Virus record (IMG/VR): IMGVR_UViG_3300024299_000001
Span: 32,001-96,000 of that record
DNA from: a virus
DNA: 64,000 bases
Direction: 5' to 3' (one strand)
In this document: in pieces, positions 1 through 64,000 of the stretch
Numbering within the stretch: position 1 is the stretch's first letter
How the letters are laid out: each line of letters starts with the position of its first letter
The notes under the pieces: generated by a model
Databases searched by the model: none
What the model was told of the DNA's origin: nothing
What the model saw: only the letters and a program-made list of their open reading frames with translations
Made by a program: the position numbers and the translations under genes

Positions 1-1
1 G

Positions 2-604
2 GACGTGTATCTAACAGACGAAGAAGCCAAGCATATAGTGGACATGTATCGAGAGAAGTACGACCTCATTGTAGACATGTGGAACGACCTGAAGCTAGCA
101 GGTATCAGAGCTATAATAACTGGTAAGAAACAAACCTTTGGTCAACTGAATCTAGGTACAGCACGTGTCAATGGTATACGATGGCTGGCGATGCAACTCC
201 CTTCTGGAAAGAGCATCTATTATATGAACCCAAGTGTGCAAGAGAAGTACATCCCTGGGTATGAGACGATGGGTAAGGTGCCTACTATCATGCACTGGGG
301 AGTAAATCCATACAGCAAGAAATGGAGTGAACTTAAAGTAACTCCTGGTCGACTGACTGAGAATGCAACACAAGCCACAGCTCGTGAAGTTATGGCATAT
401 GGTATGCTGAATGTCCAGAAGAATATGCCTGAGGCTACACTGATAGGAACAGTACACGATGAGGCGTTAAGTTTGATTGATGAGAAACTCGCTGTGTCAG
501 AAACCATGGATAAGTTTAACCTTGAGTTGTGCACTGTACCATGGGCTAAGGACTGTCCTCTGGCAGCAGAAGGATACTTTGAGAAACGTTATAAGAAAGA
601 CTAA
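2..604 (+). CDS. DNA polymerase, family A (Pol I-like), C-terminal fragment; 5' end is outside the window
   Basis: ORF is open to the window edge. 'TLIGTVHDEALSL' matches family-A motif C (HDE). Replication genes follow. Confidence 0.8.
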   Translation, partial: DVYLTDEEAKHIVDMYREKYDLIVDMWNDLKLAGIRAIITGKKQTFGQLNLGTARVNGIRWLAMQLPSGKSIYYMNPSVQEKYIPGYETMGKVPTIMHWGVNPYSKKWSELKVTPGRLTENATQATAREVMAYGMLNVQKNMPEATLIGTVHDEALSLIDEKLAVSETMDKFNLELCTVPWAKDCPLAAEGYFEKRYKKD

Positions 605-618
605 AGGAAAATAAAAAA

Positions 619-933
619 ATGCTTAATCCTTTTAAAAAAGCGATGCTTGAATGTGATGATCAGGATGGAAAAGAAAGACTGTGGGGATGGTTTGAATTAA
701 GTTATGCCAGTTTTTTAGTTATTCCAAGAGTTTTGATGCACTCGATGCCCGATGATTGGCAGAACCAAATGGCTTCCTTGCTTGAAGAATATCAAGACAC
801 CTTTCCAAACCAACCTCATATCGGAACAAGGGTTCAGGCCACAAAGAACGGCAAGCTTACTAAAATGCCAGAATTTTTAAAAAACTATCGGCACCCTGAT
901 CATAGGGTTATCGAAAAGATGAAAGGAAAATAA
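619..933 (+). CDS. hypothetical protein (starts MLNPFKK)
   Basis: 104-aa ORF with an AGGAAA SD-like sequence upstream. Its first 7 codons are identical to those of the next gene. Confidence 0.6.
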   Translation: MLNPFKKAMLECDDQDGKERLWGWFELSYASFLVIPRVLMHSMPDDWQNQMASLLEEYQDTFPNQPHIGTRVQATKNGKLTKMPEFLKNYRHPDHRVIEKMKGK

Positions 934-935
934 AA

Positions 936-1211
936 ATGCTTAATCCTTTTAAAAAAGAACGCTTCATAGTTTGGCACAATGATACTGCTGATCGTGTGAT
1001 TGTTGAAAGAAATTGGTTTCAACGGTTGTTGTATCCTATTTGTTTTGCAACTTGTACCGAAATTATGAAGTCAAGCCAGATTAAAATAAAAATAGATTCT
1101 GCTGAAAAGTTTGTTGAGCATATAAAATCACATCTTGCCGATGATGAATATGTAGTTTGTAAGATATGTGGAAAATCCGTTGAAGAAATATATATAGATT
1201 CAACTAACTAA
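936..1211 (+). CDS. hypothetical protein (starts MLNPFKK; C-terminal CKICGK)
   Basis: 91-aa ORF tightly packed after the previous gene. The SD and 5' codons are duplicated from the previous gene. Confidence 0.6.
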   Translation: MLNPFKKERFIVWHNDTADRVIVERNWFQRLLYPICFATCTEIMKSSQIKIKIDSAEKFVEHIKSHLADDEYVVCKICGKSVEEIYIDSTN

Positions 1212-1238
1212 TATATATAATTTAAAGAGGTGGTTATT

Positions 1239-1499
1239 ATGACGTTTAGGCAAAAAGTTTTAAAACTTGCAAAAAGTTTTAAAGCTGCGGTGACTGTAGA
1301 CAAAACAGAAAATGAGTTTGATATAGAAGTTCTCGCACCGGCTGGCTTCTATTGGGCAGAAGGTGGGGATTGTCATATACTCGTAGCAAATAAATACTAC
1401 ACTGAAAGTATTAAAACCGAAAACCTTTGGAAAGACCTTTATTTAAGAATGTCTGAAGGTTTAGAAAATTGTAAAAATCATAAATGCGAATGGGCGTAA
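1239..1499 (+). CDS. hypothetical protein
   Basis: ATG at 1239 lies 8 nt after AGAGG. The track ORF started at an upstream GTG. Confidence 0.6.
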   Translation: MTFRQKVLKLAKSFKAAVTVDKTENEFDIEVLAPAGFYWAEGGDCHILVANKYYTESIKTENLWKDLYLRMSEGLENCKNHKCEWA

Positions 1500-1502
1500 A
1501 CT

Positions 1503-1655
1503 ATGGATGAATCTTTATATGATAAATGGGTAGAAGAAGAAATAGAAGATATGCAAACAGCATTATTACATCGTGGTGTTGATGGATTGTTTTTTGAGTT
1601 TGAACGATGGGTTAAAGAAAATTATAACGTAACCCAAAAGGATAAAAAAATATGA
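1503..1655 (+). CDS. hypothetical small acidic protein (50 aa)
   Basis: Hand-translated ORF below the track cutoff. It starts 4 nt after the previous stop and overlaps the next ORF by ATGA. Confidence 0.45.
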   Translation: MDESLYDKWVEEEIEDMQTALLHRGVDGLFFEFERWVKENYNVTQKDKKI

Positions 1656-1783
1656 CAAGAGGTGGTCAAAGAAAAGGTGCAGGGCGAAAGCCCTCACCTG
1701 ACAAAAAGAAAGGCTATTCGACTAAGCTAAGATCATTGTGCAATGGGTTCAATAATAAACGTAGAACAATTGGACATATTTAG
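1652..1783 (+). CDS. hypothetical small basic protein (43 aa, MTRGGQRKGAGRKP...)
   Basis: Hand-translated ORF, ATGA-coupled to the previous ORF. It has a basic GGxRxGAGRKP-type N-terminus. Confidence 0.45.
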   Translation: MTRGGQRKGAGRKPSPDKKKGYSTKLRSLCNGFNNKRRTIGHI

Positions 1784-1817
1784 CGGCGTTGCTGGAAAAT
1801 CCAGCCAATAAGCCATT

Positions 1818-1842
1818 GCAGCAGGCTGCGCAAGCTTGCTGC
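1818..1842 (+). other. stem-loop (9 bp with one G.T, 7-nt loop) downstream of the 1652-1783 ORF
   Basis: gcagcaggc-tgcgcaa-gcttgctgc. No T-run follows, so terminator function is uncertain. Confidence 0.3.
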
Positions 1843-1878
1843 TGAATTTAATATTATAAAAATTGCTTGGAGGTAAAA

Positions 1879-2103
1879 ATGGAAAGATACAAAGTTGATG
1901 AGCGTGTGGGGTGTATCGCAATTCTTGACACTGATATACCAACACCCAGTAACGGTTTGCATAGTGATGACAGACACATCGTAAAATACTGGCAGGGTGT
2001 CAATCTTTATAAGTGTTACAATAATCAAACCATGTGGCATGTGCCTGTTTTCCTTCGTCGTAGGGCCAGGAAGCTTTGTTATGCTATGAACGCAATTTTA
2101 TAA
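1879..2103 (+). CDS. hypothetical protein
   Basis: ATG at 1879 is preceded by GGAGG (1869-1873). The track used an upstream TTG. Confidence 0.6.
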   Translation: MERYKVDERVGCIAILDTDIPTPSNGLHSDDRHIVKYWQGVNLYKCYNNQTMWHVPVFLRRRARKLCYAMNAIL

Positions 2104-2158
2104 TAAGCCGTTACACCTGATTGCTTCGCACAGGTGAACTTCTTATTGGACGGACTAA

Positions 2159-2344
2159 ATGAATAATGAACCGTGGTGCAAAAAACATAATACCTTCTTA
2201 TGGGACTGTGGATGCCCTGATCCAAGGGCCGTCCAATACTCAGATGCAACGAGTTTAAAGCCCTGCGCTCGTTCCTACCATAAGAAATGGCAAAAAAAGG
2301 GTTTCGATTTCTGCCCAAAGTGTGGAAGGGCTTTAAATCGGTGA
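2159..2344 (+). CDS. hypothetical Cys-rich (zinc-finger-like) protein
   Basis: 61-aa ORF with 'CKKH..CGCPD' and 'CPKCG' Cys pairs. Confidence 0.5.
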   Translation: MNNEPWCKKHNTFLWDCGCPDPRAVQYSDATSLKPCARSYHKKWQKKGFDFCPKCGRALNR

Positions 2345-2374
2345 TCCCCGACATTATTTTTCTTGGAGGCTTCG

Positions 2375-2560
2375 ATGAAAATTGTAATTCGTATAACCAG
2401 AACGAACAAGGAAGAGGCATACACCGAATACACATCAACCGGGGTAATGCCATCTATAAAAACCAAAACAACTTTTACCACTGTTGATATTCCTGATGAT
2501 GATGACCGATTCGTCTTCGACAGCGTTTCAGTAGAGGAGCGCAAAGTATGGATAAAATAA
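2375..2560 (+). CDS. hypothetical protein
   Basis: ATG at 2375 is preceded by GGAGG (2364-2368). Confidence 0.55.
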   Translation: MKIVIRITRTNKEEAYTEYTSTGVMPSIKTKTTFTTVDIPDDDDRFVFDSVSVEERKVWIK

Positions 2561-2817
2561 CAGAGGATTTTTTAAAGCATAGCAATATTAAAACATCGCT
2601 AAAAGGTATGGACAACAACACAATATGTAAGATGATATTAACTCATGTATGGTGCAGCTTAGACAGTACCTCTATAGAAGCTGCTTTATTAGGCGAAGCA
2701 ATTCATAGGCTTAAAGAGGCTGATAAAAAATACGATTGTTCAGCATGGCATGAAGCCAATCAGGATAAAGACGATATATGCTGCTATTGTAATAAACCTC
2801 TTAACCCAGATTTTTAA
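2548..2817 (+). CDS. hypothetical protein (C-terminal CCYC)
   Basis: 89-aa ORF with GAGGAG upstream. It overlaps the previous gene by 13 nt. Confidence 0.6.
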   Translation: MDKITEDFLKHSNIKTSLKGMDNNTICKMILTHVWCSLDSTSIEAALLGEAIHRLKEADKKYDCSAWHEANQDKDDICCYCNKPLNPDF

Positions 2818-2835
2818 CCTTATTATATAGGAGGT

Positions 2836-3294
2836 ATGATGTACACTGACTATGAGTTTCTTGACAAGACAGCTTTTGTCAAGATGAAGCGTAATATTTC
2901 CAATTGGAATAAGACCGCAAGTATCATCTACAATACAACAGATCTTGATATAATAAGGCATGTGTTGTATGTTGAGAAGACTGTGTATTCACGTGAGTAT
3001 AACAAGCAACGTATTTACATGCGGTTTAGTAGAGTTAGAAGTGATTGGGAAAAGCGGCATATGAGTCTGTTCCTCAAAGACGTGGAAGTTGAATCTACTT
3101 ATCAAGATGTGCTTAAGAGTCAATACACATTGGCACACTATTTAAAGCATTGGCGTGTTAACATTAACAGAACTCTTGCGCTTCTTAAGACTGAGTATGA
3201 AGGTCAACGCCGTCCTCATATAATGAAGGCCCTTCATAGCAGACTTAATAAGCTTAGGAAAAAACAGGATATGGTGAGCATGGATGGAATCTGA
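2836..3294 (+). CDS. hypothetical protein
   Basis: 152-aa ORF with AGGAGG upstream. Confidence 0.65.
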   Translation: MMYTDYEFLDKTAFVKMKRNISNWNKTASIIYNTTDLDIIRHVLYVEKTVYSREYNKQRIYMRFSRVRSDWEKRHMSLFLKDVEVESTYQDVLKSQYTLAHYLKHWRVNINRTLALLKTEYEGQRRPHIMKALHSRLNKLRKKQDMVSMDGI

Positions 3295-3583
3295 GAAAGA
3301 TGTAGAAAGGTATTTAGTAGAACAAGTAGAGGCAATTGGAGGCTTATGCCGCAAGTACGTATCACCAGGTGTAAGAGGAGTTCCTGACCGCTTATGCTTT
3401 ATGCCTGGTGCATTTCTTATGGCTGTCGAGTTAAAATCTGAGACTGAAGAACCAACAACGCAACAAGAACGCGAGCATACGCGTATAAGAAGCTGTGGGT
3501 TTAAAGTTTATGTAGTTGATACAAAGGTAAAAGTAGATAAACTCTTACGAGAATGGATATATGAATACGGACAAACAGATTAA
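3284..3583 (+). CDS. VRR-NUC domain nuclease
   Basis: 'GVPDRLCF...FLMAVELKSE' fits the PD-(D/E)xK core of VRR-NUC. The ~100-aa size is typical. Confidence 0.65.
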   Translation: MESEKDVERYLVEQVEAIGGLCRKYVSPGVRGVPDRLCFMPGAFLMAVELKSETEEPTTQQEREHTRIRSCGFKVYVVDTKVKVDKLLREWIYEYGQTD

Positions 3584-3594
3584 GGAGATGAATA

Positions 3595-4758
3595 ATGAAT
3601 CACATTGAAACATTCAAAGCTTTACGTGCAACACGAAGTCGTAATGAAAAAATTGACATACTCAAACAATCAGATGATATAACACAGTACATACTAGCAG
3701 CTGCATATAATCCATTTCTACATTACTTCATTAATAAGAAGTTAGTGTACAAGCCAGAGGATATGATACTGTACACATTAGATAGCGCGCCAGGTTTTGC
3801 AAGAATACTAAGCCGACTTTCTACTAGGATATTATCTGGTCATGATGCCATCACAGCAGCTACACGATTTATGAATACTTTGCAAAAAGATGACGCCGAG
3901 CTATTCATGCAGATTCTTAAAAAGGACCTTCGCTGTGGTATATCTGCAAAGACTATCAACGCTGCAATTCCAGGACTCATTCCTGAGTTTGGTGCTATGT
4001 TAGCGAAGAAGTGGGAAGAGAGTCGGTTCAACAAGAACTTAGTTATGTCACTCAAGTATGACGGCTTACGTGCCATATTTAAAGGAGGCAAGTTTTACTC
4101 TCGCAACGGTCATGAATTCCAAGGGCTACAACACCTCGAGCAAATCATACCCAAAGAATATTCATTTGACGGTGAGCTACTCATGCCAGGTGAACACTTT
4201 CAGGACTCATCAGGCAAGCTGCGTAGTGATGATCCTACTCCTGGAGCAGTCTACATGGTGTTTGACATACCTGAGAGTACCATGGAATTTACTCGACGCT
4301 ATCAGCTATACAAAGATGTATGTGAGCAACTGGACAGTAGTTTTGTGAAGCCTGTTAAGCACATCAACGTACGAAGCCTAGGACATATAGACCGTACATT
4401 TGAGATGTCTCTCGACAAGAAGTATGAGGGCTTAGTCATCAAGACAAAGGGTCATCGGTATCAAACCAAAAGATCCTGGGACTGGATGAAGCTCAAGGCA
4501 CAGAATGATGAAGACTTAGAAATTGTAGAGTATTATGAAGGCGAAGGAAAGTATGAAGGCATGCTAGGTGGTTTTATTGTGGACTATAAAGGAAAAGAAG
4601 TACGCGTAGGAAGTGGCTTCAGTGACGCAGAACGACACGATTTATGGTTTAGTAAACATAGCCAGATAGGTAATATTATTGAAGTAAAGTATCATGAGGT
4701 GACTCCAGATGGAAGCTTACGTCATCCTGTATTTGGCGGATTTAGATATGACAAGTAA
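3595..4758 (+). CDS. ATP-dependent DNA ligase
   Basis: Motif I 'SLKYDGLR' (KxDG), motif III 'FDGELLM', motif IV 'YEGLVIKT', motif V 'WMKLK'. Confidence 0.85.
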   Translation: MNHIETFKALRATRSRNEKIDILKQSDDITQYILAAAYNPFLHYFINKKLVYKPEDMILYTLDSAPGFARILSRLSTRILSGHDAITAATRFMNTLQKDDAELFMQILKKDLRCGISAKTINAAIPGLIPEFGAMLAKKWEESRFNKNLVMSLKYDGLRAIFKGGKFYSRNGHEFQGLQHLEQIIPKEYSFDGELLMPGEHFQDSSGKLRSDDPTPGAVYMVFDIPESTMEFTRRYQLYKDVCEQLDSSFVKPVKHINVRSLGHIDRTFEMSLDKKYEGLVIKTKGHRYQTKRSWDWMKLKAQNDEDLEIVEYYEGEGKYEGMLGGFIVDYKGKEVRVGSGFSDAERHDLWFSKHSQIGNIIEVKYHEVTPDGSLRHPVFGGFRYDK

Positions 4759-4946
4759 TGGCATCTGACAACGAGCACAGTGATAAAGACATCACAATAG
4801 CGAGGTGTCCTAGATGTGGAAGACTTCACAAAGTCTTTATCTTCTGGACTGGTCGAGGCAGGCCACGCATATACTGTGAATCATGTCTTGCTATACTGGC
4901 ACAGAGAGATAACGTAAGATACCACGTACACTTAAAGGATGATTAA
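4758..4946 (+). CDS. zinc-ribbon protein
   Basis: 'CPRCGRLH...CESC' gives two CxxC pairs. The ORF is ATGA/TAATG-coupled to its neighbours. Confidence 0.6.
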   Translation: MASDNEHSDKDITIARCPRCGRLHKVFIFWTGRGRPRIYCESCLAILAQRDNVRYHVHLKDD

Positions 4947-6311
4947 ATGACACTACCAAAGATGCATCCATACCAAACTAAAGCTTTGCAGTTTAGCTTA
5001 GTCAACCCTCAAACTTATCTGGCGTTAGATATGGGGCTCGGAAAAACTCGCATAGCTTTAGAATGGGCAAAACCAAAGTTAGACAAAGGAGTGCTTGTCA
5101 TAGCTCCACTAAAAGCCATCTATACTACATGGCCAGATGAAATCGAGAAGTGGGAGTTTGGCTACTCGTACACTATACTTCATGACACTGAGAAGCTTGA
5201 TAGGTTAGGGTTGAAACGTGACATGTACTTTCTTAACTTTGAAGGCATACAGTGGCTATTTGACTCTATGAAGCAGCTCTACAAGTTAACCAAGAGAGTA
5301 CCATTTAGATACATCATAATTGATGAAGGCTCAATGATCAAGAGCCCCAAGACTAAGCGGTTCAAGGTAATGCGTAAGCTCAGAGATATATTTCATGGAG
5401 CTACGATCTTGAGTGGCACACCTGCACCTCAATCTCTACTAAATCTCTGGTCACAGTATTTCTTTCTGGATGGTGGTGTTCGTCTAGGTAAGACGTATGG
5501 TAAATTTCAAGAGAAGTACTTCATGCCTCTGGACTATAAGCAGTTCACTTGGGGCATACAAAGTGAAGAGAAGAAGCAAGAGATATATGAGCGGATCAAG
5601 GACATCACGTATAGACTTGATGCAGGTGACTACATTAAGTTGCCACCTAGGATTGACAACATCATCAAGCTCAAGATGCCGCCTGAACACATGGCGCAGT
5701 ACAAGACACTCGAGAAGAAGTTCTTCCTGAAGCTGGAAGAGTCTGAGATTGAAGTATTTAACTCTGCAGCTCTGTCAATGAAGCTTCGGCAGTTTATACA
5801 AGGCGGAGTATACACAGATAAGAAAGGTACTTACGAGATAATCCACAAAGAGAAACTTGAGAAGCTTAAAGAGCTTGTTGAAGCTGCAAATGGCCAGGGG
5901 ATACTCTGTCCTATCCAATTTAAGTTTGAGCTTGAGATGATCAAGAAAGTGTGGCCCAAGGTACCTGCTCTAGTGGGTGGCATAGCAATCAAGGAATCTG
6001 CTAAGCACATTAGGAATTGGAACAAAGGCAAGATTCCTCTACTGATATGCCATCCCAAGAGTGTAAGTCATGCTCTCAACCTGCAGACAGGATCACACTT
6101 AATTGTGTGGTACGGCTTGACCTGGAGCACAGAGCAATACTTACAACTTAACAAGCGTGTACATCGACAAGGACAGAAGAACACAGTCATTGTACATCAC
6201 TTAGTTATGCAGAATACTATCGACACGTCAATCATGAACGCACTTAAGGCTAACATTAAGACACAAGCGGAGTTATTAGACTTTATTAAAAACTATAGAG
6301 AGGAAGAATAA
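4947..6311 (+). CDS. SNF2-family (SF2) DNA helicase/translocase
   Basis: Motif I 'DMGLGKT', II 'IIIDEGS', III 'LSGTPAPQ', VI 'RVHRQGQKNTVIVHHL'. Confidence 0.85.
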   Translation: MTLPKMHPYQTKALQFSLVNPQTYLALDMGLGKTRIALEWAKPKLDKGVLVIAPLKAIYTTWPDEIEKWEFGYSYTILHDTEKLDRLGLKRDMYFLNFEGIQWLFDSMKQLYKLTKRVPFRYIIIDEGSMIKSPKTKRFKVMRKLRDIFHGATILSGTPAPQSLLNLWSQYFFLDGGVRLGKTYGKFQEKYFMPLDYKQFTWGIQSEEKKQEIYERIKDITYRLDAGDYIKLPPRIDNIIKLKMPPEHMAQYKTLEKKFFLKLEESEIEVFNSAALSMKLRQFIQGGVYTDKKGTYEIIHKEKLEKLKELVEAANGQGILCPIQFKFELEMIKKVWPKVPALVGGIAIKESAKHIRNWNKGKIPLLICHPKSVSHALNLQTGSHLIVWYGLTWSTEQYLQLNKRVHRQGQKNTVIVHHLVMQNTIDTSIMNALKANIKTQAELLDFIKNYREEE

Positions 6312-6538
6312 TGAAGCTCATTAAAGACTTAGATGAAGATATTGAGTATCTTGACCTGGAAGAAACAGATATAGATTGTCACGATATGCATATACATAAT
6401 TGTGATGGATACGGCGCCTATGATGTTCAAGTATTAGATTATATACTAACTTGGGCACAAGTCGACGTACTTAAGAACGGTATCGCCGAAGCTGAGAGAT
6501 TATGGAGAAAAGATAATAAATCGGATAAAAGCGAGTAG
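6311..6538 (+). CDS. hypothetical acidic protein
   Basis: 75-aa ORF, ATGA-coupled to the helicase gene. Confidence 0.6.
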   Translation: MKLIKDLDEDIEYLDLEETDIDCHDMHIHNCDGYGAYDVQVLDYILTWAQVDVLKNGIAEAERLWRKDNKSDKSE

Positions 6539-6671
6539 AAAAGATGAAAAATCATTTATCTCGGAGCCACCACTATAGCCAGAAACTCGTTTTCAGCTTT
6601 TCTGAGTATAGTAGATCGAGTAAATGAGAGATATGGAATTTGTGTATATTAACTAAAATAAGGAGAAACAC

Positions 6672-6893
6672 ATGGGAGATGAAATTAAAATTAAAATTGA
6701 CAATAAGTTGTATTCAGTGGAAGACGCTAAAGCAATTTTTCAAGCGTTAAAAGATGTTTTTGAACCTACACCAGCGCCAGTGCATATCTGGTATCCTGTA
6801 GCATACCCAGCATACCCAACATATCCTGACCCAATGAATCCGCTTCCAATTACATATAGTCCATCTACAGGAACATCAAATGGAAACAACTAA
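6672..6893 (+). CDS. hypothetical protein (P/Y-rich C-terminus)
   Basis: 73-aa ORF with AAGGAG upstream. Confidence 0.6.
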   Translation: MGDEIKIKIDNKLYSVEDAKAIFQALKDVFEPTPAPVHIWYPVAYPAYPTYPDPMNPLPITYSPSTGTSNGNN

Positions 6894-7308
6894 GCAAGCT
6901 TTATGGGATAAAAGGCACTTAGGCTTGGCAAGACATGTAGCAGGGTGGTCAAAGGACCCAAGAAAACGAGTTGGATCAGTGGTGACCAAAGATAATTACG
7001 TTAGAGGAGTCGGCTACAATGGCTTTCCCCGAGGCATAGCTGACACTAAGGCGAGACTTGCCGATCCTGCTATCAAGCTTGCTCTGATCATACACGCTGA
7101 AGTGAATGCCTTAGCAGCGGCAGAGGACGGTGACTGCATATACGTGTACCCCTGTTTACCTTGTACACTGTGCCTCGGACAGATCATACAACGCGGCATC
7201 AAGCGGATTGTGACCATGAAAAGCAAGCCTAAGACAAAGTGGTCACCCGACTTGGTACTATCACTGGCTGAAGAAGCTGACATGGAAGTTGTGATTATTA
7301 AAATATAA
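6880..7308 (+). CDS. dCMP deaminase (cytidine/deoxycytidylate deaminase fold)
   Basis: 'HAEVNAL' and 'PCLPCTLC' form the zinc-binding HAE...PCxxC signature. Confidence 0.85.
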   Translation: METTKQALWDKRHLGLARHVAGWSKDPRKRVGSVVTKDNYVRGVGYNGFPRGIADTKARLADPAIKLALIIHAEVNALAAAEDGDCIYVYPCLPCTLCLGQIIQRGIKRIVTMKSKPKTKWSPDLVLSLAEEADMEVVIIKI

Positions 7309-7317
7309 GGAGGTAAT

Positions 7318-7431
7318 ATGAGAGCTGCGTGGATACTAGTAATTATATTTTCGTGCATAGGGCTTGGTGTAACTACTGTCGGAATATTATGGGTAGTTAG
7401 TAAAATATTACAACTAATACTAGGAGGTTAA
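7318..7431 (+). CDS. small single-pass membrane protein (37 aa)
   Basis: Hand-translated ORF with a strong AAGGAGG SD. The core 'WILVIIFSCIGLGVTTVGILWVV' is hydrophobic. Confidence 0.55.
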   Translation: MRAAWILVIIFSCIGLGVTTVGILWVVSKILQLILGG

Positions 7432-7432
7432 A

Positions 7433-7522
7433 ATGGGTTATAAAAAGTTTTTTGAACGACATGGTGAGGATAACTTAATGTATCACGACTACCCTGAGCA
7501 TGGTCCAGGGGTATTAAAGTAG
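7433..7522 (+). CDS. hypothetical small protein (29 aa)
   Basis: Hand-translated ORF with a TAGGAGG SD 5 nt upstream. Confidence 0.4.
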   Translation: MGYKKFFERHGEDNLMYHDYPEHGPGVLK

Positions 7523-7527
7523 AGGAT

Positions 7528-7614
7528 ATGTACAAAGCTTTTAAAGAGCGGATACTTAATGAACATAACATAGTGCTGAAGTGGTACTTAGAAGGGCACG
7601 AGGAGGCTAAATGA
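7528..7614 (+). CDS. hypothetical small protein (28 aa)
   Basis: Hand-translated ORF, ATGA-coupled to the 7611 ORF. Confidence 0.4.
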   Translation: MYKAFKERILNEHNIVLKWYLEGHEEAK

Positions 7615-7805
7615 CTGAACTTAAGTACTTTGAAGAAAAAGCAACTGAGTGTCATTACGGTAAGCAAGGTATTGTTCTAGGCCGGATATTTTCTCTTCGA
7701 AAGACTAAGAATACAATTGTAATCACAGAAGATGGCTATAAGCTACACTGTAATAGACAAGGTATCTCGACAAGAGATACTAGGCTATACAGCATATTGG
7801 GATAA
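7611..7805 (+). CDS. hypothetical protein; last gene of the rightward block
   Basis: 64-aa ORF with GAGGAGG upstream. It converges on the leftward block. Confidence 0.6.
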   Translation: MTELKYFEEKATECHYGKQGIVLGRIFSLRKTKNTIVITEDGYKLHCNRQGISTRDTRLYSILG

Positions 7806-7846
7806 ACAAAGAGAAAAACAGGCTCCCAAGCAGCGGGAGAAGAGGA

Positions 7847-8077
7847 CTACTTGATCCGCCGGTTCTTCTCTTTGGCCATTACGGCAAGGTTACCGAGAGA
7901 GCTATTCTTGACATTACGATCTTTATGATGAACATCCTTGCCATCGCCTTTTCGGACCTTACCTTTTCGTGCCATCATACGACGTGCTTTGTTACGCAGA
8001 GCACGTCGTTTTATTTCTTTTTTCTTTCCGTGATATAATTCATATTCTCGCTTGTAGTTTCGTTTCTTAGGCATCAC
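7847..8077 (-). CDS. small, very basic HNH-motif protein
   Basis: 'GDGKDVHHKDRNVKNSSLGNLAVM..KN' resembles a minimal HNH core in a K/R-rich 76-aa protein. Confidence 0.5.
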   Translation of the reverse strand: MMPKKRNYKREYELYHGKKKEIKRRALRNKARRMMARKGKVRKGDGKDVHHKDRNVKNSSLGNLAVMAKEKNRRIK

Positions 8078-8625
8078 GTCTCTCCTTGCTGAATGATAAA
8101 TCCACCAGCAGCTTGAATTAAGTTAACACATAATGTAGGATGAACAGTCCAAGGTCTCACAGTACTCCACTTCAGTGCTTTGACGATAGGAGTAATAAGT
8201 TCCTCTGAGCAGAAAGTTTTCTCTGGGTCTTCTTTGATGAATTTGTATCTAAAGTTGACAATACCGGCCCAGTCGTATTCTTTCTTATCTTCACATGACT
8301 TAACATAATGCGCTAAGCAGTACTCCCAGTCAAGTCTTGACATATTAAGTGCCCATATCTCATAAGGTGTTCCTGAAGTGTGGTCGTGCATGTCATTGTA
8401 GTCCATCCAGGATTTTATACGACCGCTATGCGGCCACTGCTCCATTAAGTTCATCTGATCAAGCTTTATCTTGGTTGCTCGTTCTTCGCCGATAAGAGTC
8501 TTGATATATAGACGTTCTGCGTCATCAATATAAACTGCGCTGTGTGAGTAAGGTCCTGTCTGATTCTGAATAACTTTTGATATAGTTGATAATCCGTAGA
8601 AGTGTGCTGATTTCAGTGTGATCAT
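8074..8625 (-). CDS. permuted papain-fold (NlpC/P60-like, YiiX/C92-type) hydrolase; candidate endolysin
   Basis: A His-first 'YSHSAVYID' is followed by a late 'FCSEELI' Cys motif. The gene is ATGA-coupled to small membrane-protein genes. Confidence 0.45.
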   Translation of the reverse strand: MITLKSAHFYGLSTISKVIQNQTGPYSHSAVYIDDAERLYIKTLIGEERATKIKLDQMNLMEQWPHSGRIKSWMDYNDMHDHTSGTPYEIWALNMSRLDWEYCLAHYVKSCEDKKEYDWAGIVNFRYKFIKEDPEKTFCSEELITPIVKALKWSTVRPWTVHPTLCVNLIQAAGGFIIQQGET

Positions 8626-8780
8626 TTCTTAGCGTCCTTTACTTTATCAAATAAACTTAACAGCAGATCAAAGTCACCAGAATATGCTGCAGCAATAATA
8701 AGTGTTACTAATATTAATGTGATACAACCCATAGCCCATCTCTTTGTCGCTGGTTCCCAGTCTTTAATCCACTTAATCAT
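8622..8780 (-). CDS. small membrane protein (52 aa); holin/spanin-like
   Basis: Hand-translated: MIKWIKDWEPATKRWAMGCITLILVTLIIAAAYSG... It has one TM segment and an ATGA overlap with the hydrolase gene. Confidence 0.5.
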   Translation of the reverse strand: MIKWIKDWEPATKRWAMGCITLILVTLIIAAAYSGDFDLLLSLFDKVKDAKK

Positions 8781-8782
8781 AA

Positions 8783-9229
8783 TTAACTCCGTTCTACATA
8801 GAAGGGATCACTAAATGCAGTCACAGTGACCTCTCTTAAAGGATTTACTTTATATACGCCTTCCCACTTAAACACATACTCCCCTGGTTCTGCTGAACTC
8901 GGAATCTTAAGTTTGACTTTCATTTTTCTCTTACCTACAGGTATATTTCCGTATATAGGAGAGTACGTAATAATGAAGTCGTTGATAAGCTGTTTGTTTA
9001 TCACAGCCGCCAAGGGTAATTTTTTATCTACATCCATTTCATACACCAAGTATTGTCCAGGCTGTACAACTCGATCTGAGTTACAAATCTTTATATTGTT
9101 AACCACAAATGGATTATAGGGCCAGAATAGCCAGAAGGTTACAATACAATAGCCGCTGATAACAAGAGCTGAGATGCATCTGTGTCTCAGTAGTTTAAAA
9201 CGTGATTTATCTGTTCTACGCTTATTCAT
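8783..9229 (-). CDS. N-terminally membrane-anchored protein
   Basis: 148-aa ORF with a basic N-terminus followed by the TM segment 'ISALVISGYCIVTFWLFW'. Confidence 0.6.
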   Translation of the reverse strand: MNKRRTDKSRFKLLRHRCISALVISGYCIVTFWLFWPYNPFVVNNIKICNSDRVVQPGQYLVYEMDVDKKLPLAAVINKQLINDFIITYSPIYGNIPVGKRKMKVKLKIPSSAEPGEYVFKWEGVYKVNPLREVTVTAFSDPFYVERS

Positions 9230-18900: not shown

Positions 18901-19787
18901 CCGATATTGCCACCTGCGAGTTCCATAAGACCAGAAAGAACGCCAAAACCTAGTGAAGACATAGGAGCGTCTACGCCGTGCTCAGTCAAAAGCTCTCCGT
19001 AATTAAGACCTGCTTCAAGCTGAGATACTGTACCAACCATACCAGCTTTAGTAAGCTTCGCAACAGTTTTACGACCGCTAGCCTTCATATAGCCTTTAAG
19101 TAAGGCTTTTTCGAGTTGTTTCTCAGTAGCCTCTCGTGCAGTTTCTTTTATGACCTTATTTTTGATTTGGTGTGCAACTGCTGCCTTAGCTTTTTCTCTG
19201 ACCATTTTTCTCAAGCCATGTTTTACTACAGAGTATCCGACACCAGCAGATAGAGTTGTACCGATAATTGTTTCAGCTATAATAGGAACTTGGGATGCAA
19301 TTAAACCTTGAAACCAATCTACTCCTGTTCCTATACCTTTTACTTCATCAAGACTCAGAGTAGGATACTGACTTGCTTCGTCTTCGTACTGCGCGTACTT
19401 ATCCATACTAAAATCTTGAACAGCACTACCAGTGTCTTTAACAATGTCTATACCAAGTTTTTCTCCTGCGTACTTTGCTAAAGAACCAAGCACACCACCA
19501 AAGCCAGCCACACCTTGTTTAGTCGTAGCTATACCTTGTTTTAGACCGCGCTCTACATCTCCTAAGCGCAGCTTATTTGCTTCAGCTTGACGCTGTCTTA
19601 AAAGCTGGTGCTGCCAGTCTTCTTCATTAATACCAGACATAGTACGCGCGATTTGACCAAAGGGAACGCCTTGCTCAACAAGTGGTCGAATATCTACACC
19701 TTGATTTACTGCTAGACCTATAGCGATCTCTTGATCTGACATACCTTCTTGTAAGGCCGTCATATAATTTTCAGGAGTAAAGGGCAT
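9960..19787 (-). CDS. giant polyvalent-type virion/ejection protein (3275 aa): vRNAP-like N-terminal module, acidic and Lys-rich linkers, HExxH metallopeptidase-like, H-Y-E ART-like and EIQSD-type domains, hydrophobic C-terminal region
   Basis: Uninterrupted 9.8-kb ORF. 'ILHEGGHLL' (H1081); 'VYHGSP..YGWGFYGA..LYKLEMP'; 'IHEIQSDTHQD'; TM-like segments near residues 2780-3100. Confidence 0.8.
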   Translation of the reverse strand: MPFTPENYMTALQEGMSDQEIAIGLAVNQGVDIRPLVEQGVPFGQIARTMSGINEEDWQHQLLRQRQAEANKLRLGDVERGLKQGIATTKQGVAGFGGVLGSLAKYAGEKLGIDIVKDTGSAVQDFSMDKYAQYEDEASQYPTLSLDEVKGIGTGVDWFQGLIASQVPIIAETIIGTTLSAGVGYSVVKHGLRKMVREKAKAAVAHQIKNKVIKETAREATEKQLEKALLKGYMKASGRKTVAKLTKAGMVGTVSQLEAGLNYGELLTEHGVDAPMSSLGFGVLSGLMELAGGNIGLVDDFVGAIAKGMPGSYLKRAAKKLLTNIPSEMLQEAGQEVSSILNIVANTDEKFLTPENIKRIVESGVSGGAIGGAGAFVAATKSGIKKDLSVPDSIQDEVQQEPTTTQFAENAEEETIEETEEEETEETTDAEEVITEEDLSDMLESDLLPARSTKPYTTKKKAEGALKIRKLDPEKKFKVQQVKGGFVIREDTGEAEAAPKKTPKPKKLSDAEVIKLANVTEEDWKGYSAAQKNELRGEANMKSIKVETKGLKKETEEVKDKDSILPVPDTIKWGKMSLAQKLTFAKKHSSFTAYVNKKTNDTGLPKDKKEVQVMQAEFASTVYSAQLKKQNTKTKVGPYVQSNETEKEFTPFNAAEASEQKPLSKFQRLALGQIQESLLDENDYKPYPVIMDGKKIVGNFKWLNQKAIDAMEKEERPKTGVTAQTFKVLEKKGFIKRAEFDDGRVRWVPIDWKPKFKEKTITKDKKGQVKSKEKTKVEKPKTKKKSTKLPKPKNKDTKVISKEQSELDKINAKIAGQQYVLKHAKEGGAHKDVITDTKKIIHDLKVKRLHATMNLKKSQSEAKKEESSPITDKKEMSAAIDRFFGGTPSVKAINKRIAELKGMLTEYKKKDPEFAKQIEDKIRELESQSEAKKKVEKSEPIDSQKSTKKKKTSATTKKAKKSSKPAKKGSKPKKKVIKRTKAEQIKIRGVESQVVQDMQDMGIDDPLSKVEAVDYQEDLPDGVKKEFNLEEYDSTQELDFDDPKYSKGEKNRVAGVYWKGKLYLVLENLVRAGGAKGVILHEGGHLLLASDKQFKAMYNSFIASAAKRIKTDKVLLDIHNWVKEQYPSKPEVWEEETLMHYIQNEANTKLPFYKEMVFKLKAWLKRKLGMTENLSGYEMGLIVGNILRNKLGHTTLTSSAPLASRVYHGSPVTWQKESRFKHGRPRLDKMSTGSGVQTYGWGFYGAQMKATGLDYYKYFQFPAYNITGVTVNGKKIKFNPTAYNTKILFGQFVDANTAEDIALAYVGFAFNGTTHIHDTQEIYEDALWYLDIELEALRRDQASFENARLLPLYDQAGHLINAWKLKQAKINFTRSTNKDASLYKLEMPSPAISQLFHWDRTLGQQKPMARAKMHKLINSVQRKNSVPYKNKLHMRRINNNTLGSYIYRAVSKALGSDKAASLEFKKFGIPGLRFIDGWTRYKRYERKTFNYVIWDQKILNQTVVKKRNDIPLASKIIKFPAKSAYDKTSVNDRIAITPVEVADRVYYAMRPEVFKIWDAATGIKAEDTDVQARKKIWNAKQALTAEIGIFKFREYTKLKAELEQRYDFLTSGMIAFAKVYDDAFGGYKAKPQGGMTTPGNITVLEKAKDRKNADILPLKPPTKPKASKLAPKFSSRLEDDFIQAKGPGKATPENWLNTFKSWTNKSMPIHVKEEFFFSNLREWMQKQKGKVTKQQVMDHLAKYGLKARMDETVLGGRDITLFDQLHEEGINPEDYIAERASGFSGPAVNRVNELLTKPINETEYPDINGDFNKGESYTFATLIVAVDDKYIVFRDIIRDKLDNLGVYPEVRDHLLINVLNDTSLDSNSLRDSLAPISSDLMSKQSKDFLLADEDLVEDWRIIRDAVQDQGYLTEVQDALFSDAYRNAPVEADYVTLPTATGLKDYQEIIIQIPAIKDTELSKKGKHFRLENEVVHLRVSSIGDGLYIHEIQSDTHQDAKKYGYTDKKTYDKNTLKLRQLTEPGNAKVKHYVNYIVNKMHDTIPITKKNLDDKDVKRNFKIHVEGRFFGPFGPYSPAIYVDAEDLAINIIRGLSRDVRKSISVQDVESIIRDSKVMEKLIEPAFLAKKSLRAQPDLPFKDNSTQLALKRAVMEAVALGHTKLIWAKTPYHVAAIEGWPSNFRQDADGKWIYDSTEGIQIVDGIVKKYTEYLPQTITKLFKPYGGGKLTTTKIKDYAKAGKEFNSFEFNQELIDTVSADKVPLAAKVRTKAEQAKLDGEILGDNKAEAEKLFRDVMKDQETSKVPLRAKIAKLFNNVIDESDKLDESDGFTRKAHEQNIGIMGLLFNSPEYYLRRGAQAKKVMSHALREDNLKYTIEKFVLGNWTNLIKNLKKTSGYKKAYKIANDYLLQTDATGRGYSVKTKSTVTKTENAKVVKTTWLVMNPSNKVVGRAKTEEEATRKMISFEQQMLKKRKFNQASLDMVKEARLLTDRGFTLLTEELRRQVASAKENGLKAPTAQYTDDKGKTRQLAISQLITRIGDLRGTYFPRERQSKAYVLKAEHSNGKLVTKTYSGYLPQNVLSSPWVNKTRQLINTRMPVGVEARRLKALGYDVSIKVTPTPTDVIFDVPGLITSMDSLLKNAEENVKKDADTKVLQSIHNQMAQNIADVYKIKGRLTSRKQRSKRYYAGFETDMNKAFTSYAQRLAAGEARRTTTRNMLLAFTGRETSFKDWQKTNKKGTYTDYLTEVKKKAIDPTTQKGLYKATRLYMQFFLKPDTGFDRAVGYFKALAVVMYLGGRVSSAAVNLTNMVLAVPATITGYTGLNLAQSGKHVANSVTQYTKYRAGLSKKLGIHSLVGSGTLSAEDKAIFDYITSQGWDEANFNYEAARVIQGIGSRVFNEILKHAMVMFGATEKVNRATTIFAAYKALRQSDKEMYKRINTTLNSSKDPKLIEKAHKELLQHAKEISSQAHGTYGKAAKPWVIQKIRLLDLPFTFMKFQHNYILNMLDLGLNKKQIIAPLYMLMAPALLAGVPATMLTTLIKAMWPGHEDPEERFYQFIEDLTGSDTIARTGLIGATTGIDMTGSLQMNSPFPKKVIEIGGAPLAIWSDFAKAYEHFTFGETEKGLEDLAPRALGNIIKGKREFTEGLTTGSYAPVYHGTTPLKSTPYEVILRLFSFSPSRLSAIRDRQWSETQERREYTADRSDILRRYNRFYTLPLYKQDPEILMDLADKIRAYNNAVYTSKPKLLIPYITGKWLNRNLKQTFKPNKYEKQRSTL

Positions 19788-19797
19788 ATATCCTCTC

Positions 19798-21402
19798 TTA
19801 TGCTTGTACTGCTTGTGAACGTTCCTGAGCTATTTGAGCGATAGCCAGTTTAATAATCTGGTCTTTCGTGTTCAAAGGCTCTCCTGACTCTTCTTTTGCA
19901 ATAAGTTTTCTAAGCCAATTTTGTATTATAGCCATTCCGCCTTTTTTTAATTCTTCTGCTGTGCTTTGCACGGCAGCTTGTATTTTAGGCGACAACTGTT
20001 GCTGACCTGGCTGACTAGCAGTATTACCTTTTAAGATATTATCAAGCGCTCCGCCAGGTATAGTTTCAGAACTTATAGGGTTGTTTTGCTGTGTAGCTGG
20101 TCCAGTAGGTATTCCAGAAGAATGGAATTTATCAAGAACTGATTTAGCTTTAATTGAAGCTGGGACTGGGTCAGTTAAGTCTTGTATTGTTATGCCATCT
20201 ACTGTCATTGTAGGCGCTGGAGCATTAGTAGGTATCGTGCCAGCGTCTGTAGGTACTGTCCCGCCTGCAAATGCAGGTATACCTGATGTGCTAGTAGGTG
20301 CTTGAGCATTAACTGTAGGTCTTATTGAAGATGGTATCGCACCTCCTGCACTAGCTGGTATACTTGATGTATCAATAGGTGTTTGTTTTACGGGTGTATT
20401 TACTACATGACTTGGTAAAGCTTCTTTAGGAGCTTCTGACTGTGCTTGTATAAGTGCTAATTTCTTTGCAGAGTCTTTAGGAGTTAAAGTTGCAGGCGTA
20501 TCACTTGGATTGTCACCTACTATTTTTGCCACATTTGGATTAGCCATTTTTAAAGCCATTAGTCGTACTGCAACTGGATCAGCTCCGACTTTAAACCAAT
20601 GTCCTTCATTTCCGTTTACTTTTTCTTGTTTACTTTTACCAAATGTTTTAAGACCCATAGATTTTAACATGGTTCTAAATTCTTTTATATCACTTATTTT
20701 TGCGTCTTTAGGACTTAACGGAATATGTATTCTGTAAGAATTTGGACTACCAGCCATACCTGGTACAGTTTCTGTGGGCCAAATTACACCAGTTGCTTTA
20801 GATACATAACCGTTAATCTCATTTATTCGGTTATTAATAACTGAAGTAGCGTACTCTAGTTGATCTTTATTAGACGCATTTAAAGGAGGCGGTGTTTCGC
20901 GTTCTTTTATTTGGGATAGTATATTTAACTTATCTAAATGTGCTTTTGATGCTGCTGTTTTATTAGCTGACTGAGTCTGCACATCTGTTAAGTATGTGGC
21001 TGGACTATTTGTTTTAAGTTTATCTGTATAGTTAGCTATGGCATCTACGTTACCTGTTCGTCTAGCCTCAGTAAGATTTGCCAAAGTCTTAGTTGTTTTA
21101 TTTGCATTCACACGTGACTGACCCTCAAACATATCTCTACCGACTGCCATAGCTGTCTTAACTGCTGCCATTACAACAGGTGCAGGATACCCTTTACTTT
21201 GTAGCGCTTGCAGTACCTTACTCATAACATCTGAGTTAGTTTTTTCTTCATCTGACAAGCCACCTAGCATCTGCAACACATCTTGAGCTGCAGCTGTTAC
21301 TTGATCACGTAGTGTACTAGCTTCTCTTCTATCAGCAAAATTTGCCATTGTAGTAGCAAAACTCGATGCGTTAGTGGATGATTGTGGACTAAAAAATGCC
21401 AT
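19798..21402 (-). CDS. virion-associated protein (hypothetical) with a P/T/S-rich repeat region
   Basis: 534-aa ORF containing 'IPASAGGAIP..IPAFAGGTVP' repeats. Confidence 0.7.
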   Translation of the reverse strand: MAFFSPQSSTNASSFATTMANFADRREASTLRDQVTAAAQDVLQMLGGLSDEEKTNSDVMSKVLQALQSKGYPAPVVMAAVKTAMAVGRDMFEGQSRVNANKTTKTLANLTEARRTGNVDAIANYTDKLKTNSPATYLTDVQTQSANKTAASKAHLDKLNILSQIKERETPPPLNASNKDQLEYATSVINNRINEINGYVSKATGVIWPTETVPGMAGSPNSYRIHIPLSPKDAKISDIKEFRTMLKSMGLKTFGKSKQEKVNGNEGHWFKVGADPVAVRLMALKMANPNVAKIVGDNPSDTPATLTPKDSAKKLALIQAQSEAPKEALPSHVVNTPVKQTPIDTSSIPASAGGAIPSSIRPTVNAQAPTSTSGIPAFAGGTVPTDAGTIPTNAPAPTMTVDGITIQDLTDPVPASIKAKSVLDKFHSSGIPTGPATQQNNPISSETIPGGALDNILKGNTASQPGQQQLSPKIQAAVQSTAEELKKGGMAIIQNWLRKLIAKEESGEPLNTKDQIIKLAIAQIAQERSQAVQA

Positions 21403-22855
21403 ATTTTGTCTCCTTGTCTAATCCTGTAATAGCGCCCCATAGGTCAACTAAGCCAGTGCTTGCTTTACCCAGAGATAATATATTGTCAAATAATCCTGGT
21501 TTGTTTGCATCTATTTTTACATTCGCAATGTCTACGTCCTTGTCGATGCCGTACTTCTTGAGTGCAAGTTCTATATTGCCCAAGTTAAGTGTTTCATCCC
21601 GCACACCAGTTGCTCCTAGCAGAGCTAAGTACTGTAGTATGCCTTTAGCAGGTGAACGGTCACTCACAGTTGCGTACTTCTTATCTTCTGCATTGATTGA
21701 GTTGGTCATCTGATTGGCAGCCAGAAGAGCTTGAAGTGCCCCTTCGTCTTTCTTGAACTTAGGAATGTATGAGTAGTCTTTGCCACCTATGTTTACGGTA
21801 GTAGGAGTATACGCACCTGTGCCAGTAGCTAAGTTCTTTTCAAGGCCTTGTAGAACTGCGTTGTTCTTATTCGTAGCTGTGTCAATTGCAGTGCCGTAAC
21901 CCTCAGCTTCTGTCTTCTTGAAGTTCGCATCATTCTTAATTGCTTCTTCTGCTTCAGCAGTAAACTTATCTATATAAGTATCCCACATAGACATTGGATC
22001 ACTTGGGTCACTTGTTGTGCCTGTTGTATCAGCTGTCACGAGATTTCCGTCCTTATCCAAAGATAGCTTACCTAAGGTGTCTAACCCTCCTGGTGTATTT
22101 GTGTTCAGTCCGTTATTTTTTGATACTCTTGAATTGTTAAGGTAGTCTTTAAGCCATTTGGGAGTACCAACCTCTCTTGCTTTATCCCAGGCCCCTGAAC
22201 CTGTGTTCCAGTTTTGAACAAGGGTATCTACTTGTTGGTTGTAATCTTGGAGGTCTTTACCACCAGCAGGAGGAGGCCCCATCACTACTTGAGCCATGAT
22301 CTTGTCAGCCTCTTTCTGTGGCAGCGTTCCATCTAAGGCACTCTGAATTTTTGCGTCATTCAAAACAGACTTCATGTATGTTAATTTATCTGGTCGACTG
22401 TCTTGATCTAACGCACTCCACGCAGCACTTACCTCAGCAAGAATCTCATTGCCAGTCTTTTCACCATAGTTAGCAAGTATAGCGTCATTTGCTGCTTTAA
22501 TAGTCTTCATGTTATTAAAACTATCAATTAGTAATGAAAGCTTACTTAAGCCCCACTTAGCAGATTTCTTAAACATCTTTTTACCAAGACTAGATAGAAG
22601 TGCTAGCTGAGCTTCAATAGCTTGGTTCTTCTCAAAGTCATTGATATATTTAGCAGCTGCATTTGGGTCACCTTCAAACGCTGGAACACTTCCCATAATA
22701 CTAGCCATCTGAGACGCTCCAAAGCCAACAGGAGGACCACTACCAGAGCCACCTCCAACGTTGCCACCATCTGACGCACCGCCTTGAGGACCGTCAACTC
22801 CAGGGCCATAAGAGTTAATCAGCCAATGGAGTTTCTTTGAGTTATTAAAAATCAT
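21389..22855 (-). CDS. virion-associated protein (hypothetical), Gly-rich N-terminus
   Basis: 488-aa ORF that overlaps the next gene by 14 nt. Confidence 0.7.
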   Translation of the reverse strand: MIFNNSKKLHWLINSYGPGVDGPQGGASDGGNVGGGSGSGPPVGFGASQMASIMGSVPAFEGDPNAAAKYINDFEKNQAIEAQLALLSSLGKKMFKKSAKWGLSKLSLLIDSFNNMKTIKAANDAILANYGEKTGNEILAEVSAAWSALDQDSRPDKLTYMKSVLNDAKIQSALDGTLPQKEADKIMAQVVMGPPPAGGKDLQDYNQQVDTLVQNWNTGSGAWDKAREVGTPKWLKDYLNNSRVSKNNGLNTNTPGGLDTLGKLSLDKDGNLVTADTTGTTSDPSDPMSMWDTYIDKFTAEAEEAIKNDANFKKTEAEGYGTAIDTATNKNNAVLQGLEKNLATGTGAYTPTTVNIGGKDYSYIPKFKKDEGALQALLAANQMTNSINAEDKKYATVSDRSPAKGILQYLALLGATGVRDETLNLGNIELALKKYGIDKDVDIANVKIDANKPGLFDNILSLGKASTGLVDLWGAITGLDKETKYGIF

Positions 22856-22867
22856 ACGATGCTCCTT

Positions 22868-23950
22868 TTAATTTCCGTAAATATCTTTTGATAAAGCTGT
22901 TAGCATTAATTCTAAAGGTAGTAAAAATTGTGTAGCAGTCTGTGCGTTTGTATTGAGTGCCTGTGACATAAGTTCTGGAATCTTCATCTTCAGTTCTGCG
23001 CCTTTCATGACCGCATCACTTGACTTGCTTGCTACGTCAGTTGCTATCTTACTCAAAGCTGAACTCATAGTGTCTGATGTTATACTAGACTTGAGCATAT
23101 TCTTGGTTGCCATTTCATCAAGCACACTCTGACTGACACCCTTGATCATGTTACGACCTTCTGATCGCGCACCTTGTTGTGCTGCAGCGATGTACTTATC
23201 TATATCGTCATTTAGACCAGTTATTTTAGTTTGTAAAGCTGTGTTAAGAGCTGAGTTATCAAACGTATTACTATCGATATAGCCTTGTATTTGTTCTATA
23301 ATTCCTGCGAATGGTGACTGTTGTCCGGTGTTGGGGTCTACTCCTGGATCGGGCCCTGGTGAAGGCTTCCCTGGGTCAAGGTGTATTTTCATGTTAGCCT
23401 TTAAAGTATCATATGGTATACCTGTAAGGTTCGCCATGTCGATATAAGATGCACCTGTTGTGTTCATATACGCAGAAATAAACTCATTTTTATCGGGAGC
23501 CGCATCATAAAGTTTTGTGAACCCTGCCTGGTCATTGGTGAAAAATTCAGTGCCTTGCTGAGTTGTTGTGTTGCCACCTGACACTCGGTTCACTGCATTA
23601 ATCAAGTCCTGTTTAGAGGCTCCGTATGTGCCTAAGTCTTGGTAAACTTGAGTAGGAGTGGCAGTTTTAATATAGTCTGATACATCGTTTTCAGTGCCTG
23701 ACCATGTGCCTATTGTTACAGGTTTTGATGGTTCAGGTGCTTTTGGCAACACACCATAATCTATAAAGGAATCCGCTTGAGATGCTGTATAATCAGAACC
23801 AGGGTTAAGGTCATTTATAATATTCGACAATGTAGCACCTGATACACCGTATTTAATTGCATCACTTCTAATTTGGCCCGGTGTATTTCCAGCGAAATAA
23901 GACTTTAAATCGTCTGCTGTATAGTCCGTCCCACCTATATTATATGCCAT
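22868..23950 (-). CDS. virion-associated protein (hypothetical) with three ~45-aa N-terminal repeats
   Basis: 360-aa ORF. Repeats: 'DDLKSYFAGNTPGQIRSDAIKYGVSGATLSNIIN', 'NDVSDYIKTATPTQVYQDLGTYGASKQDLINAVN', 'KNEFISAYMNTTGASYIDMANLTGIPYDTLKANM'. Confidence 0.7.
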   Translation of the reverse strand: MAYNIGGTDYTADDLKSYFAGNTPGQIRSDAIKYGVSGATLSNIINDLNPGSDYTASQADSFIDYGVLPKAPEPSKPVTIGTWSGTENDVSDYIKTATPTQVYQDLGTYGASKQDLINAVNRVSGGNTTTQQGTEFFTNDQAGFTKLYDAAPDKNEFISAYMNTTGASYIDMANLTGIPYDTLKANMKIHLDPGKPSPGPDPGVDPNTGQQSPFAGIIEQIQGYIDSNTFDNSALNTALQTKITGLNDDIDKYIAAAQQGARSEGRNMIKGVSQSVLDEMATKNMLKSSITSDTMSSALSKIATDVASKSSDAVMKGAELKMKIPELMSQALNTNAQTATQFLLPLELMLTALSKDIYGN

Positions 23951-24170
23951 TTTACCCTTTCTCCTACATTACTATATTAATTATATCCATTCTATCCACG
24001 TCACCAATTATAGGAAGATTAACAAGGTCTCCATAATCCCATTTGATTGCTGTATTTTGGCTGTCCCTGAATCTTATAACCTTTTCTCCGTCTGGTTTTA
24101 CACAAACTGCAATCCTGAAAGAGTGACCGCAACTGCGTATCGCTGTAAGCTTTTCCGTTTAATAAGTAAC

Positions 24171-24533
24171 TCACAATGTTCTCCTTGTGTTTTGGTGCAC
24201 TTGTATATGAAAATGTAAAACTCCGGTTTTTGTTTTATGTAATAAAGCTACTCTCATAGTTGGTCTCTCATAGTCATATACCCAGTTATCGTTAATCCAA
24301 CGCTCTATTTCTTTTGGTTCTAAATAAACCCATTCTGTTAAGTCTATCGCTCTTACTGGTCGTACGCCGTGTAGATCGTTTCTGTGCATCTTTGGTCTGT
24401 ATGACTCTGACATTCTGAGTCCAAACTTATCAGCTATAGCGCATATAATATTAACCAAAAGAGGCTCATAATTATACTCCATTAGACCACGTAGAACACT
24501 AGTATCTTTTATTACTATTTTGCCTGGTTTCAT
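24171..24533 (-). CDS. putative Zn-peptidase (M15-like cell-wall peptidase); function uncertain
   Basis: 'SESYRP..HGVRPVRAIDL' and 'HFHIQV' loosely resemble the H..D...H ligand pattern of M15 peptidases, but the H-to-D spacing is atypical. Confidence 0.3.
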   Translation of the reverse strand: MKPGKIVIKDTSVLRGLMEYNYEPLLVNIICAIADKFGLRMSESYRPKMHRNDLHGVRPVRAIDLTEWVYLEPKEIERWINDNWVYDYERPTMRVALLHKTKTGVLHFHIQVHQNTRRTL

Positions 24534-24627
24534 ATACCCAAAATATAACTAAAATGTTTCCCCATACTAGTAAGCATACCACTAGAGCTCCGATCGTTAT
24601 TGCAATACAGCCAATGAGCTGTTCCAT
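24499..24627 (-). CDS. small hydrophobic membrane protein (42 aa); holin-like
   Basis: Hand-translated: MEQLIGCIAITIGALVVCLLVWGNILVIFWVYETRQNSNKRY. Its ATG abuts the upstream TGA, and it overlaps the peptidase-like gene start by 35 nt. Confidence 0.4.
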   Translation of the reverse strand: MEQLIGCIAITIGALVVCLLVWGNILVIFWVYETRQNSNKRY

Positions 24628-25398
24628 TCATACTGTCATCCTTAAAATTCTTATTTCATCATATTTGGAATAAGGTGGTTTATCTCCATATTTCCAAACA
24701 AAAGTTTCCACCTGTGGATCGTACATCCATAGATCCATGTTGTCATCAAGGATATGAGTGATTGCGTGTTTAATTATATCCTGCCCTTCATACCTTAATA
24801 TTACATCAGACCTTTTGCCAAAGACCAGATTGCCGTAGTTCCACCTTGACAACCATCCAGTTGTTTCATTAACAAAGTCATCGCAGTCGTGGGATTCTTC
24901 AATATATAATCGTCTGTCTGCTGGATTAGCAACGCAAACAGGTTTAATCATCTCTGGTTTAATTAACCTGAAAATCATATCATCTTCGTAAATATCAAAG
25001 GGATGAATACCTGTGAGTGTTCTTATCTTTTGCCTTGCTTCATAAACTGATATTTCTCTCATTTCACCAAGATCAGGTACAGGAGGATTTAAAATGTCTG
25101 CATACCCTTGAGTATTGAACATTGACCAATCACCGTCCAACCATCCGACAAGATTTGGCCCTGTTACTATTCCCATTGGATTAAGAATTACAGAGATTAA
25201 AAGATTTGGATCAAGCAATGGATTAGGGCATATTTCTTTTGCACAAATAGCAACTATTTGGAGTTGAATACTATTAGGAATACCAAAACAATTTTGAGTA
25301 TCAGCATACAATCGTTTAGATCCATTGTAATTATAGTACCCACCGTCTTCAAGATAGTTTTTAATTGTCTTTACCATTGCTTGTTTTATTGTTGTCAT
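24628..25398 (-). CDS. hypothetical protein ('ESHDCDDFV...KHAITH' Cys/His pair; possible papain-like fold)
   Basis: 256-aa ORF. The Cys-then-His arrangement is only suggestive. Confidence 0.6.
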   Translation of the reverse strand: MTTIKQAMVKTIKNYLEDGGYYNYNGSKRLYADTQNCFGIPNSIQLQIVAICAKEICPNPLLDPNLLISVILNPMGIVTGPNLVGWLDGDWSMFNTQGYADILNPPVPDLGEMREISVYEARQKIRTLTGIHPFDIYEDDMIFRLIKPEMIKPVCVANPADRRLYIEESHDCDDFVNETTGWLSRWNYGNLVFGKRSDVILRYEGQDIIKHAITHILDDNMDLWMYDPQVETFVWKYGDKPPYSKYDEIRILRMTV

Positions 25399-25406
25399 GG
25401 TTTATC

Positions 25407-25529
25407 CTATTGGTTCGATCTCTTACGCCTGTCACCATTCCGCAATTCTTGAGAAGTGAAGTAACTCTTAGCATGATGAGATGTTATACCAGATCGTCTT
25501 TGTTTTTTTCTTCTGTTATTTTGTCCCAT
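25407..25529 (-). CDS. hypothetical small, highly basic protein (40 aa)
   Basis: Hand-translated: MGQNNRRKKQRRSGITSHHAKSYFTSQELRNGDRRKRSNQ. The SD is weak. Confidence 0.25.
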   Translation of the reverse strand: MGQNNRRKKQRRSGITSHHAKSYFTSQELRNGDRRKRSNQ

Positions 25530-25538
25530 TGCTTACCC

Positions 25539-25628
25539 TTATTGAAACTTATATTTTATAACCACTATTCCTGAACCACCTGTGCCTGAGCTGTAGTATT
25601 GTATTAGTGCTTGTTTTATTGTTGTCAT
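25539..25628 (-). pseudogene. 29-aa chimeric mini-ORF; probable remnant of a second glycine-rich-protein gene
   Basis: MTTIKQALIQYYSSGTGGSGIVVIKYKFQ. The N-terminus plus 5' leader match the 24628-25398 gene (26-nt exact repeat). The C-terminus mirrors '...GGSGIVIIRYQFQ' of the 25636-26496 gene. Confidence 0.45.
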
Positions 25629-25635
25629 GGTTTCC

Positions 25636-26496
25636 TTATTGGAACTGATAACGGATTATAACAATACCTGAGCCGCCCGCTGCTCCGAGCCCGCTAAAAG
25701 ACCCGCTTTCACCGTTTCCGCCGCCACCGCCGCCTAAATTATCTGTCCCTGCTATTGCCTGTGTCGTACCGTTAGCACCAGCACCACCACCACCAGTACC
25801 ACCAGGAGCCACCCCCCCTGATTGAGCACCACCGCCGCCGCCGCCGCAATAAACAACGGCACTTCCCGTTATTGAGTTAGATGTACCATCTCCACCATCT
25901 CCAGGATTACCTGCCCCGGAATCTTCTCCAGCTTGAGAGTGTCCTCCACCGCCTGCACCAAAACCAACACTGGCATTTCCAGTTCCTCCATCACTACCTT
26001 GATCTCCTGTACCTTTGGCATTACTACCTGTGCCCAAACCAGTACCGCCGCCGCCAGAACCTCCATTGCCGCCAGGATAGGTTGTTCTCGTACCACCAGA
26101 ACCGCCACCATTAGCAGTTATAGAGCTAAACACTGAGTCTTCACCAGTGCCAGCAGGACCAGTACCATTAGGGCCACCCGCACCACCATCTCCAACTGTG
26201 ATTTCATACGCCTGGGCTGTTACAGCAAAACCAGAAGCAGTTCTATAACCACCAGCACCACCACCACCCGCAAAAGCTGCTCCTCCTCCTCCACCACCAC
26301 CTGCAACAACCAAATATTCAACAGTCCCAATACTACCAAGAGTTGTTACTGTAAAATCAGTACCAGTATCAGCAAGAAGAAATTCATGTACTTTATAATC
26401 ACCGTCTGTGGTTATGGTTCCACCTGTGGCTGTCATGTAGGACACAGCGCCTTTAAGACGAGCCAACACCGCTTTATGGGCTAATTGAATAGTCAT
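25636..26496 (-). CDS. glycine-rich domain protein (fibre-associated)
   Basis: Start moved to the ATG at 26496, which has a GGAGG SD and lies 1 nt after the upstream stop. Long GGxGG tracts; C-terminal 'GGSGIVIIRYQFQ'. Confidence 0.75.
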   Translation of the reverse strand: MTIQLAHKAVLARLKGAVSYMTATGGTITTDGDYKVHEFLLADTGTDFTVTTLGSIGTVEYLVVAGGGGGGGAAFAGGGGAGGYRTASGFAVTAQAYEITVGDGGAGGPNGTGPAGTGEDSVFSSITANGGGSGGTRTTYPGGNGGSGGGGTGLGTGSNAKGTGDQGSDGGTGNASVGFGAGGGGHSQAGEDSGAGNPGDGGDGTSNSITGSAVVYCGGGGGGAQSGGVAPGGTGGGGAGANGTTQAIAGTDNLGGGGGGNGESGSFSGLGAAGGSGIVIIRYQFQ

Positions 26497-26497
26497 G

Positions 26498-27352
26498 TTA
26501 AACCTCCGGCGTCCAACCATTAGTTGTAATAAGCCAATCATCTGCTGTGTAGTATTGAAAGACCGCTATATCTCCGGCGGTTGACAAGTTCGTTAGGTTC
26601 TTACCTTCAGCGTTTGTTGTGCCATCCATTAAGTATCCGTCAGCAGCGTTTGTATCAACGATAACTTCTATTGCTCCGAGTGTTATAATGGTGAAGTTCA
26701 TTCCTGCTACCATTAGCGGGAGTTGACAAGTGCCGGTTACGTTACAAACAAACGTACCACCGTAAAGATTAGCTCCGGTAAAGTTCGCTGCGAAATTTGC
26801 TGCTGAGTCTGTGACTGGTGTTAATGATGCTGTACTACCTGTTATTATACCATTCACTTCTAACTCTGTGGCTGGACTCGCAGTCCCTATGCCTACGTTG
26901 CCTGTATCACCCTCAACAACCAGTTTATCAGTATCAACCGCAAAATCATCTCCGGCATCGTTGTGAAGGTTTATGTTCACCCCTGCCCCTGTTGATTCGA
27001 TTGTGATATCTGCTGCGTTTGAGATTGAAGTTAGAGCGGTTGTGCCAGTTATGTCCGTATTAGAGCCTTTTCCAGCATAAAGAGTGTCTAAATAAGTTTT
27101 AAGAGTAGCTTTAATATTAGCCCAAGTAAGTTTCTTAAGAACACTAGAAGCAGCACTATCAGAAATACCGATAACATCAGCGTCAACTGGAGTTGTCTTT
27201 CCGGTAGCTGTGTTAATTGGTTTTGCTAAAGCATTACTTAAAGTTACTTTTTTCTGTAATGGTGAGCCACCAGGATCGTTGACTACATATATTAAATCAT
27301 CGCCTGTTGGAGCAGTGTCTTCTGTCAGTGCTGTTAATTTTGAGTCAGCCAT
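26498..27352 (-). CDS. tail fibre/receptor-binding-type protein
   Basis: The N-terminus 'MADSKLTALTEDTAPTGDDLIYVVND..KKVTL' is typical of phage fibre N-termini. The rest is T/G/A/N-rich. Confidence 0.6.
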   Translation of the reverse strand: MADSKLTALTEDTAPTGDDLIYVVNDPGGSPLQKKVTLSNALAKPINTATGKTTPVDADVIGISDSAASSVLKKLTWANIKATLKTYLDTLYAGKGSNTDITGTTALTSISNAADITIESTGAGVNINLHNDAGDDFAVDTDKLVVEGDTGNVGIGTASPATELEVNGIITGSTASLTPVTDSAANFAANFTGANLYGGTFVCNVTGTCQLPLMVAGMNFTIITLGAIEVIVDTNAADGYLMDGTTNAEGKNLTNLSTAGDIAVFQYYTADDWLITTNGWTPEV

Positions 27353-27374
27353 AATAACTCCTATGTATTAAAAT

Positions 27375-30300
27375 TTATTTACTAAAAAACATTTTTAAAT
27401 AATTAACTGGAAGTATGCTATCAACCGAGTCTACAAAGAAACTGAAAGGATTACCAAAATTTGAAAACATATTCTTTGTTACTCCTGGGATAGAATTATT
27501 AATATTATCTGCACCTATATGTGTAGATAAAAATAAAGCTGCAGCTACATCAAACGGTTTATCCATTGCATTATTTTTAATTACTTTAAGTATTCTTATC
27601 GCATATTTTGTAAAGCGTAGCAAGCCGATACTATTTAAGTATTCCACCATACGGTGGGTTGGGACTGCAAAATTAACAAATTCTTCTATTGCTTCGGCAA
27701 CTGCTTCTTCATGAGACATCTGTTCATCACCCCGGGCACTTGAAGTGTAATAATGGTACAACACGTGTCTTGCTACAAAATCGGTCATTTTAACGGCATT
27801 GTTAAGAACCTGGTATGCTTGGGTGTCTTGAGTCAGAAACGTAACCTTTCCTACGTTCTGCACGATCTGAGGTAGCTTATCTGTTAGCTTAGTAACTCCC
27901 TTCTCAAATTCACTTGGAAAATTTGAACCAGAAATAGTAGTATTAACATCATCAATAAACTGAGGCATTAGACCTGCTTCAATGGTTTTTGTTGTTGGGT
28001 TAATTTCAATAGTATTTTTAAGACGCATTATTTGGTTATCCAAGTCAAGTAATGACTGAGGAGCAGCACCTTTACGTTTAGCCAGCATTCTACGTTTTAC
28101 TTCAAGATCAGCTAATTTCTGTATATCAGCTTGGTATTTGAGTCCCATAGAGAAAGCTTCCCAAGCTGATTTAATTATAACATTAAAAGGTATTCCTTTG
28201 CTTCTAAGTACAAATAAGTTACTGCCAAAGTTATTTAATGTAACTGATAGAGACCTTACTATAATATTATTCTTAGCAAGTTTGGCCAACTCAATCATAG
28301 CCCCTTCTAAAGTATGTGCTCGGCGTACTCCTTTTACCTCTCCACCAAACAGACTCACTATGCCAATAAGAAGTCTTTCTAGTTTAGCTCTATCTTCAGG
28401 ATTCTTTGCAAAGGACTCCACTATGTTGTACTGCCGGTAACCAAAAGAAATATCTAACACGTCTTTAGGAATAAACATTGAGGGTCCGCCCCAAACTGTG
28501 TCAACAGTTTGTTTGGCTTTATCTGGCATCATATGGTATATGTCTCTTAGTTTTGGGTCAGGTGAGTTGGGCCCAATTTCTATGAAACCTCCAGGATTAC
28601 TCTGGTAATCAGCATCAAACATATCTTTTAAAAGGACAATTAGTTCTTCATTAATTATTGGTGTCCTTTCTTTATCAATTATCTGCCCAGCCATGGCACC
28701 CATGATTTTATCATACTCATTAACTTTTTCTAAAAAATTATCTTTAGTAGTTTCAGCCATCATGTATCTGTATTTTGTGGTAATTCCATTTTCATCAACT
28801 TGTGGAATCATCTGATTACTTGGTTTTAATTCAGGCTTAATATTAGGATTAGCCATATCACGAATTATCTTTGCTTTATATTTAATTATTTTAGCATTAT
28901 TCTTTTTACCTTCTTTAGTGGATATATCCATTTGCTGAGCTATTGTAAGTGGATCAGTACCTTTACCTCTGTTACCGGTATAAGAGAAAATAGTTGATAG
29001 TAAATCATTTATACGACCCGTTTGAGCAGTGTACACATAAATGTCTATATGTTTTAATGGATCTGCCTCATCCCGATCAATAGGAAATTCACTTCTACTA
29101 TAGCCTATTTGTGCAAGTTCCTCTTCTTCAGCTAAAGTACCATATTGGTAATTAGTACGGGTATTAACGATTTCTTTAGTATACCCTTTAATAAATTTAC
29201 GCTCATCTCCGTTAAAAGCTTTCTGTAAAGAGTCCTCTTTAAGAACTTGATGTAATTCAAAGAATTTATTAACTCCTTCAGGATCAGTATCAATTAATTC
29301 TTTAAATACCTGCCTGGAAGCTTTATCGGTATGTTGCAAAGCATATAGTGAACCAAGTTGATTAATTAGTTCTTCAGCCCTTAAAACCTCAGCGGCTGTT
29401 AATGGAACTGTTACATCATCTCTAGCTTTCATTTCAGCAATAACCAGGGCATTCTGAAAAACCTCTTCACCTGTTCTGCCTCTACTATGAATCATAAAAT
29501 GCCCCATGGCATCGGCTGCTTGCTTATAATAAGTTAAATGAGGCGCTAGAGCTGTATCAGTTTTAATTTGGTTAAGTACATTATTGATTGCTTTTCTTAA
29601 TTCATTTGGATCACCTAAAACTTTACTAATTCCATCCATACTAAGAGAATCTAATAAAGCAACTGTATCAGGCTTTAAACCAATTTTAGTTACTACTACT
29701 TTTTCTGCATCAGTAAGTTTGGTTTGCTTTGGATCCCGGAACTTAGTAAACAGTTTACCTGCTATACCGGAGTACTGTGCAATAGTAAATTCTTTAGCAC
29801 TGTCCAACCAAACTCCTCTTCTGTTCAGTAATTGATATATTGGGGCAAGTCGGTCAGTACGTCCTCTTAATTCTGTAACTAAAGATTTAAATAACCCATA
29901 CTCCAGTCTATCATAATCATTAGTCATCTTTCGTAGCTGATCACCAGCTAAAGAGTCTTTATCTTTATGGGTTTTAACTGCAGTCTTTAAACCTTTAACA
30001 ATTTTTAAAGGCCCTGAAGTAGCAGCTTTCTTGATATACTTATTAGAGAGATCAGCTACTTTTCTGTATTGTTGTTCAAATTTACTTTGGGTTTCAAATA
30101 ATTTATTTTTATGGTTCGAGTCTATTTTAGAAAGTAGAATGGCTAAGCGCTCTAGTTCTCGATCCATTCTTAAGTCATTTTTACTGGCATTAAATTTACT
30201 GTAAAAGAAATCAAATATCTTTTGAGCAATATTAAGAAGAGTCTGTTGGATATTACCTGCCTGAATATCTGACCAAGTACTGGTTGTATACATTCTTTCA

Positions 30301-33300
30301 GGTAGTGCTATACCAGATAAAGCTTTCAAGAAATTTTCATTAGTTAAACCAAGAATAACAAATTCAGCTAAATGGGGAGAGTGTCCTGATTCCCGGGTAA
30401 TCTTTGTTGCAGTGTCTGTTTGTTCAGATGCTTTGCGTTGAGCAGCAGTCCTGGTGTTACGAAAGATATAATTATATCTTTTCTGGGCAGCTTCAATTTC
30501 ATATTGATTTGCAGGATCATTCAACCAAGCAGCATTTACAGTTGGGTCGTTTAAAAAAGCTCTATAATCAAGCTTTCGGTAAGCCAGTTCATATAAGGTA
30601 TCCACTTGAGCACCTAATCTTGCATTAAGGCGTAAACCAGCTTCAAGTACCGGATGTAATAATTCATGGGTGTATACTTCACCAGAAGACATCCGGATAC
30701 CATTATTTAGGGCCCCAGTTATTGGGGCTGCAATTTGATTAGTCATAAAGACCTGACGAGTCTGGGATACAAATTTTCCTTCTGGTTCAGCATAAGGATT
30801 AGTTTTCATATACAGATCAACCGGCTGGAACACTGAATGTATCAAAGTCTTTAGAATTCGTTGCAGGTGATTATCATGCTGTACACTGTCTGTTACAGTG
30901 CTTTCACCCTTAATGTCATTGTAAACCTCTAATACATTCTTACTGCTTATTTCCTGAGCCCTGCCATATTTAGCTGGATCAATGGAAAGAGTGGAATCAT
31001 CTTTTGAACCAAGAGAATCGTTCGAATCTTCTTTAAGCATCTCAGCAATAAAAGCTTCTTCCAGTTCTTGTACAGAAAGATTATAATCAGCAAGAGCTTG
31101 TTGGTTAATTGTTGCTTGTGAGTACAAACCAGGCTCTGTTTTTGTTTCTACTATATTTACACCACCTATACTGGTTTGAGGAGCATTACCAGTTTTCCAT
31201 GCACCATCTCTATGAAAATAATGGTTAAAAGCAGTAACTGCATTCAGAACTCTGGCTTTATTTATTTTGGTTACTCTTACAATTTCCTTAATACCAAATT
31301 TCTTTTTACGTTTACCTTTCTCAGGAACACCATTTACTGTTTCATCCACTACTTGCTGTACTGATTTAGTCCAAGTTTTATTGTTGTAAGAAGAAACACC
31401 TTCTGTTAAACCCATTTCTTTAAAAACTTTTTGAAGTACTCTGTCTTTCTTTTCTTCTCGGGCAGGGTTTTCATTTGCGAATTCTGTAAAAGCTTCTATG
31501 GAAGTGGTAAAGGCTTCTACAATTTTTTCAGGTATACTGTCCAAAGACATATCGGTATAGAGGCTTTTATTTATAATTTGACCCATTGCGCCACCATTGG
31601 TAATGGCAACATAAAAACCATCATGAACTCCTAATACACCAACTCCCTGGTTATTGCCCATTGCTCTATTAGCAGAACTAGAATCATAATTTTGCACACT
31701 TATAATAACCGGTTTTACACTGGGATCTCCTAGTGTACTGAGTTTCTTTGCTCTATTATGCATTGGCTGGTAATGTACATTACTACCATCTGGTTGATAA
31801 GACTGAGTAGAGGTTCCTTCTACAGCAGTAGTATATTCAAGATTTGTAGCAAATTCAGCTAAAGGAACTTTCCCACCTAAAGAAGATTTTAAAACAGGAA
31901 AGATTTTCTTTATTCTATCACGAATTTGTTGTAACTGCTCTTGGGTCATTACACTACCAAATTTAGCAACATGCTCTTGAACTAACATTTTCTGCGCAGC
32001 ATTGTAAAAAGCAGCAGCAATTGTAATAGCTTTATTCAATGGAGTCCTGGCTTGTTGTATGTCTCCATAGATTTTATCTATAGCCTGAGTTAAGGCCTTA
32101 CCATGGTATTTATTAGTAAAAGCAGCAATATCTTCATAGATACTGGGATTAAGTTTAATCTTTAATAAAGCTTCTTTATTTAAATTTCCTTCAACACCAG
32201 CAATATTGGCAGGAATAAATAATGCTTTTGGGTTATTAGCTAAAGTATTAGTGTAACGAACAAGTTCTCTTAATTCATCAGCTGCAGCTGGACGAGTAGG
32301 GTCTTCTAAAATCTTTTCTAACTTAGCTTTAATACCATCTTCAATTATTGTAATGACTAAACCTCGTTTAATCTTACCATGACCGGAGCCATATAAAGCA
32401 CCTACAGCTCTATTCTTAGCTAATTTACGTACAGCCTTATCTAAGAAGCCTTTACTATCTGTAAGTTTTCCTAATAAGAATTCTGCAGCTTCCATGCGTT
32501 TATAAGTTGCAGTATCCTTAGCAGCGATCATAGTCTTTTTTAATTGGTTCACTAAAGCGCCCCAACCGGCCCCAATAGATTGGTAAGGATCATAAGGAAC
32601 AGTATCTGTTTCTACAGGATTCTCAGTAAACACCATACCTTCACTGGCTGCAATACCTAAATTCTTTATAGTGGGTAAACTTAATAATAACTGGATACCG
32701 CCAATAGTTGGTCCATTTGCCTGACCATCAATCTCTACTGGAAGAGAAGTAGTAAATTTACCAGCACCTGCTCTTTGAAATCTTTGGTACTCAAGAAGAC
32801 CTTTTAAAGTATGAAGGTCTTCGCCACCTTCTTTAATACCGGCTAAAATATCAGCCTCTAAGTCTGGTTGAGCTTTACGTAAGGCTACCATCTCATCTGG
32901 TGAGTACTCAGTATGCTGTTCTGCGGCTGATAGGAATACATCAATAGCAGCTAAAGCAGATTGTATTACTGGACTTTCTAAAATATCAGTTGTTTTTTGT
33001 TGCACTATAGCCATAGATGCTTCTTTAGTAGGATCCACTCCTAATGAGAGGCCTACTGCTGCTTTAAATAATTCAACTACTTGTTCATCTGATTTATCAA
33101 AAGTGGCTTCCCAAGCTTTATTTTTAAACAGAAATCTATGGGTCATACTATTTTGTGGTTGAATAGGACCTGCTTGTTGCATTCGTCCAGTAGCAATAAA
33201 ATAAGATTGTATAAAGAAATTAGAAGCATACTTAGCTGTTTCTTTTTTAGCATTGTGTAACCAGAAGCGTACTGCATCCAGATCAAGTTCAATTTTACGA

Positions 33301-36300
33301 TTAATACTCTCTCTGTGTTTATGTCGGTCATGTGTTGCATCATTAATGTTTACTGCACCAGCTGCAGTTCTCTGTCCAGCATTAGTCAGAAAAGTAAATA
33401 TATTCATAACACCATGGGATAATCCATAAGGTTGTTCAATATATTGTTTTAAATTATTGGTTTGAGGGATTGTTGCAAATTCACTTGTTCTGGCCAATGG
33501 CCACTTTTCTTTATCATTTTCCCAGGTGGGTTTGGTAAAAGAGTAGTCTAACGGATCTGCTGTTAATTTAAATAATTGTTCCCAGACACCTTTACCATAT
33601 TCATAATCTGTTCGTGTCTGGGTATTTGCATTTGTTAAGGCTTCAAATGAAGTCCCATCTTTTAATGTAACAACCTTACTAGCAATACGAAAGAAATCTA
33701 CTTTAGTAGTGTTTTTTCTGTCTATAACATCTTCTTTGGCTACATCTAGTCTTTGATCAGGAAGAATAAAAGTATTTATTAATTGAGGAGAGAGTGGAGC
33801 TTGTGGAGTATTTAACATATGATTACGTAAACCATAGAATCCTAAAGTAATCTTTTCTGTTTTTACAGGAGTACTGGGTATTCTTCCGGCATTAACTTGA
33901 GTACGCTCTACTCGACCCATACGATCTAATGTAGCCAATAACAGAGTACCAAGATCTTGTTCAATGAGCTCTCGGTCAAATACACCAATATCTTGAGTAG
34001 CCTTGATCTCAAACATCTTAATAACATCTTTACCCAGCGTTCCACTCAAATAATCTTTGGAGGCGCCAATACGACTAACCAAAGCTCTAACATCTTCAGA
34101 GATTTCCTGACTCTCTTTAAGATTAAATATTTTACGAATACTTTTGTCATCATTTATTAAGGTTTTAGGACCTTGAGTTGCTAACCACTTCCAAGCAGTA
34201 GCTGACATGGCCATAAGAAAGTTAGGATTTAGTTCACCATTAACTCTAAAATAATTAACAGCATCTTCATAAAAGAATTTTTCATTTGCTTTTGGTTTAA
34301 AAGTTTTAAGTAATGTAGCAGAGAATTCTTTATTAAACTTCATTAAAGCAATTGCTGCTTTTTCCTGATCTGGATTTAAAGAATGATTTTTAGATAATAT
34401 CTTTTTACGCATTGCTGCAACAAAATCAGGAATCTTATTTAATAAACTCTTAGGGCCGGCTTTACCATAAATTGGTTTAAAAAAAGCTCTAAGCGTATTA
34501 ACCCATAATCTGTTATTGGCTAAATCAGTATTATTTGTGTTACCTGGGGTAAGAGATTCTCTATCAATACCTGTTTTATCAGTTAATTGTTCAGCTAAGG
34601 GTGTATGTTTTTCAGAAGCTGTTTTTTCATATAATTGTTTTCTGCGATTTTGATATTCTGTATTATAAGAATTTTTCCATTTATTAGTTTTAGGATCAAT
34701 ACCTAAAGCTTCCATTATACTATCAGGATCTGTTGTTATAGGGTTATTCGAAATAAAAGCAAAATCAGTCTCTGAAAAATTTCTATTTTTTAATTCTTGT
34801 TTAATACTATCATAATACTCTTGTTCATTACTTGCGTATCCTTGAGCAACTTCACCATAACGAAGATGCTCAGAAATATCTCCTTCGTAATTTTCTTTAT
34901 CCAACTCATCCATTAAAACAGAAGTAGCTGTAGTACTATGATCATACTTAATATTCTTTTTTGAAACAGAATACTGTCCTTTAGGTATGATAATATCTTT
35001 TTTTGTAACAATCCTTTGTTCCCGTTCATCACCTACTACTCTTTCATCAGTAACAGCAGTTCCACCTTGTCTATTTAAAGGAAAGATTTTATCAAGATAA
35101 TCAATATTTATTTGTATAATAAAAGGATTTTTAGAATACCGATTTCCATACTCTTCTGCTAATTCTTTATCTTCAGCAAAAGAAATTCCAGTATTTTTAA
35201 ACAAGGAATCATGAGTAGGGGTTAAAACTAAATTACCTTTATCGTCTATATAAGGAGCCTCTTCCTGCCCCCTAAATAAAGTTTTTTCAGATGGCTCAGA
35301 CTCAGAAAATGCCGACGCGTCGTCAGCATTTTCTTCGGGTTTAGAGCCATCTTCTTTCTTTGGTTTCTTTTCAGTTGCATGCTTTGTTCTAAGTACTGCT
35401 TCAATTTCTTGTCTTCTGTCAGTATTAGTTTTTTCAGTATTCTGATAAAGAGTTTGTAATTCCGCTTTGGTCATTTCTTCTAATGTTAAGAATGTTTCAG
35501 ATTCATCCTGACCAAAAAAAGTATCTTCCTCTTCAACTACAAAATCTTCTTGTACTGGTGTAGTTGTTTCAATATCTTGGTCTGTTTTATAGGCTTTTAA
35601 ACCTAATTCTTGTGCTGTTGCAGTAAGAACTTTACCTGTATTTGTTTTTATTTCAATACTATAACCAGTAACAGTTTTTACCCCATTAACTATACTGAAG
35701 CTATCTGGAATCACATTACCAGTTACCTGAGCTTTAAAGGTACCAGTGTATTTAGGAAAATCAACAGTAACCCATTTTCCTTTATTTGTTTTAACTAAAG
35801 AAGTTATTTCTTGCTCAGCACTCAAAGGTTGTTCATTACTTCCGACTTCCTCTGAGGAAACATCTTCCGCTGTCGCTGCAGAAATTTCCTCCTCCTCAGT
35901 CTCAGACTGAACAACCTTTTCGGCAGTAGGCTGAGCTTGGGGAGGGGTGATCATATCCTGTGCAACTGAAAGAGCTTCAGACAGAGAATCAGCCTCACGC
36001 TCCATGGATTGAATTGAAGCTTCAAAGTTTGTATTAAAGTCATAATCGGCATTATAACCAATTGATGCACGTTCAGTGTTCAGTTGTTCTAAGAATTTCT
36101 GATCAGCCGCAGAGAATGTTTTAATGACTGCTTCTTGTTCTTCAGTTGTTTTAGCTTTTGCTTTAATTACTGCATCCTGAAGTCTACGAAATAAATCAGC
36201 TTTAATGGCATGTCTTTCAGTGAATGCCTGAAGATCTGATAACTGAGATTTAGCTAATTTGGTGTCCTTATTTTGTGTTGCAATGGCTATGGATTGCAGG

Positions 36301-38186
36301 TAGCCCTTGATACCTTTAAATTTATCTTTGATTCTACCATTGATAATATCTTGGTTCACCTGCACAGATGTCTTGTTTATAGGGCTTTTTTGGCCCTCTA
36401 GAGTCGCTTTGGCACTTTTCTGATAGGAGAGTATGCGTTTGAACTTAACCTTCGTTATATCGTCTATTTTGGGGTTATTCAGGACCTCATTGATATCAGC
36501 ATCTGTAAAATCACCTTTTGAACCAAAAACAGTAAGAATAGCTTCCTGGATCTTAACAGAATCAGAACCCTTAAGAATTGTCTTAACTTCTTTGAGTTTC
36601 TCAGGTGAAGCAGTCTCTTCTCGGCCCATACTATCGATGACCGGTACTATCTGATCTATGATGGCTTTAGAGGCCATGGCTTGTTTCATTGCAGAGACGG
36701 CTAACTCACCCTCTTCTTTAGTAAGTTCTCTTTCTTCTTTAATTGCCTGGTACTTCTGTACTTCTTTAATTTGTTCCTGGAATTCAGCATCTACTGCATT
36801 ATGGATCTCTATTGCTTTATCATGATTGGTTATTTTAACCGATGGATCCAGATCTTTCTTTTGATTAATCTGTTGTAATGCTTCAGCTGCCAATACAGGA
36901 TTATCTTTATGCATGGAAATGTCTTCTGTTTCAACAGCAGCTGATAATTTATCTTCATAACCTAATTGTGCTTTAGGATTCGCTTTAACCCTGAGAGCTT
37001 TACGTTCTGCTTTACGTTCAGTAGATTCTTGCTGTTCCTGTTCTGACCGAGTAAATACTCCGCCTACACTGGTAACCGGTCCACCAAGTGAACCAAGCAT
37101 ACCAGCATCAAACTGTTCTTTACGAGATTCAGCAGAGAAAGGATTCTTACCAGTACCCCATTGTTCAATGGCTGTTTGCGCGTACTCTTCAGCAAATTCA
37201 ACAGGAGCAACTTTACCTGCGGTTACACCAACTCTGGTAGCTTTGCCGGCCACACCACTTACTTTTTTACCTAATCCACCAATGGTACTGAGGCCACCTT
37301 TTAAAGCTTTTACATTAAACAGTAAATCTAAGTATTCAACTGCTCCGGCCAGTCCAGTAGCAATTCCAGCTTTCTGGATTTGTTTCCAGGTTACATCTGC
37401 TTCCTGGGATAGAGTACCAAATATCTCACCACCCTCTAAACCAAAACCAGCAGAGGCCATACCAATATGGGTACCAGCTTTACTGGTTACAGAAGATATT
37501 GCTAATTTAGATACTGAATCAGTTGCAGCAACTTTAGCAATGTTTTCAGTAGTTACTTTAGCACCTTGAGTAATTAATTGCTGTTTAGCTATCCGATCAG
37601 CTTCTTTCTTAACTAAACCACCCATAAGCTTACTAATTGCTTTTTTACCAGTAAGCTCCACACCGGTTTTAATAATACCACTACCAACCAACAAGCTAGT
37701 TAATTGCCCGGCCACATAACCCGAACCATGGGAGAACCAAGAAACTAATGCTTTCCAATCGCCTTCTTTAGCTTTTTCATAAGAGTAAGTAAAAGAATCT
37801 TCTGGTTGGGCGCCCACACCAATGTCTTGTTCAATTTTATGATACTTACCAGCAGCCGCTTCTTTAATCTTGGTAGCAATACCACCTTCCCCTACAATCT
37901 TTTCAGCCACAAGAGCACCGCCAGCTACTACACCTGAAGCTAACATAGGAATGCCCTTAACTGATTCTACAACACCCCGAGCTGCTGCTTCAGGAAGAGT
38001 CTCTTTATAAGGGATTAAAGGCTGATTAGGTTCTTGAAAAGTGTTAACACTGCTTCGTAACTGTGCTTCCATAGTTGCAGTATCAAATTGCTTTTCTGCT
38101 GTTTTACTATTCAATATATCTATCTTAGCTTGAAGAGTATTTTGAAGATCAATACCTTTTTGCGGAGCAAGCTCTGGATCAAACAT
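27375..38186 (-). CDS. virion-encapsidated RNA polymerase (N4 gp50-like vRNAP), 3603 aa
   Basis: Central T7-like single-subunit RNAP motifs: A 'LPVEIDGQANGPTIGGIQ' (D1820), B 'RKLAKNRAVGALYGSG' (R1920, K1924, Y1932), C 'GVLGVHDGFYV' (H2188-D2189). The size and position match N4-like phages. Confidence 0.85.
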   Translation of the reverse strand: MFDPELAPQKGIDLQNTLQAKIDILNSKTAEKQFDTATMEAQLRSSVNTFQEPNQPLIPYKETLPEAAARGVVESVKGIPMLASGVVAGGALVAEKIVGEGGIATKIKEAAAGKYHKIEQDIGVGAQPEDSFTYSYEKAKEGDWKALVSWFSHGSGYVAGQLTSLLVGSGIIKTGVELTGKKAISKLMGGLVKKEADRIAKQQLITQGAKVTTENIAKVAATDSVSKLAISSVTSKAGTHIGMASAGFGLEGGEIFGTLSQEADVTWKQIQKAGIATGLAGAVEYLDLLFNVKALKGGLSTIGGLGKKVSGVAGKATRVGVTAGKVAPVEFAEEYAQTAIEQWGTGKNPFSAESRKEQFDAGMLGSLGGPVTSVGGVFTRSEQEQQESTERKAERKALRVKANPKAQLGYEDKLSAAVETEDISMHKDNPVLAAEALQQINQKKDLDPSVKITNHDKAIEIHNAVDAEFQEQIKEVQKYQAIKEERELTKEEGELAVSAMKQAMASKAIIDQIVPVIDSMGREETASPEKLKEVKTILKGSDSVKIQEAILTVFGSKGDFTDADINEVLNNPKIDDITKVKFKRILSYQKSAKATLEGQKSPINKTSVQVNQDIINGRIKDKFKGIKGYLQSIAIATQNKDTKLAKSQLSDLQAFTERHAIKADLFRRLQDAVIKAKAKTTEEQEAVIKTFSAADQKFLEQLNTERASIGYNADYDFNTNFEASIQSMEREADSLSEALSVAQDMITPPQAQPTAEKVVQSETEEEEISAATAEDVSSEEVGSNEQPLSAEQEITSLVKTNKGKWVTVDFPKYTGTFKAQVTGNVIPDSFSIVNGVKTVTGYSIEIKTNTGKVLTATAQELGLKAYKTDQDIETTTPVQEDFVVEEEDTFFGQDESETFLTLEEMTKAELQTLYQNTEKTNTDRRQEIEAVLRTKHATEKKPKKEDGSKPEENADDASAFSESEPSEKTLFRGQEEAPYIDDKGNLVLTPTHDSLFKNTGISFAEDKELAEEYGNRYSKNPFIIQINIDYLDKIFPLNRQGGTAVTDERVVGDEREQRIVTKKDIIIPKGQYSVSKKNIKYDHSTTATSVLMDELDKENYEGDISEHLRYGEVAQGYASNEQEYYDSIKQELKNRNFSETDFAFISNNPITTDPDSIMEALGIDPKTNKWKNSYNTEYQNRRKQLYEKTASEKHTPLAEQLTDKTGIDRESLTPGNTNNTDLANNRLWVNTLRAFFKPIYGKAGPKSLLNKIPDFVAAMRKKILSKNHSLNPDQEKAAIALMKFNKEFSATLLKTFKPKANEKFFYEDAVNYFRVNGELNPNFLMAMSATAWKWLATQGPKTLINDDKSIRKIFNLKESQEISEDVRALVSRIGASKDYLSGTLGKDVIKMFEIKATQDIGVFDRELIEQDLGTLLLATLDRMGRVERTQVNAGRIPSTPVKTEKITLGFYGLRNHMLNTPQAPLSPQLINTFILPDQRLDVAKEDVIDRKNTTKVDFFRIASKVVTLKDGTSFEALTNANTQTRTDYEYGKGVWEQLFKLTADPLDYSFTKPTWENDKEKWPLARTSEFATIPQTNNLKQYIEQPYGLSHGVMNIFTFLTNAGQRTAAGAVNINDATHDRHKHRESINRKIELDLDAVRFWLHNAKKETAKYASNFFIQSYFIATGRMQQAGPIQPQNSMTHRFLFKNKAWEATFDKSDEQVVELFKAAVGLSLGVDPTKEASMAIVQQKTTDILESPVIQSALAAIDVFLSAAEQHTEYSPDEMVALRKAQPDLEADILAGIKEGGEDLHTLKGLLEYQRFQRAGAGKFTTSLPVEIDGQANGPTIGGIQLLLSLPTIKNLGIAASEGMVFTENPVETDTVPYDPYQSIGAGWGALVNQLKKTMIAAKDTATYKRMEAAEFLLGKLTDSKGFLDKAVRKLAKNRAVGALYGSGHGKIKRGLVITIIEDGIKAKLEKILEDPTRPAAADELRELVRYTNTLANNPKALFIPANIAGVEGNLNKEALLKIKLNPSIYEDIAAFTNKYHGKALTQAIDKIYGDIQQARTPLNKAITIAAAFYNAAQKMLVQEHVAKFGSVMTQEQLQQIRDRIKKIFPVLKSSLGGKVPLAEFATNLEYTTAVEGTSTQSYQPDGSNVHYQPMHNRAKKLSTLGDPSVKPVIISVQNYDSSSANRAMGNNQGVGVLGVHDGFYVAITNGGAMGQIINKSLYTDMSLDSIPEKIVEAFTTSIEAFTEFANENPAREEKKDRVLQKVFKEMGLTEGVSSYNNKTWTKSVQQVVDETVNGVPEKGKRKKKFGIKEIVRVTKINKARVLNAVTAFNHYFHRDGAWKTGNAPQTSIGGVNIVETKTEPGLYSQATINQQALADYNLSVQELEEAFIAEMLKEDSNDSLGSKDDSTLSIDPAKYGRAQEISSKNVLEVYNDIKGESTVTDSVQHDNHLQRILKTLIHSVFQPVDLYMKTNPYAEPEGKFVSQTRQVFMTNQIAAPITGALNNGIRMSSGEVYTHELLHPVLEAGLRLNARLGAQVDTLYELAYRKLDYRAFLNDPTVNAAWLNDPANQYEIEAAQKRYNYIFRNTRTAAQRKASEQTDTATKITRESGHSPHLAEFVILGLTNENFLKALSGIALPERMYTTSTWSDIQAGNIQQTLLNIAQKIFDFFYSKFNASKNDLRMDRELERLAILLSKIDSNHKNKLFETQSKFEQQYRKVADLSNKYIKKAATSGPLKIVKGLKTAVKTHKDKDSLAGDQLRKMTNDYDRLEYGLFKSLVTELRGRTDRLAPIYQLLNRRGVWLDSAKEFTIAQYSGIAGKLFTKFRDPKQTKLTDAEKVVVTKIGLKPDTVALLDSLSMDGISKVLGDPNELRKAINNVLNQIKTDTALAPHLTYYKQAADAMGHFMIHSRGRTGEEVFQNALVIAEMKARDDVTVPLTAAEVLRAEELINQLGSLYALQHTDKASRQVFKELIDTDPEGVNKFFELHQVLKEDSLQKAFNGDERKFIKGYTKEIVNTRTNYQYGTLAEEEELAQIGYSRSEFPIDRDEADPLKHIDIYVYTAQTGRINDLLSTIFSYTGNRGKGTDPLTIAQQMDISTKEGKKNNAKIIKYKAKIIRDMANPNIKPELKPSNQMIPQVDENGITTKYRYMMAETTKDNFLEKVNEYDKIMGAMAGQIIDKERTPIINEELIVLLKDMFDADYQSNPGGFIEIGPNSPDPKLRDIYHMMPDKAKQTVDTVWGGPSMFIPKDVLDISFGYRQYNIVESFAKNPEDRAKLERLLIGIVSLFGGEVKGVRRAHTLEGAMIELAKLAKNNIIVRSLSVTLNNFGSNLFVLRSKGIPFNVIIKSAWEAFSMGLKYQADIQKLADLEVKRRMLAKRKGAAPQSLLDLDNQIMRLKNTIEINPTTKTIEAGLMPQFIDDVNTTISGSNFPSEFEKGVTKLTDKLPQIVQNVGKVTFLTQDTQAYQVLNNAVKMTDFVARHVLYHYYTSSARGDEQMSHEEAVAEAIEEFVNFAVPTHRMVEYLNSIGLLRFTKYAIRILKVIKNNAMDKPFDVAAALFLSTHIGADNINNSIPGVTKNMFSNFGNPFSFFVDSVDSILPVNYLKMFFSK

Positions 38187-38194
38187 AAGACATC

Positions 38195-40042
38195 CTATTT
38201 ATTAAGATTAACCGGAAGTGCTCGTAAAAATGAGTCTCTATCTTTTTTTAAACGGCGGGAAGTTCCTTTTGTAAAGTCCCCACTTTTAAGTTTTTTAATT
38301 ATTTCAACAGGAGCTCCTGTATGGGTAACACCCCCGAGTTTTTTTATAGTTTTTTCAAATTCTACTGCTGACATTTGTTTTATATCTTTGGTTAGTTGAT
38401 CCCCAACTTGTTTTGAAATAGCAGAATTGTTCTCTAAGGCTCTCTTAAAAGCAGCTTTAGCCTCTATCAAAGATTGCTTTTGCAAAGTAGGCGAAGATTC
38501 ATTAGGAAGTTTTGAAAAAGCTGTACTCATTTGTTCAACAAATGAACCATTATTGACAGTACCAGAAAGGTTTCCTTTTCGTTGTTCTTGTCTCCAACCT
38601 AGTAATGCACCACTCTTTGCAACTGCAGCTTTTTCAAGTTCTCTTTTTAAACTTTTAGAGTCTGTAATTATTTGTTGTCTAATAGCTTTACCATCATTAT
38701 ATTGCCTCATTCGAGCTCTAATTGTGGCATCTAAAGCTTTTGGGGCTACTCCTTTTGCTCCACCAAAACCATAACTATCTCCAACAGAATCCTGATAAGC
38801 CAACCAGAGTAAACTATTTGCATCAACATCATTAATACCAGGAAGACTTCTTAATTGCTGTAATTTATTATTTAAAATAGAACTAACAGTACCTGGGCTA
38901 GTTTTTAAAGCGCTCCACCAATCAGAAGGTTCGACTTTTCCTGTTTTTGTGAGACTCTTCATAATCTCGCCTACCATACCACCATCCTGCAATACTGTTT
39001 TTTCAGCAAATGTTTTTGTATTCTCATCAAGCCCAGTAACATTACTTAATTGTTGCTTTAAAGAATCTATATGCGCAGTAGCATCTGCTTGTTGTTGTGT
39101 AAGCTGTGAATCAGCTTCTAATTTAAGCTGATTATACATTTCTTCTTGAGGACCTTTAAGTTTTTGTTTTTGCTTTGCATAACCTAGAGCCATGTTAGAA
39201 GCAGCTATTTGCTGAGTACCATTAAGGTTTGCTTTTTTAGCACCAACTTGTACTGCTTGTGCAGGATCCATACCATTATTAATATTTTTTAAAAAATCAG
39301 TGTTGAAAGCGTTAAGAGCTACTCTATCAGCTTCTTGTCTCTGATAAATACTTTCTGTTCTATTTGCTGACATTTCTTGAGTGAGCTTTTGCTGGACAAC
39401 ATCCCAATTAGCCTTAATCCCTTGTTGTTTACCCGCATCAATGGTTTCTTGAATTTTTGCTGGAGAAGTTATTGGTCCTGTATTTAATAAGAAAGTGTCT
39501 GTAGCATCTTTTCTTTCTTTATTAAATTTATTCTGTAATACCCCAGCTCCTTGTTCCCACTTAGAAGCCTGTTGCAGTGCCCAGTCATTATCAGCGCCTT
39601 TAGCAATCAAATTTTCATATACAGCCTTTGAACCAAGAGTAATATCCTTACCATCGTTGGCTGCTTGAGTACCAATTCCAGAGGCAATACTAAGTGCATC
39701 AGCCCTTAGATCAGTACGTTGCTTGGCTACATTTTTAGTAAGCTTATCAAAGTTCGCCATCTTACCGTACTGTTGTTCTATAGTACCAATATCAAACCGA
39801 CCTGCATCTTCTGCTTGGTTCAACTCACCAAGAGATTTTAACTTTTGTAAGTTAGCTTGGATACCAGTATCAACATTTTCTCCTTGTTGAATAAAATTCT
39901 CTTCCTGGAGTTTTTGATGATCGGTAAGTATTTTTTTAAAAGGATCAAACCCACTAATAATATCTTCATTAGCATCACCTATTGCTTCCAGTGGGCCTTC
40001 AAAGGAGGGTGCATTTACATTCCGCCAAGTAATCTGAGCCAT
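38195..40042 (-). CDS. virion structural/internal protein (hypothetical), coiled-coil rich
   Basis: 615-aa ORF directly upstream of the vRNAP gene. Confidence 0.7.
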   Translation of the reverse strand: MAQITWRNVNAPSFEGPLEAIGDANEDIISGFDPFKKILTDHQKLQEENFIQQGENVDTGIQANLQKLKSLGELNQAEDAGRFDIGTIEQQYGKMANFDKLTKNVAKQRTDLRADALSIASGIGTQAANDGKDITLGSKAVYENLIAKGADNDWALQQASKWEQGAGVLQNKFNKERKDATDTFLLNTGPITSPAKIQETIDAGKQQGIKANWDVVQQKLTQEMSANRTESIYQRQEADRVALNAFNTDFLKNINNGMDPAQAVQVGAKKANLNGTQQIAASNMALGYAKQKQKLKGPQEEMYNQLKLEADSQLTQQQADATAHIDSLKQQLSNVTGLDENTKTFAEKTVLQDGGMVGEIMKSLTKTGKVEPSDWWSALKTSPGTVSSILNNKLQQLRSLPGINDVDANSLLWLAYQDSVGDSYGFGGAKGVAPKALDATIRARMRQYNDGKAIRQQIITDSKSLKRELEKAAVAKSGALLGWRQEQRKGNLSGTVNNGSFVEQMSTAFSKLPNESSPTLQKQSLIEAKAAFKRALENNSAISKQVGDQLTKDIKQMSAVEFEKTIKKLGGVTHTGAPVEIIKKLKSGDFTKGTSRRLKKDRDSFLRALPVNLNK

Positions 40043-40055
40043 TTTGTCCCCCTAC

Positions 40056-40565
40056 TTAGATATTAATAGTTTTTTTCTGGTAAGAAGCATTGGCTAGTTT
40101 TCTTGCATTTTCACGCCAATTAAAATCTGCCTCAACTAATTGTTTCTGAGCAGCATAGTTTTTATTGAATGCTTGCTTCTGGAAGTTAAAAGAATCTTCA
40201 GCCAGTCCTAGTTTCTTCAAACCAAGATAAACTTTAGCTCCCCCTTCAAGAGCATCAAATGCTCCACCAGCCCAACTACCATGTTTCATTTTAGTAAGAG
40301 GATCTTGGTATCCGCCAAGGTGTTCCATACCAGTAGCTCTATATCTGCCAAACTCATCAACACCTCCTTTACCCCAAAACTTAAATCCATCGTAGTCAGG
40401 AAGATTAAGAGGATTAGTGTTAAGATTTGCTAAATCTCCTAAACCAAAACCTTGATTAACAAAATTCTGATTCTGAGAAGACCCATATGTTTTGCCCACA
40501 TCGGTTTTAAATAAATTTTCATCTATATCAAAATCAAAATTAAATTGATCGTTATTGTTTACCAT
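40056..40565 (-). CDS. hypothetical structural-block protein
   Basis: 169-aa ORF. Confidence 0.65.
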   Translation of the reverse strand: MVNNNDQFNFDFDIDENLFKTDVGKTYGSSQNQNFVNQGFGLGDLANLNTNPLNLPDYDGFKFWGKGGVDEFGRYRATGMEHLGGYQDPLTKMKHGSWAGGAFDALEGGAKVYLGLKKLGLAEDSFNFQKQAFNKNYAAQKQLVEADFNWRENARKLANASYQKKTINI

Positions 40566-40600
40566 AGTCAGTCCCCTTATTAAAATTTATTTATTTATTA

Positions 40601-42817
40601 TTAACCTATATTTGCCATATTAGCAAAAGCATAATTATTTGGTTCAGGTAATTTTAAAGACATATCAAAAAAATTAGGTACGATATCATGTGCAACAACA
40701 GTACCTATATTGCCTGCATGAATTGTGTACTCATAAAACTTTTCTGGATCTGTTATAGGATGCTGTAATAACCTGGCTGATTGTGCCATTAAAAGATTCT
40801 CAGCCAATAAATTAGGTTCAAGTTCTTCTTGAATAAGTGCTAATTCATCCCATTGCTTTTCTGCAGCCAATAAGAAATTATCATACTCTTGCTTTAGGTT
40901 TTCTAACTGACCGGCTATAAACTCATTACTCTTATTTAACAATGCAGGAACCATGGATAATAATATATCAGAAGTAAGCATGTCTTTACCGAATACAGAT
41001 ATACCAGAACTGGAGGGCCCTTTAAATGCTGTAATAGCAAAAATAAGAATTGCTAAAATTGCAGCACCTTCTGGCCCAATGGCTTCTACAATAAGCTGTA
41101 CACCATAATTTAAAGCTACTCCAAAAACAACTTGAGGTAGGATAAAATTAATAACGGCCATATAACCTGCCGAAGCTGCAGTAGCAAGATCTAACAACCA
41201 AGGCTGAGCAGACCATAATGCAAAAGCAAGAGATGCAAATAAAAAGATAAATTTAAACAAACTAGATTCATACCATTTAAGCTTAACAACATCTACAGCA
41301 TTAATAACCAGTATAAGTGCTTCTTGATAAAGTTGATTTTGCATTATCTTATTCATATTGAAAGATACACCGTAATGCACTGGTACAATAAAGTTTAAAT
41401 TATCTGCATCATCGATTACATCATTAAGGTAAGTATTAACTGAATGCCCGGTCCATATGTCATTATTATGTCTGGGAGCGTATACAGTTACTTCTTTATA
41501 TAAATTAGCTTCTGTCTGTAATTTGAAGACTACTTTAGAATTATCATCCCAAGAGCTTAAATTATAAACATCACCAACAGTATTCCGGGTAAACGTCTTA
41601 GTAGCAGTGCCAATAGCCCCAATTGAACCAACAATAAAAACTGTAGTAATATATAAGAATTCAATTTTAAGTTTAAGGCCATACTCCACAAGAGAGGTAT
41701 TCATGGTGTAGGTTTGTTTAGTATTAACATTTACTGTTGAATCTCCATTAAGAATATCATCCACATGGGTCCAAGCAGTAGCAGTTGTTAAGGCACCAAT
41801 ATGTTCAAAGAATTCTCCAAGGTACCAGATGCCTGCATTACTGGTAGTCTGCATATTAACCCCAAACATTACATAAGCATGATCAATATCATCTTTATCT
41901 GGGTTATCATTTATTTGGGTCGCAATCTCATCAATATCTAATTTTATTTTCTTTAGTAAAGCTTTACCGGTAATATATTGTTGAGTACTCTGATAGGGTG
42001 CAGAAGTTAGATCAATATTTACTCTTCTAATAGGAACCACTGGCATAAAATCAGTAGAAGTTTGTATTGTAACGGTACCACTTAAAGCTGGATGTGTGCC
42101 ATCGGAAAGTTTATATGCCCACCATTTGAGTGGCAGGGTCGTTGCGCCACCAGCATCCAGCTCGTAATAAGAGGCCATACAGTATTCAGCACCTAATTCA
42201 TAGCTGGAACTGATTACCTGGTCTTCATTGTAATAAGTAGCAGGATCTGATTCAACGGTAGCATTAGCCTTTGAGTGGAGAACAACGTAAGAGGTTAGAA
42301 TTTTATAAGTAATGGTAACTGTAACATTATCTGCAGCTAAAGACAGTTCATACAAAGTGACTTTATTAATTGCTAAGGCACCAGTGGAACTAACAGTAGG
42401 AATAGTCATTCCTGCAGGAAAGGTAGTTATTTCTTGAGTTAAATAATCATAGGTTCGGTCAGCAGTTAAAAATGGTAGAACAAGATAGTAGATCGATAAA
42501 GGATCTGTGAAGTATGCTTCAACTTGTACTCCAAGGGGTAAGATCATATCAGTAACAATTGCAGCTGCAACATCAGCTTTAGGGGCGGTAAATAAAGTAT
42601 CAGTAGTTCCTTGTGGTAAACCAAGAGTATAAAACTGTTCAGCATAGCCCATAAAGCCGGCTACTTTGGTGGCCATACCACCTAGTACAATATTAGTTAA
42701 ACTGTTGCTTATATTGTTGCCAGATAAAACGGCAGAAAGGACAGCATTCTCTACAGGAGAATTATCAGGCTCCATAAGCTGCATTGTTGCGGTTGCTACT
42801 GTAACTCTAGTTGCCAT
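40601..42817 (-). CDS. large virion protein with a C-terminal cluster of TM-like helices
   Basis: 738-aa ORF with the hydrophobic region 'FIFLFASLAFALWSAQPWLL...AAILAILIFAITAF'. Confidence 0.7.
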   Translation of the reverse strand: MATRVTVATATMQLMEPDNSPVENAVLSAVLSGNNISNSLTNIVLGGMATKVAGFMGYAEQFYTLGLPQGTTDTLFTAPKADVAAAIVTDMILPLGVQVEAYFTDPLSIYYLVLPFLTADRTYDYLTQEITTFPAGMTIPTVSSTGALAINKVTLYELSLAADNVTVTITYKILTSYVVLHSKANATVESDPATYYNEDQVISSSYELGAEYCMASYYELDAGGATTLPLKWWAYKLSDGTHPALSGTVTIQTSTDFMPVVPIRRVNIDLTSAPYQSTQQYITGKALLKKIKLDIDEIATQINDNPDKDDIDHAYVMFGVNMQTTSNAGIWYLGEFFEHIGALTTATAWTHVDDILNGDSTVNVNTKQTYTMNTSLVEYGLKLKIEFLYITTVFIVGSIGAIGTATKTFTRNTVGDVYNLSSWDDNSKVVFKLQTEANLYKEVTVYAPRHNNDIWTGHSVNTYLNDVIDDADNLNFIVPVHYGVSFNMNKIMQNQLYQEALILVINAVDVVKLKWYESSLFKFIFLFASLAFALWSAQPWLLDLATAASAGYMAVINFILPQVVFGVALNYGVQLIVEAIGPEGAAILAILIFAITAFKGPSSSGISVFGKDMLTSDILLSMVPALLNKSNEFIAGQLENLKQEYDNFLLAAEKQWDELALIQEELEPNLLAENLLMAQSARLLQHPITDPEKFYEYTIHAGNIGTVVAHDIVPNFFDMSLKLPEPNNYAFANMANIG

Positions 42818-42861
42818 AAGCTCCTACAGTAATGGGGGCTAATTAAGCCCCCATTAGTTAA

Positions 42862-43896
42862 TTAAGGAATTGGTGTAACATTTGCCCCAGCCAGAAGAAC
42901 ATCCAACATTGCACCAAGATTAGGATCATCTAAACGATTGGCTGATTTAACTGTACCAACACCCATAGTAGCAGAAACTGACCAAGCATCAACCATAAGC
43001 TTAGCTGCTTTCTGTTCTGCATCCCGAGTAAATCCATCAGTCTGAGCTTGGAATAAAGCTTTCTGTTTACCAATAACACCAGCAACAATTGCAGCACTAA
43101 CAGTAAGATCTTGGATCTGGGCTAATTCAGTTGCTTTTTTCTGATCAAGTAAGTTCTTTTCAGATAGAATTTTCTCTCTCTGAGGATATGCTAAACCTTC
43201 AATAACAGTAACAGAGTTCATCTGTCCTAAAGTAGCTGGTTTAGAGTCACTAGTATTAGATAATTCAGTTACAATTTTCTGTTCTGTTAGAGCTACATCC
43301 ATCTCTTGTTGTTGTTTTTTATATTCAGCAAAACCACCAAGGTTATCATTTCCATTATATCCGTATCCAGCAGCTTTAGCTGTAACAAGACTGTCGCCAG
43401 TTTGGACCAATTCAGTAATAATCTTCTGACCAAGTAAATCCTTCTCAGCAGTAGCAGTAGTAGTCTGAGCAGTTGCTAAAGCTAATTGCTGGGTAACCAG
43501 AGCCTTTTGATCAGCAACTACTCCTTCAACAGCAGTCGTACCATTAAAACCAAGATTAAGTAATATAGTATCATCAGTCTGAGCAAGCTCAGTAACAGTC
43601 TTCTGTCTTACCAAGCCAATCTCTGCCCTGATCCGTTGGCCATTCTGATGGCTGTCAAGGAAAGCAATTGATTGCTGCATAACAGCGCTAAGAGCCCCTA
43701 AATATACTTTGGAGTACTCATCACCAGTAATACGGTCATTGTTGTATTCATCAAGCAAATGGAGCTTAACAACAGCCATTAGCTTATCAAATACACCGGT
43801 ACCAGTAATGCTGCTGGTAGTTAACTGCTCAACATCTGGTTCATCCAGACTAACATTTGGTTCTACTTCAATTGGATCAAGGGTTAAGTTTGCCAT
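42862..43896 (-). CDS. structural protein with four internal QKxxTELxQTxD repeats
   Basis: 344 aa. Repeats: 'RQKTVTELAQTDDT', 'GQKIITELVQTGDS', 'EQKIVTELSNTSDS', 'DQKKATELAQIQDL'. Confidence 0.7.
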   Translation of the reverse strand: MANLTLDPIEVEPNVSLDEPDVEQLTTSSITGTGVFDKLMAVVKLHLLDEYNNDRITGDEYSKVYLGALSAVMQQSIAFLDSHQNGQRIRAEIGLVRQKTVTELAQTDDTILLNLGFNGTTAVEGVVADQKALVTQQLALATAQTTTATAEKDLLGQKIITELVQTGDSLVTAKAAGYGYNGNDNLGGFAEYKKQQQEMDVALTEQKIVTELSNTSDSKPATLGQMNSVTVIEGLAYPQREKILSEKNLLDQKKATELAQIQDLTVSAAIVAGVIGKQKALFQAQTDGFTRDAEQKAAKLMVDAWSVSATMGVGTVKSANRLDDPNLGAMLDVLLAGANVTPIP

Positions 43897-43905
43897 TTAT
43901 GACTC

Positions 43906-44472
43906 CTAATCTTCTATTCTATTACCCATCGCCTGGCGTTGGGCTAGGTCTTTCAGTTCTTGTGGAGTTAAGGGATCTAAAATTTCAATTGCAAATTCTT
44001 TAACCAAATGGCCTCTTTTCTGTTTCTGGCCATTGGGTAGTTTAATTTCTTTAAAAGCCTGGTATTTTCGTTCCTGCACCAATCTTAAAATAGCTGCTGG
44101 TACATGATATCCGACTTCAGTATTAAAAGGAACAAACTTTTTAATAGTACCAATAACTCGATTACTGATACTAAGTATTTCTCCAGGCCAATCTTTTTTG
44201 TTTGGATTCATGCATGTTAAATTTATACGAACTAACCGGTTTGCTGTTTTTCTCAACCGGGTATTACTTTCCGCTTTACGGGTTGCTTCTGATTTCTGTT
44301 TAAATCGAGGCTTGGGTTTCTGTACAACCATCTCTTCTACTTCTTCTTCCGAGTTGAGTACTGCATTGAGTTTTTCTTTCAAAGACTTTACTCCAATTGA
44401 AGGATGAAATTTAATACCCATTAGTGTTGCTCTATCTTTTAAAAGACTTAATTCTGTTGCTTGCTTTGCCAT
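43906..44472 (-). CDS. hypothetical basic protein adjacent to the capsid gene
   Basis: 188-aa ORF immediately downstream of the MCP terminator. Confidence 0.65.
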   Translation of the reverse strand: MAKQATELSLLKDRATLMGIKFHPSIGVKSLKEKLNAVLNSEEEVEEMVVQKPKPRFKQKSEATRKAESNTRLRKTANRLVRINLTCMNPNKKDWPGEILSISNRVIGTIKKFVPFNTEVGYHVPAAILRLVQERKYQAFKEIKLPNGQKQKRGHLVKEFAIEILDPLTPQELKDLAQRQAMGNRIED

Positions 44473-44501
44473 TTGTCCACCTTTATTTGTGTCAGGTTAC
44501 T

Positions 44502-44537
44502 GTTAAAGAAACTCTTCCCCTAATTAAAGGGGAAGAG
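44502..44537 (-). terminator. rho-independent terminator after the major capsid gene
   Basis: Perfect 9-bp stem ctcttcccc/ggggaagag with an 8-nt loop, followed on the minus strand by tttcttt. Confidence 0.7.
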
Positions 44538-44578
44538 AGTAAATTACATTTTACTCAACACTTAGTGTCAAGTTGATT

Positions 44579-46378
44579 TTACCACTGTGCAACAGTCCAC
44601 AACACGGCCAACCGTTCTGGGCGCAAAATCATGGAACCGTAGTACCATTTGATACTCATAAGCCCAGATTCACCGTAAGGATCCTGCGTGGAAACCATCT
44701 CTTTACCTGGTTTCTTATGGAAGATGGTAAACTTGGTGCTTTTACCGCTGGTCTGGAAACCAATAGTAGTAAATGAAGCATCACCAACAACAAGCATCGG
44801 ATACGCATCATAATAACCATCAGTTACACGATAACCAGAGTTAACACCCTCAGCGATACCTACGGAACCGGCAGCACCGTTATGGTGCATCATCTCAGGA
44901 ACAACAACAATTCTGAAATGTCCAATGGTACCGATTTCACCATTAATCTCAGAACCAGCAGCCGCATAATGTGCCAGCGGGATAAATGCCTGGTTACTGA
45001 AATGATCAGTCATCTTTTCAATGGTAGGAATCAACTCAGAACCAATATATATAATACGGGCGGAGTTAATAACCTTTGTATCAACCATTCGGGAACCGGT
45101 TATAATCTTGGTGTTCTTAGGACATCTGTTGTTATCAAGATCAATGGAAAGCTTACTTAGATCATCATAATCAACTTCAGTCAGGGTAGAAGCAACACCA
45201 GACATATCCTCTTTACTTAAAGCATCACCGGCATAACGAATAACACCAGCACCGTTAAGCAGATCAATCTGCAGAGCATCCTCGGTAATTTCATTGGCAC
45301 CAAAGAGCATTTCACGGTTAATATGCATGGCCATCTCAGCATCAGTATCAAAGTCCAGAGATTCCTGGGTGTACTCATCAAAGAAACCAAATTTCTCAAT
45401 AGATCCTTCCAGAGTAATACGTTTGAAACCAACACGGTTAACTCTTCCACCAACCTCGGTCAGTGCAGGGAGTTTACCGGAGATATAACCAACATCTTTA
45501 CTGGAACCATAAAGATTACCAGCACCATTTACAGAAGTGTTCAGGGTTGTTTCATAACCCAGATCGTAAATAGTATTAGCACCTTCTACAGTTTCTGCAA
45601 CAGACTCAGTACCAGTACCAGCTATTGTACAGGCTACACGACTAGCCTGATAGCCAGCACGATCAAAAGTTGCAGTAAGAGTTCCACCATTAGTACCGGT
45701 ACCGGTAGCAAGAGCAAGGGTGAAAGGCATAGCTGCGTAGTTTGCAGCATTTGGGGATGCAATCAAACCAGCCAGAGCAGCATCAATAGTCTGAACACCA
45801 GCCATAGTAAATTCAAGATCTACTCCATCCCAAGTGATAGTAATTACATCATCAGTAGTAAGAGTAACCAGGGTAATAGTATCAACCTGAATTGCTTCAC
45901 CGGTAGCTGCCTGAATGGCATAATCGGCTGCAACAGAAGCATGGGCCATGGTTGCATACTGATCAGGAAATTGTGATTGGATCCAGGCAACAAAAGCTGT
46001 CTTTGCAGCAGTAATAGCTGTTGCATCAACTGATGCATGGTTACCAACAAAATATTCTTTCATTCCTGCGCCAAGGGTACCTTCACCGTCCGGACCTGCA
46101 ACAGTAATGGTAGATTCAAAAGTCGTTGTTGCACCAGCAGCATCCAATCCCTGATCATTGATATTCGCATCATCAAGTAAAGGCATGTAATGGTACCGTT
46201 TAATTGTTTTACCCATGTGTTTGGGCATGGCCGTTACATCAGCCAACTGGGAAAAGTACTGTTCTTTTTTCAGCTCAATAAGAGCTTTTTTCTGATAATA
46301 CTCAGTTACTAGCTGAGTACCTATATCAGACGCCGCTCCGCCTGTTACAAAGCCTCGTCCACCGTCAGGTAGTGCCAT
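44579..46378 (-). CDS. major capsid protein (N4 gp56-like HK97 fold) with a large internal insertion
   Basis: 599 aa lying between the scaffold-like gene and a strong terminator. The N-terminal 'GKTIKRYHYMPL' type segment is as in N4-family capsid proteins. The central part is A/T/G-rich. Confidence 0.7.
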   Translation of the reverse strand: MALPDGGRGFVTGGAASDIGTQLVTEYYQKKALIELKKEQYFSQLADVTAMPKHMGKTIKRYHYMPLLDDANINDQGLDAAGATTTFESTITVAGPDGEGTLGAGMKEYFVGNHASVDATAITAAKTAFVAWIQSQFPDQYATMAHASVAADYAIQAATGEAIQVDTITLVTLTTDDVITITWDGVDLEFTMAGVQTIDAALAGLIASPNAANYAAMPFTLALATGTGTNGGTLTATFDRAGYQASRVACTIAGTGTESVAETVEGANTIYDLGYETTLNTSVNGAGNLYGSSKDVGYISGKLPALTEVGGRVNRVGFKRITLEGSIEKFGFFDEYTQESLDFDTDAEMAMHINREMLFGANEITEDALQIDLLNGAGVIRYAGDALSKEDMSGVASTLTEVDYDDLSKLSIDLDNNRCPKNTKIITGSRMVDTKVINSARIIYIGSELIPTIEKMTDHFSNQAFIPLAHYAAAGSEINGEIGTIGHFRIVVVPEMMHHNGAAGSVGIAEGVNSGYRVTDGYYDAYPMLVVGDASFTTIGFQTSGKSTKFTIFHKKPGKEMVSTQDPYGESGLMSIKWYYGSMILRPERLAVLWTVAQW

Positions 46379-46401
46379 TTTATATTTCCTTGTTTAATAG
46401 A

Positions 46402-47643
46402 TTATTTTACTTTAAAATCATTAGGGTCAATTTTAGCAAAATCATCATCAGACATGGATAAAGGATTATACGATACGACTGCTGGAGTACCTTTACTCTT
46501 AGTAGGGCTAGCAGCCTTCTTGCGTTCTTTCCGTTTTTCCTCTGCTTTAGAATCGATTTTAGTTGGAGCAATAACTGGTTCAGGTTTAGTTTCTGTTACA
46601 GGAGATGTTTCCTCCTTTTTAAACTGCCCTGCTTCGTATAGCTGATCACCCATTTGTTTATACGCATGAATATCAGATATCCCAGTTAAATTCCCCATGC
46701 TGCGTTCATACTCTACGGCTTTCATGACTTTATCATAGGTCCCATCGGCAACGTGCTCATTGATTGTTTTAATAATTTGAGGTGAGTTGGCAATGATGTT
46801 ACGACTGTCTTGATCCCATACATTCGTTATTACATTCAGAGTATCCTGATAGGTGGGCGTACTATGAATATCTTCAAGTACAGCGTCTAAATCAAGTTCT
46901 GATTCATTAACAGTATGTTGGGTCGGAGTATATTTACTGTCATCTTTAACATTTACATCCAAAGGATCCATACCACTGTCTTTAACCAGTTTAGTAATTG
47001 CCTCTGGATTTTTGTTGTGTAGATCAATTAAAAAGTTAAGATCATTCTCTTCCATCAGGCCATTCTTTTCGAGTAACTTAAGAATGCGCATTGAAGGTTT
47101 AAGACCGGCCATCTTCTTATGATAATTGGCTCCCATCTGCATAAGACGGATAGCATCATCAGTATTCTTTACAGCCATGTCATAACCATTTGCTTTAAAT
47201 GGAGCAGTGATCTTTTCATACTCAGCTTTATAATCAATCCCCGCTTTATCAGACTTTACTTCTTTGTCTTCTTTTTTATCTGTTTTAATTTTTTTATCCG
47301 AATCCGCCTCAAGGTCAGTTTCAACCTCCTCTTTTTTCTTTTCTGGTTCTGGCTTCTTCAAATCTTTATCTTCTTCTGAGAAAACTTTACTGGCTTCTTC
47401 AGCTGCAAGCTCTTCAGCCTTTTTATTAGCAGCTGCATCAGCTTCTTCCTGGGCTTTTGCTTCAGCTTCTGCATCTTCCTCAGCTTTTTTAACTGCATCA
47501 GGATCAACCTCTTCTTCCGGCTCTTCCTCAACAATTTTTTCTGTAAGTTCTGGAGGACCCTCTAATTTAGCAAAGTCTTCATCAGACAATTCCAGTGCCT
47601 CAATCGGTGCTTCTTCCATTTTTGTTTCTTCGGCAACAGCCAT
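46402..47643 (-). CDS. scaffolding-like protein
   Basis: 413 aa, E/K/A-rich and low-complexity at both ends, positioned between the portal and capsid genes. Confidence 0.5.
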   Translation of the reverse strand: MAVAEETKMEEAPIEALELSDEDFAKLEGPPELTEKIVEEEPEEEVDPDAVKKAEEDAEAEAKAQEEADAAANKKAEELAAEEASKVFSEEDKDLKKPEPEKKKEEVETDLEADSDKKIKTDKKEDKEVKSDKAGIDYKAEYEKITAPFKANGYDMAVKNTDDAIRLMQMGANYHKKMAGLKPSMRILKLLEKNGLMEENDLNFLIDLHNKNPEAITKLVKDSGMDPLDVNVKDDSKYTPTQHTVNESELDLDAVLEDIHSTPTYQDTLNVITNVWDQDSRNIIANSPQIIKTINEHVADGTYDKVMKAVEYERSMGNLTGISDIHAYKQMGDQLYEAGQFKKEETSPVTETKPEPVIAPTKIDSKAEEKRKERKKAASPTKSKGTPAVVSYNPLSMSDDDFAKIDPNDFKVK

Positions 47644-47646
47644 GGG

Positions 47647-47979
47647 TTACCCCTCTTCGGCTAGGATATTCTCTAGCTCTTGTTCTGCACTAAATAGTGC
47701 TTCTCTTGCAGTAACACCAGTCTGTCTCACATTAGCCAAAAATTGCTGTAAACCAGCAACACCCGTAAGCTGACACTGAGCATGAGCCTGAACCTTTGGT
47801 TCCTGGGCCTGCAAACTAGCAGTAAACGTCAGCATACCCAGAGCAAAGTCCCTTAAATAAGTCTCAGTAAATAACTTTTTAAAGTGTTTGTTTTTCTCCA
47901 GGAAAATCAATGCATCAGCCAGTTCTACTTTGTCCCGTTCTGCTCTAATGTTTAACTCAATCTTTTCTAAATTTGTCAT
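47647..47979 (-). CDS. hypothetical head-morphogenesis block protein
   Basis: 110-aa ORF lying 4 nt upstream of the scaffold-like gene. Confidence 0.65.
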   Translation of the reverse strand: MTNLEKIELNIRAERDKVELADALIFLEKNKHFKKLFTETYLRDFALGMLTFTASLQAQEPKVQAHAQCQLTGVAGLQQFLANVRQTGVTAREALFSAEQELENILAEEG

Positions 47980-48058
47980 AGTTTTATTCCTCTTTGTGTC
48001 CTCCTGCGATATGCTGCAGTGAGCTATTATAGGTTATACCTGAGTATAAATATACTGG

Positions 48059-50230
48059 TCAGGCAGTAGCTTTTTCTGGTTTAACGGTATCGGATATTAT
48101 TTTAGTAGTCAAATCATTTTGTGCTTTTACATCTAACTTTTCCAACTCTCGGGCTTGATTTACTCCGGATTCTTGTTCTAAGTAACTTAAATCTTTATTA
48201 TCAGCATCACTGGAGATATCTCTTGTTTTAGCGCCCTCAGTACCTGCTTTTGCCTCATTAAGTCTACCCTGAGTAATCTCACGGTAGCCCTTCTCACCGT
48301 TCAGTTCCGCTTCAGCAGCATGCTTGGTTGCCAATGCTTCTTCTTTAGCAATCTGAGCTTTAAGTAGATATATTTCTAATTCTCTCTTTGCTTCTTCAAT
48401 TGGATCAGGTTTGGGCTCATACTCTTCAATCTTTTTAGCCATACCAGGCATCTTTCTTAAAGTAGCAATATCAGCAAGAATCATATTCCTTAAATCAGGG
48501 TCCATATTATTACCGGTAGTCTGAAGCATGAAAGCTAATTCCTCTGCTTTCTTATTATCAGCTTCAGCAGTACTTATGCTTAACTCAAGATCAAAATGAC
48601 CAGCAAGATCATCTCTACGGATCGGAATGAATCTTTCATTGGTTACTCTAATAATTTCTTCTTCAGATAAGAATTCAGCATTCATACTGATCATCTTACG
48701 ACCAATCTGGATTATACCTAATGCAAGGCGCCTAAGTATACCAAATTCACGTTTACTAGCTGCATCTAAGGCATCCCTACCACCTCCGACACTATCGCCT
48801 AATGCGCGGCTATTTATACCCGAATGGAAGGCCTTCACACCGGTAAGACTCTCAGCATCAGCATTCTGCATAGCAATCATATTGGGGGCTGAAGCAGGTA
48901 TTTCCGGAAAGGAGTGCATATATACTGCTTGACGGGGATCCATTACCTGATTAAATACATAATCCTCACCCCTATCAAATTTACGTTTATTAGTAAAATC
49001 AAGGAAACCTTGTTGCATGCCAGTCTGACTATTAGCTGATCGACCCAAAAGATCAATCATACCACGAGTGGTAGCACCAATAATCTGTTGATTCTCAATC
49101 AGTAATTCACCATCAGGTTGACCATAAAGGGATTTACGTACTGGCAAATACACTGCTTTAACAAAGGGATGTTCTTTATCCGGGAAAGGGTTCTCTTCCA
49201 TACGGATCTTACGATCATTAACCCAAGCAGCAACAATGGGTACTACTGTACCATCACCATGGATATCCCAGTCACCCCAGTACTGTTGCACGGTAAACTG
49301 CTTACGGGGTTCATCAGTAAAATTAAAAGAATCATTATCAGGTGTCTCTTCATAATCCGGATCAGTTAAAGGAGAAGAGGCTTCTTTATTTATATGCTTT
49401 AAATTATGATACTTACCGTCTTTCTTTAAACCGGCTACTGAAGCTTTAAAAGTCTCACCAATAAAACCTGCCTTACGAATATCACCACCACAGGACGGAT
49501 CCATAACAAGATTTTTATGCTCCATCACTTCAAGAACTGGTTGATTCTTTGTTTCCTTCATTACTTTCTCAATACGAACACCAATTTGATTGGGTGTAAC
49601 CGCCTGGCCAGTTGTAGCAAATATTTGTAATGTTTGATCCATCCCGGGATTGCTGTATTCTTCGTACACATCCCGGTTATCTTTCTTAAGTTGCAATAGC
49701 TGAATGTATTTAGGAATAGTTTGCTGCAGTACTTCCGGATCAGTAATAGGAATAAATTCGTATTCAGGAATCTCTTCCTCAACTTCCTCTTCTTCTGAAT
49801 CCCAGCCTACTTTAACAATGACAGTACCTAGATCAACAGCATCCCGGATATAGGCATCAATAAAATTTACTTTATCTATCTTAGTATTAAACTGATTATT
49901 CAGTACCAGAGCATTTTGTTTAGCCCGGTCTCGGTCACCAGCAGTAATTGGATTTACATTAAAAATATCTGAAGTACTTAAGAATGGTTCAGATAAAGAA
50001 GAGTACCGCCATTCAGCCTGCTTCCGGATAACCTTGGGCACAACAGAAGATCTACCTTTTGCAGTGGTAATCTTAGCAGCTCCAGTAATATTTAAATTCT
50101 CTAACCAGGTATCAACATTATTGATATGCTTATCATAGTCCGACCGGGCATCATCTAAATTTTGTTTCAAATCAGCGATAGATGGCTCATTAGCCCAATC
50201 AGTAAGTTTTGTTTTAGCTGTATCTTCCAT
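48059..50230 (-). CDS. portal protein (N4 gp59-like)
   Basis: 723 aa, in the expected order relative to terminase and capsid, with a charged helical C-terminus. Confidence 0.7.
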   Translation of the reverse strand: MEDTAKTKLTDWANEPSIADLKQNLDDARSDYDKHINNVDTWLENLNITGAAKITTAKGRSSVVPKVIRKQAEWRYSSLSEPFLSTSDIFNVNPITAGDRDRAKQNALVLNNQFNTKIDKVNFIDAYIRDAVDLGTVIVKVGWDSEEEEVEEEIPEYEFIPITDPEVLQQTIPKYIQLLQLKKDNRDVYEEYSNPGMDQTLQIFATTGQAVTPNQIGVRIEKVMKETKNQPVLEVMEHKNLVMDPSCGGDIRKAGFIGETFKASVAGLKKDGKYHNLKHINKEASSPLTDPDYEETPDNDSFNFTDEPRKQFTVQQYWGDWDIHGDGTVVPIVAAWVNDRKIRMEENPFPDKEHPFVKAVYLPVRKSLYGQPDGELLIENQQIIGATTRGMIDLLGRSANSQTGMQQGFLDFTNKRKFDRGEDYVFNQVMDPRQAVYMHSFPEIPASAPNMIAMQNADAESLTGVKAFHSGINSRALGDSVGGGRDALDAASKREFGILRRLALGIIQIGRKMISMNAEFLSEEEIIRVTNERFIPIRRDDLAGHFDLELSISTAEADNKKAEELAFMLQTTGNNMDPDLRNMILADIATLRKMPGMAKKIEEYEPKPDPIEEAKRELEIYLLKAQIAKEEALATKHAAEAELNGEKGYREITQGRLNEAKAGTEGAKTRDISSDADNKDLSYLEQESGVNQARELEKLDVKAQNDLTTKIISDTVKPEKATA

Positions 50231-50257
50231 GTGATATATCCTATTTAAATATGTTTA

Positions 50258-50728
50258 CTATTCTTTTGGAAATCTATTTTTAGCTGAACGACAAACAGCA
50301 TCATATGCTTTAAGTTGCTCTTTACTTTTTTTTCTTTCTTTTGGGTCATCACTACGCAATTTAAACTGTATATCTAAATAATCATTTGAATCCGGGTATA
50401 ACCACTTACGGAAAGTTGTATAGTATTTCTTTTTAAAAGCAACAGGTTCTTCACCTAAATTAATAATTGCTTTATTAAAATTATCTTCTGAATCTACATA
50501 TTGTTTTAAACTGAACAAATTAGTAACAGGAAATTCTGGATAAGGTATTGTGGGCTCTGTAACAACTAAAGTTTCAGGATTAATTATACAAGTTTCTTCA
50601 TACCTTTGATCACATAAAATTTCTGTGACTGGATCAAAATTAAGTTTAGCTTGATGAAGCGAACAACCTAAGTATTTTACAACTTTACCTGTTACTTTAT
50701 TAAAAACTGTATATTCATTATTTTGCAT
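50258..50728 (-). CDS. hypothetical protein
   Basis: 156-aa ORF. Confidence 0.65.
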   Translation of the reverse strand: MQNNEYTVFNKVTGKVVKYLGCSLHQAKLNFDPVTEILCDQRYEETCIINPETLVVTEPTIPYPEFPVTNLFSLKQYVDSEDNFNKAIINLGEEPVAFKKKYYTTFRKWLYPDSNDYLDIQFKLRSDDPKERKKSKEQLKAYDAVCRSAKNRFPKE

Positions 50729-50733
50729 AATTC

Positions 50734-52902
50734 CTACTTATATGAAATCATTACTATAATACAAGGATAGCCTGTTGCGCCACCTAAAGTACCCTGTACT
50801 TTAAAAGAATATGAACCGGCTGCTACTGTTGACCAAGTTCTGCCACCAGAGTACATTCCTCCCTCACCACCAGCAGACCATATGAGTGTTGTACCTGCAT
50901 AAAAATTAACAGTACAAGTAGTATACCCTACCATAGAAAACTGTACGGATATGTTTGCAGTAGAATGTGTAGAAAAATTATGAGTTAAAGTGTAATCAGT
51001 AGAAAGTCCACTATCTCCAGTAATCTCTGTTGCGGCATTAGCGTCAAGTTTACCAGTATTAACAGCTAGATCTTGGATATTACCAGTAGCAATAATATCA
51101 CCGGTAACAGTTAAAGTAGAGCCATTCCAAAGAATACTTTTGGAGGAATTACCAAAAGCTAATTTATAGGTCCCACCATCATAGCCCATCCAAAAACCAG
51201 CAGTTGGATCAGCATGCGAAGTTTTACCCCCTCTAAGGCTTCCAGTGGTTCCAACATTCAGTAAACCAGTATTAACAGAAAGAGCGGCTAAATTAGATAC
51301 ATTTATTTGGTTTGCAGTAATAGAATTAGTATAAATCTTTCCGCCATCAATAAAGGTTTGTCCTGGATATTTCCAGAGTACCGTTGAATTGTAGCCAAGT
51401 ACCCCATTTGCAGCATCAGCAAGAACTGCAGCACCGCCATTTAATTCCCCAACAGTTATTGCTCCAGTATTTATTAAACTTGTTTGAATTTTAGTTCCTG
51501 AAATAATAGTGCCATCTAGGTTGCTAAAACCAACAGAAGATAAATAAGCCATAGCAGCTAAACTTAAAGCTGACTTAACAGATGCAGGATCTGCACCAAT
51601 TGAACCAACAATTAAAGTTGTGGGGATATTTACATAAGTAGAATTTAAACTAATAACATCACCAGCTACTGAAAATACAGGATCAGCCGAAGTACTGGTT
51701 AACACTTTAAAAGTGTCAGCGTTAACAATAAATTCTGATTTAGTATCATCTGGTTGAGCTGTCCAATAAGCCGGGTCTACACCAGGAGCATTGCCTGCAG
51801 CAGACGTATGAGCTAAAATACAAAGATAAACTACATTACCATAAACAACTTTAACGTCTAATGGGTAGTCTTCGCCACTGAGCCAAATAGGATTAAGTAA
51901 TAACTGAAAACCGGTTGCATAAGATTTACCATTACCATCTTCAACAATGTTTACTGCAAATTGATTAGCCAATAAAGTTTGGGTGGCCTCTAAAGAATAT
52001 TTTGTTGCACCAAGTTTCGTGCTGTTGACTTGGGAAAGAATTTGATTAGCTGAAATTGTAGTTTCTGCAATATTTACTCGACCTGTAACACTATCAGTTG
52101 CAATTACTTGTAGATCAATAAGATCTCCTTGAATAGTAAGAGTAGCTGTATTTACATCTGCTTTTCCATTTACTAATATTCGCGCTTCAGACTCTAATAT
52201 CAATCCAGCAGCATTAATACCAATAGAAGAAGTAAGTGTTTCAATATCTCCACCAGGGCCATTAATAGCCAATACATCTGTAGCAACTAAATCAATATCA
52301 TCCGCTGTTTGGTTTATTAATGTAGTATGGGCTGAAAGAGAGCCGTTAACAGATGTTTCCAGGTCAGTAACACTCTGACTAATCTGAATAGCAGTTAGCT
52401 CAATGCTAGCAGCTCTTGCATTTAATTTACCAGCAGTATCTGCTTTAATATCTACCGCTGAAAGGGCTATCTTCGCATCTGTTGCAATAACTGAAGTCGC
52501 AATTAAAGAATTACCGGCACCTAAAGTTAACAGAACATCTGCACCAACACTAACCCATAAATCTGCCAATTTAGTTAAATCAGAAGCAAGACTAGCTGCC
52601 ATCTGTGTAGAGGTTAATTGACCGGCCAACATTGCTATAACTGTTGCTGTATCATACTTATTACCAACACCCGTATTAATCACAACCACTGGCTTCTCAT
52701 CACCAAGAACAGTAACCGGTGTTGCGCCGGTAACAGTAATTTGAGGGATTACATTGCCTATAACTGTGACTTGAGAGGTAGAATTATCTGTAACAGTTAT
52801 TGCAGCAATAGAACTATCAGTAATAGTTACAGTAGGTTGATTATCAGTTACTGTAACGGTTATCACTGTAGGGACTACATTTACAACAGCCATATCGCTC
52901 AT
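50734..52902 (-). CDS. tail fibre/appendage protein
   Basis: 722 aa. The N-terminus has 'ITVT'-type beta repeats (VITVTVTDNQPTVTITDSSIAAITVTDN...). The protein is S/T/G/A/N-rich throughout. Confidence 0.65.
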   Translation of the reverse strand: MSDMAVVNVVPTVITVTVTDNQPTVTITDSSIAAITVTDNSTSQVTVIGNVIPQITVTGATPVTVLGDEKPVVVINTGVGNKYDTATVIAMLAGQLTSTQMAASLASDLTKLADLWVSVGADVLLTLGAGNSLIATSVIATDAKIALSAVDIKADTAGKLNARAASIELTAIQISQSVTDLETSVNGSLSAHTTLINQTADDIDLVATDVLAINGPGGDIETLTSSIGINAAGLILESEARILVNGKADVNTATLTIQGDLIDLQVIATDSVTGRVNIAETTISANQILSQVNSTKLGATKYSLEATQTLLANQFAVNIVEDGNGKSYATGFQLLLNPIWLSGEDYPLDVKVVYGNVVYLCILAHTSAAGNAPGVDPAYWTAQPDDTKSEFIVNADTFKVLTSTSADPVFSVAGDVISLNSTYVNIPTTLIVGSIGADPASVKSALSLAAMAYLSSVGFSNLDGTIISGTKIQTSLINTGAITVGELNGGAAVLADAANGVLGYNSTVLWKYPGQTFIDGGKIYTNSITANQINVSNLAALSVNTGLLNVGTTGSLRGGKTSHADPTAGFWMGYDGGTYKLAFGNSSKSILWNGSTLTVTGDIIATGNIQDLAVNTGKLDANAATEITGDSGLSTDYTLTHNFSTHSTANISVQFSMVGYTTCTVNFYAGTTLIWSAGGEGGMYSGGRTWSTVAAGSYSFKVQGTLGGATGYPCIIVMISYK

Positions 52903-53300
52903 AGTGTTATTTCGCCAGTAACCTTTACTAAGCCAACAAGAATCTTGTCAACCACTTCAGCAACTACCGGAGGTCCGACAACAGCATCAGTAACTAGTTC
53001 CAGGTCATAACGGCCTTCATTAAAAGTTAATGCAGCCGTGTCAGCTGCAGAAATAAACATAGTAAGAGTAGTGGTTACTACTTCAATACCACCATTATCA
53101 GTTGTCAACTCTAATAGTGGTACCATTGGGCTATTACCATGTTTTTTAATCCAAGCAGGTCTGATCTGCATACGTACCGAATCGTAAGTACTGAAATCAA
53201 TTGCTACTCCTGCAGCATTCTCAGCATTAATACCTACTGAAAATGTACCACCTCTGTAAATTGTAATATCGTAATTACCAGGTACCATAATTAAGTCCAC
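52899..53300 (-). CDS. small structural protein, Ig-like/beta-sandwich-type sequence
   Basis: 133 aa. 'NYDITIYRGGTFSVGI...' resembles N-terminal domains of tail/baseplate proteins. Confidence 0.5.
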   Translation of the reverse strand: MDLIMVPGNYDITIYRGGTFSVGINAENAAGVAIDFSTYDSVRMQIRPAWIKKHGNSPMVPLLELTTDNGGIEVVTTTLTMFISAADTAALTFNEGRYDLELVTDAVVGPPVVAEVVDKILVGLVKVTGEITL

Positions 53301-54016
53301 CCATTACTTTCAAATTTTTCGGAAGATTCCTCAGTCTTATCAGCCAAACCAAGTAACTCTATTTTTTTACATGAATTTTCATATTGGTACATAAAAGTAG
53401 TATAAAGACTTCGCTCACCTTCAGCAGCCTTAGAAGCCTTTCCCTGGAACACCCGGGCAGCAACATAAAGCAATAGGGGCTCTAGTATCCAACTAGGAAA
53501 GAATAATTCTACTTCTTCTGGATTAAAGTCATCTTCTACTACAATTTTGGGATAACTGGCCAAATAGATTAAAGTCAGAACTCTTAAAGGATCTTGAGGC
53601 GTAAGTCTTATAGTATCAAATGCTTGAGTGAACACCCCCAGATCCGGAAAACGTTTATCATTAAGATGGATTGGATCATCATCAGCATCAATAACTTCAG
53701 TAATCTTAATTATATCATCTTCAAAGGGATCATCGCTATCTTCAATTAAATAACCATTAGAGGACACAGCAGCTACAGTGCTGCTAAGGTAATCTGAACG
53801 AATTAAATAATGAGTAATACCAGTCTGTTCATAAAGATCAATTCTCTTTTCTTTAAGAGTAAAGCGCTTATAAATCTCAATAAGACCTAAATTTACATTA
53901 CTAACTATCTTGGGATATTTTTCTTCGGTAATAGTGGATAACACTGAATTGCCTAGAGCCAAATTAGAAAATTCTCCAGAGGCTAAAGTGTCAAAAAACT
54001 CTTGTAAGGTAATCAT
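53291..54016 (-). CDS. head-tail joining/structural protein (hypothetical)
   Basis: 241-aa ORF immediately downstream of the terminase gene. Confidence 0.55.
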   Translation of the reverse strand: MITLQEFFDTLASGEFSNLALGNSVLSTITEEKYPKIVSNVNLGLIEIYKRFTLKEKRIDLYEQTGITHYLIRSDYLSSTVAAVSSNGYLIEDSDDPFEDDIIKITEVIDADDDPIHLNDKRFPDLGVFTQAFDTIRLTPQDPLRVLTLIYLASYPKIVVEDDFNPEEVELFFPSWILEPLLLYVAARVFQGKASKAAEGERSLYTTFMYQYENSCKKIELLGLADKTEESSEKFESNGWT

Positions 54017-54043
54017 GAGTACCCTCTACGTTAAATATTTAGT

Positions 54044-55639
54044 TTACACTACATAAGAATCAATTGTTGATACATTGTCTTCCTTCTCACTTTCATAAAC
54101 ATTATTTTGGTCTTTATGCATGATCACATTATCACTTGGTCTCCATACTGTCAAACTACTCAACATAGAAATAGTATCTATAAAGTCATCGTGTTTACTC
54201 TTCATACCGCTCGGAGAAACTAATTGCAACTCATTTATGCACTCTTGCATTGGAGGGGTGTCTTTTAATTCTAAAGGAAGATACATTTTTTTAGCCTTGA
54301 ACCAAGGAACAACAATATTAAATCTAACCATTTTATGGGAGTTAGGTCTTATGCCCGGCTGGTTACTATTATTGTCAGTTGCGAGCATAAAATAAATATT
54401 ACGATCCATCATTTCACTTTGGATCCAGGGTATAAATCCACCTTGCTGGCCACTCACCTCAACACCTACTGTCTGGGGTTGCCACTTCTGAGCCAACCTA
54501 AATAAGTCATCAATGTTATGGTTCATTAACTGCTTTTTACAAATGCCATCGATCCAAAACCAAAAGCCTTTATTATTCAGGGCCCACACCGATATAACAG
54601 AAAAATCACTAGAACTCTTCTTACTGGTGGCAAAATCAGTAGTAATATAATAATTAAAGGCCCCTAAATTATTTAAGATCATTTCATGTTTATACCAACA
54701 AATATCTGAATCCTGGATTAACCTGTCTTCCTGAGACATAATTCTCAACATTAACTCCTGGTTAAACGCACTGATCTCACCATTCTCTGAGAGAGTATCA
54801 TACTCCTGCTGTACAAAGTCAAAGGTAAACCTGTCCTCCCAAGCGCCTTTAAAGTCCTCTCTGGCACAGGGAAACTCTTCACAGATCGGATATACTCTGG
54901 TATTCCAACCACTACTGCCTGCAGCTTCATATAATGGGTCTCTTTGATTAAAAGGGGTACCGGTCCATATAACCATACGCTTAGCAGGATGCATAGCCTG
55001 TCGAGCAGCTTTATATATAATATTCTTTATATCCCGGGTAATAGTAGCTGATTCAGCATTCTTATCACTCATTAAATCGTCAAAGCCTGCCCAGGATGGC
55101 CTGGTCCCATATTCTTTAAATCCTCTCACACCGGTACTGGCCCCGAACCCTCTGACACAAAATCTATGGCCGGCAGCATTAATAAACTCCCATCGGACAT
55201 CAGTAAAGTTTGCAGTAGGAATATAAGTTTTTAAGAATTCAGAATTATTATACCTGAACTCTAAATTCTTACGCATACTCTTAATACCGTTATCAATGGT
55301 GTCACTGATATACATTGCCACTGACACCTCACCAAAATCAAAGAATTCACCATATACTGCAATATATAAAAACATGTACTCATGTAGAGCAGTCGTTTTG
55401 GCACTGCCACGGAAAGACACAAATAGATTATTATTATTAGCATTTATATTATCGAGCATATCCATATGGAAGACAGGTGACTTATTTTCTTCACCTTCAG
55501 TACCATTAACTAACTTAATAAAAGTAATATAAGCCAGTGCTTCTTCTGACGGGACATAATGCTCATTGAAAAAAGAATAATTAACTTCATTAAGTAATTT
55601 TTCTAAAGATGGGTTATCTTTTAATTTATCAGTCATCAT
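54044..55639 (-). CDS. terL: terminase large subunit
   Basis: Walker-A-like 'SFRGSAKTT', 'WTGTPF', and the C-terminal nuclease acidic motifs 'DFATSKKSSSDFSVISVWA' and 'KHDDFIDTISM'. Confidence 0.85.
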   Translation of the reverse strand: MMTDKLKDNPSLEKLLNEVNYSFFNEHYVPSEEALAYITFIKLVNGTEGEENKSPVFHMDMLDNINANNNNLFVSFRGSAKTTALHEYMFLYIAVYGEFFDFGEVSVAMYISDTIDNGIKSMRKNLEFRYNNSEFLKTYIPTANFTDVRWEFINAAGHRFCVRGFGASTGVRGFKEYGTRPSWAGFDDLMSDKNAESATITRDIKNIIYKAARQAMHPAKRMVIWTGTPFNQRDPLYEAAGSSGWNTRVYPICEEFPCAREDFKGAWEDRFTFDFVQQEYDTLSENGEISAFNQELMLRIMSQEDRLIQDSDICWYKHEMILNNLGAFNYYITTDFATSKKSSSDFSVISVWALNNKGFWFWIDGICKKQLMNHNIDDLFRLAQKWQPQTVGVEVSGQQGGFIPWIQSEMMDRNIYFMLATDNNSNQPGIRPNSHKMVRFNIVVPWFKAKKMYLPLELKDTPPMQECINELQLVSPSGMKSKHDDFIDTISMLSSLTVWRPSDNVIMHKDQNNVYESEKEDNVSTIDSYVV

Positions 55640-56303
55640 TCACCAACGTACTCTCAGCAATGGTCTTAACTGAGTGTGAACCATTAAGAATAAGCTCTTG
55701 CTGTTGCTTAGCTAATTTGAGAGTAGTTTCTCTTAAAGTCCTGATAGAGTCATCCTGTTTTACTGTAATATCTAACTCCAGTTTAGAGGATTCTGGGGGT
55801 TTCAAATGAACCATTACACTGTTGGCTGCATCAGATCTTACTTTCTCTGACTTGGCATGATGCATCAGGTCAACTTGAGTATTCAAAGCATCCTGGTACG
55901 CGGGGGCATTCAGTACATGAAAGGGTACTAGTGTCTGTTCAAAAATAAGATTAACTAATTTACTCTTGTTATAGGCAGTGGTGTAACTCGCAATATCCTT
56001 TTGAGCTACACCATCTGCCAGAAAGCCTACATACTTATCCGGAAAGGTTTTGATGTAAGCATCTTTATTTGTATGACCCAATAACTTAAAACTAACATAT
56101 TTCACTGCACTGATATAGCTGGTCATCTTAAACCGGCCTTCAGTCATCACATTGGTATAGCTTAACAGGTTCTCTCGGAAATGTTCCAAAGCCTCCGGAT
56201 TCATCAGCATATCATTAATATCATCAATGATCTGAGGATTAACTAATTTCTTAACCGTTACCGGTAGTGCAGCTTTAAATTGTTCTTCAGTTATTGGGTC
56301 CAT
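55629..56303 (-). CDS. hypothetical protein in the small-terminase position
   Basis: 224-aa ORF that overlaps the terL start by 11 nt. No diagnostic motif was seen. Confidence 0.6.
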   Translation of the reverse strand: MDPITEEQFKAALPVTVKKLVNPQIIDDINDMLMNPEALEHFRENLLSYTNVMTEGRFKMTSYISAVKYVSFKLLGHTNKDAYIKTFPDKYVGFLADGVAQKDIASYTTAYNKSKLVNLIFEQTLVPFHVLNAPAYQDALNTQVDLMHHAKSEKVRSDAANSVMVHLKPPESSKLELDITVKQDDSIRTLRETTLKLAKQQQELILNGSHSVKTIAESTLVNDD

Positions 56304-56311
56304 GGTTTATC

Positions 56312-56836
56312 CTATTTTATAATCATCCAATCATCAGCCAGCATATCAGTCTGTGAAGCTAACCAGCCTGGTAACCATTTCTTATCAGCAGTCCACATTG
56401 CAATATACGGAAGCGTTACAAGGGGTGTGTCTTCACCAATCCATTTTGCGGTTCGATCATTAACCTTTCTATCTGTCCCTTGTGTTGAGAAAGGAGGTAA
56501 AGTCATTCCAGTCATAAGTACCAACCACATATCTTTACCATTCCAACCTGCCCGGGCAACCTTATGCCCAGTTTTAAGTGCTGCAATAGCTGTTCCAAAG
56601 GTCATAGAATCTTCAAGTGATTTATAAGCTGCCTCAAACACATCCATTGGGCTCCATGAGATATAATGACAACCGCTTTCCAAGGGTCCATCAAATTTAC
56701 CCTTAGCATTTGAGTAACCAACCATATAGCCATCAGCTAATGGTTCATCCGGAACATCCATTCTCTGTGAATCACAGTAATCTCCACGAGTCATAGGTGT
56801 TGCTTTAATAATTTTTGTACCAATAAACTTTTCCAT
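56312..56836 (-). CDS. two-domain protein: N-terminal small beta domain + C-terminal DUF2829 (Tad2-like) domain
   Basis: C-terminal half: 'MTFGTAIAALKTGHKVARAGWNGKDMWLVL...PYIAMWTADKKWLPGWLASQTDMLADDWMII', the DUF2829 signature. Confidence 0.75.
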   Translation of the reverse strand: MEKFIGTKIIKATPMTRGDYCDSQRMDVPDEPLADGYMVGYSNAKGKFDGPLESGCHYISWSPMDVFEAAYKSLEDSMTFGTAIAALKTGHKVARAGWNGKDMWLVLMTGMTLPPFSTQGTDRKVNDRTAKWIGEDTPLVTLPYIAMWTADKKWLPGWLASQTDMLADDWMIIK

Positions 56837-56844
56837 CTTTCCTC

Positions 56845-57048
56845 CTAAGCTGGTTCTAAATTATCTTCAAAATACTTACGGGCCACATACCACTGGTCAG
56901 CATGATTCTGTGGATTCCGGGCTACCATACCCATATCATTTTCAGGGTCATCTACTTCAGCTACTGAAATATCTGTTAAATCTTCTCCTTTTACATAAGG
57001 ACGCATCTCAGATAAACCTTTTCTTTTGTACTGTTTAAATTCTTCCAT
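56845..57048 (-). CDS. hypothetical small protein
   Basis: 67-aa ORF with a GGAGGAGG SD. Confidence 0.65.
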   Translation of the reverse strand: MEEFKQYKRKGLSEMRPYVKGEDLTDISVAEVDDPENDMGMVARNPQNHADQWYVARKYFEDNLEPA

Positions 57049-57087
57049 CTTTCCTCCTCCTTGGGTTAGTGTATAGGGTAAGTATAG

Positions 57088-57318
57088 TCAAACATTTCTT
57101 AAAAGCAAGTTTTTTATTTTTAACTCTTTTAATTCTATCTCTAATTCCTTTAAAGTATTAAAAATAAAACCATCCTTTCGTTTTGGGAGTTTAACTTTAA
57201 AATCAATACGATCCATTGGGTAATTATAGCGTTGATCAACTTTAAAATTGTAATAACCAAATTGCTGTAACAACCGTCTAAAAGGCAAAGTATTTTTATA
57301 TTTAGCATCAGCTATCAT
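57088..57318 (-). CDS. hypothetical protein
   Basis: 76-aa ORF, ATGA-coupled. Confidence 0.6.
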   Translation of the reverse strand: MIADAKYKNTLPFRRLLQQFGYYNFKVDQRYNYPMDRIDFKVKLPKRKDGFIFNTLKELEIELKELKIKNLLLRNV

Positions 57319-57620
57319 AAAGAATTCCCCTCTATTTTAAAAGCATCTATAGTAAAATTAGCATATTGGGGCTTATTTACCTTATCCAGCAATAGGTCTT
57401 TCATCTTTAATTCGTTATTATGTTTTTTAACAGCCTCAATACATTCTTCTTCTGAACCAAAAATATAAACTAACAGCATACCTAAAGACTCAACGTATGC
57501 ATGGCATGCACAGCTGGAGTCTTCTTTGTAAACACTGGCCCCAGAACGCTTATGCTTCACAGCAAACAAGCAGTTCCTTTCCCACTTCTTATCCTGGAAT
57601 AATTCACGGTTATCAATCAT
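57315..57620 (-). CDS. hypothetical protein
   Basis: 101-aa ORF. Confidence 0.6.
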   Translation of the reverse strand: MIDNRELFQDKKWERNCLFAVKHKRSGASVYKEDSSCACHAYVESLGMLLVYIFGSEEECIEAVKKHNNELKMKDLLLDKVNKPQYANFTIDAFKIEGNSL

Positions 57621-57667
57621 TAAATTCCTTTGGTTTAGTTTATTTAAAATAATATTTTTTATTTATA

Positions 57668-57765
57668 CCCCTTGGGAATACACTACGCAATTTACGCCGG
57701 ACTCTCGCTGCGCTACGCTTGCTCGCCCGGTCTCATTGCTCCGTATTCCCTGCGGGTAATGGGGG
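57668..57765 (-). other. GC-rich structured intercistronic element
   Basis: An 8-bp closing stem gggaatac(57674-81)/gtattccc(57743-50), with outer cccc/gggg, encloses a ~60-nt GC-rich core in an otherwise AT-rich spacer. Confidence 0.35.
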
Positions 57766-57787
57766 TTGGTGTCTTACTATATAATAT

Positions 57788-58216
57788 TTATTTTTCATTG
57801 GTTAATTCTCCTTTATTCTCCCACTGTTCAAGCACATCATCAAAAGTAGAGAAATCTGATAGAACTGCCCGGGGGTTAATCAAGTAATGCTGCTGTTTAA
57901 TCCGTCTAACTAATCCCAAACCCTCAAGGGCTTTGTAGGCCACACTTAACCGATTAATAGCAACTTTACCCTCTGGCCGGTAAACAGCAATATTAGTGTA
58001 AGGGTCTCTTGAATCAACCAACTCCCACCATAGCCAGGCTACCTGCTTAGACATAGCCTGAATGGTCTTATACAAATGTGGGTAATTCTTAACTCTGGTT
58101 TGGTAACGCATATTCCCTCCAATACAATCATAAGATGGTGTTACTACTTTATGCTTAACCTTCCGGCTAATATAAACCTCTTCATCATCTCCGATAACCT
58201 CTACAAACTGTGTCAT
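57788..58216 (-). CDS. winged-helix-like DNA-binding protein; first gene of the leftward block
   Basis: 142 aa. 'INRLSVAYKALEGLGLVRRIKQQHYLINP' looks like a wHTH recognition helix plus wing. Confidence 0.5.
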   Translation of the reverse strand: MTQFVEVIGDDEEVYISRKVKHKVVTPSYDCIGGNMRYQTRVKNYPHLYKTIQAMSKQVAWLWWELVDSRDPYTNIAVYRPEGKVAINRLSVAYKALEGLGLVRRIKQQHYLINPRAVLSDFSTFDDVLEQWENKGELTNEK

Positions 58217-58246
58217 AGTTTATCCCCTTATTTTATGGATAAACAC

Positions 58247-58274
58247 AGCATACCATATAAAACATGTAAGTCAA
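58247..58274 (-). promoter_or_regulatory. sigma70-like promoter for the leftward block
   Basis: On the minus strand: TTGACT, 16 nt, (TGg)TATGCT. The -10 lies ~31 nt upstream of the ATG at 58216. Confidence 0.35.
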
Positions 58275-58356
58275 GGACTATTTTCCCATAAAAAGTGTGG
58301 TAAGAAATTGTTCATAACTATTTGAAATTATTAGTGATTCGCAGATTGGTGACGTC

Positions 58357-58397
58357 TATATATATATTATTTGCGCGTACATGCGCGCGCGTATATA
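58357..58397. repeat. (TA)5-type run followed by a 26-nt perfectly alternating pyrimidine/purine GC-rich tract
   Basis: tatatatatat (58357-67) and tgcgcgtacatgcgcgcgcgtatata (58372-97). Confidence 0.8.
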
Positions 58398-58507
58398 AGA
58401 GCATGCTGCGCATACCCATGTTTCGCTACGCTCAACTAAGAGCAACTAAAACTGAACCAAAGAGAAAGAACACAAGATCGGTAGATCTGTAACCGATTAT
58501 TAAGGGT

Positions 58508-58520
58508 GCGCCAGAGGCGC
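58508..58520 (+). other. 5-bp stem / 3-nt loop DNA hairpin GCGCC-AGA-GGCGC
   Basis: Perfect inverted repeat read directly from the sequence. Confidence 0.6.
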
Positions 58521-58527
58521 GTAAAAA

Positions 58528-58563
58528 GAAAAAGGACCGAGTTTACCAAGCCCGATCCTTTTT
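58528..58563. other. A-run/T-run flanked hairpin (bidirectional-terminator-like)
   Basis: gaaaaaggaccg...cgatccttttt gives an 11-bp stem with one mismatch. No gene ends here on either strand. Confidence 0.35.
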
Positions 58564-58658
58564 CAACAACCACTAACCAAAAGGAGTTTAACATGTCCCA
58601 TGAGAAGACATTAACTAAAACCTATACTAATTAAATTTAACTTGCAAGTAATAAAACT

Positions 58659-58694
58659 AAAAAAGAGTAAACTAGTTAAAGTTCACTCTTTTTC
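58659..58694. other. A-run/T-run flanked hairpin
   Basis: aaaaaagagtaaac-tagttaaa-gttcactcttttt gives a 9-bp core with one mismatch. Confidence 0.35.
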
Positions 58695-58784
58695 AGGGAG
58701 GTTAAAAAAAGGCCCGTGAGAAACCTTAATATTACTATTATATTATATAATTACCTTAAGCAAGTAATTTTAACTTTTTGCAAC

Positions 58785-58968
58785 TTTTCTCAAAAAATAA
58801 AATTTGAGTACACCGGTAGTTCTGTTTCAGGTTTTTCAGAAAAAAATAAATTAGACGTAGATGAAGTTCGGTTCCAGGTTTTTGTCAAAAAAATAAATTA
58901 CGTACAGATGAAGAGTTTGCGAGTTTTTTAAAAAAATAAAAATTACGTACACCGGTAGTTCTGCTCTG
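58785..58968. repeat. four tandem imperfect ~46-bp A-tract repeats
   Basis: Units are 58785-58831, 58832-58878, 58879-58923 and 58924-58968. The shared core is TTTTT-N-AAAAAATAAA(A)TT-ACGTA. The 17-nt gtacaccggtagttctg is exact in units 1 and 4. Confidence 0.85.
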
Positions 58969-59047
58969 TAAAGAGCCTACAACACAAACCCACCCCCGGG
59001 TGCTTAAAACTTTAGGGCTACGTTTTCATCACCCACCATCTGCCTGG

Positions 59048-59066
59048 CCTCTGGCTATATCAATGG
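59048..59066 (+). promoter_or_regulatory. phage promoter-like motif, copy a (cctctggctatatcaatgg)
   Basis: One of 5 copies of CCTCYGGYYATATNWWYGG. It lies 36 nt upstream of the ATG at 59102. Confidence 0.55.
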
Positions 59067-59101
59067 CACTAACGCCACAATCCCTAGCTAGGAGATTTAT
59101 C

Positions 59102-59359
59102 ATGTTTCAAAATTTAACCCGGGTAATGACCCGTACATCCGATGTCATTGTGGACACAATGGGTGTCCTATCTATTAACATGTCCTCACTTAAAGTCATA
59201 AGCGAAGGCGGTAACGTCAAAGCTGAGGACTTCAAAGCAGCATGTATCGATGATGCTGCTCTTGCCGCTGACAAGCGTAAGTATGACATCACAAAACAAC
59301 GTATTGACCTCGATGCCGATCATCAAGCGCTTCTGGCCACTCCTAAACCTAAGAAATAA
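59102..59359 (+). CDS. hypothetical early protein (85 aa)
   Basis: ATG at 59102 has an AGGAG SD 8 nt upstream. The track start at 59000 would run through the promoter-like motif. Confidence 0.6.
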   Translation: MFQNLTRVMTRTSDVIVDTMGVLSINMSSLKVISEGGNVKAEDFKAACIDDAALAADKRKYDITKQRIDLDADHQALLATPKPKK

Positions 59360-59367
59360 CCCTAACC

Positions 59368-59405
59368 AGCCATACCCAGTCCATCGGGTATGGCTTTACT
59401 CTTTT
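59368..59405 (+). terminator. rho-independent terminator
   Basis: Perfect 10-bp stem agccataccc/gggtatggct with an 8-nt loop, then ttactctttt. Confidence 0.7.
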
Positions 59406-59605
59406 ACTACACAAAGAACACATTAAGATAGTTGCTTTAAGATTGCTGTTTAGCTCCGTGCGTAAGAGGTCGTAATTACCTGTAATAACACTGTTATTTA
59501 AATGTTTACACTGTTTAGCTTGATTTAACATAGTTCATCACTCCGACCATCGGTCACTATACCTACCCGACATACTAACACCTTCAGTCTGTATCAACAC
59601 CTCTA

Positions 59606-59624
59606 CCTCCGGTTATATAAACGG
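59606..59624 (+). promoter_or_regulatory. phage promoter-like motif, copy b (cctccggttatataaacgg), with no ORF downstream
   Basis: The motif matches the consensus, but the next credible ORF is 477 nt away and sits behind another copy of the motif. Confidence 0.5.
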
Positions 59625-60031
59625 ATAGTTGTTATAAAGGCAAGTTCATCCATGTGACATATCTCCGTAACGAGATATATGCACGTTGAACTAGCAAAGC
59701 ATAACAACTGTTCCTTTGCTAGAAAGACATTACCGCCGAACGGCAATGAGCGGTAGTATCATGCATCGAAACTATAAATAAAGCCGACAAGCTTAGTGCA
59801 CTTGGAACTCCCAACGCACTAATTCACACCTTGGACCGTGTGTCTTAAATTACTAACCAGTTGGTTAGTCCATTATTTGATTGACCAGAATGGGGAGGTG
59901 TTTGAAAAGAATATGCATAGCTCGTTGCTTAATAACTGCAAGCATATCACCTAAATCTACATTGGTCTAATCATCTTAAAGCTATAACCTCTGGGCAAGG
60001 TTAAAAGAATACTGCCCATTAACTTGCCCAA
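59625..60031 (+). ncRNA. candidate structured non-coding transcript
   Basis: No ORF longer than 25 aa with an SD. An 83-nt nested hairpin spans 59627-59709, and at least five further perfect 5-8-bp stems follow. Confidence 0.3.
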
Positions 60032-60050
60032 CCTCCGGTTATATCAATGG
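60032..60050 (+). promoter_or_regulatory. phage promoter-like motif, copy c (cctccggttatatcaatgg)
   Basis: Lies 51 nt upstream of the ATG at 60101 and is followed by the 16-nt palindrome gaagtattaatacttc. Confidence 0.55.
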
Positions 60051-60100
60051 AAGTATTAATACTTCTTTAAACTAATTACTACTAATAGGAGCTACCAACC

Positions 60101-60274
60101 ATGCGTAATACTCAAACTGAAGAACTAACCAACTTACTCAATAATATTAATATTACTAACTTTCAAAAACAAATTAAAGCCTTTGATATTACTAAAAATC
60201 AATTCTTCTTTATTGATAAAGATACAGTTATTCATGCTTATTGTATTAAAGGTATTTGGTACTGCAAAGCTTAA
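60101..60274 (+). CDS. hypothetical early protein (57 aa)
   Basis: Hand-translated: MRNTQTEELTNLLNNINITNFQKQIKAFDITKNQFFFIDKDTVIHAYCIKGIWYCKA, with a TAGGAG SD. Confidence 0.55.
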   Translation: MRNTQTEELTNLLNNINITNFQKQIKAFDITKNQFFFIDKDTVIHAYCIKGIWYCKA

Positions 60275-60302
60275 TAATTATACCTTTCTAATTAAATTAT
60301 AA

Positions 60303-60326
60303 GTGTGGGCCTAACCGGGCTCACAC
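60303..60326 (+). other. stem-loop between early genes
   Basis: gtgtgggcc-taaccg-ggctcacac gives 9 bp including one G.T. No T-run follows. Confidence 0.4.
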
Positions 60327-60347
60327 ATTAACCAAAGGAGATAGACC

Positions 60348-60554
60348 ATGCGTAACCAAATCGGAGCACGTTACCTACATCACTGCATCAATCGTACTGA
60401 TAAGTCATTCAATGGCATCATTAACATTGCCAACCGACAATATGTTAGACTATCAGCAACTACCCTTAAACGCACTAAAACAGGAGACTTAAATAATGGA
60501 AAATCATTCAAGCAGTTCAGAAAATACAAAGAAAATAACCAGGTTTTGGGATGA
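60348..60554 (+). CDS. hypothetical basic early protein
   Basis: 68-aa ORF with an AAGGAG SD. It overlaps the RadC-like gene by 59 nt. Confidence 0.55.
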   Translation: MRNQIGARYLHHCINRTDKSFNGIINIANRQYVRLSATTLKRTKTGDLNNGKSFKQFRKYKENNQVLG

Positions 60555-61032
60555 CCTTAAATCCGGGCATTTTGCGTCTATGATCAAGGAATCCAGTAAG
60601 GGCAATGCTTTATCAAATGCCCAGGAGGTCTGTAATATCATGAAGCCTTTCTTTGCCAGGCATGACGACATCGAAAAAATGTACTGTATCTTACTGGATG
60701 CCAAAAATCACATCATTGCTATCGAAAAGATGTTTTCTGGCTCAATCACAAGTTCCGCAGTATACCCCAGAGAAATTGTAAAAAAGGTGTTGAAAAATAA
60801 AGCTGCAGCAATAATTTTGACACATAACCACCCGTCGGGCTCCACAAAGCCATCATCTGAAGATCTTATGATTACAGCACGAATTGGAATTGCACTTTCA
60901 AGCATTGATGTAACCTTGCATGACCATCTGATTATTGGAGAAAATTATTACAGTTTTTCTGAACAGGGATGGTTAGAGAAAACAAACCAAAAATATCAGG
61001 ATTTCATCTTTGCCAGCATCATAGCAGATTAA
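60496..61032 (+). CDS. radC: RadC-like JAB/JAMM domain protein
   Basis: 'ILTHNHPSGSTKPSSEDL' is an exact HxH-x7-S-xx-D JAMM motif, and 'DHLIIG' follows downstream. An AGGAG SD precedes the ATG at 60496. Confidence 0.8.
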   Translation: MENHSSSSENTKKITRFWDDLKSGHFASMIKESSKGNALSNAQEVCNIMKPFFARHDDIEKMYCILLDAKNHIIAIEKMFSGSITSSAVYPREIVKKVLKNKAAAIILTHNHPSGSTKPSSEDLMITARIGIALSSIDVTLHDHLIIGENYYSFSEQGWLEKTNQKYQDFIFASIIAD

Positions 61033-61056
61033 ACCCAGTTCAATAAAAATTAATAG

Positions 61057-61094
61057 AAACCTTTTGGAGTTGTTCCAAAGGGTTTTTTGTTTTT
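61057..61094 (+). terminator. rho-independent terminator after the RadC-like gene
   Basis: aaaccttttgga-gttgt-tccaaagggttt is followed by ttttgttttt. Confidence 0.75.
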
Positions 61095-61119
61095 GAATTA
61101 ATAACCAAGGAGAAGACCA

Positions 61120-61395
61120 ATGGCCAAAAAGCCTCATAACATTAAATTACAAGGCATCCTTCCTGACGGTCATATTGCTAAAACATCTGATGCTGACCAA
61201 GTATCAGCCTTCGTATCAATTGACCGCAAAGTATCTGTGGTAATACGCCCAGACAGAGCATTCCTTAGAACTCCCAAGGGTCACTATCAGCTTACCAAAC
61301 ATAAGAGTGCCAACCGGTACCAAGGCATTGTAGAGGGAAATAAAACCCACATAACCACCAAATTAATAGTTGGTAAAGTAATATGGTGGGCATAA
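61120..61395 (+). CDS. hypothetical early protein
   Basis: 91-aa ORF with an AAGGAG SD. Confidence 0.65.
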   Translation: MAKKPHNIKLQGILPDGHIAKTSDADQVSAFVSIDRKVSVVIRPDRAFLRTPKGHYQLTKHKSANRYQGIVEGNKTHITTKLIVGKVIWWA

Positions 61396-61420
61396 CTACA
61401 ACAGCTGGAGGTCGAACAGG

Positions 61421-61439
61421 CCTCCGGCTATATCTTTGG
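61421..61439 (+). promoter_or_regulatory. phage promoter-like motif, copy d (cctccggctatatctttgg)
   Basis: Lies 29 nt upstream of the ATG at 61468. Its 5' half can also pair with gctggagg (61404-11). Confidence 0.55.
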
Positions 61440-61467
61440 GTATTAATATTAAATAAAGGAGATAGTT

Positions 61468-61659
61468 ATGAAACTCTATGAACCCGTTGAACTCGGTGAA
61501 ACCATTAAAGCCGGTTATCAATTTAAACGCCGAGGAGAGAATACCTGGGTTAGCTTAGATCAGTCTTCGATCGATAGCTTTGTTGCAATAACCAAGAAAC
61601 CTATTATCTATGATGCCCTTGATCGTCTTTGTCGTAAACCATTAAAGGAGTTTGAATAA
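61468..61659 (+). CDS. hypothetical early protein
   Basis: 63-aa ORF with an AAGGAG SD. Confidence 0.65.
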   Translation: MKLYEPVELGETIKAGYQFKRRGENTWVSLDQSSIDSFVAITKKPIIYDALDRLCRKPLKEFE

Positions 61660-61745
61660 TGTGCAACAGGTACTGCTCATCCAAAAGAAATTAAAATATC
61701 ATTACAAACAACAATAGTTTAATTATAAATAAAGGAGTAATTATT

Positions 61746-62021
61746 ATGGTTCAGTCATTTTGGGACAGGCCTTCACCGGTTCTTACTCAACAAGAGTTAA
61801 AAAACTGTGAAACAGTACTTGCACAAATAAAAATAGATGGTAAATCTTCTTTATGCCCCATTAATACAAAATGTGAAAGTATTTGCTGTAAACTCTTTCC
61901 AGAATTACCTGACTATACATGTCCTTGTGGGTCTCAGTATAAACCCTTGCATCTTATCCGCGTACTTAATAAGTTAATCAGAGAGAATACTTACCGATTA
62001 AATAAAACAAAAGGAGACTGA
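61746..62021 (+). CDS. hypothetical Cys-rich protein
   Basis: 91-aa ORF with 8 Cys, including 'CESICC' and 'CPCG'. Confidence 0.6.
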   Translation: MVQSFWDRPSPVLTQQELKNCETVLAQIKIDGKSSLCPINTKCESICCKLFPELPDYTCPCGSQYKPLHLIRVLNKLIRENTYRLNKTKGD

Positions 62022-62026
62022 ACCAA

Positions 62027-62218
62027 ATGCCAAAGTATAAAATACATTGGACAGAAATCAGACAAGTCAGTTATCATACTGAAATAATTGCTGATAATAA
62101 GATTAGTGCCCAAAAGATGCTCTTTCATGATACTGATGAAGTTAGATCATCTGTTGAGAAAGTAGATGAAGACTGCTTTGATTATATATCTAAAATTAAA
62201 ATAGAGGAGATCAAATGA
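62027..62218 (+). CDS. hypothetical early protein
   Basis: 63-aa ORF, ATGA-coupled to the next gene. Confidence 0.6.
   Translation: MPKYKIHWTEIRQVSYHTEIIADNKISAQKMLFHDTDEVRSSVEKVDEDCFDYISKIKIEEIK

Positions 62219-64000: not shown

Follow-up and report, generated by a model that had tools for sequence, protein, structure and literature searches.

The virion RNA polymerase (vRNAP) encoded in the window (the whole 64,000-nt stretch of viral DNA analysed) carries a folded cassette in the linker between its N-terminal domain (NTD) and its polymerase, and this cassette probably represents a new ADP-ribosyltransferase (ART)-like family with an Arg-Ser-Glu (R-S-E) configuration that serves as a swappable effector. 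With moderate confidence, we propose that this linker cassette of the injected vRNAP is a horizontally acquired ART-like domain that uses R972, S1002 and E1056 to ADP-ribosylate a host macromolecule. Since the family, which was found only in metagenomes, resembles ADP-ribosyltransferases, the polymerase probably delivers a host-modifying enzyme.

Results

The protein that carries the module

The PHROG family phrog_2206, 'virion RNA polymerase', covers residues 1190-3603 of the protein (E=0, 1026 bits) and matches its N-terminal third at 2.5e-10, and annotated N4-like vRNAPs align with it by tblastn from residue ~1247 onward. The gene lies in a neighbourhood of head and tail genes, with the gene for the major head protein and other virion genes adjoining it. 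As judged from the EIDGQANG motif (Table 1), which fits the 'ExDGxxxG' signature of N4-vRNAP (PMC10654107), the polymerase module is intact. An HExxH domain lies downstream of the polymerase in N4-like vRNAPs (Iyer et al. 2017; PMC5512222), and the THELLH sequence is found at this place in the window vRNAP. By its giant single chain, ExDGxxxG signature, HExxH domain and late structural-gene neighbourhood, the predicted protein is classified as an N4-like virion RNA polymerase.

Table 1. Features of the vRNAP gene and its ART-like module, in window positions
Feature	Position	Strand	Remarks
vRNAP gene	27375..38186	(-)	Single ORF, 3603 aa; carries the ART-like module
Low-complexity acidic/basic linker, residues 932-966	35289..35393	(-)	Directly upstream of the module; final stretch common to the module-less sister phages
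Whole cassette, residues 967-1189 (223 aa), ART-like core plus helical subdomain	34620..35288	(-)	From blastn and protein junctions
ART-like alpha/beta core, residues 969-1081	34944..35282	(-)	Conserved in all ~30 homologues; model pLDDT 90
C-terminal helical subdomain, residues 1088-1189	34620..34925	(-)	Five predicted helices; kept in closer homologues only
R972-G973 codons	35268..35273	(-)	29/29 in A2; [FYW]-R-G closing strand 1 (model strand 7-12)
S1002 codon	35181..35183	(-)	29/29; G-x-S-F-A in strand 2 (model strand 36-42)
E1056 codon	35019..35021	(-)	29/29; E-x-R opening model strand 94-98, after a variable-length loop
vRNAP motif EIDGQANG, residues 1818-1825	32712..32735	(-)	Fits the 'ExDGxxxG' signature of N4-vRNAP
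THELLH, residues 2506-2511	30654..30671	(-)	HExxH; zincin-like peptidase domain typical of N4-like vRNAPs

An accessory cassette within the linker

The cassette is missing from two near-identical sister phages; IMGVR_UViG_3300022888_000011 represents this module-less type. Pairwise alignment shows that their polymerases are identical to the window vRNAP through residue 966 and again from residue 1190, with 21 unrelated residues of acidic linker in place of the cassette, so that 63 nt are replaced by 669 nt with no evident repeats. When further relatives of the polymerase were searched for by junction, only the module-less variant was found, twice. The cassette is foreign in composition: its G+C content is 29.3%, compared to 36.1% for the gene and 38.4% for the window, which places it among the lowest 0.16% of 669-nt windows, and the phages that carry homologues of the module have 27-30% G+C. 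In other proteins, the homologous region is exactly the cassette stretch (residues 967-1189). The best explanation is that the cassette is a self-contained, accessory unit of ~25 kDa that was acquired horizontally, forming an extra 'bead' in the NTD-polymerase linker. Since the module is present or absent between near-identical phages, it would be an optional effector of the host-range type. An intein or homing-element origin was dropped because there are no such motifs and no evident repeats at the swap, and so was an assembly chimera, as the exact protein is found on 17 metagenomic contigs from JGI, ENA and Logan, some of them ~74.5-kb.

N4 gp50 is a beads-on-a-string protein with the order NTD, 100-aa low-complexity linker (residues 907-1006), RNAP and CTD (PMC13434306), and the acidic/basic linker at residues 932-966 of the window vRNAP corresponds to this low-complexity linker. 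The initial annotation had placed the module inside the N-terminal third of the vRNAP; it lies outside the conserved N-terminal domain, as an accessory cassette of the linker that joins this domain to the polymerase. The interval that it had assigned (34950-35300, residues 963-1079) covers the alpha/beta core, whereas the full unit reaches residue 1189 (window position 34620).

A mobile family in polyvalent phage proteins

Homologues of the module, which a word-indexed search did not recover, were found only by an exhaustive HMMER search of 1.84 billion representative proteins, which gave 34 matches and about 30 true homologues; matches P0029 and P0030, which are spurious KWG-repeat proteins, were left out of the family. 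The homologues are unnamed metagenomic multidomain phage proteins of 126-6581 aa that carry the module at varied positions, and no other region is common to them and the polymerase. Family members were found on IMG/VR viral contigs. A tblastn search of 50,697 deposited phage records with the module and one divergent member gave no match, there was no match among 72,556 plasmids, and a pattern search found none in GTDB genomes.

The Pfam ART-PolyVal domain is the immediate neighbour of the module in 6 homologous proteins, and the other domains that accompany it include NADAR, cpYpsA, an AlkB-like domain and a zeta-toxin kinase. The module thus recurs in many architectures of large multidomain phage proteins with conflict-related domains, as a polyvalent-protein effector does (Iyer et al. 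2017). In one locus (L010), the gene adjoining that of the module-bearing protein codes for a virion structural protein. This neighbour, together with residence of the module in a vRNAP and the N4 paradigm, suggests that the module is packaged in the virion and injected.

An invariant Arg, Ser and Glu

Since the closest polymerases and all deposited phage genomes lack the module, conservation of the Arg, Ser and Glu was judged in the mobile family and not in polymerases. In alignment A2 (29 family members, 126 query positions), only seven columns are invariant: R972, G973, S1002, A1010, Y1013, E1056 and P1068. The seven columns stay invariant even in the most divergent members, at 26-33% identity. 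R972, S1002 and E1056, counted as the Arg, Ser and Glu of the prediction, are the sole invariant polar residues, and the chance that three residues named beforehand would all be among 7 of 126 columns is roughly 1e-4.

The residue before R972 is F in 12 members, Y in 11 and W in 6, followed by R and G in 29/29 each. One Ser is conserved in the Ser motif (G-x-S-F-A), S-T-S is absent, and the helix after the S1002 strand (model 45-53) bears the invariant A1010 and Y1013. E1056 is the putative counterpart of the catalytic Glu of ARTs, and model strand 94-98 would be their 'strand 5'; in the model, the three invariant residues are predicted to lie on strand 1, strand 2 and a later strand, as in the ART triad. 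Two residues on, position 1058 is R in 26/29 members and K in 3/29. Immediately ahead of E1056, homologues have loop insertions of 3-7 residues, and the loop at this place in the window vRNAP has 4 residues only.

The individual sequences reported at the outset are present as claimed: LFRGQEE at residues 970-976 (35259-35279), GISFAEDKELAEEYG at 1000-1014 (35145-35189), PFIIQINIDYL at 1021-1031 and VVGDEREQRIV at 1050-1060 (35007-35039), with R972, S1002, E1054 and E1056 numbered correctly (LFRG 970-973, GISF 1000-1003, EREQ 1054-1057). The R-S-E motif set that was read from them stands for the three invariant residues (29/29) and fails for E1054. Position 1054 is E in 16 members, Q in 3, F in 3, A in 3, S in 2, D in 1 and N in 1; because E1054 is not conserved, 'E-x-E' is not a family feature. 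The -2 position from E1056 is E or Q in 19/29, and the window vRNAP reads D-E-R-E there.

The predicted fold

The AlphaFold model of the core (residues 969-1081) has a pLDDT of 90 and a pTM of 0.80, and that of the whole unit a pLDDT of 89.3 and a pTM of 0.81. When the core model was searched with Foldseek, ~45 of the best 50 PDB matches were from the ART superfamily (KptA/Tpt1, PARP1/12 and Arr), and so were 37 of the best 50 for the whole-unit model, diphtheria toxin among them. The core model matched TkoKptA (9ldi) with a probability of 1.00, an E of 0.02 and a TMq of 0.50, and Tpt1 (8tg6) with a TMq of 0.53. The matches span about 110-130 aligned positions and their statistics are weak (best E 0.02, none at E<=1e-3, TM about 0.5, rmsd 5-7 A). 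A fold search of BFVD was also weak and returned a mixture of ART-PolyVal, polyvalent-protein and uncharacterised phage proteins. From these models, the ~115-residue alpha/beta core most likely has the ART fold.

The best structural matches fall in the H-H-h and H-Y-E clades of ARTs and not in the R-S-E clade; C3, VIP2, iota and cholera toxin were not among the best 50 Foldseek matches. A resemblance to C3, VIP2 and Alt had been suggested, and the nearest structures are instead KptA/Tpt1, PARP and Arr, at a best E of 0.02 and a TM of about 0.5. The catalytic tetrad of KptA/Tpt1 is Arg-His-Arg-Arg. The module does not have it: Gly follows R972 in 29/29 members, and there is no matching invariant Arg/His set.

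Sequence and profile searches

Searches of the module against Pfam, PHROGs, NCBIfam and PADLOC gave no informative match. Pfam searches with all 29 members at E<=5 gave no ART family and noise only, for example WG_beta_rep, which was matched because of a D-G-N-L-V-L hairpin; DUF3841 was matched once, in one member, at E 0.024. Searches of PDB sequences with the single sequence, the divergent member and both profiles returned nothing relevant, and hairpin matches to myelin P2, CFAP161 and a bulb-lectin-like protein were set aside as chance. ART-PolyVal (PF18760) did not match the module, and hhalign of the module against the ART-PolyVal domains of the same proteins gave a P of 0.41.

Since a search for ModA homologues gave only 3 proteins, a Mod profile of 9 members was assembled from phage records. 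Global hhalign of the module against this profile gave a P of 4.8e-4 and a probability of 13%, better than 30/30 block-shuffled controls, while local hhalign gave a P of 0.011 and was not better than ~5/30 shuffles. The global alignment pairs the Arg of the module with R72, Ser with S96, Ala with A104, Tyr with F107, Pro with P169 and Gly with G171, so that R972-G973 stand opposite R72-G73 of ModA (W71-R72-G73). The catalytic E163/E165 of Mod stand opposite the non-conserved residues 1061-1064 and not E1056, an offset downstream given as 7-9 residues. A relation of the module to the T4 Mod proteins, with hhalign run against ModA, ModB and the 9-member profile, is therefore suggestive only.

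No profile link from the module family to any established ART family was found by Pfam, PDB profile or hhalign searches, and the profile comparison that had been expected to place the module in an ART family yielded nothing beyond the suggestive Mod alignment. Of the ART-like module that was originally proposed, what stands is a discrete domain whose models match mostly ARTs and which is accompanied by NAD/ADP-ribose domains (ART-PolyVal, NADAR and cpYpsA); no profile search joined it to a known ART.

Discussion

Proposed function

We infer the following course for the module, including its NAD+ use, catalysis, target, timing and any proteolytic release. As a portion of the polymerase, the module would be synthesised late and enclosed in the capsid; when infection begins, it would be threaded into the host with the polymerase and refold there. 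By analogy with R-S-E ARTs, it would then bind host NAD+, with the Arg and the Ser holding NAD+ and the Glu promoting breakage of the nicotinamide-ribose bond. The acceptor of the ADP-ribose would be a macromolecule of the host, in all likelihood a protein, as for T4 Alt, and its modification may promote the early development of the phage or neutralise a defence.

We also suggest, more tentatively, that the family is the founding set of an unrecognised minimal Arg-Ser-Glu ART clade (~115-residue core) specific to injected giant phage proteins, and the first R-S-E-type ART in genuine polyvalent proteins. Under this proposal, which we hold at slightly less than even confidence, the NTD-polymerase linker would be a 'cargo slot' for effector beads that phages gain and lose while otherwise remaining identical, and the module would have come from an unrelated lineage of low-G+C phages.

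Alternative explanations

The module may be an NAD+ user of the ART fold that is not an Alt-like protein mono-ART, and would instead perform DarT-like ADP-ribosylation of bases, KptA/Tpt1-like chemistry on RNA or DNA phosphate ends, or NAD+ glycohydrolysis, beside a polymerase that acts on the incoming genome. We consider this unlikely, although the best structural matches are KptA/Tpt1 enzymes with RNA or DNA bound, an RNA polymerase carries the module, and NADAR and AlkB-like repair domains occur in family members. In classical R-S-E toxins, the residue at -2 from the Glu determines which amino acid is modified, and its lack of conservation ahead of E1056 would also fit this reading. However, the KptA/Tpt1 tetrad is absent, with Gly and not His after R972, and sharing polyvalent proteins implies no common pathway. 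Furthermore, ARTs that modify proteins have the Arg-Ser-Glu configuration (PMC5512222) that is invariant here.

Two further readings do without catalysis. That the module is a non-catalytic ART-like or ART-derived unit, which would assist in targeting or regulation (e.g. of ART-PolyVal in other phages), or serve the polymerase as a binding bead, by binding NAD+, ADP-ribose or a host protein, seems to us quite unlikely. Strictly invariant polar Arg, Ser and Glu residues at 26-33% identity are typical of active sites, and Pfam finds no ART-PolyVal partner in the whole window vRNAP, even though ART-PolyVal is the immediate neighbour in 6 proteins, the core of ~115 aa is very small for an ART, the loop ahead of the Glu is very short and no known ART profile matches. 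It is improbable that the module is a small alpha/beta domain unrelated to ARTs, for instance a bead with a role in structure or ejection, in which R...S...E and the weak ART matches coincide by chance. Such a coincidence would account for the Foldseek values (every E 0.02 or worse, TM about 0.5), for sequence and profile searches that matched no known family, and for a Glu motif whose register is inconsistent with that of the Mod family; yet ~45 of the best 50 PDB matches are ARTs from several clades, as would hardly be expected of an unrelated fold, the three invariant residues are in the expected strands, and the companion domains belong to the NAD/ADP-ribose network. Our preferred reading remains an injected R-S-E-type ART-like effector.

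Significance

If the module is active, it would add to the ARTs a new family whose core is very small, and the Alt-like strategy, in which an ART is injected with the DNA, would be extended to an R-S-E-type enzyme riding on an injected polymerase. Fusion of an ART to an injected N4-like polymerase has a precedent, since H-Y-D ARTs have already been described there (Iyer et al. 2017; PMC5512222); the injected ART on a phage protein is a known strategy, and the type of domain is new. No Pfam, PHROG, NCBIfam or PADLOC model recognises the family, and none of about 50,000 phage genomes on deposit contains it, so catalogues of the enzymes with which phages counter defences and take over their hosts have a gap here. 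The pair of phages that differ in the presence of the module is a natural experiment on the role of the effector, and it also bears on the beads-on-a-string idea, in which extra folded domains are threaded through the N4-type ejection channel.

Comparison with known systems

The window vRNAP has the domain order, the ExDGxxxG signature, the HExxH domain and the structural-gene neighbourhood in common with N4 gp50. In contrast, its linker holds an extra folded 25-kDa domain, which is absent from N4 and from every deposited N4-like phage. KptA/Tpt1, PARP, Arr and diphtheria toxin (H-H-h and H-Y-E clades) include the best structural matches of the models, but their His-based active-site residues are missing from the module and there is no sequence similarity. 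C3-like toxins, VIP2 and iota appear to resemble the module in the aromatic-Arg-Gly motif and in an invariant Glu that opens a strand behind a variable loop, which is reminiscent of the ARTT loop. Unlike these toxins, the module lacks S-T-S, a conserved [QE]-x-E and the N-terminal four-helix subdomain, and its helices are C-terminal.

T4 ModA/ModB and Alt (Alt/VIP2 and Mod; R-S-E-2 clade) appear to have the Arg-Ser-Glu configuration in common with the module, whose core is about half their size. Alt is delivered from the capsid along with the DNA (PMC5512222). The spacing of [FYW]-R-G and x-S-F-[AS]...A..[YF] in the module is the same as that of L-[YW]-R-G and V-S-F-S...A..F in the Mod family, and in both a P-x-G turn follows. 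The D-E-R-E of the window vRNAP resembles the D-E-Q-E of Mod; however, D-E-x-E is 3 residues ahead of the P-x-G turn in Mod, and D1053-E-x-E1056 is 11 residues ahead of it in the module.

ARTs are the commonest modifying enzymes of injected polyvalent proteins and are also fused to N4-like polymerases (PMC5512222, PMC9503650). Among them, ART-PolyVal (PF18760; 'N4-ART', Tox-ART-HYD2 clade) occurs in fusions with N4-like virion RNA polymerases as well as with other polyvalent proteins (Iyer et al. 2017; PMC5512222). The active site of ART-PolyVal is His-Tyr-Asp, whereas the module has Arg-Ser-Glu, and the two are separate domains that adjoin each other within the same proteins. Both are predicted NAD+-using modifying domains on injected giant phage proteins, including N4-like polymerases, and both are mobile, occur in variable architectures and are predicted to act on the host right after entry.

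Results

The product of the 3603-codon ORF is identified from its sequence as an N4-type virion RNA polymerase (vRNAP). Residues 1190-3603 match PHROG phrog_2206 'virion RNA polymerase' (E=0), the N-terminal third matches the same group (E 2.5e-10), and the annotated vRNAPs of Acinetobacter, Vibrio and Enterobacter N4-like phages align from residue ~1247 on by tblastn. The EIDGQANG motif of the protein conforms to the N4-vRNAP signature ExDGxxxG (PMC10654107), an HExxH motif is also present, and the gene adjoins the major head protein and other virion genes. It is highly divergent and was identified by PHROGs and tblastn only; Pfam gave nothing at E<=0.01, and phmmer gave no PDB match to the N4 mini-vRNAP. 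Since 17 metagenomic contigs from three archives (some ~74.5 kb) encode the identical protein, the vRNAP with its cassette is no assembly artefact. The same phage has a second giant ORF with a Gly/Ala-rich N-terminus, as at the vRNAP start, and without a Pfam match (E<=0.01) or PHROG match (E<=1e-5); two proteins of >3000 aa are unusual in one ~74.5-kb N4-like genome. No tRNA genes were found in window 1-64000.

The initial annotation placed the ART (ADP-ribosyltransferase)-like stretch (window 34950-35300, vRNAP residues 963-1079) inside the N-terminal third of the vRNAP. Comparison with a sister phage, L001 (IMGVR_UViG_3300022888_000011), shows that it belongs to a cassette in a linker position, outside the conserved N-terminal domain. 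The sister vRNAP is identical through residue 966 in the alignment shown (84% overall over residues 1-1001) and 99% identical from residue ~1187 onward, and 21 unrelated acidic residues take the place of residues 967-1189 (63 nt versus 669 nt). The short version is also found on a second metagenomic contig, Ga0257118_1002562. In N4 gp50, a 100-residue low-complexity linker (residues 907-1006) between the N-terminal domain and the polymerase (PMC13434306) lies where this vRNAP holds the cassette. At 29.3% G+C the cassette lies below both the gene (36.1%) and the window (38.4%), and it ranks second-lowest among 102 equal-sized windows in the vRNAP gene and in the lowest 0.16% across the window. 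Against the sister phage, the DNA is 92% identical upstream of the cassette (window 35289-37972) and 99.4% identical downstream (27048-34619), which places the cassette at a recombination boundary inside the gene. A second module swap is found in the ORF directly upstream of the vRNAP gene, in which only the first 181 residues are common to the two phages (90% identity) and the C-terminal two-thirds are unrelated; window ~37973-39505 has no DNA match to the sister phage.

Nothing similar to the cassette was found by tblastn in 50,697 deposited phage genome records or in 72,556 plasmids, a pattern search of one genome per GTDB species found no module, and word-indexed homologue searches gave nothing. 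When 1.84 billion representative proteins were scanned exhaustively by HMMER for residues 965-1096, 34 matches came up (26 below 1e-10), including the vRNAP itself and two spurious KWG-repeat proteins. The others are unnamed, come only from metagenomes, range from 126 to 6581 residues and carry the module at highly variable positions. IMG/VR viral contigs of 36-120 kb add three more copies, each close to the C-terminus of its ORF (1438+, 3601 and 3851 residues). No region besides the module is common to these carriers and the vRNAP. The closer homologues contain the entire 967-1189 unit, and therefore the mobile unit is the core plus its helical extension. Module-carrying contigs have 27-30% G+C, like the cassette and unlike the window, which suggests that the N4-like phage captured the cassette and not that its sisters lost it.

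In six proteins, a Pfam ART-PolyVal domain is directly next to the module (Table). Further partners are NADAR (P0011), cpYpsA (P0023), a zeta-toxin/AAA_33 kinase (P0033) and an AlkB-like domain (contig L009). This set of partners is characteristic of injected proteins of the 'polyvalent' kind (Iyer et al. 2017, PMC5512222). One carrier is followed by a gene with a match to a virion structural protein in PHROG, and some carriers' ART-PolyVal domains are closest to crAss-like phage ones, in genes annotated RNA-polymerase-associated. The most divergent carriers, P0034 and P0033, have an ART-PolyVal-like stretch downstream of the module, which in P0034 reads I-L-F-R-G-S in place of the usual V-V-Y-H-G; if real, it would be an Arg-for-His variant of ART-PolyVal.

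On four low-G+C carriers, giant ORFs lie in tight tandem, and these ORFs (also P0002-P0028) nearly all begin M-x(1-5)-C and end C-x(0-4). The order on L006 is ...RLTSC-stop / MSCPQYRT...IEKQCS-stop / GIY-YIG homing endonuclease / MGCVIKYKG...KKCYL-stop / MKCINTKHPDF..., and the pattern recurs at L009, L010 and L011 junctions; the vRNAP and the other giant ORF of the window are without it. The terminal Cys may dock cargo proteins head to tail, may link them through a disulfide or zinc, or may be a processing signal. The homing endonuclease gene (GIY-YIG/NUMOD3) overlaps both flanking giant ORFs and could be one route for splitting and shuffling the array.

Coordinates of the cassette, its predicted structure and its relatives (model numbering: R10 = R972, S40 = S1002, E94 = E1056)
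Feature	Location	Strand	Remark
vRNAP gene	window 27375..38186	minus	3603 aa
Cassette	window 34620-35288	minus	vRNAP residues 967-1189
Second giant ORF	window 9960-19787	minus	3275 aa
Upstream ORF	window 38195-40042	minus	615 aa; sister L001:5098-7155, 685 aa
LFRGQEE	vRNAP 970-976	minus	translated ORF
GISFAEDKELAEEYG	vRNAP 1000-1014	minus	translated ORF
PFIIQINIDYL	vRNAP 1021-1031	minus	translated ORF
VVGDEREQRIV	vRNAP 1050-1060	minus	translated ORF
Strand	model 7-12		AlphaFold2; R10 near its end
Hairpin	model 24-26 and 29-31		AlphaFold2
Strand	model 36-42		AlphaFold2; contains S40
Helix; strand; helix; strand	model 45-53; 60-65; 66-72; 86-89		AlphaFold2
Strand	model 94-98		AlphaFold2; begins with E94
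Strands	model 103-105 and 110-114		AlphaFold2; then five helices
P0002	module 58-277		ART-PolyVal 330-461
P0012	module 272-385		ART-PolyVal 522-635
P0021	module 251-416		ART-PolyVal 517-650
P0026	module 352-465		ART-PolyVal 97-258
P0013	module 1553-1696		ART-PolyVal 1731-1856
P0023	module 149-316		ART-PolyVal 413-550
P0034	~330-470		ART-PolyVal-like stretch
Tandem giant ORFs	L006:1-14563; L009:53-17016; L010:26-11635; L011:65-14937		
Homing endonuclease	L006:9399-10013		between two giant ORFs

The ART-like strings that had been read from the sequence are all at the residues named. Aligned across 29 members that share 26-56% identity with the window's copy, the family has just seven invariant columns (R972, G973, S1002, A1010, Y1013, E1056 and P1068), and the proposed R972, S1002 and E1056 are exactly the invariant polar residues. 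The proposed catalytic E-x-E did not hold, since E1054 is not conserved (E 16, Q 3, others). The consensus motifs are S-L-[FYW]-R-G-Q, P-x-I-D-x-x-G-N-L (a family-specific hairpin), G-x-S-F-A...A..Y-G, N-P-[YF]-I-I-E-I, R-x-x-G-D-x-x-E-x-R and I-I-P-K-G-x-Y-x-I. Directly before E1056 lies a loop of variable length, in which four members have insertions of 3-7 residues; it recalls the substrate-recognition loop before the catalytic Glu of ARTs.

AlphaFold2 with the family alignment gave confident models of residues 963-1192 (pLDDT 89.3, pTM 0.81) and of the core, residues 963-1088 (pLDDT 90.0, pTM 0.80). Foldseek of the models against the PDB returned nothing at E<=1e-3. Even so, chains of the ART superfamily take about 45 of the 50 best places for the core; these are TkoKptA 9ldi (E 0.022, probability 1.00, TMq 0.50), Tpt1 8tg6 (TMq 0.53), Arr, the Rhs toxin TreX and many chains of PARP1/PARP12 (TMq 0.40-0.48). 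The remaining matches are an anti-CRISPR protein, SSB, MazF and LptA. With the full unit as query, ARTs account for 37 of 50 matches, diphtheria toxin included, and a BFVD fold search gave weak matches, including ART-PolyVal and polyvalent-protein entries. The one-sided ranking favors the proposed ART fold with weak statistics, and the domain probably has this fold.

All standard sequence and profile searches of the module against known ARTs gave no match. The family profile against T4 ModA gave P 0.0013, aligning S-L-[FYW]-R-G with P-L-W-R72-G and G-x-S-F-A..A..Y-G with V-V-S96-A-S..A..F-A. Against a nine-member Mod (ModA/ModB) alignment, in which the invariants include R72, G73, S96, A104, F107, E163, E165, P169 and G171, the local comparison gave P 0.011 over the Ser motif and helix. 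The global comparison gave P 4.8e-4 over 113 columns (HH probability 13%), pairing R with R, S with S, A with A, Y with F, P1068 with P169 and G1070 with G171. As a negative control, reversed alignments gave P 0.85-0.92; about 5 of 30 block-shuffled alignments equalled or beat the local score, and 0 of 30 beat the global score (best 0.0024). The global alignment sets E163/E165 against the non-conserved residues 1061-1064, not E1056. The module's D1053-E-R-E1056 resembles D-E-Q-E of Mod but lies 11 residues before the P-x-G turn instead of 3, and the module has one short strand more ahead of this turn, so that E1056 is a candidate for the structural counterpart of the catalytic Glu. Profile alignment to ART families, as proposed, failed in standard searches and yielded a weak Mod signal, which is suggestive, not proof, of a relation to this phage R-S-E family.

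Discussion

The R-S-E ART reading is partly supported, with conservation and fold bearing it out in spirit. We somewhat favor an active NAD+-dependent ART-superfamily transferase in the Arg-Ser-Glu configuration, delivered with the polymerase. The cassette would be an optional effector bead that travels on the injected polymerase and, like T4 Alt, would act with NAD+ on a host macromolecule as soon as infection begins. Its release by the polymerase's own HExxH peptidase is conceivable, and processing of this kind is discussed by Iyer et al. 2017 (PMC5512222).

An enzyme of ART fold that targets nucleic acid or works as an NADase would also fit the KptA-like structural neighbors and the fusion to a polymerase, but we consider this reading fairly unlikely. 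The recurrent dyad with ART-PolyVal could indicate a non-catalytic partner or adaptor domain, a reading that is unlikely, and an unrelated fold is quite improbable beside the ART-dominated ranking of the core, even with its weak statistics.

ARTs are the commonest modifying domains of polyvalent proteins, and N4-like vRNAP modules are fused to ART, lysozyme and PBECR domains, the prototype vRNAP-fused ART being that of Roseovarius Plymouth podovirus 1 (Iyer et al. 2017, PMC5512222). An ART on an injected polymerase was therefore already known, and its novelty in the initial annotation was overstated. No description of the module family was found in the searchable literature. What is new is a distinct, unannotated family with an R-S-E configuration and a minimal core, its linker position and its presence or absence between near-identical phages, and its evident transfer from a low-G+C phage lineage. 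A 2022 survey of viral NAD/ADP-ribose systems lists an 'N4-like' H-Y-[EDQ] family and the Alt/VIP2 and Mod R-S-E families (PMC9503650). The N4-like vRNAP-fused ARTs of Iyer et al. 2017 are ART-PolyVal with a His-Tyr-Asp active site (PMC5512222), whereas the module in this vRNAP has the R-S-E configuration.

Follow-up and report, generated by a model that had tools for sequence, protein, structure and literature searches.

The early promoters of coliphage N4 are determined by a 3-nt hairpin loop with a central purine on the template strand, by a G:C closing pair and by a template C at +1 (PMC4496689). Transcription from these promoters is held to pull the genome into the cell, with about four polymerases injected (PMC4496689; PMC13434306), and a review of N4 also implicates the transcription machinery in DNA replication (PMC4496689). 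The early promoters of the N4-like phage LUZ7 combine a stem of 4 bp or more with a 3-nt loop, and transcription starts at a G located 13-14 bp past the hairpin centre; the putative small RNAs of LUZ7 are <250 nt long, intergenic and late, and lie between orf69 and orf70 (PMC9163698). For comparison, the N4 promoters P1-P3 were taken from the N4 genome (NC_008720). They read GTTGC-TTC-GCAAC..GG, AAGAAGC-TCC-GCTTCTT..GG and AAGCTGC-TCC-GCAGCTT..GG and are located just 5' of gp1, gp2 and gp15. The loop is TTC in P1 and TCC in P2 and P3, and the common read is GC-TYC-GC...ttGG.

Three further phage systems resemble the locus described here in one or the other respect. In T7, phiOL and phiOR are gene-less 'replication' promoters, phi1.1A/B is the primary origin, and origins carry an AT-rich stretch behind their promoters. 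The pRNA of phi29 is structured and is transcribed from an early promoter located near the left end of that genome. In T4-type phages, promoter-stem-loop cassettes (PeSL) flank swapped genes.

The window, i.e. the whole stretch of 64,000 nucleotides (64 kb) analysed here, is part of the IMG/VR record IMGVR_UViG_3300024299_000001 and, as judged from its genes, comes from an uncultured lineage of N4-like marine podophages (Schitoviridae). The terminase (54044-55639, minus strand) shares 55-64% identity with its counterparts in N4-like phages (Schitoviridae) that infect Vibrio, Alteromonas, Erwinia, Klebsiella and Salmonella, the portal protein is of the SU10/N4 type, and a giant minus-strand gene matches phrog_2206 'virion RNA polymerase' (E = 0, 1048 bits). 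Up to 58216 the late genes point leftward; from 59102 on, the early genes point rightward. The 0.8 kb between them (58217-59000) is AT-rich, contains many repeats and has the location that we take to be that of the genome-end junction in N4-like phages. If the genome ends meet here, the segment behind promoter copy b lies ~0.6-1 kb inside the left, first-injected end. The virion RNA polymerase is the enzyme expected to use the five hairpin promoters of the early region:

27375-38186, minus strand: gene of the virion RNA polymerase, 3603 aa
59047-59066, plus strand: promoter copy a (P1), GCC-TCT-GGC, 5' of gene 1 (ATG 59102)
59605-59624, plus strand: promoter copy b (P2), ACC-TCC-GGT (59605-59613, loop 59608-59610), TATAT box, GG at 59623-59624
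60030-60050, plus strand: promoter copy c (P3), AACC-TCC-GGTT, GG at 60049-60050, then a 5' stem-loop, AGGAG and ATG 60101
61420-61439, plus strand: promoter copy d, GCC-TCC-GGC, 5' of ATG 61468
63736-63756, plus strand: promoter copy e, GGCC-TCC-GGCC, 5' of ATG 63803

The motif CCTCCGGTTATATMAAYGG, searched with up to three mismatches, is found five times in the 64 kb (59048, 59606, 60032, 61421, 63738), each time on the plus strand, compared to 0.02 matches expected in shuffled sequence. The copies are confined to 59048-63756, the first ~5 kb of the early region; elsewhere in the window there are none. Behind each mini-hairpin (core RCC-TCC-GGY) come (Y)ATAT, four bases that vary and a GG that does not; this GG lies 14-15 nt past the loop centre in 5/5 copies. 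The start as predicted from sequence is G59623 in copy b, 14 nt past the loop centre. The loop reads TCC except in copy a, where it is TCT, the loop-closing pair is C:G throughout (5/5), and the stem, otherwise 3 bp long, has a fourth pair in copies c and e. Its third pair covaries (G-C in a, d and e versus A-T in b and c). The nearest different relative that we found, L028 (terminase 82% identical), has the same promoter design at four sites, with a 4-nt TTCC loop and covarying stems (AGC/GCT, ACC/GGT, AGCC/GGCT and GGCC/GGCC); the sample of covarying stems is thus small, five sites here and four in L028.

On architectural grounds, the assignment of the motif to the N4-type hairpin promoters, those of virion RNA polymerases, is solid, with initiation at the GG as a prediction. 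A preliminary description, made from the letters without database searches, had called the motif promoter-like and the expected transcript early; the first term is borne out by the architecture, and the second follows from the type of promoter. In common with N4 and LUZ7, the hairpin has a 3-nt TYC loop on the non-template strand (5'-GRA-3' on the template) and a C:G closing pair, the transcript is predicted to begin with GG, the promoters are clustered at the left end and point into early genes, and a virion polymerase of ~3500 aa is encoded. The GG offset of 14 nt compares to 13-14 in LUZ7. With 3-4 bp, the stems are shorter than in the characterised phages (5-7 bp in N4, at least 4 bp in LUZ7), and we therefore regard the motif as a variant of the N4-type promoter and not as a strict member. 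Furthermore, N4 lacks a TATAT box and has TT(AT)GG, 11 nt past the loop centre, whereas here TATAT is located between stem and start. While the N4 promoters P1-P3 all stand 20-60 nt before a gene, copy b stands before none.

Two of the copies overlap with competing structures. The core of copy b (59608-59625) is a near-palindrome, TCCGGTTATATAAACGGA, which is missing in copy c; in the DNA fold, where it would cover the start site, it forms in place of the ACC-TCC-GGT promoter hairpin. At copy d, an 11-bp hairpin (61403-61429) pairs an upstream GGAGG with the CCTCC of the promoter, so that the terminator of the preceding gene and the promoter hairpin are mutually exclusive structures.

With the exception of copy b, every copy has an AGGAG and an ATG within the next 35-65 nt. 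Our check of the sequence agrees with the preliminary description in that no gene stands behind copy b and that the segment ends at the next motif copy (60032). Between copies b and c, the longest plus-strand ORFs measure 25 aa (ATG start, as in the preliminary description), 38 aa (GTG) and 29 aa (TTG), and those on the minus strand 47 aa (TTG) and 26 aa (ATG). Unlike every neighbouring early gene, no frame on either strand has an AGGAG 7-9 nt 5' of its start; the sole GGAGG (59895) lies 14 nt 5' of an ATG opening a 13-codon frame. When any ORF of at least 45 aa on the expected strand is counted as coding, the 64 kb contain only four gaps of at least 200 nt, and 59427-60100 is the second-largest ORF-free gap, after the genome-end junction. 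Neither six-frame tblastn nor short-word blastn of 59380-60060, with relatives and the remaining window as targets, revealed a gene remnant, and 50,697 phage records searched by blastn in distant mode contained no match. The upstream spacer, outside the 426-nt segment, holds a 60-aa ORF on the minus strand (59349-59531), which has a GGAG 9 nt 5', spans the gene-1 terminator and is annotated as a gene in several metagenomes. For this ORF, no homologue outside the population was present among 1.84 billion representatives, and no PHROG was matched.

The segment and its upstream spacer contain the following predicted elements:

59368-59405, plus strand: gene-1 terminator, strong (-18.2 kcal/mol, z -6.6)
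59406-59604, plus strand: G-poor spacer of ~200 nt between the gene-1 terminator and promoter b
59623-59716, plus strand: 94-nt imperfect hairpin with a 13-bp basal stem including two G-U pairs, inner stems, apical ATATCTC/GAGATAT and loop CGUAAC
59726-59760, plus strand: hairpin ACAUUACCGCC...GGCGGUAGU, not significant alone (59717-59800, z -0.35)
59793-59822 and 59825-59842, plus strand: two hairpins, UUAGUGC..GCACUAA with inner UUGG/CCAA, and CACAC..GUGUG
59852-59882, plus strand: weak terminator-like site, a 7-bp hairpin ACUAACC-AGUU-GGUUAGU (59852-59869) followed by CCAUUAUUUGAUU
59883-60029, plus strand: spacer 5' of promoter c, not significantly structured (59882-60031, z -1.26)
59992-60030, plus strand: hairpin GGGCAAGG..CUUGCCC abutting promoter c (z -2.5)

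As a whole, 59620-60031 (412 nt) folds with -113.3 kcal/mol (z -3.99) on the plus strand and -124.9 kcal/mol (z -4.62) on the minus strand, better than all shuffles on both. It ranks ~4th of 1272 composition-corrected stretches of 412 nt in the 64 kb and is thus unusual, not unique. The excess folding is local, comprising only 59623-59716 (-33.6 kcal/mol and z -6.44 on the plus strand, -34.3 and z -6.19 on the minus strand) and 59790-59880 (z -3.27 and -3.60, respectively). Folded as DNA, 59590-59730 reaches a z of -4.0. All stems given in the preliminary description were recovered: agttgttat (59627-35) with ataacaact (59701-09), gcaagttca/tgaactagc (8/9 pairs) and atatctc/gagatat around CGTAAC, and further downstream taccgc/gcggta, ttagtgc/gcactaa, cacac/gtgtg, actaacc/ggttagt and tgggca/tgccca. 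These stems are pure Watson-Crick, and the fold is equally strong on both strands, without strand preference. The nested hairpin itself was described as 83 nt long; it is present, but its length is 94 nt, with four more pairs (two of them G-U) that reach G59623. The first base of the hairpin is thereby the predicted +1, and the G-U extension to +1 exists only in plus-strand RNA. The statement that the segment is highly structured holds locally, for the 94-nt hairpin and for the hairpins at 59793-59869, while the rest is not significantly structured.

Stem-loops at +1 are also predicted for copies a, c and e, for 3/4 L028 promoters and for N4 P1 and P2. In most of the early stem-loops the first paired base is the +1 G, as in GGC..GCC, GGAAGUA..UACUUCU and GGGAGUAC..GUGCUCC; they are located at 59065, 60049 and 63755 in the window and at 5511, 4931 and 820 (minus strand) in L028, and those of N4 (L023, ~106 and ~576) read GGACA..UGUCC for P1 and GGAUG..CAUCC for P2. 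A +1 stem-loop may be a general trait of virion polymerase transcripts, serving 5' protection or the release of the RNA from the single-stranded template. Going by the predicted folds, the 94-nt hairpin looks like an enlarged form of what other early transcripts in this clade carry as a short 5' stem-loop.

The preliminary description had suggested a dedicated early non-coding RNA, a decoy or a regulatory leader. No Rfam family (Rfam 15) matched anywhere in the window at gathering thresholds, and in a relaxed search of 59300-60150 (E up to 10) the best E was at least 0.4, at 12-19 bits versus thresholds of at least 50. In the window and 11 related loci, a covariance model built on the 94-nt hairpin recognised nothing but the hairpin itself. 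Within the window no antisense target complementarity exceeded 12 nt, and a search for tRNA and tmRNA genes found none. The possibility of a CsrA sponge was rejected, as four GGA in 410 nt (hand count) are about the chance number. A brief search of Vibrio phage 1.238.A for hairpin promoters without a gene was not productive.

On its plus strand the segment contains a single terminator-like site, the hairpin at 59852-59869 (3/7 pairs G-C, -7.9 kcal/mol, tail CCAUUAUUUG); the tail of this site (59852-59882) resembles the CCAUUAUUCUUUAU tail of the L028 gene-1 terminator. By comparison, the terminator after the RadC-like gene has -16.3 kcal/mol. As the internal terminator is weak (-7.9 versus -16 to -18 kcal/mol), read-through into promoter c and the operon at 60101 is likely. 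From these predicted stabilities, some ~255-nt RNA ending at the 59852-59869 site is possible, and a read-through leader appears at least as likely as a discrete RNA. Upstream of the second early promoter, a G-poor (C/A/T) tract of 60-120 nt is found on the non-template strand both in the window (59540-59605) and in L028 (~5080-4950, minus strand).

Searches with gene 1 and the terminase together with contig look-ups identified homologues on ~20 contigs from ~10 metagenomes and on one IMG/VR contig. Members of the lineage are present, among others, in the JGI samples 3300022888, 3300022912, 3300025660 and 3300028277. These contigs are >99% identical and differ from the window at 2-4 sites across 59360-60073, mostly singletons. 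Flanking genes differ by 0.2-0.8%; the conservation of the element equals the population background and gives no sign of purifying selection. One common SNP affects a stem: all other contigs have C at 59692, which creates an A-C mismatch on the plus strand. The element is kept in all ~20 contigs, across three gene-1 alleles and two gene-2 cassettes. Gene 1 (59102-59359) is hypervariable, with 47-48/258 nt differing and three alleles of 71-79% amino acid identity (remainder of the population 99.2-99.8%). Gene 2 is swapped for an unrelated gene in some variants (60074-60280), from 60074 onward, ~25 nt past the promoter c start. In the sequences compared, the promoter copies look like recombination joints for the exchange of accessory early genes. 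The gene 2 region (60100-60300) has 20-24% GC versus ~38% in the genome, which fits a recently acquired cassette. Apparent structural variation at the promoters (contig ends at 59588/59602 and 60022) was rejected on the basis of SNPs at 59461 and 60023 and assembler k-mers of 127 and 141.

At the corresponding place in L028, a gene-1 homologue with its terminator is followed by ~250 nt of G-poor spacer and by just one promoter, which stands immediately 5' of a NADAR gene; neither a gene-less promoter nor a 0.4-kb element is present. In more distant relatives (terminase 66-69%) nothing similar was detected by sequence or by the hairpin covariance model. IMG/VR, searched by motif, gene 1, RadC and the conserved left-end block, returned the same population and relatives without the element. 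JGI metagenome contigs (left-end block) and GTDB genomes (gene-1 profile; 20-mer of the hairpin apex) added no further lineage, and large protein searches (gene 1, terminase, gene-1 profile) with contig look-ups yielded no divergent homologue of the element. Across these collections, the element is restricted to one near-clonal population.

Our preferred explanation, which we find the most parsimonious and rate tentatively at somewhat less than an even chance, is a lineage-specific 426-nt cassette with a non-coding early transcript that is driven by the virion polymerase and acts as a stable early RNA, either a regulator or a decoy, or as a processed leader. In this scenario, the injected virion RNA polymerase would fire copy b at G59623 within the first minutes of infection. 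The transcript would be non-coding, its first 94 nt would form the long hairpin from +1, and four smaller hairpins would follow. The last of these (59852-59869) with its U-rich tail would act as a leaky terminator at best and give some ~255-nt RNA, while the remaining transcripts would pass promoter c into the operon at 60101. The 426-nt unit may have entered, or arisen, by the promoter-mediated exchange seen next door. We infer that copy b is transcribed and that RNA rather than DNA is the active form. On the predicted structures a non-coding RNA is plausible: the register of the hairpin with +1, the +1 stem-loops elsewhere and the unchanged presence of the element in all contigs argue for it. 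Against it argue the stem of copy b, which is just 3 bp long and would have to compete with the near-palindrome, the strand-symmetric Watson-Crick stems, which would also fit a DNA-level inverted repeat, and the fact that the closest different relative manages without the element.

The weak internal terminator also leaves room for an alternative, though in our judgement rather unlikely, explanation, in which copy b is a second upstream start for the operon at 60101, i.e. an extra site for polymerase loading and DNA entry in front of a 478-nt leader that is structured only against nucleases or to keep the RNA off the template. With a hairpin of -7.9 kcal/mol most transcripts should indeed read through, 5' stem-loops at +1 are general in the clade, in the N4 model early transcription draws the genome in (PMC4496689; PMC13434306), and the most expressed gene of LUZ7 has tandem early promoters (PMC9163698). 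A tandem start would hardly call for a spacing of 426 nt and a 94-nt hairpin (z -6.4), however, which far exceed the 6-8-bp stem-loops that suffice elsewhere; moreover, variants carry different genes downstream of an unchanged element, and L028 has one promoter at this place. Still less likely, the segment could be a neutral relic: recombination at promoters would have duplicated the promoter and trapped foreign or decayed cassette DNA, and the hairpin would be a functionless inverted duplication. The cassette-exchange zone with breakpoints adjoining promoter copies would be a natural place for such a relic, which would also account for the lack of the element in the next relative, for a conservation no higher than background, for strand-symmetric, pure Watson-Crick stems and for a majority allele (C at 59692) that weakens a stem. 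Yet the six-frame comparison revealed no vestige of a gene, the hairpin is in exact register with the predicted +1 through G-U pairs that work only in plus-strand RNA, phage genomes with 94% coding density, as here, seldom retain 0.4 kb of junk, and the element is present in every variant sampled (~10 samples).

The equal inverted repeats on both strands and the z of -4.0 for the DNA fold at 59590-59730 would suit an element that acts as DNA, either a transcription-primed origin (of the T7 phiOL, phi1.1A/B or mitochondrial type) or a cruciform or protein-binding site. The precedent is T7, whose phiOL/phiOR and phi1.1A/B share with copy b a single-subunit-type phage polymerase promoter near the genome end and no gene directly behind it. 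In N4, the transcription machinery is implicated in replication (PMC4496689). We nevertheless consider a DNA element improbable. An AT-rich unwinding stretch is missing: GC is 40-44% across 59600-59900, above the local mean, and the AT-rich DNA nearby lies in the repeats at 58600-58950 and at 60100-60300. In contrast to T7 origins, the DNA 3' of copy b is GC-richer than its surroundings and dominated by hairpins; iterons and tandem repeats were not found in the segment, and the closest relative must replicate without it. A hidden small protein gene, with a non-canonical start or a frame of 13-38 codons, is very improbable and the least likely explanation of all. A 38-codon GTG frame does lie at 59838-59954, the GGAGG at 59895 stands 14 nt before an in-frame ATG, and L028 has a gene for a 31-aa membrane peptide behind one promoter, but an AGGAG at 7-9 nt, which all neighbours have, is lacking, homologues were not found, and the 60-aa minus-strand ORF (59349-59531) lies outside the segment and has no relatives beyond the population. 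A bolder version of the preferred reading, in which the injected polymerase makes a structured RNA before any phage protein and this RNA acts directly on the host, is quite unlikely in our estimate, if less so than a DNA element. Such an RNA might be a decoy or inhibitor of nucleic-acid-sensing defence or a primer of the first replication round, and it would be carried on a swappable, promoter-bounded cassette beside protein counter-defence genes (Tad2-like; Acb2/Tad1-like and NADAR in relatives). If true, it would be the first known RNA effector from a virion-packaged polymerase in an N4-like phage.

The preferred non-coding transcript can also be set against the other known systems. With phi29 pRNA it would share the left-end position, transcription from an early promoter and its nature as a structured RNA, predicted in our case, that is non-coding and at most a few hundred nt long. 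Unlike pRNA, the copy b segment matches no Rfam model even at E up to 10, and N4-like phages package by a conventional terminase and portal; we know of no packaging RNA in N4-like phages. As in the T4 PeSL, repeated units of early promoter and stem-loop border accessory genes that vary among near-identical genomes (breakpoint 60074, ~25 nt past the promoter c start), but polymerase and promoter type differ, and one unit here is 0.4 kb of non-coding DNA and not a gene. The LUZ7 small RNAs are likewise non-coding transcripts proposed in an N4-like phage (here as a prediction only); they are late, not early left-end products of the virion polymerase, and have no sequence relation to the copy b segment.

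A functional RNA would mean that N4-like phages, within minutes of infecting a cell, commit one of the few polymerases they inject to a product that encodes no protein; this would amount to an immediate-early effector of a new class and to a novel role of hairpin promoters. The value is limited in that the element is confined to one near-clonal population and is known here from sequence alone. Even if the RNA is functionless, the five sites, whose 3-4-bp stems covary, define what an early promoter looks like in this uncultured lineage of marine Schitoviridae, and the promoter copies bound a zone of accessory early gene exchange.

Further observations concern the giant genes and the genome ends. 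For a second giant ORF (9960-19787, minus strand, 3275 aa), PHROG gave no match at E <= 1e-5. An alternating GC palindrome, TGCGCGTACATGCGCGCGCG (58372-58403), lies in the genome-end junction, as do, within 58777-58963, a direct repeat of 48 nt (58777, 58916) and a tandem pair of 47 nt (58818, 58865); the DNA that holds palindrome and repeats has 24-30% GC. Just 5' of promoter copy a (P1), a block TCTGTAAAGAGCCT...CCACCCCCGGGT (58962-59005) is common to the window and L028 (5570-5610, minus strand), while the DNA around it is not conserved with this relative (terminase 82%); by its position and conservation, the block is a candidate genome terminus or packaging signal. Accessory genes beside the genome ends (56312-56836, minus strand; 60496-61032 and 63037-63489, plus strand) are a Tad2-like gene, a gene with a RadC-like JAB domain and a peptide deformylase gene, and relatives (L028, L032, L034, L035) have genes with Acb2/Tad1-hairpin, NADAR, Lockin and WDGH domains at their genome ends. 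The genome-end neighbourhood is thus rich in cassettes of the counter-defence type.
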